A stretch of DNA of 64,000 nt, taken from positions 25,048,001 through 25,112,000 of the forward strand of contig NC_086106.1 in assembly GCF_963921235.1 (NCBI RefSeq). The letters are read 5' to 3'. The notes beneath the pieces were generated by a model. It did not search any database and was not told where the DNA came from. It worked only from the letters and a program-made list of their open reading frames with translations. Numbering within the stretch: position 1 is the stretch's first letter; each line of letters starts with the position of its first letter. Shown piece after piece: positions 1-64,000 of this stretch. This DNA is from Mobula hypostoma (lineage: Eukaryota). A program made the translations under genes and the position numbers.

Positions 1-720
1 GCACTCGTCAACCTTCCTAGTAACATCTTCAAAAAGTTCAATAAGATTTGTCAAACATGACCTTTCACGCACAAATACCAATGAGAACTTGTCCATCCAG
101 ATAATTATATATACCATCTCGAAGAAAACATACATCAGTTTCCCCACCACTGACGTCAAACTCACAGGCCGACAATTGCGAGGTTTACTCCTAGAACCCT
201 ATCCACATGAGATTCATTTTTAAACAATGGAACAACATGAACAATATGCCAATCTTTCGGCACTATCCCAGATTCTAATGACATATGAAATACTTCTGTC
301 AGAACCCCTGCTATTTCCACAAAAACAAAATTTCCTCAGGGTCCGAGGGAATATCTTGCCTGGACCCGGAAACTTATCCAATTTTATATTCCTTAAAAGC
401 GCCAGTATTTCCTCTTCTTTAATCATTATAGTTACCATAACATCCCTAACTGTTTCCCTTCCCTTGCACAATTCAATATCCTTCTCCTTAGAGAATACCG
501 AAGAAAATAAATTGTTCAGAATCTCCCCCATCTCTTTTGGCTCCACACATAGCTGTCCACTCCGATTCTCTAAGGGACCAATTTTATCCCTGACTGTCTT
601 TTTGCTATTAATATAATTGTAGAAACCTTTGGGATTTATGTTCACATTACTTGCCAAAGCAAAATCATATATTCTTTTAGCTTTTCTAATTCATTTCTTA
701 AGTTTCTTTTTCCATTCTTA
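1..720 (-). mobile_element. CR1 LINE ORF2 fragment
   Basis: Minus ORF 220-657 (NPKGFYNYINSK..RDKIGPL..LNNLFSSVF..DKFPGP) is the CR1 linker/RT N-terminal region; same family as 10918-11940. Confidence 0.85.
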
Positions 721-3700
721 TATTCCTCGATTAGGTTCCGGGAAAAAAAATCAGATGTTAGTGGTTTCTGGGGTTGAGCAGTTCGAAGGGCTGGAGTGGG
801 TTATTCTGCGCTGCATCATGAAATAAACAACTAAATACACCTTGCAAGGAATCAAAACAACATTTACTCATGAAGACATATGGTACGTAAGTAGGTGCAT
901 AATCGATTGCCACCCAGACAACAATACTTAATATATTTCATTTTCTCTAGAAACACTCAAATTCCATTTTGACTTTTTTCGCTTCCAAACTGGGAATTTT
1001 AATTTAAACTCAGTGGCCAATTAGAACGTATTTTCGTAAACTGTTGCTTTTTAATAAGATGAGTTGAAAGCGTGTGGAAAGCAGTTTACAATTTATATTG
1101 CAAATACCAACTACTCACCAGTCATTTCGTGGGAAGGAGAATGGAACATCCTGGGAAATAGGTGACATCAGAAGCGAAGTGTTTACATCGATACTCTGCG
1201 ACTCTACAGCTCACATCAGGAATTACAGGAATCAAATAGCAATGAACTGGTCGAACTGGTCGTTAGCTAAGGAAAATATGCTTTCGAACCACAATGAGGA
1301 GCAAGCCTGCAGCCCGTTCTCACGTAGAAGAATCTTATTCTGGGAGAAATATCCCGAAGCCGGCCAAAGCTACTGTGGTGCCAATGAACAGGAAATCGGC
1401 TACTAGCTGCCAAAATAGATGGTTAGTGTTTAATGAGAAGAGGCCGCAGCAGTTTTGAGAAAAAAATCACTTGCCAATAGTTTCACAAAAACAGTGAGAG
1501 ATCAAACCATATGATACTGGTTAGTCCGAGGTTTTTCTGCAGCTATGACCCGTATTCAATTCGCACAGTTGCTTGAAAAGAGATTGCACTTTCTCCCCGG
1601 ACCACCTGGGACTTATGTCGGATGCTCCGGTCTGGTAGTATTTGATAGGCTGATTGGTCGTTCTAAATTATAGCGTGATTAGGTTAGGATTAAATCCGGT
1701 GATTGCCGCGCTGCGTACCTCGATGTGCAGAAAGGGCAAATTCCTCACTGTAGATCCAAACATAAATAAATAATCAATCAAGAAAACACACATAAGTAAA
1801 TAAATAAGAATCAGTTTCCCTTGCAAGTCTTATAGTCGGTACGAAGTCGGCATGAATTTGTATTTTTCAGAAATTTATCCAAAGCTAACGAATGACAAAT
1901 AATTTCAATTCAATGCTAACGCTATTTGTGTTTTTGCAGAAGCGATGAAACTGAATACAATGCATGCCGGGAGCTCCTTCAAAACTGCTTCGATTGGTTA
2001 ATCCGTCTCTGGTGAAAAGGTGAAACAACTTTTTTCTGCAACAACATATACTATTACACGTCCCTTATTTTGCCATATTTAAATTAATTTCTGTCCAGTG
2101 TTCACAGTGAAGGTGCAGGAGGGTGAGTGTGGTCATGGTGCAATTATTGCGTTACATTGGTGACAGTCCAAGTCATCCATCGTAAATCTGTTAATTGCAG
2201 GAAACGGTTGAGTTTGCGACAGGCTTTCGATTTCAAATTTCCTTCTTGATCTTACCTTTGTGTACGTGTTGAATGTTGAGCGCCGATTACATAATATGAA
2301 CAGAGGGATGCAATGAGAATATTGTCTTCTGAAATACCATTTTGAAAATTTCAGTAATGAAACGAAAAGTACCAGATCCACGATATTATTCGGAAGGAAT
2401 GTGATACTCCAGAGGGTACAGGTGATCAAGCAGTAAAGCTCGCCTGACTGGAAGTGCGAGTGACGGTCGATTTAAAGATCGCCTTGGAATCTTCCTGAAT
2501 AGTCTCATCCTCCTAGGGTAGTTGAGTCATTTTAGCAGTGGCAGAATGAGACGTAGTATCTGCTGAATTGTTTTAAACGCCATTACTTAGTTATTTGTTT
2601 GCTTGCTTGGTTACTTATCCTTCTCTCTTTATTTACGGAAATATCAGTCTGTTAGTCTGTGCCATAATTTGTTACTTTTTGTTTAATCTTTCTATTTATG
2701 TACTTAACATTCGTTTATGTCTTTATATATTTATCTATTTATGTTATTAATTTAGTAAGTGTGTTTCTTATTTGTTAATTATCCGATAATTATTTATTTA
2801 TGTATAATTTATTCCAAAGAGGAGGTAGTCTTTGAGTATAAAACCATACCATGTTGACCACAAAATTATAATTCATACACGCTCCCTTTTGGGTGTCTGG
2901 GGAACAGAAAAATTCTACTTGGTAGATCAAAGCCGCAAGTTACCTTAACTGTTTACTCAGAATTAACTTGAAGGCATTTTCCAGCACCGACACATTTTTC
3001 AAATTAAAAAAAAACACAGCAGAGGAAGAAATATAAGCTTACAGCATTTTGATGAAAATTAAATAATTCATTCTAAATCGAGGGAAATTATTCAGTACCA
3101 GACCGAGTTCAATTCACCTTTTGATACCTTATTTCATTGGACCGCTGTCATTTACTGATCCAAATATTTTGCCTGCTTGTTCATTGTCATAGATTAGATT
3201 AGATTAGATTAAACTTTATTGTTATTGTGCCGAGTACAGATACAAAGCCAATGAAATGCAGTTAGCATCTGACCAGAAATGGAAAGAATAGTGTTACTTA
3301 GAAAATAACTGCGAATTAAAAGTAAGTGCTGCAGCACACAAATATAAAAGTATTGAGACAGTACAATATGGGTACATTACTGCTTAGAGCTGTGATGTGA
3401 AGTTCAGCAGGGTCACAGCCTCAGGGAAGGAGCTCTTCCTGTGCCTCCCGCTGCGGGAGCTGAGTGTCCTGTAGCACCTACCGGATAGGGGGAGTGTAAA
3501 AAGTCCATGGTTAGGGTGAGATGCTTCCAGGATAATGCGTTTTGCCCTGCCCAGACAGCGTTTATGGTAAATACGCTCACTGGTGGGCAATTGGGTGCTG
3601 ATAATCCGCTGGGCAGTTTTCAGCACACGCAGGCGTGCTTTGCGGTCCGATATCAGACAATTGCCATACCACACAGAAATGTTATTGGTGAGTATTTTCT

Positions 3701-5040
3701 CAATGGTACTGGGGTAAAAATCCGTCAGTATCCAGGGGCAGAGTTGAGCTTCCTTGATGTTCCGCAGGAAATAAGGCGCTGTTGCGCCTTTTTGATCAGG
3801 ATGGCGGAGTTCAGGGACCAGCTGAGATCCTCGGAAATGTGGACACCAAGGAATGTGAAGCTTGAAACACGCTCCACTACAGATCCGATGGGGAGTGAGT
3901 GTGGCTCCTAGCATGCCTGAAGTCCACAATAATCTCCTTAGTGTTCTGGGTGTTGGCGGCCAGGTTGTTGTCGGCACACTACGCAGCCAGGTGCCGGACC
4001 TCCACCCTATAGGCCGTCTCGTCATCCTCTCTGATGAGGGGAAAAACCGTGGCGTCTTCCGCGAAGAACATTATGGAGTTAGGACCATGTACAGGAACGC
4101 AGTCATTGGTGAAAAGGGAGTACAGAAGAGGGCTCAGCACATAGCCTTGAAGCACGCCACTGCTAAAGGTGAGAGTGGAGGAGGAGAGGTTGTCTAACTT
4201 AACTGATTGTGGTCTGTTAGTCAGAAAGTCCATGGTCCAGTTACAGAGGGATGAGCTGATACGAAGCTGGCGAAGTTTGGCGATCAGCTTGGAGGGGATC
4301 ACAGTATTGAATGCAGAACTAAAGTCAATGAAGAGCATTCTGACGTAGGAGTCGTGTTTTTCCAAGTGCGTCAGGACAGAGTGGAATTCTTTGAAAATGG
4401 CGTCGTCTGTAGACCTGTTCGTGCAATAAGCAAATTGATGGGGGTCAAGGGTAGCGGGCAGACAGGATTTCAGATGTGATAGAACCAGTCTTTCAGGTCA
4501 CTATTCAATGATGCTGGTGAATGCAACTGGACGGAAGTCATTCAGGCCCGTGGCAGTGGAATGCTTTCGGCACTGACACGATCGTGACGTTCTTGAAGCT
4601 TGTAGGGACAACTGTCTGGGCCAGAAACAGATTAAAATGTCAGTGAAGACCTCTGCCAGCTGCTCTGCACAGACTCTGAACACACGGCCAGGTATTTCAC
4701 CCGGATCATTTGCCTTCCGTACGTTTACCCTGCTCAGTGTGGCGCAAACTTAGAAGTTGGAAAGTGAGAGAGGCAGTTCACCAGGTGAGAGATCCGCGTT
4801 GAAGGTGACCTCCTTCCTTTCTCGGTCAAAGCGTAGAAGTAATTGAGCTCATCATGGAGGGAAGTAGAGCTGGAAGGGGTCTCAGTACTAGGTGGTTTGA
4901 AGTCTCTAATGATCTGTATGCCATGCCACATGCGCCGGGGGTCCGAGGAATTGAAATATTCCTCGATTCTCTGCTTATATATGCGTTTAGCCTCAGAGAT
5001 TCTCCTCCTCAGGTTGGCCCTGGCTGAGCTGTAACCCTCC
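1..5040 (+). repeat. Tail of segmental-duplication copy 0 of the NAR-TCR unit
   Basis: 2-~1370 matches 43921-45272 almost base for base; ~355-4924 matches ~59430-64000 with more differences. The same CR1 and Rex insertions and unique spacer DNA recur. Confidence 0.92.
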
Positions 5041-5065
5041 CGGTCTCCAGACCTGCAGGCTGAAT
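3190..5065 (-). mobile_element. Rex1/Babar-type LINE, decayed
   Basis: Minus ORFs give [48 protein letters not shown] and a 3' domain. A (GATTA)n tail lies at ~3190-3210. Confidence 0.85.
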
Positions 5066-7857
5066 CTGATAGTAATAGATGAAGGAATACTGACTTGCTC
5101 TAACTTTATCCACATATTAAACATGTTTTCCTGTTTTTGAGAGTTCTTAGGATAGAATGCTTCCGCAAAACAGAAAATGAAACAGTTACGAGGCGGACTT
5201 TAGAAGTCCTTTACTTTTCATTTTCCAGATCTGTCTGAATTTATTCCCTGCGTGAAAAGGATACATGCTATCTGTGTATTAAAGTTGCGCCATCATCATC
5301 CATTGGAGTCATTATAGGAGAGAAAGCAACAATTATTTCTGCGAAAGCATTCTCGTATGCCCGATTAATGTTAGACTAAGTTCATTGTATTAGCTAATCC
5401 ACTGTTTATGCTGCAGAGTTCCTTAACAATTTTTTTTTTTCATTCCTGAGTGTCCGTTGCACTCTGGCACTCGCTCTGCATATTACAATGGTTTGTCATA
5501 GATTAGGAGAGAATATCGGGAATATGATGAAGAGCATGAACTATTCTTCGCACTGCACAGATGCTGTCTGACCTTGCGGATGTTTGTTTCAACTTCACTT
5601 TCCTTTCTGATACTGAGGACACTGTATGTTGTTTTTGCAAGAGGTTTACATTGAAGTCTACAACGCCACTAACTTTCAACGCGTTGTCGTACACTTCGCA
5701 ATGCGGTGCCCTTGAACGGGATCCTCTTTAGAGATGTACAAAGAATCAGTCACATAGAATTACTGGAATTCATGATAAAGAATGTCCCTCAGAACATACC
5801 ATTTGTCACTTTACAGGAACAGATTGACCCCATTCCCTTCGACGTCTGTTCATTTTTGACATCATATGCACAGTATAAAGATCGGCGTTTTTTCCGTAAA
5901 TGATTTCATATTCAGGTGAAAAAGTTTTTACATCAGAGTATGATGATATGTGAGATATTGCAGCTCTCGGGGTGGTGGAGTGCACTTTGCAAGTCCATGT
6001 TTTCGAAAGCGTCACAGTTTGAAAACATCACCTGTTTAGGTGCTTGCTGATAGTCAAACAATGGAGGATTGGCTTCAGTAGAATTGATTTGCATTTATCC
6101 ACTATGCCTCTTTGAATGTGGATTTTCTTTACTTCTGATACGACAATATTTTAAGATAATTTTTAAAAAGGCTGTAATCTTGCCGATTATGAACGATACA
6201 CAAAACAGCCCAAGGCCAAGACGTTGCATTCCACTGTTCCTAAAATGCGAGACTTGCTTTCTAATGTCTGCGGTTTGAGTGTCATTAATCAAAACATGTG
6301 GGAAACATCCCCTGAGAGGGAACGACATCCTACCCTGCTGAACAGTCGCAAGGTACAGGATTTCGTTCTGTTTTTATCTGTTTATTTCTGAGTCTCGACC
6401 TCAGAAAATAAGTGCGTGACAAAATGATTTTAATTACGCGGGAAATTTGCTGCTTAATCTCAACATTCTGGGCAAAGAGATATTGTTTTATATCCCGACA
6501 TTTCTCTCCACGAATATCCATCGATCCTTTATATCGATCAGCTTGATCATAGGGAGTTTGCAGACCAGGTTTACGAGAGAAAAGTACTTCATTAATTACA
6601 AATTAATTAAACTTTGCTGCCATCTTGTGCAATATATTTTCTCTGTTCCTGGCGATGCTACATGAAAGTAATGTCTCCCTCAGTGCATATACGCAAACAA
6701 TCGCCACTTCCATCCGTCTAAGTAATTGTTAATTTATTCAGAGAAACGCTACGTTCATAGGCAGCATGTGAATACGTCAAAATACAATTCGCCGTGCTGA
6801 GTGCTTTTGAAATGTTTGCCACAATCTTCCATTCGGGAGAGGCCTCCTCCTCCAAACCAGTAATTACTGACTTGGGTTTTGTAATCCACGCCCTTAATTA
6901 AGGTCACAAAACGGCGCAGATTTGACCGTTACAGCCGTTGCGCTCATATCTCACCTATGCTGCAGCTCGGCTAATGATTGTTAAAGCGTTAATATCTAGT
7001 GTGGCTATATGTGATTCTTCCACGCAACAGGATCCAGGGAGGTGACAGGGGACATGCATTCTTGGCATTTCTCTTGCATCAGAGGATTACTCCGATTGGT
7101 GGCAAAGATAACCCCCACGAAATGACTGTTTTCGTCTATCAAAGTATATTCCTCTAAAGTCGACAAGAATTTAATTTACAGAATAGTTCCAGACTTCCCT
7201 TGAAATGGCGCAGTTCTGTCTGTTCAGTATATTTGGGTTCAGTATGGTTCAAGGCACGGAGGTATACGACAGTATCGTGGTCTTTAGAACGTTAAACTCC
7301 ACGCTCTCACAAACACAAATATAATGCAAAGCAGATTGAGTTGTTAGCGCCGCTACTCCTTTGAACACTCTTGCTCTAATTCAATGCAGATATTCAGGTG
7401 AACGGATCATACCGTGGACATATGGGTATATAATGATTGGTTATAATCAGACGCCACTATTATAATCACTGCATTTCAGAGGTAGTGGAGTATAAGAGAG
7501 GGATAAGTAGCAGAATAATATACTCCCAATCATATCAATAGTGGGTTGATGGCAGTTTTTCACTACCAGTTCAAAAGTGGGCAGCTCATTGCGACACCAC
7601 TAGGTAGTGATCAGAATTGTCTGATCTTCTTCAACCCATGATGTTCTCATACTCGTGGATTGCTTTTCCGGTGTCTACTAGATGATCAGGGTAAATGCAC
7701 TAAATATGTCGTCACCATGGGCATTCAACTCTTATTTTGGATGAGCAGACACGAAAAAAAAAGATAAATGGACCCTGAAGGAAATTTCACTCATCCATTC
7801 CTACTGGATTCTCAGCAATAGTGCAATTCCTGAGTTTCCACTTTCCTCGGATATTAA

Positions 7858-7859
7858 CC

Positions 7860-7893
<34 letters not shown>

Positions 7894-7908
7894 GCGACGA
7901 CGACGACG
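7858..7908. repeat. (CAA)n(CGA)n microsatellite
   Basis: Read directly from the sequence. Confidence 0.95.
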
Positions 7909-9749
7909 CCAAAACGATGAAGGTTTTTTTTAGGAGATACAGATTACAATTTTAATGCTGACGACGTGGGGAGAGGTTAGTCGACAGTTGTGAAGGAAAG
8001 CACCGGCATAAAATGATCTACGATGTGTTGTTTTTGTGCATTATTAACCCTGATGCAATTTGTTACAAAGAATCTGCTCCAATATTTTACGGAATAAGAG
8101 ACACTGAAACAGGTCGATAGTTCATAAACTTTAAAGTGAACAGTGTTATAAGGAAAATAATCAATAAACGCTCGGCCTAATTGGGTTGTTATCTAAAACT
8201 CACTAATGGGAAACGAGGCCTACACTGCGGCTGAAAAGGAAATCTAAACATTATCAGCATTCCGCTTGTCGTCAGAGCCAGTTGACTCGAAAGTCCAATT
8301 TCTCACAGAAGAGCGAAAGCAAATAGGCAGCGAAGCTTTGCTGTAGTCTGTCCAAGTCTCGGTAAGCAGTAGGACTGCAAGTATGGAGTTAAGTACTATC
8401 ACGTTTAAATTCTAATCTGGAATACCCCAGTGGCTGTGCCGCTTGACAATAAGTACTCCTGTCTGAGTACTGTTGGTGGGGGGCGGGAGGCGGGAAACAG
8501 CTTACCTAAGGGAACCAACAATGGCCGTGCCTCCGGCACAGTGTCTGGCCCTGTAGCTCAGAAGGGTAGGGAAAGGAACACCAGGACAGTAGTACTGGGG
8601 ACAAGATATTTAATGGGTCAGATAGGCGATTCTGTGGAAGCAATCAGGACTCCCGGAAATTAGTTTGCTTCGCTGGTGCCAGGGTCCGGGATGTTTCTAA
8701 TCGCGTCCAAGATATCATGAAGTGGGAGGGTGAGGAGCCAGAGATCGTGGTAGTTATAGATGCCAATTACATAGGTACGAAAATGGAAGAGGTCATGAAA
8801 GGACAATGTATGGAATTAGGATGGGAGTTGAGAAGAAGGACCGCAAAGGTAGTAATCTCAGGATTTCTGCCTGTGACACGCGACAGTGAGATTAGGAATG
8901 GAATGTGGTGGAGGACAAATGCGTGGCTTACAGATTGGAGCAGGGGTCAGGGATTCAAGTTTCTGGATCATTGGGACCTCTTTTGGCGCAGGTGTGACCT
9001 GTACAAAAAGGACCGGTTGCACTTGAATCCTGGCGGGACAAATATCCTGGCAGGGAGATTTGCGAAGGCTACTGGGGAGACTTGAAACTAGAATGCTTGG
9101 GGGGTGGGAATCAAATTGAAGAGACGAGAAGAGAGGAGGTTAGTTCATAAATAGGGGAAGCTAGTAGACTGTGTGTGAACGAGGATAGGCAGGGGACAGA
9201 GAACGAGGGCACTCAGACCGAAAATGTAGTCGAGAAGGTAGAAGAAGATAACAAAGTTGTTGGCACCATTAGGGATAAACAGAGTGTAAGAGGTGGAGAC
9301 TTTCTTAAATGCATCTGTTTTAAAGCTAGGGGCATTGTAAGAAAGGTGGATGAGCTGAGGGCATGGGTTGATACCTGGAAATATGATGTTGTAGCTGTCA
9401 GTGAAACATGGTTGCAGGAGGGGTGTGATTGGCATCTAAATATTCCTGGATTTCGTTGCTTCAGGATTGATAGAATCCGAAGGAGCATGAGGGGCATGTA
9501 TTGCATCGCTTGTCAAAGAAAATATTACCGCGGTGCTTTGGCAGGAAGGATTACAGGACACGTCTAGGGAGCCTATTTGGGTGGAATTGAGGAATTGGAA
9601 AAGTGTAATAACGCTTGTACGGGTGTATTACAGACCACCTAATGGCGTGCGAGAATGGGAGGAGCAAATTTGTAAGAAGATAGCATATATTTGTAGTAAG
9701 CACAAGGCTGGAATTGTGGAAGATTCTAATTTTCCACTCATAGACAAGG

Positions 9750-10622
9750 TGTGGCGTGGTCCTGAATTACCCCTATGAACTGTGCTCGATTACCCCTATG
9801 AATTGTGATTTTGGAGAGATAGGGAGAGAGAGAGAGAGACAGAGAGAGAGTGTTAGTTAACTCCAACAACTTGTTTTTAAGAGAGAGATAGAGAGATGAA
9901 GACTGCTCATAGGTTGTTCATAATTTCTTCAAGGGTATTTGCCTGTTTATACATTTCTTACACAGGCAAAGGAAGGAGGCGTTTTTTGAGAGACAGTTGA
10001 GGCTCAGCAAGGGAAGATAAAGAGAAGGTCGGATGACATACCTCAGATACATGCTTTGGGACACTGAATGAGCTTTGTTGTGCCCGCAGAAAAGTGGGTT
10101 TTTGGAGGATCGATCAGGCTGATTGATCAATGGCTCTTGCAGTGGAAAGGAAAAGGCAGTGACCGGTGAGGAGTTGTCCCCGTGTCCACCCTTACCTGGT
10201 TGATAGTTCCACCACAGAAAGCCGGTCCTATTTGCTGTGGTCACAGTCGGTGACTTTTAAAGGATTTCGGTGGAAGACGAGAAGATCGACGGCGTCAGCT
10301 CACACGAAAACTCAAATCTCTCTTTCTCTCTCTCTCTCTTCATCAGTAATCAAATGAATACCACAAACTAAACTGAACTTCACTCATCATCGTAAGACTG
10401 TATTTTTTTACCCCTAAACATGAAGAAGCTTGATTTCCATATATTTCCACACTTACTGATATACTTACTTATATATAATCATTACTAACATGTTTGGTTT
10501 ATCTGCATTTATATTACGGTATTGCATAGTTACGAATAAATATTATTAGGTAATAGCAATAATGGACTCCAAAGTGTTTTCCATCTAACTGGTTCTTTAT
10601 TCCCTTCACGGGGTACGTGACA
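9750..10622 (+). mobile_element. Solo LTR, Gypsy, probably related to the Gmr1-like element at 45273
   Basis: TG...CA ends, 873 bp, interrupts the CR1 endonuclease. Its end CGGGGTACGTGACA resembles the end CGGGGTACGTAACA of the 864-bp LTR at 45273-46136. No clean TSD. Confidence 0.72.
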
Positions 10623-11807
10623 CTGGGAAACCCATTCTGTGAAAGGGCTGGATGTTTTGGAGTTTGTAAAATGTGCGCAAAATTTTTTTTTGCAGCAATA
10701 CCTACAGGACAAACTAGAGAAGGGGCAATGGTGGATCTCCTGTTGGGGGATGAGATAGGTCACGTGACGGGGGTACGTATTGGGGGGCACTTCGCGTCCA
10801 GTGAACACAATGCCATTAGTTTCAATATCATTACGGAGAAGGATAGGACTGGACCCAGGGCTGAGATTTTGATTGGAGAAAAGCTAACCTTGCGGAGATG
10901 CGAATTGATTTAGAAAAGTGGATTGGGACAACTTGTTTAATGGGAAGGATGTAATAGAGAAATGGATGTCATTTAAAGGTGAAATGTTGAGGGTACAAAA
11001 TCTTTATGTTGCTGTTAGGTTGAAAGGAAAGTTTAACAGTTTGAGAGACCCGTGGTTTTCAAAGGATATTGGAAACTTGGTTCGGGAATATAAAAACAGA
11101 GAGATCCGCAATAAATATAGGCAGCTTGGAGTAAATGAGGTGCTCGAGGAATATAAAGAATGTAAAAAGAATCTTAAGAAAGAAATTAGAAAAGCTGGAA
11201 GAAGATATGAGGTTGCTTTGGTAAGTAATGTGAAAATAAATCCAAAGGGCTTCTACAGTTATATTAATAGCAAAAGGATAGTGAGGGATAACATTGGACC
11301 TTTAGAGATTCAGAGTGGACGGCTATGTGCGGAGTCAAAAGAGCTGAGGGCGATTTTGAACAATTTATTTTCTTCGGTGTTCACTAAGGAGAAGGATATT
11401 CAATTGTACAAGGTACGGGAAACAAGGAGGGTGGTTATGAAATCTATGACGATTAAAGACGAGGAAGCCCTGGCGCTTTTAAGGTATATAAAAGTGGATA
11501 AGTCTCCGGCTACTGACTGGATATTCCCTAGGACCTTGAGGGAAGTTAGTGTGGAAACAGCAGGGGCTCTGACAGAAATATTTCAAATGTCATTAGCAAC
11601 GGGGATGGTGCCGGAGGATTGGCGTATTTGTCATGTTGTTCCCATGTTTAAAAACGGTTGTGAGTGTAAACCTAGCAATTATCGGCCTGTGAGTTTGATG
11701 TCAGTGCTGGGAAAATTAATGGAAAGTATTCTTAGAGATGGTATATATAATAATCTGGATAGACAAGGTCTGATTAGAAACAATCAACATGGATTTGTGC
11801 GTGAAAG

Positions 11808-12817
11808 TGTCATGGTCAGGTCCGTGAAGTCCGTATTCCGGTTCACGGACTGGTCCATCGACCCTTGCTCCAGGTTTTTCTGTCTACCCTGGAACCACCC
11901 TGTACCTAGTTCCTTCCTGTTTCGTGCCTCCGTAGGGTAAGCCAGTCCGTCACACTGTTACCTGCGGTTGGTTCTGTCCCTTCCTGTCCCTTGCCTCCGT
12001 CGGGTAAGCCAGGCCGTCTCGCCGTTACCTGCGGTTGGTTCTGTCCCTTCCAGTCCCATGCCTTCGTCGGGTTTTGAACCGCGCCCAGCCCAGGAGTATC
12101 GCGCCCTGACCAGGAGTACCGCTCCCTGACCAGCAGTACCACGCCCTGACTCGGAGTATCGCGCCCTGCCCAGGTGAACGGCGCCCTGCCTCGGAGGAGC
12201 CTACCTAGCTTCAAGCCTGAAGACTCCAGTCTCCTGCCTAGCCTCAAGCCTGAAGCCTGCAGCCTCGCCTCAAGCCTCCGGCCTAGCCGCAAGCCTGAAG
12301 ACTCCAGCCTACAGCCTCGTCTCAAGTCTACTGCCTTCAGCCTTGCCTCGCCTCAAAACTCACGCCTGCAGCCTGCCCCGCCTCAAGTATCCTGCCTCCA
12401 GCTTCGCCTCGCCCCAAGTCTCTGTCCTCCTGCTAAGCCTCGCTTCATGTCTCCTGCCTCCCCCAAGCCTCGCTTCAAGTCTCTTGCCTCCTGCCAAACC
12501 TCGCCTGAAGTCTCTCGGCTCAAGCCAAGCCTCCCCTCAAGTTTCTAAGACTCCAGCCTCGCCCTGCCTGCCAGTCAAGCCTCGTCCCGGCCTCGTTCTT
12601 GGGTCCGAGCCAGAGGCAAGACCCAGGTACTGGGTCCTTGTCCAGACTCTGGCTCGGAGTCGAAGCCCGGGCTCCGAGATCTTTTGCCCAGTCCTGTTCC
12701 GGGTTCCCGGTTTTCCTATCTATGTCGTTTCCATCGCCCTGTATCCTAGTCCTGTACCTAGTACTTCAGTGTCTGTGTCTTGCACTTCGGTCCGTTCCCA
12801 GCCACCGCTTCATGACA
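11808..12817. mobile_element. Solo LTR with internal GC-rich tandem repeats
   Basis: 7-bp terminal inverted repeat TGTCATG...CATGACA, flanked by GAAAG/GGAAG (5-bp TSD, one mismatch). It splits the CR1 RT right after the QHGF motif. Confidence 0.75.
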
Positions 12818-13119
12818 GGAAGAGCATGTTTGACAAATCTTAATGAATTTTTTGAACAGCTTACTAGAAAAGTTGAAGAGGGTAAAGCTGTGCATTTTAT
12901 CTATATGGACTTCAGTACGAACTTTGACAAGGTTCCACACGGAAGGTTATTTAGGAAGGTTCTATCGTTCGGTATTAATCTTGAATTAGCAAAATGGATT
13001 CAGCAGTGGCTGGATGGGAGACCCCAGATATTAGTGGTGGATAACTGTTTGTCACATTGGAGACCGGTGTCTAGTGGTGTCCCTCCCTCAGTGATCTGCA
13101 CTGTGTCCAGTGTTGTTTG

Positions 13120-13174
<55 letters not shown>

Positions 13175-13999
13175 TGATCTTGGAGTATTGTGTACAGTTT
13201 TGGTCACTGAATTATAGGAAAAATGTCAACAAAATTGAGAGAGTAGAGGGAAGAATTACCAGAATGTTACGTGGCTTTCATCTCCTAAGTTAGAGAGCAA
13301 GGTTGAACAAGCTGGGTATTAACACTTTGGAGCATAGAACGTTAAGGGAGGACTTGATAGAGGTATTTAAAATCATGAGTGGGTAAGATAGAGTTGACGT
13401 GGATAGTTTTTTTTCGAGTGAGTGTGGGGGAGATTCAAACAAGAGGATATGAGTTGAGAGTTAAAGGGCAAAATATTAAGAGTAACATGAGTGGTAAAGT
13501 CTTTACTCAGAGACTGGAAAGAGCTTCCAGCAGAAGTGGTTGGGACAGATTCGATGTTGTCATTTAAAGTTAAATTGGATAACGATATAGATAGGAAATG
13601 ACTGCAGGGTGATGGGGTGAGTGCAGGTCGGTGGGACTAGGTGAAAGTAAGAGTTCGGTACGGACTAAAAGATCCGAGATTGCCTGTTTCCGTGCTGTAA
13701 TTGTTATATGGTTATACAGCTCATAATTAGCTGAGACGTACAAATTCACTAGTACAATTGCTGTATCTACCGCGCGGGCCAGTCATTGGTTTTGACACCC
13801 CAATTGAAAAATGGAGATAACAGATTTGATAAGTTTAAATCAAATGTATTATCAAATTGCGCACGTCTCACATTTGTCCTTGACATTCTGATGTCTAATT
13901 TCCTTATTTGAGTCATCAGTGCATTGCAATGTATAACAATTATGATGCATTGCAATAAAAAGTGTATATATAATAAACAAAAAAATAGCTGTATAGAAA

Positions 14000-14860
14000 G
14001 TTAGCGGGGAGATACTAATGGACTGTATTGGGCTCATGGTCAACACGGAAATCTGACGGCAACGGGGAAACAACTCTTTCTGACAAGTTAAATGTGAGGA
14101 CATATCCTCTCTGATGGTGGCTGGGGTGGAGTCTTCAGTGATTCATGCGGTCCTTTGGAAGTATCGCCTTTTGAAGGTACCCTGGATGCCTGGGAGTGTT
14201 GTGTCAATGATGAAGCTTGCTGTGTTTAAAATGTTCTGCCGTTTGCTCCTGTGCAGCTGCCCCACTATCCCAGACACAGATGCAACCAGTTATAATGCTG
14301 CCCACTGTTTATCTCTGGAAATTACCGTGAGTATTTGATGGAAACCAGTTTTCAAGTTTCATGTGACATTCCGCCGCTGTAATGCCTTCTTTATAATTGT
14401 GCCCAGTATAAATCCACAGTACTGTCAATAGTCACGCATTTGAAATTGCTCATCCTTTCATTTCTTTCCCCGATAACGTTTGGTTTGTCTTCCATCCGCT
14501 TCCATTCCTGAAGTTCAAAATGAATTTTGGTCTTACTAAGAGTACAGTCAAGTAGCTGATCTCTATAGCTGCATATGCCTCTTCGTCACTATCTGAAATT
14601 ATGGAAACAATATTTTTTGGTCGTGAAATTTATCGATGGTGTTAGAGTTGAGCCAAGCCACAGCATCGTGCTTGTAGTAAGGGTCGATGATTGGGTATGG
14701 TTGAAGTGCGGCAATGTTGCTCGTCATCAAGGATGAGATGTATGTTATTTCCAATGCGTACACCTGGTGGTCGCCCATTTAAGAGATCCAGTCCAGTTGC
14801 GCGGGGAGGTATTAACTCCCAGGTTTTGAGCGTATTGATTAAAGCTGAGTTCTGCTGATG
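14000..14860 (-). mobile_element. Old Rex1/Babar LINE remnant
   Basis: Degenerate similarity to the 3' half of the element at 3190-5065. Confidence 0.5.
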
Positions 14861-17149
14861 GCTGAGCAGAAAGGCATCCCAAACCTGATTTTTTTTAATA
14901 CAAAATTAAATGTGAAAAGGAAGTCTTAAGTACCGGATGAAAAGTTGACACAACTGATTGTTATTATTCCCCAGACATTTTGTCTTATTTTCACTTGCGA
15001 CAGAGTTGTGGTGACAATCATGAAACTATCAGGAAATATTTTTTTTCATTTTCCTAATTTAGAGACATTTGAGAATGTTGCAGATAAGGAATGCATCATT
15101 TGGATTTTACATGATTGAAACTTCAGTACAGATATAACTGTGTATCAGCAGAACTCATATCTTGAATGTGTTGATACCTGCATTTTGTACTAGATTTTCA
15201 GTAACTCTAGCCGTGGATATTCACATCTACCGTGAAGAAACATAAACACCTGCTGCAGCTCTTCTATTTCCGCCTTTGCATCATACTTGAATTGGGTAAT
15301 ATTTTTACGCAAAAAAAGCAGAACGCTGTATAACAGCAGAGCTCGAGCTTGTTTAGCGGGCTCTTGTACATCTTCGTGTGCAGGTTGAATCTAGCAGACA
15401 TCTGAGAAGAAGATAGAAAATATAAATTCTCCCATATTCCGTGGTTTACAAGATAACATGACGCACTGGGAAAGCCCATCCCATAGATTGCCCAGTAAGC
15501 AGTGTCTACAAACACTCGGTGGCACTGGACACAACTGCACAAAATAAACTCTGGGCTTTCTTCATGTTTCAAAGACGACTACACAAATAATAAACGCAAT
15601 TATCTTCTCAATAAATTCTTAAGTTATTCAGAGAAAAGCTAAATTCGCAGAAACCAATGGGAGACGAAAAAATATTGTGTGCCAGAACTTTTAGCTCGTG
15701 TCTGATCTCTCTTATGTTCTGGATGATATCGATCAAAGATGATTACTGACTGAGATTATCTCCTTTGTCGCATAGTTACTTCGTAACACTGCCTTTCATA
15801 TTTCTGGCATCGTCTGACTCAATGTGTAAGCGCAGTTTGATGACAGTCTTCTCCAAGACGCCCTCCAGCTTCATCACCTTCGGTCACCGCCAAGCGTTAC
15901 TTTGCAGATAAGGTTGACATACCAAGAATTTGATCCACTTTTTACATACCTTAACCGGTTGCGAGCTGACCTTTCGAATCCTGCACCACGTTTGAGAGCC
16001 TTTCTTTTCCGTATGTCACGGTTTTGATACTAGTGGATGTCTCTTGTGGTTGGTTGCTTCAGACAGAGTTTGTTGTACTTTTAATCAGACAGTCCCTTTC
16101 CATTGTATGATTACAGAATTACAGAGTCGGGGAACGTTACTGTGAAGGTTAATTTCTCCTCGGTAACTTGTTTTTCACTGTGATAACCGACACTAATCTA
16201 AAACACTACTTTGAAACCGGAAGCTAGTCTAGAATTGCACTGCAATATTCGAACACACTCCGGCTACCTTTAATGACGCTTATTAAATTTAAGGTTGCAG
16301 TTTGTTCGAGCTGTTGATTGTGATTTCTTATTTATTTAAATGTTACACTGGGGTCATCAAAACGCTGTGGTACAGTTGCTTTGTAAAACAACCTTCCAAA
16401 TAAAAAAAAAGAACAATGTTTTCAATGTAACTTTCAAGGAGGTCGTGTTCATCCAGATATGTTCCGGAACAGACAACAACGACAAAAAATTTTGCGGATT
16501 CCAACAGAGAATGTAAATCTCAAAGCGACGGATCAGACCAATGGTACGACATAACAGCAAAATATACATAACCATCCTTAGACTGACAATGTATCACAAT
16601 AAATTTTGCACTGAACAAGAAAAGCGCTCTCCAGATTCCACGACCTCGATAGAGGGCGAACTCATCAAAATACATATTGCTGCAAAGCACTGTGAAAACA
16701 AACCCTAACGAATGTCTGCAGGCTTAATTGAATGATTTTTAAATATCGAGTGTTCAGCACAAACGCAATGGCATTCTCTTATATATTTTATTTATCTTTT
16801 TACTTTTTGGTCTTTTTTGACTATGCTCACACCAAAATTTGATTACAGGACTTCTGTGCTGTTTAACATCACAGAACATTCCGCCTCAAACATTACGTTA
16901 CCACAGCGGTCAATACCAAATGATGAAATTTTGAAGGGGGTGACTGAATATTGGCGAAAGACGTGTTCATATTATGATCAGACAAAACTTCCCATCAATA
17001 TCAGAAAGATGCCACCGGAACGTGATCTCACACAGCAACCATAATGTCGCTGGGGATTTCAGTTACCGACTTGTAAACACACTTCTGATATATTTATTAA
17101 ACATAATGACTCTCACATCGATCTTTACTATACCTCTTTCCGCACATTC

Positions 17150-17640
17150 ACTGGTAAAAATTGTCACCCTTTCTCATTGGTTTGCAGTCTCCTCCGTGTT
17201 CCATTCTCAGTCTGATGCTTTCACTAAAAGCGAAAGAACATCTGAGATGTCATCATTCTGTAAAGTACAGGGGTTCACTTTCTCAGAAATTGATACTTCC
17301 CTCGCACTCCTCTACTCCATTTTGCATCGACTCTTCGCCCTGAGAGGGATACATTTTCTATTGTACATACGAAACACAACCAACACATCACTCCACGGAA
17401 TTTCTTCTATCGTCCACAAATATATTTATAAGCACAATTTTCTCTCAACCTTTGCAATTTTTTCTGCTTTCTACAGGGATCACCCTCTCTGTGACTCTAT
17501 TGTCATGCGCATCTGCATACGGGTCTTCATGCAGTCACTTATCTCTACCAATGGAATATCTGATGAAATTGCCCATTCACCTCCTCGCTTACCACAAATC
17601 ATGGTCATGGAACAGTCTTTCCTGATGATTCAGTAGTTTA
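17150..17640 (+). mobile_element. Highly decayed Penelope remnant
   Basis: HSQSDAF..EMSSFCK.QGF matches CSQDEAFHSR.EMSSFFKERGF of 28333-28773. Confidence 0.6.
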
Positions 17641-17908
17641 TCTCCCTGTTTTTCGAGGGAACCATTTTTTTTTCTGACGCTCCAGGCGCGGCCAAGTCTG
17701 ATGCAATGAAATCCAGCTGGGTTGGTAAGCTTCGTCGTGCATCTTCGCTCTGTCCCCTAAAACAAGTTCAAAGTTCAAAGAAAATTTACGAGTAACGTAT
17801 AAACATGTCACCATAATATACTGTCAGATTATTTTCTTGCGCGCATACTGTGGAAATTCATCTACTGAAATAAAGTCACTGAAATATGGCACCCAATAGT
17901 GAAGATAA

Positions 17909-18109
17909 NNNNNNNNNNNNNNNNNNNNNNNNNNNNNNNNNNNNNNNNNNNNNNNNNNNNNNNNNNNNNNNNNNNNNNNNNNNNNNNNNNNNNNNNNNNN
18001 NNNNNNNNNNNNNNNNNNNNNNNNNNNNNNNNNNNNNNNNNNNNNNNNNNNNNNNNNNNNNNNNNNNNNNNNNNNNNNNNNNNNNNNNNNNNNNNNNNNN
18101 NNNNNNNNN
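17909..18109. other. Assembly gap (~200 N)
   Basis: Run of N; a (GAA)-rich low-complexity stretch follows. Confidence 1.
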
Positions 18110-18249
18110 CAGAAGGAGAACAGGAAGAAGAAGTAGTAGAAGAAGAGGAAGCTGATGATGAAGGAGAAAGCGGAGAATTACGTATCGAGAACATGAAATC
18201 AATAAATCCTTGAAAGTGAGTCGATAGCTTGGAGGAACAGCTAAGTGAT

Positions 18250-19000
18250 GTCCAAGTTATACCTCTCTGACTTAGCAGCCTGATGATTGAGAGACAAGAT
18301 GGATGCTGCTGTCCTGCGACAACGATATGTCTATCTATGCTCAATGATGTCGAATGCTTTACTGAAGATGGACTTAGGTCTTTGAAGTACCGTTTGTAAG
18401 ATGTTCGGTTTAAAAACTTTTGTGGTTTCCATATAATTCTCTGATGAAGCCTGTCAACATTACCTTAAGCAGAAGGTTGTTCATGTCAGATCCTATCTGC
18501 TCAAACTGAAGGAAGTAGAGGCGCTGCTTCCGAGGGGCAAGAAATTTAAAGTTGCTGATACTCTCTCCGTCTGACTCCCCTGATACGTTCTGGTACACGT
18601 ACCTCTGTTTTTCTCCACCTGAAATCAATATTCAGCTCCTTGATCTTATTCGCAATGAATAACGTAGTATTGTCGTGACGCTATTCAGATTTCAATCTCC
18701 CTCCGTTCTACGTATTCGTTAAACTCTTGATTCGACTAAAGATATCGTCAGCAAATGTAAATATAGCAGTTGAAATAACATTAGTCATATAGTCAGAAGT
18801 GTGAAGTGAGTACAGTAGGGGGGCAAAGCACACAGACATGTAGTGCAACTGTGCTGATGGAGATTATGGGTGAGGTATTGTTGCTAATCCGAACTGACTG
18901 GGTCTGCATGTGTGGAAATCGAGAAACCAATTACACAAAGAAGAACTGAGGCCTTGAAACGTTTTGATTAGTTCTGAGGAGATAATAATATTGAATCCCG
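18250..19000 (-). mobile_element. Rex1/Babar RT remnant
   Basis: The minus strand gives degenerate CNW.LDF..RP.SVRI, G...CVL.PLLYSL and FADD motifs. Confidence 0.6.
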
Positions 19001-21326
19001 GCATATGCTTAAAAGGAATTATATTAATCACTTTTGACTTAACTAATTGGTTAGCAAAGAAAAATCAACAAGAAAGGGCACACTTTAGTTAAGCTGTCAA
19101 ATGTTCACAGGTCGGAACTCAGCGTTTCTCCATATTCAGCAATCCTCAATCGATCATCGCTCCTGACATCACCGAATCACGGTCCCGCACCGGGTGGAAT
19201 CATACGACCTGTTCTCTCCAGAGTCTTCTCTCTTCATCTCCCGGCGAAACAAAACCCCAGGCCCTATGTTAGTGTCCCTCTCTAGATAAACTTCCTCTCA
19301 GTTCTATCATCCTAACTGGATGCAACAGATTCCTTTTCCTACTTTGTCATCACCAAGAACTCAAACATGCTGAAAGCAGAAGAGATTGCTCTTACCACGG
19401 CAATATGCTATCACCCCCTCCAAAAAAAGAAGTCATGTCTTCATAACTTCGAAATAATTTGTCATGGCAGCATTAATAACACAGTTTCCAAAGGAATTTT
19501 GAAAATGGTCAAAATCTCCAACCCATTTTTAATGTACTGACTTATCTCTCTTGTAGAATTGTTGTAACACTCTGCCCGGGGCTACAAAGGGCAGACTATA
19601 TGGGGGTCTTCTGACAGTTTTAGAGGTCCTTATTCCATCATCTACTCTTCAGTTTCTGAAATTCTTGGGGGCACTACTTGTCCACATGGCGAGGCTTCCA
19701 CCGATCAATTACTTGCGCCTTCTGGCAACTCCGACCGCTCAGCCACTTCGTTGAGCTCAGCTTCAGTTCCAGTTACGTCAGAGCCCAGCTCGACTGCATG
19801 GTGCAGCTGCAGACCTGACTGAACGCTTTTGATGCACACGATTTCGACTGCCTCGGCGTGTGAAGTGTTGGAACTCTCTTCCTCATTTATTGGCGAGTTA
19901 TAAGAAGGTAGCATGTACTACACCGTCATTTCCTCATCCTGCGAGTCCACATCGCATTTTGAAGGGTGTGGAGAGGGCGGTTGTTATCCTTTTGCTGCTG
20001 GGTCTTCAGTCTCCCGACGTCGCCACAGAGCCCATTTACTAGCTGAAAGGTCCAAGTCAGGCTTTGGGTCAACACGGATCTCTTGTCTTACCTCTTCACA
20101 TTTCACATCACATCTCACTCGAAAAGGCTGCGAAGTGCTAAAATAATATTGCCACTTTTCTTTTTGTCATATTAACTTTTATCGCCGAGGGAGGGTGACC
20201 GCACAGAAGCTGATTTGTAGGGTGAGTCACTGTAGTATAGTTCTTCAGCAACATCCGATAGTACCGCAGAGTCCAAGAAACGAAGCCTGGGCGCTCACAG
20301 TCTTGGTCCTTGGCTAGATTGTTGCAACCTCTATCTTAGATGGATCCATATCTACACCATGCGAGGAACTAAGTGCCCACTGAATTGACAGACTTAACAC
20401 GTAAACGTTGAGAACTGCCAATTCAAGTGAACAATCCATTAGTATGAAATTATTAATATCAAGGTTCTGCAGCTAGGTGGGAAATGATGAGTTTTCACTG
20501 GATAGATGGCATAGCTTGATCTGCTCATATTACAGTTACAGGAATCACAGAATACGTTCCCCAGCAAATAGTCCTTGTTTATCATGTAAGTTTCCCAGTT
20601 ATACTCACAGAGTAGTCAAACAAAGCTATCGAAATAATTTTGGTTTACTGTTGGCAGATGGGGGTGTTAGTGTGAAGAAGATGCAAACTGCAGACCTGAG
20701 CTGGTCAGTTACTCAGAGCTAGTTGAGAAGGCCTGAAGTGATCGTATTCACTTTCAACGACTGTCAGATTTGTAAATACTTACCAGGACTGAAAATGAGC
20801 TTCAGTTTTCTGCTTATTTCATGACCTTATTTGGAATGTAGCAGCTCCATAAATTGGGGCAACTATTCACTCAAACGAGTGCTTCTCAGTACACAGACAA
20901 TGAGGCTGAAATGTCAACTGTTATGTCAAGGAACCTGAGAACAGAATACAACTGGAAATCACGGAAACTGCTTCATTCTTAAATATTATCGAGTTTCCTG
21001 TCCTGTTCCGCTCAATCTATCTAACTTCATAAGTACTGATTTATATTTATCAATTTACACAACCTGAGTACACAATATAAACGCCAGGACCTGATTACTA
21101 TGTAATGAATTAAAGGTCCATACTGTGCACAAGGGTTGCTGCAGACACTGAGCGTTTCAAGCAAATGTTTGCTGGAGTTGAAATAAAACTTAAATTATTT
21201 TCAATGAACTGGTTGCTTGTTAATTCCACGTTAAAAAAAATCGATAATGATCAACCGCAACTGAAGAAACTGCACCACAAAGCCACCAGTAACTGAAATG
21301 TATTTTATTTCTTTCTTCGGGATAAC

Positions 21327-21694
21327 GTTGCGACAGGTTTTCTATTTCAAATTTCCTTTTAGATTGTTATTTTTTATTTTTGAACGACTTGAACGTTGAG
21401 CATCGATTTCATAATATGAACAGAGAGATGCAATGAGCACATTGCCTTCTGAAGCATCCACATTAAAAATTTCAGTAAAGGACCTCAAAATACCAGATAC
21501 ACGATATTATTCAGTGGGAGTGTGCTGCCTCAGAGGGTACAAGTCTTGAAATGTACAGCTCGCCTGACTGGAAGTGAGAGTAACTGCCGATTTAAGAAAC
21601 GCCTTGGTATGTTCCTGTATCGTCTCACCCTCCAGGGGTCGTTTACTTATTTTTGCAGTGACATTATTAGACGCAGTATCTGCTGAATTGTTTT
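21327..21694 (+). repeat. Old paralog of the non-coding block at ~2213-2575 and ~61310-61678
   Basis: Shared anchors TTGCGACAGG, ATAATATGAACAGAG.GATGCAATGAG, GCTCGCCTGACTGGAAGTG.GAGT, AGTATCTGCTGAATTGTTTT. Visibly more diverged than copies 0, A and B are from each other. Confidence 0.8.
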
Positions 21695-21695
21695 G

Positions 21696-22515
21696 ATAGG
21701 ATGCAGAAGTGGGCTGAGAAGTGGCAGATGGAGATCAACCCGGAGAAGTGTGAGGTGGTACACTTTGGAAGGACAAACTCCAGGGAAGAATACAAAGTAA
21801 AAGGCAGAATACTTGGTAGAGTGGAGGAGCAGAGGGGTGTAGGGGTACAAGTTCATAGATCCCTGAAAGTTGCCTCACAGGTAGATAGGACAGATGAGTA
21901 AGCTTATGGGGTGTTAGTTTTCATAAGTCAAGGGATAGAGTTTAAAAGTCGCATTAGAGTCGCATTAATGCAGATCTATAAATATCTGGTTAGGCCACAC
22001 TTGGAGCACTGTGTCCAGTTCTGTTCACTTCACTGTAGGAAGGATGTGGAAGTATTGGAAAGAGTACAGAAGAGATTACCAGGATGCTGCCTGGTTTAGA
22101 GAGTGTGCATTAAGTTCAGAAAATAATGAAGCCCGGCATTATTCTTTGTTGAAAAGAAGGATGAGAGGAGACAGGATAGAGGCATACAGATATTAAGAGA
22201 ATTGAATAGAGTGGACAGCCAGAGCCTCTTTCCCGGGGCACCACTGTAGAGAAGAAGAAGATATGCCTTTAAAGTAAGGGGTGGGAAGTTCAAGGGGTAT
22301 AGTAGAGGAAAGTTGTTTTACTCAGAGAGTGATTGGTGCGTGGAATGCACTTCCTGAGTCAGTTGTGGAGGGCAGATACGCCAGTGAAATTTAACAGGCT
22401 GCCGTTCTGGTATATGGAGGAATCTAAGTTGGGAGGTAGGGTTTAAGGGTCGGCACAACATTGTGAGCCGACGGGCCTGTCGTGTGCTGTACCATTCTAT
22501 GGTCTATTTTCTATG
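21696..22515 (+). mobile_element. 5'-truncated CR1 3' fragment
   Basis: WAEKWQMEINPEKCEVVHFG and LVRPHLEHCVQF motifs, plus a CTATGTTTC-type tail. Confidence 0.85.
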
Positions 22516-22599
22516 TTTCTTATGTACTCTATACTGAGGCTGAAAAATCGGTGCTTCGTTGTCGACTGAAGAAGTCGGAATTATCTGGCAGCCATGCAG

Positions 22600-23640
22600 G
22601 AAAAACTCTCTGCAACAATATCGAAAAGCCAATCGTCAGAGCCGGCTAACTTCAGTCATCCCTCGCTTCCAAATGGTGTGGCTCTTCAACAAAGACTGTC
22701 AGCGACGTGTCGATAACAGACTCTGACACCTTTTTTTCCGGGCAGGCAGCTGCGATAAATTCCTGAACTTAACCCAGTATATTGACGATGACTTTGAAAT
22801 GCGACAAGTTACAGGAGCAGGATCCGTTGACTTAACAGCAGCATGCGACATTGTGAATTACAGAGGCCTTCTACAGACTTTATCTAAAATGTTAAAGAAC
22901 GAACCCACAGTTAAAATAATAAGTAGGCTCCTAGAAATTCGTAGATTTTATGTAGAAATGAATGGAATTGAGAGTATGTGGCGTCTACGAAAGCACGGAC
23001 TACCACAGGGCTCAGTCCTGGCACCTCTACTATTTACTGTCTGCACAAATGATCAGCAAACCTTTCCTAACACTGGCAGGTTTATCTATGCAGACGACGT
23101 TTGCATAGCAACACAACCAAACTCCTTCCAAGAAGTTGAAGTACGACTTACAGCAGCCCTCGAAGCAATGAAGCAGTATTATGAAAAAAAAAGTCTCTGA
23201 ACCCAAATCCATCAGAAACTCAAGTGTCTGCATTCCACCTGAGGAATCGAGAAGCAGCTCGGAAACACAAGATCTTCTGGTGTCGGAAGGAGTTTGATCA
23301 CCATCCGACTCAAATGTACCTGGGCGTGACACTGAGCAGGACGCTGGCATTTTCCACCGATATCCTAAACCACCGAGGGAAAGTTGCCGCTCGCAATTCA
23401 CTTTTGAAAAATTAGCAGCACGAAATGGGGAGCTAATGCTCACACACTTTGATCAACTGCCCCAGCGCTCTGCTATGCACCTGCAGAATACTGCGCACCT
23501 GCGTGGGGCAGATCAGCCGATACGAAGAAAATAGACCCGTTGATTAACGAAGACGGCCGAATAATCACGGGCGTACTGTACCCACACCCACTAACAATAT
23601 TTACAGACTTGCAGGCATTGCTCTCTCAGAGATCGGAAGA
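22600..23640 (+). mobile_element. Non-LTR retrotransposon RT fragment (RTEX/I-like)
   Basis: VDLTAA.D, GLPQGSVLAPLLF, IYADD, AFHLRNREA and YLGVTL motifs. Clade assignment is from memory of motifs and is tentative. Confidence 0.65.
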
Positions 23641-23739
23641 CACCCTACAACAAAAACTTGAAGAGGTAAACAGAACTCGGATCCACTGCACCCAACTACA
23701 GCTTCAGGAACTTGTTCGTACGCTTTCAGTATATACTGC

Positions 23740-24400
23740 TTCACAATATCATAATCAAGTGCTTACTCAAAAAACTAAGGTGCTCTACAAGAAGGGTCAG
23801 AGCCATCTCTATTTTCTGAGGAGACTGAGGTCCTTTAACATTTGTCGGACGATGCTGAGGATGTTCTGCAAGTCTGTGTTGACCAGTGCTATCATATTTG
23901 CTGTTGTGTGCTGGGGCAGCAGGCCTGAGGGTAGCAGACTCCAACAGAATCAACAAACCCATTCGTAAGGCCAGTGATGTTGTGGGGATGGAACTGGACT
24001 CTCTGACAGTGGTGTCGGAAAAGAGGATGCTGTCCAAGTTGAATGCCATCTTGGACGATGACTTCCATCCACTACATAATGAACTGGTTGGCACAGGACT
24101 ACATTCAACCAGAGTCTCATTCCAATGAGATGCAACCCTGAGCCTCATAGGAAGTCATTCCTACCTGTGGCCGTCAAGCTTTACAACACCTCCCTTCGAG
24201 GGTCAGACACTCTGAGCCAATAGGTTGGTCATGGACTACTTTCCATCTGGTATAATGTACATGTTGATATTTAATTAATTCTGCTTTTGTATTACTATGT
24301 TTATACTCTATTCTTCCTTGGTACAACTGTAACGAAACCCAATTTCCCTCGGGATCAATAAAGTATGTCTATCCATCTATCTATCTATCTATCTGTCTGC
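23740..24400 (+). mobile_element. Rex1/Babar LINE 3' end
   Basis: HLYFLRRLRSFN..FAVVCWGS..HPLH motifs and a (TATC)n tail at ~24365-24395. Confidence 0.75.
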
Positions 24401-27400
24401 TTATCTAAAAGGTGAGATATTGTGAAAGGAACTAAACACTGTCTATAGGTTGCGCCGAAATGTTGGCTTCCCGGCGCTGCTGCCCCTGTAAGAAACCTTT
24501 TACAGGTGTGTTCTTTGCAGACGGTTGCAGGCAGTTCCAGGATATCAACCCATAGCGTATACATATATGAACAGTTTGTCTCGAGTTGAAACTCATTTAC
24601 ACGTGTCGGTGTGGACGGTCTTGGACATTTTAAGGTGAAGGGAAGAACCATGCAGTGAAGAAGTATGTGGTTATATAAACCCGTTCATGTATACGAGTTC
24701 TTTACATTTAGGCGATATCTTCTTTGGATACAAATTATTTTGTTAGCTTTATAGCAAGAGAAATACAAGTTAGGGAACCACTCTCGGATAATACGGCTGA
24801 CGTTAGTGAAGCTGACAAGTGAGGTAGGCCGGATCATTGAAAACTGGAGCCATTCCGAGCTCATTGATGTCCTCCTACAGAAGGGAATTAAGTGGATTCG
24901 AGCCGCACCCGAAGGTGGCTCATATCATGGTGGAAACTTCAGATATTAATTAGGTCTGAGTGAACGTATATTAGTTCCAACATGAAGGTATCCAATCTGG
25001 ACGAAGTGGTTTTTCCACCAGTCCTTTGCAAAGAAGTGGCTATTATCAATGTGGTACAATCACGAATGCATGCCCTGACCACACTGCTTTGGAAGAATAA
25101 ACATTAAACCATCTATTGGTTCTGAAGAGCACACAATGTCCCTCAGGGGAGTTCCTAAAAGCGGGCATATTTACTCGTCGTAAATGGAAGCAACTGGAAT
25201 ATATGACGAAAATGTCTCGGAAATAGTCGGCCAATGAGTACTTACCATTGTTACCGGAACGTCATAAAATCTCAAGTATAGCGCTCATTTTCATCGCAGG
25301 GGATATTATGATTATAGTTTAAACGCAGCGCCTCAGAACACATTGAAAATTCAAGTTGTTTTCAAGGAAGAAGATGATTTCCGCGGTAGGTGTGCATCAA
25401 ATCTCTCTGTCGGGCACGTTTATTAACAAGATTAGTCTTTCACTGGAGCCACTGGTTTGAGTAACTACAGTCCTAGAGCTGCTGGTTGATTGTCCTGAGG
25501 ATTTTGACTGAGTTACTGCCTTGACAACTCCATTATGTGATGGTATCCTCTGGCTTACGATATTTGCATATATGTTAAGATGTTTATGGATGAAAATATA
25601 ATCTCTGCTATTTCAGTTGACTGTAGTAATTATGATGTTACAATAACTGATGGCGGAGATGTAGTAGCCCTGTATCTGTTTTCTGTCTGTCTGTATTGTA
25701 TATTACGTTGTTAGATTTATTGTTACGATGATTTATCATCTGACGTTGGGATTGTTGAAGGAAAATTATATAGTCACATATTCAGCCTTTGTGCCGTAGA
25801 TTTAGCATAGCTTTGATTTATTTTGAGCTTATTGCACTATTGCGCTTATTTTGCTAACTGTGCTTTTTTACGCAGAACGCCTCAATATCGATAATTTTGA
25901 TCACCTGTCTTTACTTGTTTCGTAATAAATTATCGAGCATCCTTTGTCGACCTGATAATCACTTATTTTGAGGCACATAATACACTGTTAATTCGCTTCT
26001 TCATCATCTCTGAGGATTTCTTTTATATATTTTTTTCAACTTGCTGCTACGAGTGGCGACGAGGTACTTTCATACCAGCCCGAGACAATTCATCATTATC
26101 ATCATCAGCTGCCATGCCCAGTTTGAACTTTGACTGCAATGGTCCATACACTCCTCTTTCGGGTCAAGGGAATCAATTCATTGCTATTCATTTCTAGTTC
26201 TTTGGCTGCCATCATCATTTGTCTGTGCCTTCCTTTTGCTTTCCTCCCTTCAATCGTTCCCATAATTATCGGGCATTAAAACTCCTCTTTCCTAATCACA
26301 TATCCAATGAAGTTACAATGACCTACTCAGTGCACAACCCTTTTTTTTTTCTTCAGAATGGTCATCCAGACGTTCCGGTTAAAAAAAAAGAAAAAGGAAC
26401 ACTGGCTTCCGGGACATTGGTTATTCCCCTGTTCGTAAACAGACAGCGCGGCTTATAATAACAGAAGATAATCATAAACTGGACAATATATAAAGAAGGA
26501 TTTAGCATGTGTTTTTTTTTATTTGAATGCGGAATCAAATCTGACGTACCTGAATGGAGGAAATTAACAGAACACTGACAATTTGTTGATGCTCTTTGTG
26601 AACACTGATTGGTCGTTCAGTTTAGAACGTGGAAATTTACGACAGAAGATATAGAAACACTTGCTGGTTACACAGCTCATATTTAAAAGAACAATTAACA
26701 TAAATGTATCAATGAAAATCGCAGCAGAGACGCAATTCAGTTGCGGTCAGGAATGAAATTCAGCGTGAAAAACTTACAACGTCTGAGCAGATACGTTCCT
26801 GCAAAAGAAACTGTCTTTCTTTTCTTTTAGGGGCTCCGACACATCAGAACAATGCAATTTTAAAGGTGAAAGTTGCAGAGATATACAACAAGGTAAGACA
26901 TTCCGGGCAAACAGGAATAAACGGACTGCACAAGTAAGAGCAAGAGAAAAAAAAAGTCAAGGGTCAGTTTCCAAAGAGCACCAATCAGCCTGACTTTGAC
27001 GATAAATTCTGATAAAGAAAAGTGTCAACGGACGTGTAGCCTTGAGATTTACAATCTGTAAATTAACAAGAGACAATCAGTAAGGGATAAACAGAATAGA
27101 ACGGCAAAATAATAGACACTCTCTCGGCTGCGACAGTCAGTCTTTCCAATGAGCGTGAAAAAGAAGCTGGCAGATAATCAACCTATTGTGGAAAACAGAT
27201 AACTACTGTATGAATGAAATTAGTAATGGAAAATGCAGCAGTCAATAAGACCAGCAATGTGGGTCGCTTTTGGCTGAGAAGACTACAACTTGATTGGAGA
27301 TGCATCCAGCGTTTGCTTGCAAATCCCTGCAAAATCAACTGAAGGTGAAGTAATAAAGGTATTGGATAATGCCACAGCAGTGTTGAGTATATTTCAGAAT

Positions 27401-28330
27401 TTTTCCAGCGGATCAAGAGTAAAATAGTATCAACTGAATATTTCACACACTAGTTATACATTGCATTTCCGTTCCTTGGACCATCCCTAGTTTGGAGTGT
27501 TAAACCTTTTAACCAGCACAGGGTTGGGAACCAGATTACCTTCAGTAATGATCATCAATCACTTATGTCTATTCTAGATCCAGATAAGCATGTTTCACTG
27601 TGGGTAACGGTACAACTACAGAGACAAACGGCTGAGACAAACTGAAAACTTCTCAAACAAGGAGAACAAAGTTTCAGTTTGAGGCAAATAGTTCTGGCGA
27701 GGAAATATGTTGGTGATCAAAAGCGAGTGCTTGAAAAGTTTAAGGACAGAACTGGATCACTGCCCTGGACAGTAGAGATTATGTTCTATATCCTCCGGAG
27801 ACAACACATTGAACAGTTGGGGAAATTAGAATCAATCGATGAGAAGAAAGAACTCCAGAGAAGTCAGAAAAGCCTTCTTGATTCCCAGACTCAATTCCTG
27901 CTACCCCAAAGTTGGCAGCCTCCAGTCTGATATTGGTTTATTGCAACAAATTTCACCTGTCAGGTAGAATTATACTCCCACTGCCCTTGACAAGAAAGAA
28001 GATATCCCACAGGTAAAAGAGAATTATCCAGAGACAGTGAACCTACGAGTCTGAATGAGGCAATTCAAACTTCACGGTACTGTGGATGTTAATAGTTTAA
28101 ATATATTGTTTGATAAAGCATTATTTGGATGGTGACATAACTCATTACATGTTTCATAAACTTAAGTGCATGAGCGGCAAAAGTCATTACGCCGCGTCAT
28201 GAAAAAATAACGCTAAGTAGAAACGCTTTCTATGCTCCCGTCTGTTTCCTTAGATTATTTTGACTAAATAACAGTGAAGTCGGATGTGAAACACCGAGTG
28301 GTCCTTGAAGCCAGATGGTTCCTTGAAGCC

Positions 28331-29570
28331 AGATGGACTATTACTCTTCTCACCCTGTCTCTTGCAAAAACACCATCCCCTTCCCGCAATTCCTCCGTCT
28401 CCGCCGCATCTGCTCTCAGGATGAGGCTTTTCATTCTAGGACGAGGGAGATGTCTTCCTTTTTTAAAGAAAGGGGCTTCCCTTCCTCCACTATCAACTCT
28501 GCTCTTAAACGTATCTCCCCCATTTCACGTACACATGCTCTCACTCCATCCTCTCGCCACCCCACTAGGAATAGGGTTCCCCTGGTCCTCACCTACCACC
28601 CCACCAGCTTCCGGATCCAACATATTATTTTCCTTAACTTCCGCCACCTCCAACGGGACCCCACCACTAAGCACATCTTTCCCTCCCCCCCCCCACCCAC
28701 CCACTGCATTCCGCAGGGATCGCTCCCTACGCAACTCCCTTGTCCATTCGCACCCCCCATCCCTCCCTACTGATTTCCCTCCTGACACTTATCCGTGTAA
28801 GCGGAACAAGTGCTGCACATGCTCTTACACTTCCTCACTTACCACCATTCAGGGCCCCAAACAGTCCTTCCAGGTGAGGCAACACTTCATCTGTGAGTCG
28901 ACTGGGGTGATATATTGCGTCCGGTGCTCCCGATGTGGCCTTTTATATATTGGCGAGACCCGACGCAGACTGGGAGACCGCTTTGCTGAACATCTACGCT
29001 CTGTCCGCCAGAGAAAGCAGGATTTCCCAGTGGCCACACATTTTAATTTCACATCCCATTCCCATTCTGACATGTCTATCCACGGCCTCCTCTACTGTAA
29101 AGATGAAGCCACACTCAGGTTGGAGGAACAACACCTTATATTCCGTCTGGGTAGCCTCCAACCTGATGGCATGAACATCGACTTCTCTAACTTCCGCTGA
29201 TGCCCCACCTCCCTCATCCCCCTCGTACCCCATCTGTTACTTATTTTCATGCGCACATTCTTTCTCTCACTCTCCTTTTTCTCCCTCTGTCCCTCTGAAA
29301 ATACCGCTTGCCCAATCTCTGGGTCCACCCTGCCCCCTTGTCTTTCTTTCCGGACCTCCTGTCCCATGATCCTCTCGTATCCCTTTTGCCTATCACCTGT
29401 CCAGCTCTTGGTTCCATCCCTTCCCCTCCTGTCTTCTCCTATTATTTTGCATCTCTCCCTCCCCCTCCAAGTCCTGTCGAAGGATCTTGGCCTGAAACGT
29501 CGACTGCACCTCTTCCTAGAGATGCTGCCTGGCCTGCTGCGGTCACCATCAAATTTTATGTGTGTTGCTG
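28331..29570 (+). mobile_element. Penelope-like element, 5'-truncated (RT C-terminus + GIY-YIG endonuclease + 3' tail)
   Basis: SHPVSCKNTIPF.QFLRLRRICS; GVIYCVRCSRCGLLYIGETRRRLGDRFAEH. Confidence 0.9.
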
Positions 29571-29574
29571 GTGT

Positions 29575-30250
29575 TATGAACGCCGTCTTCCACTCATCTT
29601 CATAGCGGTCTATAGAACCAATTTGGGAGTGTTTTAATGCACTATCCATTGAGTGGAGATTTTGGCATTCTATATATTTATTTTGTAAAGTCTACAGTAG
29701 TGAATGCATGGATGAACACCACAATTTATTCTCTTTTCTTACACATAAGGACTCTACACTGGGGCTGAGGACTGGGATTTTTGAATGGGGGCATTCCGTA
29801 ACGCAGGAGATATACTCATTCAAGGCTCTGGCCTCAGGATGAGCGAAGTATAACAGACTAATCGGGCAGGGGAGATTCCCAGGAGTTATGGACCTCCTGC
29901 TGCTGTCAGGCAGCAGAATGCAGGTTTCCATTTTACTAAAGACAATGGCGAAGTAAGTGTATTCCTGTGGGAATTTGGTAAGGTCGTGATATTTACCGGG
30001 TGAAGTCAATTGAAGTTGCAGGGAGATGACATCCCCAGCTCATCAGTGAGCCTGATGACTCGGCGAAATGAGGGTGGTAACTCAATACGATATGAGTTTT
30101 GGGTGAGTCGGTAAGTACGAATTTGTGGACACGACCTATTTATTCTCCGATGTTCAATTTAACAGGTCCTCTGGGCGTTCTGACCATCTTAATCCCAATG
30201 GGAAGTCCATCACGTTCCGTTTATGCAGAGGTGCTAGAGATCAGCTGGAT
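29575..30250 (-). mobile_element. Gypsy RT N-terminal remnant
   Basis: EDEWKTAFITP and LLP....PGNL......PEARALNEYI motifs on the minus strand. Confidence 0.55.
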
Positions 30251-30599
30251 GGGGTCGGACTTGCACACAGAGAGCCATTTCCAGAAGGTTGCATCCTGCA
30301 CTGAGAAGATTATGGACTTCTATCCACGTATGGCGGTCGAGGCGTGGAGGAAGACAGCGTGAGAGAATAAGGCTTTGTTACAGGAAGGACCAAGAAGGAA
30401 TTCGTCTCCACCTGCTTGTGCCGTTTCTTGGGCGAAGTGGAAAAAGGATGTGTGGGTGATCGGAAGCTGTGTAGTAAGGGCAAATTATGTTACTGCACTA
30501 GTCCTTCATACTGTTGGGGCTGGGAGCTGTAAGCGTCTGGGCAATAAGTGTCTCCTGCTACCAGCGTTGGTTCTGTGCGCCTTGATGATTAGGATCCTG

Positions 30600-32150
30600 C
30601 AGCCTGAACTATTTCTGGGAACGAAATAAGCTTCCTGGATGTTATTTTAGGGGGTCGTCCCATCAGCAAGTTGTGAATTATGATGGCCAGAAGGTTAGAA
30701 GTATTTGTGTTCGTTGGGCCTCTCACCGGTGTACAACCCGCACAGGCGCCCTGATATACTCTGATGCTAATAGGCGAATAGCGCTTTCAAAATCCAGTCC
30801 TGAAATTGACGATGTTAACGAGAACCGAGCATGAAACACAAAAGGCGAAGTATCTGATATGCTAATCACTATCCACTTCCTTGATGGTCGAATAGCGGAA
30901 GCAACTAAACAACGTATTAGTAGTAATTATTACAAATAACGGTTTTATTTTCCCAAATCAAGGTGGCCCCGACAGAGACCCAATTTAGGAGAGAGATTAG
31001 GAGGGTTATCTTGGCTCTGTACATGGAATATAGAGATAGCAGGAGCTCGAAGTGTAAGATACCACTAGTACAGGAAGTTGAAACATCTTGTTGCAGATCT
31101 GTTGAAGCGTTCGTGTACTGCAATGTTGGACTCAGAGCTAGGAGGTAAAATGGCGTGCTATTGCTTGTGCGTTATGAAAGGTTGTTTGAAATTGGCAAGC
31201 GGGTGATCAATACATTCCTGCTGCTATGGGATCGTGTGCTTCTGTCGACAGTTGATTTCCTTTGGAAGACCATATTTTGTTGGGTCAATAACTGGGTCAC
31301 CCATCCTGTAAGAAATGTAGAACAGGCTTCACCTAAAAAACCAGAGCAGCGGATCCGACTTACAAATAAACGCGCACGCCAATCTGAAGTTAACACATCC
31401 AAATATTCAACTGACGATGGATGTGGAGAAGAATTGTTGACTCCCCATCGTGGACATTCTAATAAAACTGACACCGGATGCTAGTGTTGGATGCCAGATA
31501 ACACGGATTTATACATCAAAATAATGGTCGCCATCACGCCTCACAATGTAGAGCGGTGTTTTCAATGTGGATTAACCATGGGGAGGCTATTTCGGAGCAG
31601 GAGACAATTGAGCACGACTTTTCTACAGAATGGTTACCATGGGAATGAAATTTATCGGGGCCTTAAAAAGGAAGACGGGAAAAAAAAAGAAAGAAAAAAA
31701 AACGGGGCACCTCAGATCGCGGAAGAAGCTACCACCTGTCTTCCCTATTTCGCCGTTGGTTATGAAAAGTCTCCAGGATCCCGAAGAAGTGACGGATAAA
31801 TGCCTCCCACAAACAGGAAAGGGAGCTCACATTGCAGGTTTTGTGGTTCAATGATGACCCGGGACTCCGTGCGGCTAGATTCCCTATTGCATATAAAGCA
31901 GCGAGTTTTGCCCAGACGGAACAAGCCGTGGAAACTCGAAGTGGGCAGAGGAGCTGTGTAGCTGTGTGCACTTGGTTTACTTGGAGAAGTGTACGGCCGC
32001 AGAAGATGGCATAGGCAATCCCTACACGAGTGCAGTCGACGACGCAAAGCTACTGTCCTGCGCCAATGGCTTTTGGACTAGCTGGTAAAGAAAACGTTGA
32101 AATAAGACCAGAGAATTAGAAGGTCATCAAAGAGAAAGTTGAGACTATAA
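30600..32150 (+). mobile_element. Old Penelope remnant of a second family
   Basis: FLQNGY....I, CLPYF and a degenerate GIY-YIG region (FPIAYKAASFAQTEQAVETR). Confidence 0.5.
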
Positions 32151-33199
32151 GTTAGAACTGGAAAAGAAGTTTACACACAATAGGAAAAAGGAAACGTATT
32201 CGTTCAGGACTAGCCAATCAAGAAGGACTGGCCATGGGAATTGAGTATGTATGTCCCTGGACTTGACATGTCTACACTTATTCCTCCTGCAAATGACAGA
32301 GTTTGGCACCGAAGCGTATATTATGATCGACACTTTGACAGTTGGAACCGGCAGTAAGTCGAGGGGAGTATATGTTGCATCAAGTATCGCACATACTCTT
32401 ATGTGGAATTTCTACATACCGATTAAGAAAGCTTTCCTGACCACATTTTACAAGCACCACCTCATCGAGTCCTTTTACCGTATGGGAGTTCCAGACAATA
32501 TGTGGGAAGTTATTATCACCTATTTAACAACCCTGTGTTTCTTGCATTACTCTGCGACGTCTCTACAAATTTCTTCCTTTCAGACCCCGATTACTGAGTG
32601 ATCTGTAATATAGACCGATTGATGTGGACATGTCTTTCGCAATTCCCAGCCCATCCATAACGCCTCACTTATTTGAGTTATTTACGTTGTACTGATTGGG
32701 CATTGTCACGAATTTTCACTAACTCGTAACACAATCGTTTCTCATTTGTATCCTGCTCCTCTCTCGCGTCCTAAGCAAAGGAACCGCGGAATAATGAGTT
32801 GTTATTCCTATCAATTCTGCAAGCAAGTCTCACCACTGTCTACAATACATAATTTCCTGCTTCCATCTATGCCCTGAGCTGAACTGATTTTGTGAAGATT
32901 CCTCTAGTAGTGAAATAAACGCAAGTCAGGACATCCAGCAAAACATTCTCAAAGTTTTGATTGCTGATATTGTCTGAAATGTTAACAACGTCTGTCTTTC
33001 TACTATCTGCTGTTACACTCTACGGCCCAACACTACCAAATCTTCAGAATAGGACATTGTCCCTCCTTTAATTTAATTGTAATCGTCTGTTCTGTAGAGA
33101 ACGCACTTTCCCTGGAAGACAGCTGAATAATCCAAAAATCTCACGTGCTCCCTCATAGACCAACTCTTTATTAACTGTATCATTTACCAACTTCTGGCC

Positions 33200-36100
33200 T
33201 CACGAGGGCGTGGCACAGGGAACAGTGCTGAGATCACAGCTCTGGAGATCCTATCCTCCAGCGTAGATTCCAAATCATTCAGATCACTGCAGAACCTGGT
33301 CAGTCTTACCATTAATGTCACTGCTACTTACGTGGGCCACGACATCTGGTTGTTCGAACACCCATCTAAAATTCTGAAAACTCGATTCGGGAGGTCCTGG
33401 ACACTGGCACTGTGGATCAACAGTTCCGTGCGAGCAGCACTTACTGGGCAACTCAAAGCTTGTGTTGCCCGTATTCAGCAGCAGTACAAGATACGCAGCC
33501 ATGATCCGCGAAACATAAATATGGCAGCAAAACAACACTACAGGAACAACATCGAGCCACAACTTTTACCAACTACCACCTCAACTTACGACAAGGTCTG
33601 TACACCATCGCAGACTCAGAGCTAAAGGCAGTGGATTTTCCAACATCGCTGCCTCTCTCCCAGACGAGCTAAATCTTTGTACGCTTGATGCCCTGTTGCC
33701 AATACTGAGCCCCTGAGGAGACCTGCAAATGATGTGACCGGCAGCCTGGTTATTTATGAGGCTGAAATGCGCAGGTGTTTCCAACGAGTGGACATTCACC
33801 AGACTGTGGGACCGGACGGCATCCCAGGGCGGGTACTCATGAAGTGCGCGGCACCACAGGCAGATTGGGTAACAGACATTCATCATCTATCCGTCTTCCA
33901 ACGTAGAGTGCCATCCTGCATCAAAACATCGGTCATCGGTTATTGCTCCTGTTTCTAAAATGACCAAGGTAACATGTCCGGACGCCTGACGTACTGTTGG
34001 ACTCTCCTCGGTAACAAGCAAATGCTTTGAGTGGCAGTTAGGGACTATATCTGAGGCATGCTACAACCATACTGAACCCCCTACAATTCAGCTGTCAACA
34101 TAACCGTACAGTAGATGACTCAATAGCCCCATTAATGCATGCCTCTTCGTTGGTTATGTGCCGTAACTATGCCTGTCTCTTCGTTGGTTATCTGGAACAG
34201 TCTATGCTCCAAACCTATACTGATATTGTTCCCCAACTTTTCCTTCTCTGCATTGACGACTACATTGGTGCTGCTTCCTGCACAAGTGCAGAGTTCGTCA
34301 ATTTTATCGACATTACTTCAAACTTCCACCCAGCCCTTTAAATCACTTTGCCCATCTCGGACACTTCTCTCCCCTTTCTTGATCACGCGGTCTCCATCTC
34401 TGGAGACAGACTATCCACTGAAACCTTCTATAAGCCCACTGATTCTCATAACTACCGAGACTATACTTCTTCCCACCTAGCCACATCCAAAAATGCTATT
34501 CCCTTTTTCCAGTCTCAGCTGCATCTGCTCCCAAGATGAGGCTTTCCGTTCCAGGACATCTCAAATATCGTCTTTCTGAAGGGGCTTGGTTTCCCTTCTG
34601 CCGTCATCTCTGATGCCCTCAGCCGCATCTCCTCCTTTCCCGCACTTCGGCCCTCACCCCATCCTCCCGTCACCACAACAGGAACAGAATTCCCCTTGCC
34701 CTCACCTACCACCCTACCAGCATCCGGATCCAACAGATTACTCTCCGCAACTTCAGCTACCTTTAACAAGTCACCACCAATATGCACATTTTTCCTCTGC
34801 AGCCCTATCCGCCTTCTGCAGTGATCGTTAGATCCGCCACACCCTGGTCCACACGCCCCTTCCCACGGATCTCCCGCCCGGGACTTATCCCTGTAAGCAT
34901 AAGTGCTACACCTATCCCTACACCTCTCTTGTCACCATTCAGGGCCCCAACCAGTCCTTCCAGGTGAAACAACACCTCGCTTGTGAGTCTGTTGGGGTTA
35001 CCTTTTGCATCGCTGCTCCAGGTGCGGCATCCTCTACATCAGTGAAACCCGAGGCAGATTGGGGGACCGCTTCCTCGAGCACATCCGCTCCGTCTGCCAC
35101 AACAGACAGGATCGCCCGGTTGCCACCCACATCATGTCTGCTTCGCATTCCCATTCGGATATGTGCATGCATGGCCTCCTATACTGCCATGATGAGACTA
35201 AACTCATAATGGAGGAGCAACACCAAATATACCGTCTGGGTAGTCTACAGCCTCTTGGTATGCAAATTGAGTTCTCCAGCTTCCGGTAATTCCCTTCTCC
35301 CTCTTCACCCATCCCAGTTTTACTCTGCCCCCTCCCCCAGCTGCCTATTACCTCCCTTAGGGTTCCGCCTCCTTCTACTACCCGTTCTGTTTTCCCCTAT
35401 TTCTTCTTCACCTTTTCTGTCTATCCCTCCCTGCTTCCCCTTCCATACCCCTTTATCTTTTCAATTTCTGTTTTTTATTTTTCACCTGGCTCCTAGCAGC
35501 CTCTCCTTCCCATACTCCCCCAACCTTCTCTATAGAGCCTCTGCCCCTTCCCTCTTCAGTCCTGATGAATGCTTCCGGCCCAAAACGTTGACTGATCATT
35601 TCTCCTCCAGCGTGTGTGTGTATTTTGTGTGTGTACCTCTGTTGCTTATGTATTAATGTTGTTCTTGGATTACCGTTCATCATTCAAAACTGTAATTCCC
35701 TCCAGGCTCAAGAAGAAGTTCAGAGACATCGGTCTTCACTCTGACTTCTGTAGCTGGATCCTGGACTTTCTGTCAGTTCGCCACAGGTGGTAAGAAAGGG
35801 CCCCCTCACCACTGCCCCTCTGACTCTGAACACATGCGGCCCAGATCTGTGTACAAAGCCTCCTCCTTTACTCTTCGATTACCAGTTACTGTATCCCTAC
35901 ACAGATCTCCAATCTGGTAATTAAATTTGCTGAGAACAGTACATGATTGACCTAAACTCAACCAATAATGAGGGAGACTAGAAAAAAGACTTCACTACCC
36001 TGCCAGAGTGGTATCAAGAAAACAACTTCTCTCCTAATGTCGCCGAACAAAAAAAAACAAAGAAACAAACAAAGAAGCTGGTTGCTGACTACAGACAGAA

Positions 36101-36290
36101 TGGAGACAGGCTAACCACGATTGATATCAATGGATCTTTCAACCTCAAGTTCTTCGGCATACAAATCACTGAGGATGTGACTTGGTCGGTACATACCGGT
36201 TGTGTGGTAAAAAAGACAAAAAAAAAACGCCTCTTTCACCTCAGAAGGTTGAAGAAGTTTGGTATTGAAGTCCAAATACGAAGAACGCTC
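33200..36290 (+). mobile_element. Rex1/Babar LINE remnant split by a Penelope insertion
   Basis: GPDGIPGRVL motif at ~33810; the 3' part resumes at ~35680 (KKRLFHLRRLKKF). Confidence 0.7.
34135..35680 (+). mobile_element. Penelope element (RT YIDD-like region, GIY-YIG, tail), degenerate
   Basis: YACLFVGYLEQ..CIDDYIG; CSRCGILYISETRGRLGDRFLEH. Confidence 0.85.
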
Positions 36291-38398
36291 TTCGTACATG
36301 CAAATATTACGGTCTCGATTATGATTCCGTCCAGACACGCCGAATGTTTACTTCTTCCCATACATATTGCGTGGTCGCTGAGTTAGTACTGCATTTTTTG
36401 TGTATTGCAATCAAATTTTCTGCCTGGCATATGCTGAGCAAATATAAAGAATGAAAGAAAATAACAATAAACAAACTACGGGGAACAATGCCTGCTACAT
36501 TTCGCATTCTCTTAACCACGCCTAATCTCGCTGTAACATCGAGGAAGCAAGTCCTCAAGTTCACTTTGCAACAGTGTCCACTCCACCGACTACAGCACCG
36601 CTTTCCCCTATCTTTTTCGAATATTTTCGTGTTGATCAGCCCATATCAGTTTTCAAGACACGAAAATGCCCCGAATTGGTGGTTTATACATTCGAATCGG
36701 CGAACGCCAGAGACCTCTGTCTTATCATCTTTGCGATCTCCAATTGGCAGCAGTTTGAAACACCAAACCACCGCGAGTAGATGCTTTATTTTCTCAATCG
36801 GCGACCCTGTCGGAGCTATGTTTTCTCACGATTTGCATCTCCGATAAGCTCTGGTTAAAAGATCAAACAGCCGCCAGTTGATGCCGTGTGTACTCAATAG
36901 GCAAACTTGAGAAAGCTCCGTCCCAACACGGTTCGGATCTCCGACTGCCGGCAATTCAAATACATATTTCATTAATTTCCATTGCCAACAGTTCACATAC
37001 GGGATTGTTCATCGCACATCGTAGCCTGAGATTTCACTTACATCATTTTCAATTTATTTATTTCTGTATACATTTAATCAATCATTCATTAATTCATTTG
37101 TTGATTAAGTAACTGCATAATTAAATTATTTATTGTTTGTCTATTTATTTGCTAAAATTTCAGTACAGTTGGTGGCTTGATATTCAAGATTATGAAAGGC
37201 AAATCGGTAACTGTGGACGTATAAGGAAATTAAAGCTCCAGAGACTATTTTTGCTGAGATCACACCGAACCCGAGTGTAATCAGAAAACCTAGACAAATC
37301 CACGTTCAATACTAAAACAGTGCATTCGTCTTCCTATTCGACTGTGGCACTCTGTATTTCCACTCTCCCCTCAACAATGAGCTTTTTCCAACCTCACCAG
37401 CATTAAATACATTTTTTTTTTGTAGCTCTGCAGAGCAGTATCTCACAGTCCATGTAATTTGTTGCATTTGCCTTGCGGATGCGCTGAGCTTCTCTTTGTT
37501 TTCTTCTGGCATCTTTAACCCCAGGTTCATTCAGGTAGAACAGAGGAAATAGTGCAGTACACTATAACATTGAGCCTTCGGAATACGGTGCAGTGGAGAC
37601 CGATATAAATCAATTCATGATCCCTCTAACATTTCGCCACACCCTGCACTTAACTTTGCCCTCCATTTGTCCTATATCGATATGGAAGCTATTCTCTCTA
37701 ATATCAGTTTATCAGCCTCTAACTGCAGCAGTTGCTGCGGAGTCTGGAATTTTACAGGAGGATTGCATTGGAATTCTCCAGGAATGATAATAATAATAAT
37801 AATAACATATCAATAATAATACTATGTAACCATTGACGTCTCACTAAAACTGTCTTCCACTCAACTTACTGCAAACCAGCTGTCTCTTGCGCTGTCTTTT
37901 GCGGCAGTGGATATCAACTTCATTTTATCCAAAACAGACTTCCAGATTTTCAAAACCCCTGGTCACAAACGACAAGATTGACATCGAATGTGAATAGAAG
38001 GGATGGAAGGGTTGCTGTTTTAATCCTTTGGTCAAGCACACTCAAATTGAAACTGATTGGTGGGAGATTTCCTCTCATCTATACTTTCTGCGGAAGAAAA
38101 GTAGCCATGAGGGATTGGTGCATCGAAAGGTTGAATGTGCCATCACACTCTTCTTAGGCTGAGGGAGAGCTTGTCAGCCCATCCGGCGAACATGCCGTCA
38201 AGATCAGAGGATAGACTTATTTCCGTCACAAAATATAAGAACTGAAAAATACTTGAAAACTCGGGGCACTGGTTGCAACATCAAGAAAGAACAAATAAAC
38301 ATTTTTTTCTCTCTCTTTGAAGAAAAGTGTCTGTATCAAGGCAAATGATTCAGACTCATCAATTTATAGGCCATCTCCGTCACACAGGTTGAACAATA

Positions 38399-38421
38399 GG
38401 AAGTCTTGGGCGGGGCTTCCT
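38399..38421 (+). promoter_or_regulatory. Candidate NAR-TCR V promoter module: ETS - GC box - inverted ETS
   Basis: GGAAGT-ctt-GGGCGGGG-CTTCCT, ~160-180 bp upstream of the ATG; conserved in copy B as GGAAGT-cat-GGGTGGGG-CTTCCT. Function is inferred. Confidence 0.45.
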
Positions 38422-38580
38422 CTCTCGGTTCAAATACACGAAACAGATTCAAAACCAACAGCTGTCCCTCAATAACCTGCTGTTAACAGTTTACTGTCCA
38501 TCTTTGCAGTACATTCTACCATAACTCCGCAGGCCGTGAGCTTCATCTCCTCGACACTTCAGCAATATTCCTTGTTGACG

Positions 38581-38623
38581 ATGGGAGTCTTCTTTGTTTT
38601 CACACTCTGGCTCTGCTTACGGC
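38581..38623 (+). CDS. NAR-TCR V leader exon, cassette A (MGVFFVFTLWLCLR, phase 1)
   Basis: ATG, hydrophobic core and C|GTGAGT donor; splices in frame to the acceptor at 38758. Identical in copy B. Confidence 0.93.
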
Positions 38624-38758
38624 GTGAGTACCTTCACACATCCACATTACATTTACGTTAAATCTGTCTGAGACCTCAGAGCTTCAACCGGCTTAAATTA
38701 TTCATGTGGTTCGTCTATGACTGCAATTCACATTTCTCCATATTTTTTTTATTCTTAG

Positions 38759-39052
38759 GTTCTTTGAGTCAGTCGGTGACTCAGAGCCCGTCCATTGTAA
38801 ACTTGAATGAGTGTCAGACTGCCACCATCACCTGCAGTTTCAAGCCTGGTTCGTTTGGTGAATATCGCTTTCTCACTGGAAAGTTCTTCAGGCAGACCAA
38901 CTCAGCGGCCGAACGCAAAGAAGTCACCCGCGGGGGGAGATTTTTTACTTTGATTAAGAAAACTAACATGCAGTTTTCTTTGGAAATTCGGGACCTGCGA
39001 GTGGAAGACAGCGGCACCTATTACTGTCAAGCTGTGTACAGATGGCGTGAAG
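38759..39052 (+). CDS. NTCRV: NAR-TCR V exon (IgNAR-like V), cassette A
   Basis: QSVTQSP..TITC..FFRQ..GGRF..FSLEIRDLRVEDSGTYYCQA. VNAR-like hallmarks: short FR2-CDR2 (47 residues from the Trp position to Cys2), GGR and DLRVEDSGTY. Extra FR1 Cys at 38812-38814; open frame; ends at an RSS. Confidence 0.95.
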
Positions 39053-39090
39053 CACAATGATGGGCTTCGGCTTTGTGCTGTACAAAAACT
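39053..39090 (+). other. V RSS (CACAATG - 22 bp - ACAAAAACT)
   Basis: Counted directly; functions as a 23-type RSS. Confidence 0.95.
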
Positions 39091-39412
39091 TTCGCTGTAG
39101 CTTATTCCTGATTCAGACGGAGAAGAATGGATCTGTGGGTAAGCTCATCTTCCTGTCTCGCTGTGGATAGTCCTGCAGTCCAGCAAACTGTTAGTAGTTG
39201 TATTTTTTTCTGTAGAGTCTTTCTGTTCCCACCTCGCGTGTGAGCAGATATTGTTGCCTACCTGAGGTATGTGTCAATAAATGTCGACAGATGTTGAAAA
39301 ATACACATTCTTGACGCCGACGGGAGACAGAATCATTCCTGAACACTTGGAACCAGTAAACGCCAGCGCTGCGAAATTAATTCCTGCTCGACTGTGTCAT
39401 TGACTCGCCAGT

Positions 39413-39483
39413 AGATTTCAAATTCACGTAAGGTACTGTGTACAGTTGGAACGAACACAGTGGAAGAGATCTGAACAAAAATA
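39413..39483 (+). CDS. NTCRD: NAR-TCR D segment A (coding 39441-39455, TACAGTTGGAACGAA) with 12/12 RSS
   Basis: 5' AGATTTCAA-12-TACTGTG (weak nonamer); 3' CACAGTG-12-ACAAAAATA. Confidence 0.88.
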
Positions 39484-39832
39484 GAAAATAATAAACATAT
39501 AAATAACTCATTGTTTAAACGAGTTATTCTCCATATCGCATACAAAAAAATACAAACCTAGCGTTGTTCACGTTCTAATCTGTTTAGATTATTTTTAATT
39601 TCCATATTGCATATGCATTTTTGATTGACACGTATGCTGTGTGTCTTTTTTCCTTCTCGGAATCGGTGTGCCGTGCGTGTTCCTATTTTATTTTAATTTG
39701 GTTTTGCTTTCTCACAAAGAACATATCGACCTGCCGGCAAATGGGGAGTATTCTTGCTATGTGTTGCATTAACAACTATGGAAACATTGGGAATCCTATT
39801 GTAGCGTTACCTAAGCAGATTCACGTGAGTGT

Positions 39833-39929
39833 AGTTGTTGTATAGTGGAGACTGAGAACAGGATCATTGTGTATCAATGGGAGACTCAGACTCTAGATGG
39901 AAGAGGGACAAAGGTCACGGTCAGTCCCG
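39833..39929 (+). CDS. NTCRJ: NAR-TCR J segment A (coding 39872-39929, YQWETQTLDGRGTKVTVSP) with 23-RSS
   Basis: AGTTGTTGT-23-CATTGTG, GxGTxVTV motif and phase-1 donor G|GTAAGT. Confidence 0.93.
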
Positions 39930-40946
39930 GTAAGTATCCACAGACACCGACGATTCCTCAAATATCTCACCCATGTTCACTATCGTTTGATAGATGATCG
40001 ATTGATTTAAAATCTTGTGTGGTGTGATTCTGTAAACTGAATCTACACTCACTGCGTCGAAAGGCAAGGTGGTAAACTAAATTAACAGAGTGAGATGGAG
40101 AGGGGAATTTCTGCTATGAGTGAAGATGAAATGCTGGTGTAATCGTCGCAGAATAAATCCAACCGACTGATGTCAGACTGTGGGAAATACTGTTAGCAGC
40201 TTAAGACATAAACCGCAAGCAGATAAGATATATATATATGAAAATGTCACCGACATGCATGAAATAATGAATCTTGTTTTCTCCAACTTATTTTCAAATA
40301 GTACAGTGAAATGCAGAACCAAATGATGAAAAATAAGAAAAGAGAAGGGAAGCAAACTTTATATCGCCGCGTGCTGAACTCCAATTGAAAATAATATTAG
40401 CCTTCAGTTGCTTAGAAAATTATCCGACCAATCTGTCCCATTCAGTCTCTTTACTGTGAAGAACATGTTACAATGCAAGAGGCTGTAACTTATCGGGGAT
40501 ATATTATTTAAAAAAAGAAGCAATTCTGGATGGAGCCTCTATCAATTCGAAAAATAAAAAAGGCAAATCCATCATTATTCCGAATGAAACTGATGTTTAA
40601 AATAAACACCGAAGAACTTATATATAAAAAAAAGGAGTTCGGCCCATTTTATGATTGTAGGCCCTTTGCAATTGTTCCATGAATTTAGTTCTTCCTTCCA
40701 CATAGATGTCCAAAATATGAGACATCTTTTGATAATAGAAAGATATCTGCAATTTAGTATGAGTCCCTGATTTTATTTCACTGCAGCAATTCAGATAATA
40801 ATTGACAACGACAATAAATATTGTTTACTCGCATTTCAAATGAAACAAGATTGCGTGAAAGCAAAATCTCCTTAACGTATTTGGGACATGTTATTTTCTG
40901 ACAGTTATCGGTAAATCAGCAATAATTTTCCTTTACATTCATACAG

Positions 40947-41249
40947 AATCCATTGCTCCACCGTCTCAGAGTCCGGAACTACAAACTACACTTGCCGATA
41001 CTGCCATTTTAACCTGTGGATATGACGTGAATTGTCGCAACACAATACACTGGTATCGCCAGCTTCCAGGGCAGGCACCCATATTCCTGCTCCAGGGTCA
41101 AACTTCCGGAGTACAAGATAAGACAAAAAATGCCGGGGAACGAATTACTGGTTTTGTCGATCCTGGTAAGAAAATCAGCCAGCTGACGATCTCCAAAGTG
41201 CAACTGGGTGACGCTGCTGTGTATTACTGTGCAATGAGTCGGTTTGCAG
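40947..41249 (+). CDS. STCRDV: Leaderless supporting TCR-delta V exon, cassette A
   Basis: Pyrimidine tract and CAG acceptor in phase with J. ESIAPPSQ..ILTCGYDVNCRNTIHWYRQLPGQAP..LTISKVQLGDAAVYYCAM; extra CDR1 Cys at 41033-41035. No leader exon recognised between J and this exon. Confidence 0.94.
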
Positions 41250-41288
41250 CACTGTGATGCCGCGCATGGACAGCGCTGTTCAAGAACT
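41250..41288 (+). other. Proximal 23-RSS of supporting V, cassette A (CACTGTG-23-TCAAGAACT)
   Basis: Abuts the V coding end; spacer counted as 23. Confidence 0.9.
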
Positions 41289-41310
41289 AGGGTGATTCTC
41301 GTTACAAGCA

Positions 41311-41349
41311 CACAGTGCTAGGAAGCAGCGAGAGAACAATACAAAAACT
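41311..41349 (+). other. Second (distal) 23-RSS, cassette A (CACAGTG-23-ACAAAAACT)
   Basis: Consensus heptamer, exact 23-bp spacer and 8/9 nonamer; 22 bp after the first RSS ends. Confidence 0.9.
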
Positions 41350-41959
41350 CATTTGGTTTTATCATATAAATACACCACAGCCGAGCACGGAGACAACGGC
41401 AAGAAACCGCAGTGTGGTGGGATTTTATTAGAATGATAACATTAAAAAAAAGTACCACAATCAACACCCAAAATATGCTGGGAGAAATCGTAATGTCCTG
41501 ATGGAAGTTCTTGGTTCGAAACATCATTTCCATGGAAGTGGCCGGATCGACCGATTCCTTAAATTTCTACTTATAGAAGACACACAACTTTCAAGAATAT
41601 ATTCCTGGAGCAGAGAGGCATGATTGCCTTAAGGAAATTCGCATTTTAGATTTTTTCAGATCAGAAGGGCGTCAGGCATAGCAACAGAAGTGGGCAAATC
41701 AGCCTATCCATTGTGGCCCGCCATTCCATTATTATTGTTCCGTTTCCCAATACATTCTCCAGTATATCCATGTGGTACATGCAATCTACCAGCTATTTTT
41801 AATGAAGTAACATCGCAAATCCGTTTGCGCCGCGGGAACGTCGGCAGAAAAGTAACGGATATTGAAATGTTACAAATTCCAAACAATAAATGCGTAATCT
41901 ATTCTTTTGGAATTATACGGCATCACCAACTACAGGTATCATTACGATTCCAGAAACAT

Positions 41960-42420
41960 TTAAACATAGAAAACCTGCAGCACAATGCAGGTCCTTCGGC
42001 CCACAAAGTTGTGCCGAGGATGTCGCTACCTCAGAAATTACTCGGTTTACCTGTAGCCTCTATTTTTCTAATCTCCATGTACCTATACTAAATTATCTTA
42101 AAATATCCTATCGTATCCGCTCCCATCAGCATTTCCGGCAGCCCATTCCACAATATCACCACTCTCTGTGTAAAAAGAAAAAAAAACTCACCCCTGACAT
42201 CTTCTATGTACCTGCTCCCAAGCACCTTAAACCTGTGCACACCTGTGGCAGCCATTTCAGTACTCGGAAGAAGCCTCTGACTATCCACACGATCAATGCC
42301 TCTCATCATCTTGTACTCCTCTATCAGGTCACCTCTCATCCTCCGTCCCTCAAAGGAGCAAACACCGAGTTCACTCAACCTGTTTTCATCAGCCATATCC
42401 ACGCCCATGCCCTTATAAAG
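41960..42420 (-). mobile_element. CR1 3' end fragment
   Basis: Minus ORF MRGDLIEEYKMMRGIDRVD, plus the CR1 3' UTR/tail. Confidence 0.75.
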
Positions 42421-42785
42421 AAACTTTATGGAGCCTGAATGTGTCTTCTTAGGTTCTAAAAGCTTTCACCAGTGAGTTTTAACCTGCAGTCGATGCTGAC
42501 TGAGATGTGTTCCGTTGCGTTCAGTTTCTTCCGATAGCATGAATCTCATTAAAATGAAACTGCACGCTTTGGCAATTACATGCTCATCCAATTGAACGGA
42601 TTGCTATAAGTGGAAGTAATCGAGATAACTGGGAGAGGTGCTGCGAAAGAAACATTTGATCGTTAGTTATTATAAGGCAACGTCGTAATTACTCCCACTC
42701 ATTAGAGATAACCTACGATTTGTCATTCCTTGACTTTGCTTTAGTTGCTTTAATTGTTAGACATTGTAGGTTGTCCGATGCTTAA

Positions 42786-44620
42786 TCATATAACCATATA
42801 ACAATTACAATTCGGAAACAGGCCATCTCGGCCCTTTTAGTCCTTGCCGAACTCTTACTCTCAACTAATCCCACCACTTTAAACCACAACATCGAACTTG
42901 CTTCCACTACTTCAGCTGGAACCTCGTCTCACACAGCTACCACTCTCTGAGTAAAGAAGTTCTCCCCCATGTTACCCCAAAACTTTTGTCCGTTAACTCA
43001 CAACTCATGTCCTCTTGTTTGAATCTCCCCCACTCTCAAGAGAAAAATCCTATCCACGTCAACTCTATCTGTCCGCCTCCATAATTTTAAATACCTCTAT
43101 CAAGTCCCCCCTCAACCTTCTACGTTTCAAAGAATAAAGACCCACCTAATTCCACCTTTCTCTGTAACATAGGTGATTAAACCCAGGTAACATTCTCGTA
43201 AATCTTCTTTGCACTCTCCCGATTTTGTTGACATCTTTCATATAATTCGGTGACCAGAACTGTACACAATACTCCAAATTTGGCCTCTACCAATGCCTTG
43301 TAAAATTTCAACATTACGTCCCAACTCCGATACTCAATGCTCGGATTTAAAAAGGGCAGCATACGAAAAGCCTTCTTCACCACACTATGCACATGAGATT
43401 CCACCTTCAGGGATCTATGCACCATTATTCCTAGATCCCTCTGTTCTACATCATTCCTCAATGTCCTACCATTTACCATGTGCTTCCTATTTTGATTAGT
43501 ACTACCAAAATGTAGCACCTCACATTTATCAGCATTAAACTCCACCCGCCATCTTTCAGCCCACTCTTCTAACTGGCCTAAATCTCTTTGCAAGCTTTGA
43601 AAACCTACTTCATTATCCACAATCCAACCTATCTTCGTATCATCTGCATACTTACTCATCCAATTTACCACCATATCATCCAGATCATTAATGTATATGA
43701 CAAACAATATTGGAACCAGTACAGATCCCTAAGGCACACCACTAGTAACTGGCCTCCAATCTCACAAACAGTTATCCACCACTACTCTGTGGCGTCTTCC
43801 ATCCAGCCACTGTTCAATCGTTTTTACTACTGTAATATTATTATCTAACGATTCAACAAACCTAACTAACCTTCTGTGTGGAACCTTGTAAACGGCATAT
43901 AGACAACATACACCGCTTTTCACTCGTCAACCTTCCTAGTTACGTCTTCAAAAAGTTCAATAAGATTTGTCAAACATGACCTTTCACGCACAAATACTAA
44001 TGAGACCCTGTCCATTCAGATAATTATATATACCATCTCGAAGAATACATACATCAGTTTCCCCACCACTGACGTCAAACTCACAGGCCGACAATTGCGA
44101 GGTTTACTCCTAGAACCCTTTTTTAAACAATGGAACAACATGAGCAATACGCCAATCTTTCGGCACCATCCCAGTTTCTAATGACATATGAAATACTTCT
44201 GTCAGAACCCCTGCTATTTCCACAAAAAGAAACTTTCCTCAGGGTCCGAGGGAATATCTTGTCAGGACCCGGAAACTTATCCAATTTTATATTCCTTAAA
44301 AGCGCCAGTATTTCCTCTTCTTTAGTCATTATCGTTACCATAACATCCATAACTGTTTCCCTTACCTTGCACAATTCAATATCCTTCTCCTTAGAGAATA
44401 CCGAAGAAAATAAATTGTTCAGAATCTCCCCCATCTCTTTTGGCTCCACACATAGCTGTCCACTCTGATTCTCTAAGGGACCAATTTTATCCCTGACTGT
44501 CATTTTGCTGTTAATATAATTGTAGAAACCTTTGGGATTTATGTTCACATTACTTGCCAAAGCAAAATCATATATTCTTTTAGCTTTTCTAATTCATTTC
44601 TTAAGTTTCTTTTTCCATTC
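42786..44620 (-). mobile_element. CR1 ORF2, decayed with internal deletions
   Basis: Minus ORF 43177-43707 (YINDLD..KYADDTK..FNADKCEVLHFG); the tail GTTATATGGTTATATG is on the minus strand. Confidence 0.88.
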
Positions 44621-46140
44621 TTATATTCCTCGATTAGGTTCCGGAAAAAAAAAAAATAATCAGATGTCAGTGGTTTCTGGGGTTGAGCAGTTCGAAGGGC
44701 TGGAGTGGGGTATTCTGCGCTGCATCATGAAATAAACAACTAAATACACCTTGCAAGGAATTAAAACAACATTTACTCATGAAGACATACGGTACGTAAG
44801 TAGGTGCATAATCGATTGCCACCCAGACAGCAATACTTAATATATTTCATTTTCTGTAGAAACACTCAAATTCCATTTTGATTTTTTTCGCTTCCAAACT
44901 GGGAATTTTAATTTAAACTCAGTGGCCAATTAGAACGTATTTTCGTAAACTGTTGCTTTTTAATAAGATAAGTTGAAAGCGTGTGGAAAGCAGTTTACAA
45001 TTTATATTGCAAATACCAACTACTCACCAGTCATTTCGTGGGAAGGAGAATGGAACATCCTGGGAAATAGGTGACATCAGAAGCGAAGTGTTTACATCGA
45101 TACTCTGCGACTCTACAGCTCACATCAGGAATTACAGGAATCAAATAGCAATGAACTGGTCGAACTGGTCGTTAGCTAAGGAAGATATGCTTTCGAACCG
45201 CAATGAGGAGCAAGCCTGCAGCCCGTTCTCACGTAGAAGAATCTTATTCTGGGAGAAATATCCCGAAACCGGTGTGACGAGAATACACATAAAATTAAGA
45301 TGTTTGTTGGCCTAGGTTAGCATCAGTGACATCAGCAAGTGGTCTGCCACCTGCCCTCAGGGGAAGGAGAGATAAGGAACAATGGAGCAGCGTCTGGAGA
45401 TGTGTAATGAAGGGACGGGGGAAAGAGAGCTGTCTGGAGCTGCTCCCCCCCCTTTGAACCTTGAACTGTTTGAAGTGATGGACAGGCGATGCCCCAGCAG
45501 GGGGATAAAAAGGGACAGGTTCGCTAAGGCGGGACACACACACGCCACCCGAGGTAACGAGACCCTGGAAGCGGTGCGCCTCTCACGAGTGGGTGAGAAG
45601 TATCAGACAACGGCCAGGGTGGAAAGGTACGATCAGCGGGAACCCGGTGTGTGTCCGCCCTTGCCTGGGTGCCGGGTTCACTGCAGAGGATCGACTGCAT
45701 CTGGAGGAGGGGTCACAGTCGGTGACCTCAGGTGACATCACCATGGACCCGCCCAAAAGTTGCTTGTGAGCAATCTCGCCGGTCTGCGAGTGAAAGCGTT
45801 CTGAATGATCAGTTGTTCCTGTTCTATCTCTCTCTTCCCCCACGTTGTCCATCGCCATGGCAACGATTACTGCGAACTGAACTACTAACTGGACTGAACT
45901 TTGAGTCACTTTGAAATTTGGTCATTTACCCTAGACAACGATAGAGCTTGATTGATGCTGTTATCTTAATTCTGTGCACATGTGTGTTTATCATCGCTGA
46001 ACTGTTGCATTTATTATCCTTTCGATTACTGTGTTACTTGTTTCTTTAATAAAACTTTCTTAGTTCTAGTACTCCAGACTCCAACTGAGTGATCCATTTC
46101 TGCTGGTTTGGCAACCAAGTTACGGGGTACGTAACATAAG

Positions 46141-46159
46141 TGGGGTTCTCGTCCGCGAT
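46141..46159 (+). promoter_or_regulatory. Primer binding site, tRNA-Pro type
   Basis: TGGGGTTCTCGTCCGCGAT resembles the known tRNA-Pro PBS TGGGGGCTCGTCCGGGAT and lies 4 bp after the LTR. Confidence 0.75.
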
Positions 46160-46235
46160 TTTGAACGCTAAATTTGGGACGGAGTAAATTGATTGGGTTA
46201 AAATTCCCGAAAGAAAGAAAAGACAAACAGCAGAA

Positions 46236-47807
46236 ATGGAGGCTGAGGAATTTATAAAGGCGCCGACCTTGGAGGCATTAGAGGATACCAGGAAATCGGA
46301 ATTGATAGCTGTGGCCAAACGGTTGAATCTTGCTAAGGTGAAGTCGACAATGAGGAGAGAGGAGATACACAGAGCTATTGTAGAGCACTATGTATCTAAA
46401 GGTGTGTTTCCCCAAGGTGAGCTGGGGGTGGTGTCTATTGAAAAACCTGCTGGAGACGCGGTACAGGTACAGCTTGAAAAACTGAGACTCGAGCACGAGT
46501 TCCGGGTACGGCAGTTAGAACACGAAGAGAAGCAGTTAGAAAGGCAGGAGAGAGAAAGACAGTTAGAGAGAGAGGAGAAAGAGAGGCAATGGGAGCGAGA
46601 AGAGAGAGGGAAACAGAGGGAAAGGGAATTTGAGCTGGAGAAGTTAAAGATAAGGGCCGAGCAGGGGCTCGTGCCGAACCAAGGTGGAGGGTTCCGGGCG
46701 ACCCAGGAGGTTAGGTTGGTTCCCCCATTTGACGATACCGACGTGGATCGGTACTTTCTCCACTTCGAAAAAGTGGCTATAAGTCAGGACTGGCCGAGGG
46801 ATAAGTGGGTTGTTTTACTTCAGAGTGTACTGAAAGGGAAGGCCCAAGAAGCTTACTCAGCTTTGTCCGCGGAAGATGCCCAGATGTATGAGGTGGTGAA
46901 AGAGGCCATCCTCAGGATTTATGAGTTGGTCCGGGAGGCATACCGGCAGAGGTTCCGGAATGCGAGGAAGCAGTGGGACCGCACGTATTTGGAGTTTGCC
47001 CGTGAGATGCAGACATATTGTGAGCGGTGGTGCGCCTCGAAGGGGGTAGAGGGGGATTATGACAGACTGCTGCAGCTGATCCTGATTGAGCAGTTTAAAG
47101 GTTGTGTCCCTGAGGGTATGAAACCCTACCTCGATGAGAAAGAGGCAGCCACGTTAGCCGCAACTGCTAAGTTAGCGGACGAGTATGCGTTGACGCATAA
47201 AATGAAGTTTGCCCCGAGTAAAGGCTACCAGAAGGGTAGTCAGGACGGCGGGGAGAGTCCGCCGGAAAAGTCAGAAAGTAAGCCGGGGACTAGTGAAAAG
47301 GATAAGGTAGACCGGGAGCAGTCTGGTAGGAAGTCTCCTGGGGTCGTCTGTTATAATTGTGGGAAAGCCGGACACTTTGCGTCCAGGTGCTTTGTCCCAA
47401 GGAAGGAGACGGGGAAAGGAAAAGCGGAAATTTTGAATGGCTGTATCGAGCTGTTAAGCGAACCGCTAGGGAAGGACAGGTCTGAAAAAGTCCAGGAAGG
47501 GCGCGAGAGGTTTATCTCGGCCGGACTGGTGTCAGTGAAGGAGAGGTTAAAATCAGTTCCAGTGCGGATCTGGAGAGACACGGGAGCGTGTCAGTCACAA
47601 ATACTGAAGAGTGTATCAGAGTTTAGCTCAGAGACCCAGACTGGGGAGGTAGAGGTCAAAGGTGTTGGGGAAGGGACAGAGTCAGTCCCTTTGCACCAGA
47701 TACACTTACAGAGCAACCTGGTCTCTGGACTAGTCACGATTTGGGTGAGGTCCGAATTACCGATGAAAGACGTGGAAGTCTTGCTCGGTAATGACATCGC
47801 CGGATGA
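46236..47807 (+). CDS. gag: Gag-protease ORF (523 aa): coiled coil, SCAN-like domain, CCHC knuckle, aspartic protease
   Basis: YRQRFR..EQF (SCAN-like), CYNCGKAGHFASRC and RDTGA motifs. It ends at a single TGA, and the next ORF (47811) continues in the same frame. Confidence 0.88.
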   Translation: MEAEEFIKAPTLEALEDTRKSELIAVAKRLNLAKVKSTMRREEIHRAIVEHYVSKGVFPQGELGVVSIEKPAGDAVQVQLEKLRLEHEFRVRQLEHEEKQLERQERERQLEREEKERQWEREERGKQREREFELEKLKIRAEQGLVPNQGGGFRATQEVRLVPPFDDTDVDRYFLHFEKVAISQDWPRDKWVVLLQSVLKGKAQEAYSALSAEDAQMYEVVKEAILRIYELVREAYRQRFRNARKQWDRTYLEFAREMQTYCERWCASKGVEGDYDRLLQLILIEQFKGCVPEGMKPYLDEKEAATLAATAKLADEYALTHKMKFAPSKGYQKGSQDGGESPPEKSESKPGTSEKDKVDREQSGRKSPGVVCYNCGKAGHFASRCFVPRKETGKGKAEILNGCIELLSEPLGKDRSEKVQEGRERFISAGLVSVKERLKSVPVRIWRDTGACQSQILKSVSEFSSETQTGEVEVKGVGEGTESVPLHQIHLQSNLVSGLVTIWVRSELPMKDVEVLLGNDIAG

Positions 47808-47810
47808 ATC

Positions 47811-49100
47811 GTGTTCCCAGTCGTGAGATTGACATGTCAGCCTGCCAGCATTGAGGCCCCGCCCATGGACTCACAGGTTCATCACCGGCCCGCGATAGTG
47901 AATTTAGCTGAAACGTTTCTGCCAACCTTGTATGAGACAGGGTGTAGTGAGATAAGAGGTAGTGAGGGAGCTGGGACGGACGTAGCAGTAGCCAGGAAAG
48001 AATTTGTGCAGACGCAGGAGCGAGACAAGGGGCTGATGGTTTTTGCAGAGACAGCTCTCTCTGACACAGCTTTAACAAGGGAACTAGTAGGCTATTGTGC
48101 GTATGAGGAAGTGCTAAGGAAGAAAGGGAAATCAAGGACAGTACCCGCAGATGAGGAATGGGGGGTGGTGCAAAAGAGTTATGGGTATGAGGTTTTTAAC
48201 ATGACCCACGAGGTACCCCCCGGTGGACATTTTGCGGTGCTGGAGGAAACAGTTGGTGGAATCATGAAAGAGATTTACCGGCTGCCCAGGGGGAAGAATG
48301 TTATTGATCATGACCGACGCGAACTGAGACGGTCACCGGCTTTTGATATGCTAACAAACCTAGTCGGTGTTAGCGTGGAAATCAATGAAGCTATGGGCCC
48401 CCTGATAAGAGAATTAAAAACATTTTGCAAAGATTAGTATGGGATCGGTCAGATGGGAGAAGACTATTGTTTTGGCCAGGTCTACTGATAAGGTCTCTCC
48501 CTTAATCCCCGAACAAAGCGAATCTTTAGAAGTAATTAAACGACTCGCACCCGTGTGTTTGATTGTCCCGAGGAAATGCAAAGAACTGGGACGTTGGGTG
48601 ATGTCTGTTACAATAGGGCAGCCTAGTAAAGAACACTCATATATATTGAGTAATTCAGTGACTAAAGGGCTGATGAACACAGAGGTGTGTATTGGCAATT
48701 TAATACGGCTGTCTGACCAGCTTGATAGTGAACCTTGAAAAAAATGAATTCGGCCACACGAGGGTCACTTACCTGGGAATTGTGGTGACACAGGGGCAGC
48801 TGGCAGGGATGCAAGCTACAGTGCAGGCTATCGCTGACCTCCCAACCCCGACAGACAAGAGGGCCCTCAGAAGGCTCTTGGAGATGGTGGGGTACTGCAG
48901 GAAGTTTTGCAATAACTCTGCGGTCAATACCCGTCACCCTCCTACTAAGCCCTTGCGAGAGAAAACTGAGTCGGAATGGGACGAACCTTGTTATTGTAGT
49001 CCGGGACAAAGCCAAATGAGAGGTTACATTGGTCGCAATTCATCAGTGTTTTTGGCCATTATGAAGTTTGCTGAGTTGGAGCCTGGTCTAAGGGATTATT
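47811..49100 (+). pseudogene. pol: Pol remnants: integrase N-terminal HHCC part, then RT C-terminal part
   Basis: THEVPPGGHF (integrase Zn-binding start) lies upstream of NLEKNEFG..VTYLG..AIADLPTP..LRRLLEMVGYCRKF (RT). Confidence 0.7.
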
Positions 49101-49513
49101 AATAACACGTGTCAAAGGAACAGAAAATGTGATGACTGTCTGTCAAGGTGTTGACAGCTTCAAACTCGTTGTCTTAGCCAAATAGCTGTTAAAGATGTAT
49201 ATTTGTGTATGTATCAAATTATGTATTCATGTTTGTAATTTTTACCTCCCGGTAAAAATCCTTAAAGGGGGGAAGTGTGACGAGAATACACATAAAATAT
49301 AATGTTTGCTGGCCTAGGTTAGCATCAGTGACATCAGCAAGTGGTCTGCCACCTGCCCTCAGGGGAAGGAGAGATAAGGAACAATGGAGCAGCGTCTGGA
49401 GATGTGTAATGAAGGGACGGGGGAGAGAGAGATGTCTGGAGCGGCTCCCTCCTTTGAACCTTGAACTGTTTGAAGTGATGGACAGGCGATGCCCCAGCAG
49501 GGGGATAAAAAGG

Positions 49514-51100
49514 GACAGGATCTCTCGGTTGCCACCCAAATCAACTCTGCTTCACATTTCCCTTCCGAGATGTCCATGCATGGCGTCCTCTACTGCCATG
49601 ATGAGGCTAAACTCAGGTTGGAGCAGCAACACCTCATATACCGTTTGGGTAGTCTCCAGCCCCTTGCTATGCACATTGAATTCTCCAACTTCCGGTAATT
49701 CCCTTCTCCCCCTTCCCCCAACCCTGCTTTACTCTGCCCCCTCCCCCAGCTGCCTATCACCTCCCTCATGGTCCGGCTTCCTTCTACTACCCAGTGTGTT
49801 TTCCCCTATTCCTTTTTCACCTGTTCTGCTTATCCCTCCATGCTTCCCCTTCCATACCCCTTTATCTTTTCCCGTTCTGGTTTTTCACCTGGCTCCAACC
49901 AGCCTTCTCCTTCCCACCTTTCCCCCACATTTTTTAGAGGGACTGTTCCCCCTCCCTCTTCAGTCCTGACGAAAGGTTCCGGCCCGAAACGTTCACTGAG
50001 CATTTCTCCTCCACCGTGTTGTGAGTGTAGCTCTATACACCGTCCCCACACATCTAGAGAAGCGGGTTGCTTATGTATGAATGCTGTTCTTGGACTACAG
50101 TTCAGCATTCAAAACTGTAATTCCCTCCAGGCTCAACAACAAGGTCAGAGACCTGGGCTTTCACCCTGCCTTCTGTAGCTAGATCCTGGACTTTCTGTCA
50201 GATCGCCGCCAGTGATAAGAGAGGGGTCCCTCACCACTGCCCCTCTGACCATGAACAGAGGTGGCCCAAATCTATTTGCTGAGGACACCACATGATGGAC
50301 CTAATCTCAAAAAATAATGAGGGAGTCTAGAGAGAACTATTCACCACCTGTGACATATTGGCATCAAGAAAACAACTTCTCTCGCAATGTTGCATAAACA
50401 AAAAAAAGCAAAGAAGCTGGTTGTGGACTACAGGCAGAATGGAGACAGGCTAACTACGATTGACATCAATGGATCTTTAAACCTCAAGTTCTTCGGCATA
50501 CAAATCACTGAGGATCTGACTTGGTCGGTACATACCGGTTGTGTACTAAAAAAGGCAAAACAGTGTATCCTTTACCTCAGAGGGTTGAAGAAGTTTGATA
50601 TTGAATTCCAGATCCCAAGAACGCTCTACTGGAGCACAAATCAGAGCATCCCGACTGGCTGCCTCGCTGCCTGGTGTTGGAACTGTACTTTCCTCAATCG
50701 CTGACCTCTGCAAGGAGCGGTGCGGACAGCGCATCTGTAGGTGCGACCTGCCCACTATTCAGGACATTTAGAAAGAGAGGTGTATAAAAAGGGCACGAAG
50801 GATGATTAGATTCCCAGGACATCCCAAGCACAACATGTTCCAGCTGCTACTGTCCGGGATACGGGACTGCAGCATAAAATCCAGGACCAACAGGATCCAG
50901 AACAGCGTCCTCCACCAAGCCATCAGACGTATTAACTCATGCTGATACAATTGTATTTCTATGTTATTTTGAGTGCCCTGTTGTACATCGTATTTATTAT
51001 ATATTTTTTTTAAATTACGCATTGCATATTTAAAAGGAAATATAACGTGAAGATATGTACTCCTCAAGTAAATGAAGGATGTAGGTAATAAAGTCAATTC
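49514..51100 (+). mobile_element. Penelope 3' end plus Rex1/Babar 3' end (paralog of 35104-36290)
   Basis: SMHGVLYCHDEAKLRLEQQHLIYRLGSLQP; KAKQCILYLRGLKKF. Confidence 0.8.
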
Positions 51101-53594
51101 TATTCGATTCAATTCATATTTCTTCTCTCTCACAGAAACAGACTCGATGCCGAAGTGTGCACTGTGATGTTTCTCTGCTACCTCATGCCCACAGCATTAT
51201 CCAAACTAGCATATCTGTTGTTCGGGGAGATTTCCACAGGACACTCTGCACAGGCTGTTTAAGTCCTTTGTCTTTCTTGTCACCCACTTTCCTGCCTCCG
51301 GTAACTCTGGTGCACCCACCATCTTTATGCCCAATCTATCACGCCCTCAGCCTTTCGAAACATTCAGCCAGTTCATCCAGTTCCAGCTTCCGCTCCATAA
51401 AACGATGTGTAGGAATCTGAAATTGCATGAATTTCATCCATGAGCAGTCGTCAGTGAGACTGGAGAACTCCGAGTCTTCTCTTCCAATATCCAGCAAGGA
51501 GTACATGCAAGTATAAGGTCTCGATAATGATTCCGGCCTGACAGGCCGAATGCTCACTCCTTCCCATACATACTGCATGGTCGCTGAGTTAGTACTGCAT
51601 TTTTTGTGTATTCCGTTTAAGTTACAGTTCATACTGAGCAAATATAAATAATGAAAGGAAATAACAGTAAACAAACTACGGGGAAAAATGCCTGCTACAT
51701 TTCTTATTCTCTTAATCGCGCCTAATCTCGCTGAAACATCGAAGAAGCAATTCCTCAAATGTATTTTTGTAACACTGTGTACTCCACCGACTGCCCTACC
51801 GCTTTCCCCTACCTTCTTCGAATTTGTTCTTGTTATTCAATCCATATCACTTTTCAAACACGAAAATGCCGCGAATTGGTGGGCTATGCATTCGAATCGG
51901 CGAACGGGAGAGAGCTCCGTCTTATCATCTTTGCGATCTCCAGTTGGCAGCAGTTTCAAACACCAAACCGCCGCGAGTAGATGCCTTATTTTCTCAATCG
52001 GCGAACCTGTCAGAGCTATATTTTCTCACGCTTTGTATCTCCGATAAGCTCTGGTTAAAAGATCAAACAGTCGCCAGTTGATGCAGTGTATACTCAATAG
52101 GCAAACTTGAGTGAGCTCCGTCCCAACACGGTTCGGATCTCCAACTGGCGGGAATTTAAATACATATTTCATTAATTTCCATTTCCAAGAGGTCACTTAC
52201 GCGATTGTTCATTGCACATCGTAGCCGAGATTTCACTTACATAATTTTCAATTTATTTATTTCTGTATTCATTAATTCAACCATTCATTTATTCATCTGT
52301 TGATTAAATAACTACATAATTAAATATTTTATTGTTTCTTTATTTATTTGCTAAAATTTCAGTACAGTTGGTGGCGTAATATGCAAGATTATAAAAGACA
52401 AATCAGTAACTATGGAGGTACAAGGAAATTAAAGCTCTGCAGACTATTTGTGGTGAGATCTCAGCGAACCCCAATCTAATCACAAAACCCTAGACAAATC
52501 TACGTTCAAAAGTAAAACAGTGTATTAGTCTTCCTATTCGACTGTGGCACTTTGCATTTCCACTTTTCCCTCAACCATGAGCTTTTTTCCAGTCTCACCA
52601 GTATTAAATACATATTTTGCTATTTTATTGTAGGTCTGCAGAGCAGTACCTCACATTCGATGTTATTTGTTGCATTTGCCTTGCGGATGCGCTGAGCTTC
52701 TCTTTGTTTTCTTCTGGCCTCTTTAACCCGAGGTTTATTCAGTTAGAACAGAGAAAATAGTGCAGTACAGCATAACGTTGAGCCTTCGGAATACGGTGCG
52801 GAAGAGACCGATATAAGTCAGTTCAAGATCCTTCTAACGTTTCGGCACACCTTGCACTTACATTTGTCCTCAATTTATCCTATATCAATAAGGCAGCAAT
52901 TTTCTCCAATATCAGTTATCAGTCTCTACCTACAGCAGTTGCTGCGGAGTCTAGAATTTTACAGGAGGTTTGCATTGGAATTCTCCAAGAATGATGATAA
53001 TAATAATAATAATAAAATAATATCAACAACAACATATCAATAATAATACGATATAACCACTAACATCTCACTAAAACTGTCTTCCACTCAATTTACTGCA
53101 AAGCTGCGGACTCTTGCACTGTCTTTTGCCGCAGTGGATATCAACTTCATTTTATCCGCAACAGACTTCCAGATTTTCCAAACCCCTGGAGACAAACGAC
53201 AAGATTGACATCGAATGTGAGCAGAAGGGAAAGAAGGGTTTTCTGTTTTACACCGTTGGTCAAGCACACTCAGTTTGAAACTGTTTGGCGGCAGATTTCC
53301 TCTCATCCATACTTTCTGTGCAATAAAAGCAGCCATGAGGAATTTGTGCATCCAAAGGCTGAATGTGCCATCACACTCTTCCAAGGCTGAGGGAGAGTTT
53401 GTCAGCTCGTCCCGCGTACATGCCGTCAAGATCAGAGCATAGACTGATTTCAGTCACAAAATATAAGAACTGAAACATACTTGAAAACTCGGGGCACACG
53501 TTACAACATCAATAAAGAACAAATAACTTTTTTTTCCAGAAAAAAAAAAATTCATCAATTTATAGGCCATCTCCGTCACACAGGTTGAACGATA

Positions 53595-53617
53595 GGAAGT
53601 CATGGGTGGGGCTTCCT
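53595..53617 (+). promoter_or_regulatory. Candidate promoter module, cassette B (ETS - GT box - inverted ETS)
   Basis: GGAAGT-cat-GGGTGGGG-CTTCCT; function is inferred. Confidence 0.45.
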
Positions 53618-53776
53618 CACTTGGTTCAAAGACACGAAACAGAATCAAAACCAACAACTGTCACTCAACAACCTGTTGTTAACAGTTTACTCTCCGTATT
53701 TGCAGTACATTCTACCATAACCTTGCTGGCCGTGGGCTTCATCTCCTCGACACTTCAGCAATATTCCTTGTTGACG

Positions 53777-53819
53777 ATGGGAGTCTTCTTTGTTTTCACA
53801 CTCTGGCTCTGCTTACGGC
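53777..53819 (+). CDS. NAR-TCR V leader exon, cassette B
   Basis: Identical to 38581-38623; GTGAGT donor. Confidence 0.93.
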
Positions 53820-53954
53820 GTGAGTACGTTTCACACATCCACATTACATTTACTTTAAATCTGTCTGAGCCCTCTGAGATTCAACCGGCTTAGATTATTC
53901 GTGCGGTTCGTCTGTGACTGCAACTCACATTTCTCCGTTTTTTTTTATTCCCAG

Positions 53955-54248
53955 GTTCACTGAGTCAGTCGGTGACTCAGAGCCCGTACATTGTAAACTT
54001 GAATGAGTGTCAGACTGCCACCATCACCTGCAATTTCCAGCCCGGTTCTTCTGATGAATATCGCTTTCTCACTGGAAAATTCTTCAGGCAGACCAATTCA
54101 GCGGCCGAACGGAAAGAGGTCACCCGCGGGGGGAGATTTGTTACTTGGGTTAAGAAAACTGATATGGAGTTTTCTTTGGCAATTCGGGACCTGCGAGTGG
54201 AAGACAGCGGTACCTACTACTGTCAAGCTATGTACAGATCGCGTGAAG
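53955..54248 (+). CDS. NTCRV: NAR-TCR V exon, cassette B
   Basis: 294 nt like copy A, open frame, 13 aa differences from A, FR1 Cys at 54008-54010. Confidence 0.95.
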
Positions 54249-54286
54249 CACAATGATGGGCTTCGGCTTCGCGCTATACAAAAACT
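54249..54286 (+). other. V RSS (CACAATG-22-ACAAAAACT), cassette B
   Basis: Counted directly. Confidence 0.95.
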
Positions 54287-54612
54287 TCCGCTGTAGCTTA
54301 TTCCTGATTCAGACGGAGCAGAATGGATCTACGGGTTAGCTCATCTTCCTGTCTCGCTGTGGATCCGTCCTGCAGTCCAGCTAACTGTCAGTTTTTTTTT
54401 GTTTGTTTTTTTTTTCCGAATCGTTTACAGTCTTTATGTTCCCATATCGCGTGTGCAAAGATGAGGTGTGTGTCAATAAATGTCGACAGCGAATTAAAAA
54501 AAACACATTCTTGTCGCCAACGAGAGACAGAATCGTTCCTGAACAATTGGAACCAGAAAACGCCAGCGCTGCGAATTTAATTCCTGCTCGACTCTTTCAT
54601 TGATTCGCCAGC

Positions 54613-54684
54613 AGATTTCAAATTCACATAAGGTACTGTGTACATTTCGGAACGAACACAGTGGAAGAGATCTGTACCAAAATA
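54613..54684 (+). CDS. NTCRD: NAR-TCR D segment B (coding 54641-54656, TACATTTCGGAACGAA) with 12/12 RSS
   Basis: AGATTTCAA-12-TACTGTG on the 5' side; CACAGTG-12-ACCAAAATA on the 3' side. Confidence 0.86.
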
Positions 54685-55035
54685 GAAAATAATAAATATA
54701 TAAATAACTAATTATTTAAACGAGTTGTTCTCCATATCCCATACAAAAAAAAAATGCTAACCTGGAGTTGTTCACCTTCTAATCTGTTTAGTTTATTTTA
54801 AATTTCCATATTGCATATGTATTTTGATTGACATGTATGCTATGCGTTTTTTTTTCTTTTCGGTGTTGGTGTGCGGTGCGTGTACCTATTTTGTTTAAAC
54901 TTGGTCTTGCTTTCTCACAACGAATCTATCGAACTGCGGGCAAATGGGGATTATTCTTGCTCGGTGTTGCATTAACAACCCTCGAAACATTGGGAAGCCT
55001 ATTGTAGCGTTTCCTAAGCGGATTCACGTGAGTGT

Positions 55036-55132
55036 AGCTGTTGTATAGTGGAGACTGAGAACAGGATCATTGTGTATGATTGGAGGACTGATCCTCTAGA
55101 TGGAAACGGAACAACGGTCACGGTCAGACCCG
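55036..55132 (+). CDS. NTCRJ: NAR-TCR J segment B (coding 55075-55132, YDWRTDPLDGNGTTVTVRP) with 23-RSS
   Basis: AGCTGTTGT-23-CATTGTG; G|GTAAGT donor. Confidence 0.93.
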
Positions 55133-55425
55133 GTAAGTATCCAGAGACATCTACCATTCTTCAAATATCTCACCCATTTTCACTATCCTTTGATAGATGA
55201 TCGATTCGATTGATTTAAAATCTTGTGTTGTGATTCTGTAAACTGAATCTACACTCACCGTGTAGAAAGGCAAGGTGGTAAACTGAATTAACAGAGGGAG
55301 ATGAAGAGGGAAATTTCTGCAATGAGTAAGGATGAAATGCTCACAGAATGAATCCAACCGACTGCTGTCAGACTGTGGGAAAAATTGTTAGCAGCTTAAG
55401 GCATAACCCGCAAGCAGAATATATA

Positions 55426-56923
55426 ATTTTTCAAAACTCGTTAGATTCTGGACTAGTTCCTGGGGATTGGAGGGTGGCTAATGTAACCCCACTTTTTAAA
55501 AAAGGAGGGAGAGGGAAACCAGGGAATTATTGACCGGTTAGCCTAACGTCGGTGGTGGGGAAACTGCTGGAGTCAGTTATCAAAGATGTGATAACAGCAC
55601 ATTAGGAAAGCGGTGAAATTATCGGACAAAGTCAGCATGGATTTGTGAAAGGAAAATCATGTCTGACGAATCTCATAGAATTTTTTGAGGATGTAACTGG
55701 TAGAGTGGATAGGGGAGAACCAGTGGATGTGGTATATTTGGATTTTCAAAAGGCTTTTGACAAGGTCCCACACAGGAGATTAGTGTGCAAACTTAAAGCA
55801 CACGGTATTGGGGGTAAAGTATTGATGTGGATGGAGAATTGGTTAGCAGACAGGAAGCAAAGAGTGGGAATAAACGGGACCTTTTCAGAACGGCAGGCGG
55901 TGACTAGTGGGGTACCGCAAGGCTCAGTGCTGGTACCCCAGTTGTTTACAATACATATTAATGACTTGGATGGGAGAATTAAATGCAGCATCTCCAAGTT
56001 TGCGGATGACACGAAGCTGGGTGGCAGTGTTAGCTGTGAGGAGGATGCTAAGAGGATGCAGAGTGACTTGGATAGGATGCGTGAGTGGGCAAATTCATGG
56101 CAGATGCAATTTAATGTGGATAAATGTGAAGTTATCCACTTTGGTGGCAAAAATAGGAAAACAGATTATTATCTGAATGGTGGCCGATTAGGAAAAGGGG
56201 AGGTGCTACGAGACCTGGGTGTCATTATACACCAGTCATTGAAAGTGGGCATGCAGGTACAGCAGGCGGTGAAAAAGGCGAATGGTATGCTGGCATTTAT
56301 AGCGAGAGGATTCGAGTACAGGAGCAGGGAGGTACTACTGCAGTTGTACAAGGCCTTGGTGAGACCACACCTGGAGTATTGTGTGCAGTTGTGGTCCCCT
56401 AATCTGAGGAAAGACATCCTTGCCATAGAGGGAGTACAAGAAGGTTCACCAGATTGATTCCTGGGATGGCAGGACTTTCATATGAAGAAAGACTGGATGA
56501 ACTGGGCTTGTACTCGTTGGAATTTAGAAGTTTGAGGGGGGATCTGATTGAAACGTATAAAATCCTAAAGCGTATGGACAGGCTAGATGCAGGAAGATTG
56601 TTGCCGATGTTGGGGAAGTCCAGAACAAGGGGTCACAGTTTGAGGATAAAGGCGAAGCCTTTTAAGACCGAGATTAGGAAAAAAACTTCTTCACACAGAG
56701 AGTGGTGAATCTGTGGAATTCTCTGCCACAGGAAACAGTTGAGGCCAGTTCATTGGTTATATTTAAGAGGGAGTTAGATATGGCCCTTTTGGCTACGGGG
56801 ATCAGAGGGTATGGAGGGAAGGCTGGGGCGGGGTTCTGAGTTGGATGGTCAGCCATGATCATAATAAATGGCGGTGCAGGCTCGAAGGGCCGAATGGCCT
56901 ACCCCTGCACCTATTTTCTATGT

Positions 56924-56928
<5 letters not shown>
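55426..56928 (+). mobile_element. Relatively young 5'-truncated CR1 inserted in the J - supporting V intron of cassette B
   Basis: 270-aa RT ORF at 55645-56457 (YLDFQKAFDKVPH, GVPQGSVL, FADDTK). Absent from copy A; sits in a (TA)n tract. Confidence 0.92.
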
Positions 56929-56960
<32 letters not shown>

Positions 56961-57661
56961 TATATCACAGAGATACAAGAAAGAATGAATCTTGTTTTCT
57001 CCGATTTATTCTCAAGCAGTACAGTGAATTGCACAACCAATTGATGAAAAATTAAGAAAACAGAAGGGAGCAAAACCTTTATATCGCCGCGTGCTAAACT
57101 CCAACTGAAAATAAATCTTTGCCTTCAGCTACTTAAAAAATTATCTGACCAATATGTCCCGTTCAGTCTCATTACTGTGAAGAACATGTTACAGCGGAAG
57201 AGGCTGGAAGTTATGGGCGATATGTTATTTTAAAAAAAGAAGCAATGCTGGATGGAGAATCTATCATTTCGAAAAATAAAACAGGCAAATTCATCATTAT
57301 TCCGAATGAAACTGACCTTTAAAATAAACACCACAGAACTGATAAAAAGGACTTCGGCCCACTTTATGTTTGTAGGTTCTCTGCAATTGTTCCATGAAAT
57401 TAGTTCTTCCTTCTGAATAGCTGTCCAAAATATGAAACATGTTTTGATAATAGCAAGATGTCCGCAATTTAGGATGAGTCCCTGATTTTATTTCACTGCA
57501 GCAAATCAGATAATAATTGTCAACGGCAATAAATATTGTTTACTCACATTTCAAATGAAACAAGTTTGCGTGAAAGAAAAATCTCCTTAACGTATTTAGG
57601 ACGTTTTCTTTTCTGTCAGTTATCGATAAATCAGCAAAAATCTTGTTTTACATTCATACAG

Positions 57662-57964
57662 AATCCATTTCTCCAGCGTCTCAGACTCCTGAACTGCAAA
57701 CTACACTTGCCGATACTGCCATTTTAACCTGTGGATATGACCTGTATTGTCGCAGCACAATACATTGGTATCGCCAGCTTCCAGGGCAGGCACCCATATT
57801 CCTGCTCCAGGGTCAAACTTTTGGAGCACAAGATAAGACAAAAAATGCCGGAGAACGAATTACTGGTTTAGTCGATCCTGGTAAGAAAATCAGCCAGCTG
57901 ACGATCTCCAAAGTGCAACTGGGTGACGCTGCTGTGTATTACTGTGCAATGAGTCGGTTTGCAG
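57662..57964 (+). CDS. STCRDV: Leaderless supporting TCR-delta V exon, cassette B
   Basis: 303 nt like copy A, open frame, CDR1 Cys at 57748-57750, 9 aa differences from A. Confidence 0.94.
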
Positions 57965-58003
57965 CACTGTGATGCCGCGCATGGACAGCGCTGTTCAAGA
58001 ACT
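57965..58003 (+). other. Proximal 23-RSS of supporting V, cassette B (CACTGTG-23-TCAAGAACT)
   Basis: Identical to copy A. Confidence 0.9.
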
Positions 58004-58025
58004 AGGGTGATTCTCGTTACAAGCA

Positions 58026-58064
58026 CACAGTGCGAGTTAGCAGCGAGAGAACAATACAAAAAGT
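58026..58064 (+). other. Second (distal) 23-RSS, cassette B (CACAGTG-23-ACAAAAAGT)
   Basis: Consensus heptamer and 23-bp spacer retained although the 5' part of the spacer differs from A. Confidence 0.87.
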
Positions 58065-58939
58065 CATTTGGTTTTATCATATAAATACACCACAGCTGAG
58101 CACAGAGACAACGGCAAGAAACCGAAGTGTGGTTGGATTTTTAGTAGAATGATAACAGAGGAAATAAAAGTACCACGATCAACACCCAGAATATGCTGGG
58201 AGAAATCATTATGTCCTGATGGAAGTTCTTGGTTCGAAACCTCATTTCCATGGAAGTGGCCGTATCTACCAATTCCTCAAATTTCTACTTATCGAAGACA
58301 CACAACTTGCAAGAATATATTCCTGGAGCAAACAGGCACGATTGCCTTCAGGAAATTCGCATTTTAGATCAGAAGTGCGTAAGGGATAGCAACGGAATTG
58401 TGCCAATCAGCCTATCGAGTGTGGCCCGCCATTCCATCATTATTGTTTCCGGTTCCTAATACGTTCTCCAGTATATCCATGAGGTACATGCAATCTACCA
58501 GCTATTTTGAATGAAGGGACATCGCAAATCCGTTTGCGCCGTGTGAAAGTCGGCATAAAAGTAACGAACATTGAACCGTTACAAATTCCAAACAATAAAT
58601 CCGTACTCTATTGTTTTGCAATTATACGGCATCACGAACTACAGGTATCATTACGATTCCAGAAACATATAAACATAGAAAACCTACAGCACAATAGAGG
58701 TCCTTCGGCCCTCAAAGTTTTGCCGAACATGTCGCTACCTCAGAAATTACTAGGGTAACCTATAGCCTCTATTTTTTTTCTAATCTCCATGTACCTATAC
58801 TAAAGTCTCTTAAAATATCCTATCGTATCCGCATCCATCAGCGTTTCCGGCAGCCCATTCCACACAATCACCATTTTTTTGTGACAGCTCAGGGACGAAC
58901 TCCGGGGATTGGTTAGACATTGTAAGTTGTCCGATGATT

Positions 58940-59800
58940 AACAGTACGGAAACAGGCCATCTCGGCCCTTCTAGTCCGTGCCGGACTCTTACTCTCACCT
59001 AGTCCCACCGACCTGTACTAACCCCATAACTCTCCATTCCTTTCCTGCCAATATAACTGTACAGTTGAATTTTAAACCACAACATCGAACTTGCTTCAAC
59101 CACTTCTGCTGGAAGCTCGTCCCACACAGCTACCACTCTCGGAGTAAAGAGGTCCCCCCTTATGTTACCCAAAAACTTTTGCCCGTTTACTCTCAACACA
59201 TGTCCTCTTGTTTGAATCTCCCACACTCTCAATAGAAAAATCCTATACACGTCAACTCTATCTATCCGCCTCATAATTTTACATATCTCTACCCCTCAAA
59301 CTTCAACGTTTCAAAGAATAAAGACCCAAATCCTTCAACTTTTCTCTGTAACATACGTGATGAAACCCAGGTAACATTCTCGTAAATCTTCCCTGTACTC
59401 TCTCGATCTTGTTCTCGGTGTGAGAGAATATTTTGTCAGGACCCGGAAACTTATCCACTTGTATATTCCTTAAGAGCGCCAGTATTTCCTCGTCTTTAAT
59501 CATCATAGTTACCAGAACATCCCTACCTGTTTCCCTTACCTTACACAATTCAATATCCTTCTCCTCAGTGGTTACCGAGGAAAAGAATTTGTTCAGAATC
59601 TCCCCCATCTCTTTTGGCTCCACACATAGCTGTCCACTCTAATTCTCTAAGGGACCAATTTTATCCCTGACTATCCTTCTGCTATTAATATAACTGTAGA
59701 AACCTTTGGGATTTATGTTCACCTTACTTGCCAAAGCAAAGTCATATATTCTTTTAGCTTTTTTAATTCATTTCTTAAGATTCTTTTTCCTTCTTTATAT
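58940..59800 (-). mobile_element. CR1 ORF2 remnant (paralog of 42786-44620, further deleted)
   Basis: Minus ORFs 58999-59274 and 59303-59623; the latter is a fusion across an internal deletion. Confidence 0.8.
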
Positions 59801-62289
59801 TCCTCGATTAGGCTCCGGAAAAATCAGGGTTGTCAGTGGTTTCTGGGGTTGCGCAGTTCGAAGGGCTGGAGTGGGTTGTACTGCGCTGCATCATGAAATA
59901 AACAACTATATACACCTTGCAGGGAATTAAAACAACATTTACTAATGAAGACATATGGTACGTAAATAGGTGCATAATCGATTGCAAACAGACAACAGTA
60001 CTTAATGTATCTTATTTTCTCTAGAAACACTCAAATACCATTTTGAGTTTTTCGCTTCCAAACTGGGAATTTTATTTTAAACTCAATGGCCATTTAGAAC
60101 GTATTTTCGTAAACTGTTTATTTTTAATAAGATGAGTTGAAAGCGCGTGGAAAGCAATTCACAATTTAAATTGCAAATACCAACTACTCACCAGTCATTT
60201 CGTGGGAAGGAGAGTGAAACATCCTGGGAAATAGGTGATATCAGAAGCGAAGTGTTTACATCGATACTCTGCGACTCTACAGCTTACATCAGGAATCACA
60301 GGAATCAAAATGCAATGAACTGGTCGAACGCGTGTACGATCGTTAGTTAAGGAAGATATGCTTTCGAATCACAATGAGGAGCAAGCCTGCAGCCCGTTGT
60401 TACGAAGCAGAATCTTATTCTGGGAGAATTATCCCGAAGCCGGCAAAAGCTACTGTGGTGCCGATGAACAGGAAATCGGCTACAGGCTGCCAAAATAGAT
60501 GGTGAGTCTTTAATGAGGAGAGGCCGCAGTAGTTTTGAGAAAAGTTTCACTTGCCAATAGTTTCACAAAAAACAGTGAGAAATCAAAACGTGTGATACTG
60601 GTTAGTCCAAATTTTTTTCTGCATCTATGACCCGTATTCAATTCGCACCGTTGCTTGTAAAGAGATTGCACTTTCTCCCCGGACCACCTGGGATTCATGT
60701 CTGATCCTCTGGTTTTCTTTCAACAACCCGACGTCTGGTAATATTTAATAGGCTGATTGGTCGTTCTAAATTATAGCATTATTAGGTTAGGATTAGATCC
60801 GGTGTTTGCCGGGCTGCGTACCTCGATGTGCAGAAAGGGCAAATTCCTCACTGTGTATCCAAATATAAATAAATAATCAATCAAGAAAACAAACATAAGT
60901 AAATAAATAAGCATCGGTTTTCCCTGCAAATCTTACAGTGGGTGCGAAGTCGGCATGAATTTGTATTTTTAAGAAATTTATCCAAAGCTAACGAATGACA
61001 AATAATTTCAATTCAATGCTTACGCTATCTGTATTTTTGCAAAATCGATGAAACTGTACAGAATGCATGCCAGGAGCTCCTACAAAACTGCATCGATTGG
61101 TTAATCCCTCTCGCTGAAAAGATGTAACAAAAGTTCTCTACAACAACATATACTATTACACGTCCCTTATTTTGCCATTTTTAAATTAATTTCTGCCCAG
61201 TGTTCACAGTGAAGGTGCAGGAGGGTGAGTGTGGTCATGGTGCAATTTTTGCGTTACAGTCGCGACAGTCCAAGTCATGCATCGTAAATCTGTTAACTGC
61301 AGGAAACGGTTGAGTTTGCGACAGGCTTTCGATTTCAAATTTCCTTCTTGATCTTACCTTTGTGTACGTCTTGAATGTTGAGCGCCGATTACATAATATG
61401 AACAGAGGGATGCAATGAGAATATTGTCTTTTGAAAGATCATTTTGAAAATTTCAGTAATAAAACGAGAAAGTGCCAGATCCACGATATTATTCGGAAGG
61501 AATGTGATATTCCAGAGAGTACAGGTAATTAAGCAGTAAAGCTCGCCTGACTGGAAGTGCGAGTGACCGTCAATTTAAAGATCGGATTGGAATGTTCCTG
61601 AATAGTCTCATCCTCCTAGGATAGTTGAGTATTTATAGTAGTGGCAGAATGAGACGTAGTATCTGCTGAATTGTTTTAAACGCCATTACTTAGTTATTTG
61701 TTTGCTTCCTTGGTTACTTATCCTTTCCTCTTTATTTGCGGAACTATCAGTCTTCGTCTGTGCCATAATTTGTTACTTATTTTTTGAAAATATTTCTATT
61801 TATGTACTTAACATTCGTTTATGTGTTTATATATTTATCTATTTATGTTATTAATTCAGTAAGTGTGTTTCTTATTTGTTAATTAACTGATAATTATTTA
61901 TTTATGTATTATTTATTCCAACGAGGAGGTAGTCCTTCAGTATAAAACCATACCATGTTGACCAAAATTTATAATTCATACACGCTCCCTTTTCGGTGTC
62001 TCGGGAAGAGAAAAGTTCTACTTGGTAGATCAAAGCCGTAAGTTGCCTTAACTGTTTACTTAGAATTAACTTGAAGGCATTTTTGCAGCTGACCGACGGA
62101 TTTTTCAATAAAAAAAACACAGTAGCAGAAGAAATGTAAGCTTGCAGTATTTTGATGAAAATTTAAAAAGCCATTCTAAATCGAGGGAAATTATTCAGTT
62201 CCAGACTGAGTTCAATACACCATTTGATACCTTATTTCATTGGGCCGCTGTCATTTACTGATCCAAATATTTTCCCCGCTTGTTCGTTG

Positions 62290-64000
62290 TCATAGATTAG
62301 ATTAGATGTAACGTTATCGTCATTGTGCCTAGTACAGAAGCAAAGCCAATGAAATGCAGTTAGCATCTGACCAGAAATGCAAAGAATCGTGTTACTTAGA
62401 AAATAACTGCGAATAAAAAGAAAGTGCTACAGCTCACAAATATAAAAGTATTGAGACAGTGCAAAATGGGTGCATTCCTGCTTAGCGCTGTGATGTGAAG
62501 TTTACCGGGGGCACAGCCTCAGGGAAGAAGCTCTTCCTGTGCCTGCCGGTGCGGGAGCGGAGGGTCCTGTAGCGCCTACCGGATGGGAGGAGAGTAAAAA
62601 ATCCATGGTTAGGGTGAGATGCTTCCATGATAATGCCCTGCCCAGGCAGCGTTTATGGTAAATATGCTCAATGGTGTGCAAATGGGTGCTGATAATCCGC
62701 TGGGCAGTTTTCACCACACGCAGGCGTGCTTTGCGGTCCGATACTAGACAATTGCCATATGTTCTCAATGTATGTTCTCAATGGTATGGGGGTAAAAGTC
62801 CGTCAGTATCCAGGGGCAGATTTGAGCTTCCTTGATGCTCCGCAGGAAATAAGGCGCTGTTGTGCCTTTTTGATCAGGATGGAGGAGTTCAGGGACCAGC
62901 TGAGATCCTCGGAAATGTGGAAACCAAGGAATTTGAAGCTTGATACACGCTCCACTACAGATCCGATGGGGAGGTGAGTGTGGCTCCTAGCATGCCTGAA
63001 GTCCACAATGATCTCCTTAGTCTTCTGGGTGTTGAGGGCCAGGATGTTGTCGGCACACTACGCAGCCAGTTGCCGGAACTTGTCCCTGTAGGCCGTCTCG
63101 GCATCCTCTCTGATCAGGGCAATCAACGTGGCGTCTTCTGCGAACTAGATTATGGAGTTAGGACCATGTACAAGAACGCAGTCATTGGGGAAAAGGCAGT
63201 ACAGATGAGGGCTCAGCACATAGCCTTGAAGCACGCCAGTGTTCAAGGTGAGAGTGGAGGAGGAGAGGTTGTCTAATTTAACTGATTGGGGTCTGTTAAT
63301 TGGAAAGTCCATGGTCCAGTTACAGAGGGATGAGTTGATACGATGCTGGCAAAGTTTGGCCATCAGCTTGGAGGGGATCACAGTATTGAATGCAGAACTA
63401 AAGTCAATAAACAGCATTCTGACGCAGGAGTCGTGGCTTTCCAGGTGCGTGAGGACAGAGTGAAAAGCTTTGGAGATAGCGTCCTCTGTAGACCTGTTGT
63501 GCAATAGGCAAATTGATGGGGGTCCAGGGTAATCGGTAGACAGCATTTCAGATGTGATATAACCAGTCTGTCAAATAACTTTTCAATGATGAGGGTGAGT
63601 GCAACTGGACGGAAGTCATTCAGGCCTGTGGCAATGCAATGCTTTCGGCACTGGCACGATGGTGACGATCCTGAAGCTTGTAGGGACAACTGCCTGGGAC
63701 AGGAACAGATTAAAATGTCCATGAAGACCCCGGCCAGCTGGCCTGAACAGACTCTGAGCTCATGGCCAGGTTTTCCATCCGAACCAGTTGCCTTCCGTAC
63801 GTTCACCCTGCTCAGTGTGGCGCAAACTTAGAAGGTGGAAAGTCAGAGAGGCAGTTCTCCAAGTGGGAGATCCGCTTTGAAGGTGACCTCCTTCTTTTGT
63901 CGATCAAAGCGTAGAAGTAATTGAGCTCATCAGGGAGGGAAGTAGAGCTGGACGGGGCTCAGTACTAGGTGGTTTGAAGTCTGTAATGATCTGTATGCCA
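62290..64000 (-). mobile_element. Rex1/Babar LINE (paralog of 3190-5065)
   Basis: [21 protein letters not shown]; DPHQFAY; same insertion point as in copy 0. Confidence 0.85.

Follow-up and report, generated by a model that had tools for sequence, protein, structure and literature searches.

Which of two RSSs standing in tandem behind a single V segment is used in rearrangement, and what might the other one do? The question is raised by the supporting TCR-delta V of two NAR-TCR cassettes of a ray, A and B, in a 64-kb window (by which we mean the whole stretch of DNA analysed, 64,000 nucleotides). Behind this V lie two 23-RSSs, of which the one farther from the coding end matches the consensus better.

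The NAR-TCR cassettes and their tandem signals

The NAR-TCR is a doubly rearranging delta chain (Criscitiello et al. 2006; its features are restated in PMC1845163 and PMC3457774), and the features of the NAR-TcR V and its associated delta V, among them the absence of a leader and the presence of a CDR1 cysteine in the latter, are given in PMC1845163. The window has the same arrangement of leader, NAR V, D, J, and leaderless supporting V-delta with a CDR1 cysteine, and the same two separate rearrangements, seen here in DNA and in RNA contigs. An RSS scan of the window placed the signals for NAR V-D-J rearrangement at 39053, 39456, and 39871 in cassette A and at 54249, 54657, and 55074 in cassette B. 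The NAR J segment of cassette A occupies positions 39872 to 39928 (plus strand), its 3' end being the splice donor to the supporting V, and the 23-RSS assigned to it by the scan runs from 39871 to 39833 on the minus strand. Translation of the NAR V (…VNLNECQTATITC…GKFFRQ…) showed the cysteine of the a-b loop, whereas the Trp of the WYRK motif is missing.

As RNA evidence we used assembler contigs from public runs of the same organism; four RNA runs were aligned. The leader intron of the NAR V was removed from 38623 to 38759 in these contigs, the NAR V-(D)-J joints linked 39045-39050 to 39873-39883 through non-germline letters, and a GT..AG splice, present in contigs from two runs, connected the NAR J at 39928 with the supporting V at 40946/7. 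The supporting V exon of cassette A (40947 to 41249, plus strand; protein …GYDVNCRNTIHWYRQ…YYCAMSRFA) is directly preceded by an AG acceptor at 40945-40946 and has no leader, and translation revealed a cysteine in its CDR1 in both cassettes (CGYDVNCRNTIHWY in A and CGYDLYCRSTIHWY in B). The J-to-V splice, the NAR V-(D)-J joins in RNA, and the CDR1 cysteine together confirmed the original prediction that this exon is the leaderless supporting V-delta of a NAR-TCR cassette. Its closest protein matches were avian TCR alpha/delta V segments (PF07686); the protein search, which was meant to reach the loci of other species, returned bird TCR V segments only.

The coding end of the supporting V in cassette A reads ...TAT TAC TGT GCA ATG AGT CGG TTT GCA G, with its last base at 41249. 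It is followed by the proximal 23-RSS (CACTGTG-23-TCAAGAACT, 41250 to 41288, plus strand), which was recognized from the sequence and from RNA contig breakpoints and consists of a heptamer at 41250-41256, a 23-nt spacer at 41257-41279, and a nonamer at 41280-41288. Between the proximal nonamer and the next heptamer there is a 22-bp insert, read from the sequence and given no strand (41289 to 41310), and then comes the near-consensus distal 23-RSS (CACAGTG-23-ACAAAAACT, 41311 to 41349, plus strand), with its heptamer at 41311-41317, its 23-nt spacer at 41318-41340, its nonamer at 41341-41349, and no coding segment abutting it. Both are signals with a 23-bp spacer, both have the same orientation, and their heptamers are 61 bp apart. 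When the V frame is extended past the coding end it reads GCA CTG TGA, so that the last two bases of the proximal heptamer and the first base of its spacer form an in-frame TGA at 41255-41257 (plus strand), and the V-frame ORF ends at 41257. The distal heptamer is preceded by the insert and by the entire proximal RSS, with this TGA in the V frame; the claim that a distal join would keep both the in-frame stop and an intact proximal RSS could thus be read from the sequence and from the ORF end.

In cassette B the supporting V exon (57662 to 57964, plus strand), located by a gap-free alignment at a constant offset of 16715 and by translation, is followed by a proximal 23-RSS (57965 to 58003, plus strand) and a 22-bp insert (58004 to 58025, likewise given no strand), both identical to the copies in cassette A, and by a distal 23-RSS (CACAGTG-23-ACAAAAAGT, 58026 to 58064, plus strand) that differs from that of A by three changes in the spacer and one in the nonamer. 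The predicted tandem double 23-RSS behind the V was therefore found with every element in its place in cassette A, and cassette B repeats both the layout and the spacings.

The two cassettes are 87-90% identical overall. The J-to-supporting-V intron of cassette B contains a 1527-bp insertion (55419-56945), located at a (TA)n microsatellite and absent from cassette A; it includes an open frame of 283 aa in which reverse-transcriptase motifs occur (YLDFQKAFDKVPH…FADDTKL), and a 5'-truncated LINE is its most likely identity. The cassettes are flanked by large direct repeats of 90-96% identity (2-4923, 43921-45272, and 59422-64000); these suggest that the duplication unit measures about 15-16 kb and that a further unit is partly present at the start of the window. 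A run of 201 N at 17909-18109 represents either an assembly gap or a masked stretch.

Quality, use, and conservation of the two signals

In the RSS test, CAC and a 23-nt spacer were required, both strands were scored against CACAGTG/ACAAAAACC, and the counts were compared with those from 100 block shuffles of the window. When no more than one mismatch was allowed, a single site was found in the 64-kb window, the distal RSS of cassette A, against 0 expected from the shuffles; when two were allowed there were two sites, the distal RSSs of both cassettes, against 0.01 expected. With its perfect heptamer, exact 23-nt spacer, and 8/9 nonamer, that is, one mismatch in 16 positions, the distal RSS of cassette A (41311-41349) was the best 23-RSS match in the window. 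A separate shuffle control gave five matches with no more than three mismatches against 0.93 expected. At four mismatches, the number found in the proximal RSS, chance alone gives about 1.9 sites per window; because such motifs arise by chance, the proximal RSS is identified instead by its position at the V end in both cassettes together with the RNA breakpoints. We concluded from these results that the tandem signal is real and is not a product of chance.

By consensus match the distal signal is the stronger of the two, as had been predicted (one mismatch versus four). The heptamer (CACTGTG) and the 23-nt spacer of the proximal signal fit, and its nonamer, TCAAGAACT, matches at six of nine positions, with a G at position 5. 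Working nonamers are reported to follow a purine-A/T-purine rule at positions 4-6 (PMC12711392); the distal nonamer obeys this rule, whereas the proximal nonamer, which reads A-G-A there, does not. The G at position 5 is present in the proximal nonamers of both cassettes (TCAAGAACT) and in a contig from another organism, E (ACAAGAACC), though the signal is used, and the proximal nonamer represents a conserved departure from the A-tract in a working signal.

Evidence on which signal is used came from two RNA contigs that cross the V end. In contig X5 the V was germline to 41249, without trimming, and was followed by AGATCTATAACACCAAGGAAACTAAACTCA; in contig X12 (1724 nt) it was germline to 41244, with 5 nt trimmed, and was followed by CAAGGAAACTAAACTCATTTTTGCAAATGG. 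Hand translation placed both in frame with the V (…CAMSRFAEIYNTKETKL… and …CAMSRFKETKLIFANG, respectively), and both contigs, which came from two RNA runs, entered a common J-like sequence ending …AAACTCATTTTTGCAAATGG. The two expressed joins had either no letters between V and J or 13 (AGATCTATAACAC), and neither resembled the 22-bp insert. As the V ends of the cassettes are identical, contigs that include the V end may stem from paralogous cassettes; X12 carries T>A at 41155, a marker of cassette B, and was therefore assigned to a paralogue with an identical V end. Since X5 and X12 leave the germline at the proximal border and in frame, the proximal signal, the one with the poorer nonamer, makes the expressed, productive joins. 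The expressed J, which lies outside the window, reads …TKETKLIFANG and has an F-A-N-G motif rather than the usual F-G-x-G.

No RNA contig supported a join at the distal signal. Contig depth over 41282-41700 was zero in all four RNA runs, sampled 31-mers of 41235-41365 were found in no RNA run, and the contigs contained neither coding joints retaining the canonical RSS nor reciprocal signal joints. As rare variants are lost from assembler contigs and sterile transcripts undergo degradation, the missing distal-join RNA is weak evidence; it argues, weakly, against abundant distal-join transcripts only and is silent on events at the DNA level.

The signal pair and its spacing are shared by both cassettes, and DNA contigs of other organisms contain the pair as well. 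DNA contigs of four other organisms (B, C, D, and E) were aligned at a likeness of at least 80%. Those of organisms B, C, and E bridge both signals, the pieces from B and E having gaps that are not necessarily within the signals. Organism C provided a gap-free piece covering 41188-41426 with eight differences, and organism D a gap-free piece covering 41259-41396 with five differences, from which the first 9 nt of the proximal signal are missing. The contig of organism E reads AGCGCTGT ACAAGAACC AGGGTGCGTGTGC and then matches the germline from 41302; the length of its insert, 22 nt, is kept while the middle of the insert differs, and its proximal nonamer, ACAAGAACC, is a better one. An A>C change at 41295 was present in organisms B, D, and E, and a paired +1/-1 change at 41321/41325 leaves the distal spacer at 23. 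Among the 40 best-supported differences, which were distributed over 1101 nt, one (that at 41295) fell within 41210-41378, where about six were expected. The fraction of exact 31-mers shared with organism B was 0.67 in the 131-nt signal stretch versus 0.41 in the surrounding 601 nt, and for organisms C and E it was 0.33 versus 0.08-0.14 (a comparison based on six sampled words only); the conserved block extends about 30 bp past the distal nonamer. As cartilaginous-fish genomes reportedly evolve slowly (PMC12227049), conservation between species is less telling than it might otherwise be.

In 50-nt bins the A-B differences amounted to about 12-14% in the intron and about 5% in the V exon; they were absent from a block of 163 nt (41156-41318 in A versus 57871-58033 in B) that takes in FR3 as well as the proximal signal, the insert, and the distal heptamer. 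The four differences that come after this block all belong to the distal signal, three to its spacer (41319, 41322, and 41323) and one to its nonamer (41348, C to G). Because silent sites in FR3 are unchanged too, this block, centred on the V end and the signals, is likely to be a gene-conversion tract rather than a product of site-specific selection. The distal signal, with no change in the heptamer, one in the nonamer, and three in the spacer, was similar to the NAR V, D, and J signals, in which the heptamers were unchanged between A and B, the nonamers had 0-1 changes, and the spacers 0-3. One change was seen at the 16 motif positions of the distal signal against about 1.9 expected, a number of positions too small for the A-B comparison to separate constraint from neutrality.

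Origin and possible role of the distal signal

The original prediction saw in the insert a loose resemblance to a collapsed FR3 end, suggestive of an old local duplication. This part of the prediction was not supported: the likeness between the insert and FR3 was at the level of chance (p 0.46-0.64), as was that between the spacers (p 0.6). When a local duplication was sought by comparing the insert with the last 50-60 nt of the V, and the spacers with each other and with the NAR V spacer, none of the comparisons beat its shuffles (p 0.13-0.64). The sole stretch common to the insert and the end of FR3, GGGTGA, was reached by about half of the shuffled inserts. As the two signals have no detectable homology outside their motifs, they either have separate origins or arose by a duplication so old that only the motifs remain; a very old duplication with all else randomised would imply that both motifs have been maintained.

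Other derivations of the region were also rejected. An inverted copy of FR3 was suggested by a 20-nt pair (41212-41231 and 41311-41330) that is 75% complementary, which is within chance by a rough estimate that takes into account the position pairs tried, and a 9-nt perfect inverted pair (41248-41256 and 41311-41319) contains little beyond the heptamers, which are reverse complements of each other. The prediction that the insert is no D segment was borne out, in that there is no credible 5' signal between the proximal nonamer and the distal heptamer; no 5' RSS fits within the 22 bp, and the expressed joins have no insert-like letters. A decayed J behind the V was considered on account of a 10-mer, AAACTCATTT, common to the distal nonamer region and the expressed J; it is accompanied by neither a J motif nor a J frame and was regarded as a coincidence. 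With CCASYAGRKGGCRS as the CTCF core and no more than two mismatches allowed, there was no match near the V of either cassette; elsewhere in the window there were four CTCF-like matches against 6.9 expected. A degenerate proximal-nonamer pattern, sought in metagenome contigs, gave a single match (L001, 748-769); it lies in a GC-rich contig whose sequence around the match is unlike this locus, and it was attributed to chance.

Of the readings considered, we favor, tentatively, the one in which the distal signal is a RAG-competent competitor whose joins would be sterile but would leave the V able to rearrange again. The near-consensus distal signal would also be a RAG substrate and would compete with the proximal signal for the same 12-RSS partners. 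Cleavage at 41310/41311 would leave the proximal signal in its entirety, together with the 22-bp insert, in the coding joint, which would always be sterile because of the in-frame TGA at 41255-41257. The joint would retain an intact 23-RSS flush with the V, so that a second rearrangement of this V, to a 12-RSS lying further downstream, would be possible. On balance, joining of the supporting V would be throttled and a retry allowed. The choice and order of segments are controlled in cis mainly by the strength and position of their RSSs, and the stronger signal is placed here where only a sterile, redoable join would be possible. If RAG cuts the distal signal, the locus would offer a natural, conserved competition substrate for the choice of RAG between adjacent signals and would test a built-in retry or throttle in the doubly rearranging NAR-TCR. 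If RAG never cuts it, this would mean that an RSS close to the consensus is passed over in vivo although an active one lies 61 bp away, a result that would bear on the prediction of off-target sites.

Second in our order of preference, possible but on the whole unlikely, is that the distal signal is a silent relic, either the former RSS of the V or the product of an old insertion or duplication, which RAG rarely or never cuts in vivo; it would persist because of slow genome change and because gene conversion homogenises the cassettes. The stretch between the signals is in no RNA contig, as such a relic would have it, and the 163-nt identical block suggests conversion over motif-specific constraint. 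Such A-B changes as exist fall in the distal signal, and one of them weakens the nonamer of cassette B (ACAAAAAGT). Nevertheless, a 23-RSS with one mismatch, located 22 bp from an accessible and used RSS, would be expected to bind RAG, and, in the case of an old duplication, a near-perfect heptamer and nonamer would have had to survive the randomisation of all the rest. The persistence of the spacing and of both motifs in several organisms also argues against a relic.

To our knowledge, the coordination of the two NAR-TCR rearrangements is unexplained. A more speculative reading sees in the tandem signals a selected two-step device of a receptor that needs two rearrangements per chromosome, with a sterile distal join first and a productive proximal join second. 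In such a device the strong distal signal would be used first, giving a sterile placeholder join with the V still armed, and the weak proximal signal would then join productively to a remaining downstream 12-RSS, so that the supporting-V join would be paced, or coupled to NAR V-D-J joining, and each cassette would have another attempt. This reading we consider improbable.

It is improbable, in our estimate, that the distal signal is a helper element, which would not be a recombination site itself but would raise the use of the weak proximal signal by recruiting RAG or through exclusion of nucleosomes by its A-rich nonamer. The proximal nonamer, with its G at position 5, is indeed poor and yet the proximal signal is productive, the conserved block reaches about 30 bp beyond the distal nonamer, and nonamers are reported to act partly via nucleosome repulsion (PMC12711392). 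Exclusion of nucleosomes, however, needs neither a complete heptamer nor an exact 23-nt spacer, and a RAG complex bound at the distal signal would more likely block than help a proximal signal 61 bp away; the helper role, moreover, is a purely inferential one.

We would give no greater probability to a role as deleting element or decoy, comparable to delta-Rec or the kappa-deleting element, in which the distal signal would pair preferentially with a particular downstream 12-RSS and thereby inactivate the cassette or remove downstream delta segments. In favor of this role, the distal signal is a strong RSS without an abutting coding segment, and all of its joins would be sterile; but no partner is known, and since an ordinary V signal that agrees with it in type and orientation lies 61 bp away, nothing extra would be deleted. 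A misreading of the anatomy, in which the distal heptamer would belong to a D-like mini-segment or to an inverted 12-RSS and there would be no 23-RSS tandem, is very improbable: the inverted candidate on the minus strand (CACTGTG-11-AGAATCACC, 41317 to 41291), although it scored 6/7 and 6/9 in both cassettes, has a spacer of 11 nt and a nonamer that has no A-tract and whose bases vary between organisms (41295 A>C; GGTGCGTGT in organism E), the 5' side of the insert fits no 12-RSS, and the plus-strand reading has the perfect heptamer, the exact 23-nt spacer, and the 8/9 nonamer.

Comparison with known systems

Delta-Rec/psi-J-alpha and the kappa-deleting element are isolated RSSs that delete a locus, their joins removing the constant region. 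The distal signal resembles them in being an RSS without a coding segment of its own whose joins would make no product; they are, however, single dedicated sites, not one per V, whereas the distal signal occurs once per cassette, 61 bp behind the signal of the V. In VH replacement the embedded heptamer in FR3 lies inside the V, has the opposite orientation and no good nonamer, and is used to replace the V. It has in common with the window pair that a second RAG target linked to the V would allow further rearrangement after a first join; unlike in VH replacement, the spare signal left behind by a distal join would be the proximal RSS of the V itself.

The NAR-TCR as presented in PMC1845163 and PMC3457774 differs from the window in that these papers mention no second RSS behind the supporting V. 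In the literature searched, which did not include the founding paper of 2006, we found no description of a tandem RSS behind this segment. The closest counterparts are the alternative RSSs located beyond the canonical one, with the canonical RSS kept in the coding joint, of mouse TRBJ1-7 and TRBJ1-2 (Mika et al. 2019, PMC6857471). The alternative signal of TRBJ1-7 is 39 nt away and is the sole signal used there, that of TRBJ1-2 is at about 31 nt, and human TRGVB has candidate alternative signals 15 and 27 nt behind it (PMC6857471). As in the window, there is, a few tens of bp past the canonical signal, a second one that agrees with it in type and orientation, the whole canonical RSS enters the coding joint, as we predict for a distal join here, and the two signals of the TRBJ1-7 pair, like those of the window pair, have almost nothing in common outside the start of the heptamer. 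In contrast, the alternative RSSs of PMC6857471 are sporadic, belong to individual segments that are often pseudogenes or ORFs, and have signals that score poorly, whereas the arrangement in the window recurs in both cassettes and in several organisms and its outer signal, close to the consensus, surpasses the inner one in strength. Use of the outer signal is documented in mouse TRBJ1-7 and TRBJ1-2 (PMC6857471), whereas use of the distal signal in the window is something we infer. The best reading of the window pair, we propose, is as a conserved variant of the alternative-RSS phenomenon, in which the distal signal would presumably function as an additional RAG target.

What the first reader, a model, noticed from the sequence alone, without database searches (positions are those of the whole stretch)
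53777..58064. Second intact NAR-TCR cassette B with a distinct binding surface
Seen: every element of A is present with open frames, canonical splice sites and usable RSS, while V, D, J and supporting V all differ. The unit of duplication is the whole L-V-D-J-supporting V module. Inference: each NAR V stays paired with its own supporting V, allowing co-evolution.
Basis: partly seen in the sequence, partly recalled or inferred. Interest (0 to 1): 0.75.

Follow-up and report, generated by a model that had tools for sequence, protein, structure and literature searches.

The report
Second intact ray NAR-TCR gene cassette
This is a second, apparently working germline copy of the known shark-and-ray "NAR-TCR" gene unit, which stacks an antibody-like domain on a T-cell-receptor domain. 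It is a diverged tandem duplicate of its neighbour, so it is an ordinary new member of a known family.

Summary
Window 53777-58064 carries every part of a NAR-TCR cassette, with open frames, GT/AG splice sites and 12/23-compatible recombination signals. The parts are leader, NAR-type V, one D, J and a leaderless supporting V followed by two 23-RSS.

B is a tandem paralogue of cassette A (38581-41349), not a haplotig:
- neutral DNA differs by 11%;
- no assembly gap lies between A and B;
- B has a private 1.5-kb LINE fragment in its J-supporting V intron.

Both copies look selectively maintained. The 698 frame-bound coding bases hold no indels where 5.2 are expected, the RSS are conserved, and V has dN/dS 0.31.

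V differences sit at positions that are hypervariable across the family. J is the most diverged part and the supporting V the least.

V and supporting V share their duplication history (P<0.0005). That shows co-inheritance, not co-adaptation. A 163-bp tract of perfect A/B identity at the supporting V end hints at gene conversion between cassettes.

The scan has already reported several such cassettes elsewhere in this genome.

The parts
53777..53819 (+). Leader exon (ATG, 14 codons + 1 nt), donor GTGAGT at 53820
   Evidence: It is 100% identical to A and lies within a 92-bp identity run, 53736-53827. The leader resembles those of sawfish and shark NAR-TCR gene models.
53820..53954 (+). Leader intron (135 nt), acceptor ...TTATTCCCAG
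   Evidence: It is 90.3% identical to A.
53955..54248 (+). NAR-type V exon (98 codons, counting the first codon, which is split with the leader exon)
   Evidence: - The frame is open.
- Pfam V-set match, E 4e-9.
- The best single-domain PDB sequence matches are IgNAR V domains.
- An AlphaFold model (pLDDT 82.6) has IgNAR V domains as its top 50 PDB fold matches.
- It carries the a-b loop Cys, and F in place of the canonical Trp.
54249..54286 (+). V recombination signal, 23-type (CACAATG / 22 nt / ACAAAAACT)
   Evidence: Heptamer and nonamer are identical to A; the spacer has 3 changes.
54613..54640 (+). D 5' 12-RSS (heptamer TACTGTG on + strand, 12-nt spacer, weak nonamer AGATTTCAA)
   Evidence: 27 of 28 bases match A. 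The nonamer matches consensus at 4 of 9 positions, by my own count.
54641..54656 (+). Single D segment (16 nt; 15 nt in A)
   Evidence: There are no stops in any frame.
54657..54684 (+). D 3' 12-RSS (CACAGTG / 12 / ACCAAAATA)
55036..55074 (+). J 23-RSS (reverse orientation: nonamer, 23-nt spacer, heptamer CATTGTG)
   Evidence: 38 of 39 bases match A.
55075..55132 (+). NAR-TCR J (19 codons + 1 nt; motif D-G-N-G-T), donor GTAAGT at 55133
   Evidence: It is 79.3% identical to A, with 11 non-synonymous changes to 1 synonymous. It resembles the sawfish J.
55133..57661 (+). J-to-supporting V intron (2529 nt; 1017 nt in A)
55419..56945 (+). B-private 5'-truncated LINE (CR1/L2-like) reverse-transcriptase fragment inside that intron, inserted at an (AT)n microsatellite
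   Evidence: - It aligns to a gap in A.
- Pfam RVT_1 match, E 3.3e-25.
- My crude scan found no strong splice-like sites and no excess of poly(A) hexamers.
57662..57964 (+). Leaderless supporting V exon (TCR alpha/delta-type V, Cys in CDR1)
   Evidence: - It is in frame with J across the splice.
- Pfam V-set match, E 4.4e-12.
- Its nearest named proteins are avian TCR alpha V regions and elasmobranch two-V gene models.
- It is 95.4% identical to A.
57965..58003 (+). Supporting V RSS1, 23-type (CACTGTG / 23 / TCAAGAACT)
   Evidence: It is 100% identical to A. The same position is conserved in sawfish.
58026..58064 (+). Second 23-RSS (CACAGTG / 23 / ACAAAAAGT), 61 bp after RSS1
   Evidence: It is 89.7% identical to A, with the changes in spacer and nonamer. 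Sawfish has the same 61-bp offset.
57871..58033 (+). 163-bp tract of perfect identity with cassette A (candidate gene-conversion patch)
38581..41349 (+). Cassette A, the paralogue used for comparison
49514..59413 (+). Copy B of the segmental duplication that carries the cassette (copy A: 35105-43229)
   Evidence: Self-BLAST, 82-90% identity.

Best explanation
Cassette B is an intact germline NAR-TCR unit in a ray T-cell-receptor locus. It arose with cassette A by tandem duplication of a segment of roughly 8-10 kb, and both copies have since been kept functional by selection.

The mechanism below is inferred from the anatomy and from what is known of NAR-TCR.
- In a developing T cell, RAG joins V (23-RSS) to D (12-RSS on both sides) and D to J (23-RSS). 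Because V and J both carry 23-type signals, the D is obligatory.
- Independently, the supporting V (23-RSS) joins TCR-delta D and J segments downstream.
- Transcription starts at the leader.
- The J donor is spliced in phase 1 to the acceptor of the leaderless supporting V.
- The result is a delta chain with two V domains. The distal one is a single-domain, IgNAR-like binder.

Since the duplication, change has been concentrated in the distal binder. It falls in CDR1, the HV4 region, the CDR3 base, D and above all J. The supporting V and all recombination signals have been conserved. The supporting V 3' end with RSS1 was probably homogenised by gene conversion.

Across elasmobranchs the V and its supporting V are inherited as one module.
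For: Shown here:

- Complete anatomy with open frames, canonical splice sites and 12/23-compatible signals.
- NAR-type V. The best single-domain PDB sequence matches are IgNAR V domains (E about 1e-11 to 1e-12). The AlphaFold model (pLDDT 82.6) has IgNAR V domains as its top 50 PDB fold matches.
- The family's marker residues are present: an a-b loop Cys and a Phe in place of the canonical Trp in V, and a CDR1 Cys in the supporting V. The Cys pair occurs in 73 of 77 family members and the Phe in 75 of 77. The markers are as listed in PMC1845163.
- Paralogue, not allele. Divergence is 11.0% over 4856 neutral sites, and there are private transposon insertions.
- Selection on both copies. The 698 frame-bound coding bases hold no indels where 5.2 are expected (P=0.006). 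The RSS show 11 changes in 211 bases (P=0.003). The supporting V exon shows 14 in 303 (P=6e-5). V has dN/dS 0.31 (Fisher P=0.008).
- Module inheritance. Paralogue distances of V and supporting V within species correlate at r=0.67, against 0.26 +/- 0.06 after re-pairing within species (P<2e-4). The two maximum-likelihood trees share 27 of 74 splits, against 7.8 +/- 1.9.
- A and B are sisters in both trees and nest with the same sawfish subgroup.
- A sawfish germline cassette has the same plan.
Against:
- B carries a 1.5-kb sense-strand LINE fragment in the intron that must be spliced out.
- Three of B's nonamers are slightly weaker than A's.
- No TCR-delta D, J or C segment lies in the window, so linkage to the delta constant region rests on earlier notes and the literature.
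- The selection tests compare the pair. They cannot show that B, rather than A, is still under constraint today.
- The gene-conversion reading of the 163-bp tract is an inference.
Confidence: 0.8

Rival explanations
1. B is structurally intact but silent or little used. It would be a young pseudogene in waiting, because the LINE insertion lengthens the critical intron and three of its nonamers have drifted from consensus.
For: - The LINE fragment at 55419-56945 lies in sense orientation inside the J-supporting V intron.
- Nonamers are weaker at the D 3' RSS, the J RSS and RSS2.
- No expression data exist for B.
Against: - All frames, splice sites, heptamers and cysteines are intact at 11% neutral divergence, and there are no coding indels.
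- The LINE adds no strong splice-like sites and no excess of poly(A) hexamers.
- In the V tree B's terminal branch is shorter than A's (0.036 against 0.097). B's J is the one that resembles the sawfish J.
Confidence: 0.12
2. B is an allelic haplotig of A that the assembler placed in tandem.
For: The two copies are collinear and lie only 15 kb apart.
Against: - Divergence is 11% at neutral sites, with 37 indel events.
- Each copy has private LINE or LTR insertions.
- The only N run in the window is at 17909-18109, outside the A-B interval.
- Sawfish has the same tandem layout, with cassettes about 11.9 kb apart.
Confidence: 0.02
3. The cassettes are not closed V-supporting V pairs in use. Upstream V_A could join D_B, or the J_A donor could splice to the supporting V of B. 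Gene conversion would also move sequence between supporting Vs. Pairing would then be combinatorial, and co-evolution of fixed pairs would be weak.
For: - Signal types allow V_A (23) to join the 5' 12-RSS of D_B, and both cassettes have the same orientation.
- There is a 163-bp identity tract at the supporting V 3' end.
- Nearest-paralogue concordance across the family is 29 of 64, well above chance (12.5) but far from complete.
- Supporting V paralogues are less diverged than V paralogues in 7 of 10 species.
Against: V and supporting V trees are strongly congruent, so exchange in the germline is limited. I have no somatic data either way.
Confidence: 0.2

Closest known systems
NAR-TCR (doubly rearranging TCR-delta) cassettes of cartilaginous fish, first described in nurse shark (Criscitiello, Saltis and Flajnik 2006, PNAS 103:5036). 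That paper is not held in the library. I know it through PMC1845163, PMC3457774, PMC12227049 and PMC5931798.
   Same: - A leader-bearing NAR-type V with an a-b loop Cys and no canonical Trp.
- Its own D and J.
- A J spliced to a leaderless TCR-delta-type V with a Cys in CDR1.
- Two independent V(D)J rearrangements.
- Multiple copies in the TCR locus.
   Different: Nothing differs in kind. Three details are specific to this ray.

- The J motif is D-G-N-G or D-G-R-G, where sharks have D-G-S-G.
- The supporting V CDR1 around the Cys reads D-L-Y-C-R-S or D-V-N-C-R-N, where the family has a nearly invariant S-G-F-C-x-Y.
- The intron carries a LINE fragment.
Sawfish (Pristis pectinata) cassette LOC127576469 (protein P0234, locus L001)
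   Same: - It is the closest sequence found, at 64% (V) and 56-58% (supporting V) identity.
- It has the same V-23 / 12-D-12 / 23-J plan and a similar J.
- It has the same double 23-RSS with a 61-bp offset.
- Its cassettes are in tandem.
   Different: It is a different species. Its inter-RSS piece is not conserved between sawfish paralogues, whereas it is identical between A and B here.
IgNAR V domains (shark single-domain antibodies, e.g. PDB 2ywy, 1ves, 2coq)
   Same: The V fold and sequence family are the same. These are the best PDB matches by sequence (single-domain chains) and by fold.
   Different: IgNAR clusters have three D segments and IgNAR constant exons, and they have no supporting V. 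Here there is one D, and the J splices to a TCR-type V. CDR1 is three residues longer than in 2ywy.
TCR-mu of marsupials and monotremes
   Same: It is a three-domain TCR chain with a diverse N-terminal V on a supporting V (PMC3457774).
   Different: Its V domains are VH-related, and it is regarded as convergent (PMC3457774). It is not related by descent.

Membership tests
NAR-TCR cassette | N-terminal V with its own leader and an IgNAR-type V domain | tested here: met
   - Leader exon with an ATG and GT/AG intron.
- The best single-domain PDB sequence matches are IgNAR V domains.
- The model's top 50 fold matches are all IgNAR V domains.
NAR-TCR cassette | Extra cysteine in the a-b loop of the NAR V, and loss of the canonical Trp of the WYRK/Q motif (features listed in PMC1845163) | tested here: met
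   The a-b loop reads N-E-C and the motif reads F-F-R-Q. The Cys pair is present in 73 of 77 family members and the Phe in 75 of 77.
NAR-TCR cassette | Own D and J with recombination signals, and a J that ends in a splice donor | tested here: met
   One D flanked by 12-RSS, a J with a 23-RSS and a GTAAGT donor.
NAR-TCR cassette | A downstream supporting V without a leader, entered by a splice acceptor in phase with J, with a Cys in CDR1 | tested here: met
   The acceptor lies at 57660-57661 and the frame is continuous from J. CDR1 reads L-Y-C.
NAR-TCR cassette | Supporting V is of TCR alpha/delta type and carries a 23-RSS for joining to TCR-delta D/J | tested here: met
   A 23-RSS is present, in fact two. 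The nearest named proteins are avian TCR alpha V regions and elasmobranch NAR-TCR gene models, some of which include a TCR constant region, such as P0050.
NAR-TCR cassette | Location in the TCR-delta locus and use with C-delta | not testable with these tools
   There is no D-delta, J-delta or C-delta in the 64-kb window. Earlier scan notes place many cassettes in this region, but I could not read DNA outside the window.
NAR-TCR cassette | Expressed as a doubly rearranged, spliced transcript | not testable with these tools
No protein of this species is in the protein collections.
IgNAR heavy-chain cluster | V followed by three D segments, a J and IgNAR constant exons, with no second V | tested here: not met
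   Only one D flanked by RSS lies between V and J. The J is followed by a V exon, not a C exon. The six-frame scans found no other Ig V-type domains in the window; constant exons were not searched for.

The most novel reading that the evidence does not exclude
The tandem cassettes may work as a small translocon and not as closed pairs. The compatible signals would let V_A join D_B. The J_A donor could splice to the supporting V of B. A gene-conversion patch keeps the supporting V 3' ends and their first RSS identical. Pairing of V with supporting V would then be partly combinatorial in somatic cells, even though the module is inherited as a unit.
Probability: 0.2. Interest if true: 0.55.

Novelty: new member of a known kind. 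Interest (0 to 1): 0.3.

Why it matters
NAR-TCR is the only known T-cell receptor that carries a shark-antibody-type single-domain binder. How its germline repertoire grows is poorly documented outside a few sharks.

This pair shows a clean case in a ray. The whole module duplicates. The distal binder then diversifies in CDR1, the HV4 region and especially J, while the supporting domain and the recombination signals are held nearly constant.

The comparison of 75 public gene models shows that module-wise inheritance is general in sharks and rays. Many of those models carry misleading names.

None of this changes the known picture. It adds germline alleles that would help repertoire analysis and single-domain binder discovery.

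Tried and rejected
Expression of B, cognate against skipped splicing, and read depth all remain untested.
- The search for homologous proteins with the V exon alone found no candidates. The length window excludes the two-domain models. A first try with the supporting V used the wrong frame.
- Searching with the supporting V alone returned only avian TCR alpha V regions at 34-42% identity.
- The first AlphaFold run, with a two-row alignment, was too poor to use (pLDDT 57.5). I repeated it with 73 rows.
- I did not submit a spliced two-domain construct for modelling. The inter-domain disulfide and interface therefore remain untested.
- An octamer-like motif upstream of B's leader is not conserved in A, so I dropped it.
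- The 92-bp identity run over the leader is not significant after allowing for the number of start positions (P about 0.13).
- Enrichment of V differences in IgNAR-defined loops set beforehand is only a trend (8 of 13, P=0.09). The test based on family entropy is the stronger one.
- The J dN/dS of about 4 is not significant by Fisher's test (P=0.26). Only the excess of total J divergence over the neutral rate is (P=0.02).
- The Criscitiello 2006 and Ott 2021 papers are not held.
Full report
**What is there**

Reading 53500-58400 and checking coordinates by script gives a complete cassette on the + strand.

| Element | Coordinates | Details |
|---|---|---|
| Leader exon | 53777-53819 | donor GTGAGT |
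| Leader intron | 53820-53954 | 135 nt |
| V exon | 53955-54248 | |
| V signal | 54249-54286 | CACAATG / 22 / ACAAAAACT |
| D | 54641-54656 | single 16-nt segment |
| D 5' signal | 54613-54640 | 12-type; heptamer good, nonamer 4 of 9 |
| D 3' signal | 54657-54684 | 12-type |
| J signal | 55036-55074 | 23-type |
| J | 55075-55132 | donor GTAAGT |
| J-supporting V intron | 55133-57661 | 2529 nt |
| Supporting V exon | 57662-57964 | acceptor CATACAG; no leader |
| RSS1 | 57965-58003 | 23-type |
| RSS2 | 58026-58064 | 23-type |

- The leader plus V frame and the J plus supporting V frame are both open. The J donor and the supporting V acceptor are both in phase 1.
- The signal types are V-23, 12-D-12 and 23-J. 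This makes the D obligatory and fits the 12/23 rule.
- The finding's start and end match the ATG and the last base of the second nonamer.

**Identity of the parts**

- The V exon matches Pfam V-set.
- Its best single-domain matches in the PDB sequence search are IgNAR V domains (2ywy, 8hgi and 1ves, E 4e-12 to 2e-11).
- With a 73-row alignment AlphaFold gives pLDDT 82.6. The top 50 Foldseek matches in the PDB are all IgNAR V domains.
- PMC1845163 lists the marks of NAR-TCR, citing the 2006 description. They are a leader, a Cys in the a-b loop and loss of the canonical Trp in the NAR V, and no leader plus a CDR1 Cys in the supporting V. All are present in B.
- In my alignment of 77 V-supporting V pairs the Cys pair occurs in 73 and the Phe-for-Trp in 75.
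- The supporting V's nearest named proteins are avian TCR alpha V regions and elasmobranch two-V gene models, some of which continue into a TCR constant region.

**Relation to cassette A**

- A six-frame scan finds exactly four V exons in the window: A's pair and B's pair.
- Self-BLAST shows that A 35105-42161 (with a further block to 43229) matches B 49514-58873 (to 59413) at 82-90% identity. The duplicated segment therefore includes about 3.5 kb upstream and at least 1 kb downstream of the cassette.
- Between the copies lies an LTR retrotransposon (45272-49525). Its LTRs are 254 bp long and 95% identical, and it has a Gag-like ORF.
- B alone carries a 5'-truncated LINE reverse-transcriptase fragment at 55419-56945. 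It sits in an (AT)n microsatellite of the J-supporting V intron.
- The only N run in the window is at 17909-18109.
- Neutral divergence is 11.0% over 4856 sites, with 37 indel events in all.

Together these rule out a haplotig for practical purposes.

**Element-by-element comparison**

| Element | Identity to A (%) |
|---|---|
| Leader exon | 100 |
| V exon | 91.8 |
| V RSS | 92.1 |
| D 5' RSS | 96.4 |
| J RSS | 97.4 |
| J | 79.3 |
| Supporting V exon | 95.4 |
| RSS1 | 100 |
| RSS2 | 89.7 |
| Introns and spacers | 88-91 |

- The 698 frame-bound coding bases hold no indel where 5.2 are expected (P=0.006).
- The signals as a set are conserved (P=0.003).
- The supporting V exon is conserved even at synonymous sites (P=6e-5).
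- V has dN/dS 0.31 (P=0.008).
- J has 11 non-synonymous changes and 1 synonymous. Its total divergence exceeds the neutral rate (P=0.02), although the dN/dS contrast itself is not significant.

These figures show that the pair has been under selection since the duplication. They cannot prove that B is still in use today.

**Where the V differences lie**

- The 13 replacements are at V-exon residues 11, 26, 28, 32, 33, 62, 64, 65, 69, 71, 75, 92 and 95.
- On the model's secondary structure they fall as follows:
  - 26, 28, 32 and 33 in the end of strand B and CDR1;
  - 62, 64 and 65 in strand D;
  - 69 in the D-E loop that corresponds to HV4;
  - 71 and 75 in strand E;
  - 92 and 95 at the CDR3 base;
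  - 11 in the A-B segment.
- Across 77 family members these positions are more variable than the rest (mean entropy 2.0 against 1.2 bits, P=0.001).
- The HV2 region is identical in A and B.

- A HMMER scan of 1.84 billion representatives with V_B found two-V-domain proteins in sharks and a sawfish.
- A profile search then gave 75 such gene models from 16 named species plus two of unknown source. Examples are sawfish 8, thorny skate 6, Mustelus 11 and Hemiscyllium 10. None is from the window's species; the best match is 64%.
- Within species, paralogue distances for V and for supporting V correlate at r=0.67. After re-pairing partners within species the value is 0.26 +/- 0.06, and none of 5000 shuffles reached the observed value.
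- The closest V paralogue is also the closest supporting V paralogue in 29 of 64 cases, against 12.5 expected by chance.
- The maximum-likelihood trees of the two domains share 27 of 74 splits, against 7.8 +/- 1.9 after re-pairing (maximum 16 in 2000 shuffles).
- A and B are sisters in both trees (support 99 and 100). In both they group with the same four sawfish cassettes.

So the module is the unit of inheritance across elasmobranchs. Two caveats apply. The rows are automatic gene models, and the domains are short, so many forks are unresolved.

**Limits of the co-evolution inference**

- Shared history is not co-adaptation.
- Between A and B the V a-b loop around the extra Cys is identical. 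The supporting V CDR1 differs at three positions that flank its Cys.
- Both copies depart from the family's nearly invariant S-G-F-C-x-Y motif at that site.
- A tract of 163 identical bases (57871-58033) spans the last 94 nt of the supporting V, RSS1, the 22-nt piece between the signals and the second heptamer.
- This tract is unlikely at the neutral rate (3e-5). It is also unlikely at the local rate of 18 differences in 403 nt (P=0.0015).
- In sawfish the piece between the two signals is not conserved between adjacent paralogues (68% against 82-85% in flanks). Constraint alone is therefore a poor explanation. I favour a gene-conversion patch, but that is an inference.
- The signal types would also allow V_A to join D_B, and the J_A donor could in principle reach B's supporting V. 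Cognate pairing in somatic cells is therefore not guaranteed by the DNA.

**Comparison with a sawfish germline cassette** (locus L001)

- The exon order and the signal types are the same.
- The J is similar, and it is B's J, not A's, that resembles it.
- A second 23-RSS lies 61 bp after the first.
- A neighbouring supporting V lies 11.9 kb upstream, so cassettes are in tandem there as well.

**What could not be done**

No reads could be laid, so expression of B is open.
- Earlier notes of this scan report cassette A as transcribed and list intact cassettes at seven other places in this genome. I treat these as leads only.
- The LINE fragment adds no strong splice-like sites and no excess of poly(A) hexamers by a crude scan.
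- B's nonamers at the D 3' RSS, the J RSS and RSS2 are each one mismatch weaker than A's.

**Verdict**

This is a genuine, intact, selectively maintained second NAR-TCR cassette. It is a new member of a kind known since 2006 (PMC3149040, PMC5931798, PMC12227049). The module-duplication reading is supported and generalised. The co-evolution reading is not shown.

Noticed in passing
window 57871-58033 (= 41156-41318 in A): A 163-bp tract of perfect A/B identity spans the supporting V 3' end, RSS1, the inter-RSS piece and the second heptamer. It is significant even at the local substitution rate (P=0.0015). The inter-RSS part is not conserved between sawfish paralogues, so gene conversion is the likelier cause.
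   Followed up: partly
window 55419-56945: A 5'-truncated CR1/L2-like LINE fragment (RVT_1, 283-aa open stretch) lies in sense orientation. It is private to cassette B's J-supporting V intron and was inserted at an (AT)n microsatellite.
   Followed up: yes
window 45272-49525: An LTR retrotransposon lies between the cassettes. It has 254-bp LTRs 95% identical to each other, and a Gag-like ORF at 46188-47804 (SCAN plus zinc knuckle). By LTR divergence it is younger than the cassette duplication.
   Followed up: partly
window 55075-55132 vs 39872-39929; L001 11285-11343: J is the fastest-diverging coding part, with 11 non-synonymous changes to 1 synonymous. B's J (Y-D-W-R-T...D-G-N-G-T-T-V-T) resembles the sawfish J, so A's J appears to be the derived one.
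   Followed up: partly
window 57740-57760 and 41025-41045 (supporting V CDR1): The motif S-G-F-C-x-Y around the CDR1 cysteine is nearly invariant in 75 elasmobranch gene models. Here it reads D-L-Y-C-R-S in B and D-V-N-C-R-N in A. The NAR V a-b loop of this ray also departs from the family consensus.
   Followed up: partly
window 58026-58064; L001 13125-13163: The second 23-RSS behind the supporting V sits 61 bp after the first, in this ray and in sawfish alike. Between A and B its spacer and nonamer change at about the neutral rate (4 of 32), while RSS1 is identical. Shark gene models that read through the signals suggest rows of such repeats (P0051, P0259).
   Followed up: partly
proteins P0045, P0193, P0203, P0245, P0247 and others: Public RefSeq models of two-V NAR-TCR genes in many sharks and rays carry misleading automatic names. 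Examples are kappa light chain-like, lachesin-like, DSCAM-like and gamma-1 heavy chain-like.
   Followed up: no
window 345-4923 and 59422-64000; 2-1363 and 43921-45272: There are long LINE-like repeat copies at 90% and 96% identity. One lies downstream of each cassette and one at the window start. They are transposons, not further cassette copies.
   Followed up: partly
window 17909-18109: Assembly gap or masked run of 201 N. I left it untouched.
   Followed up: no
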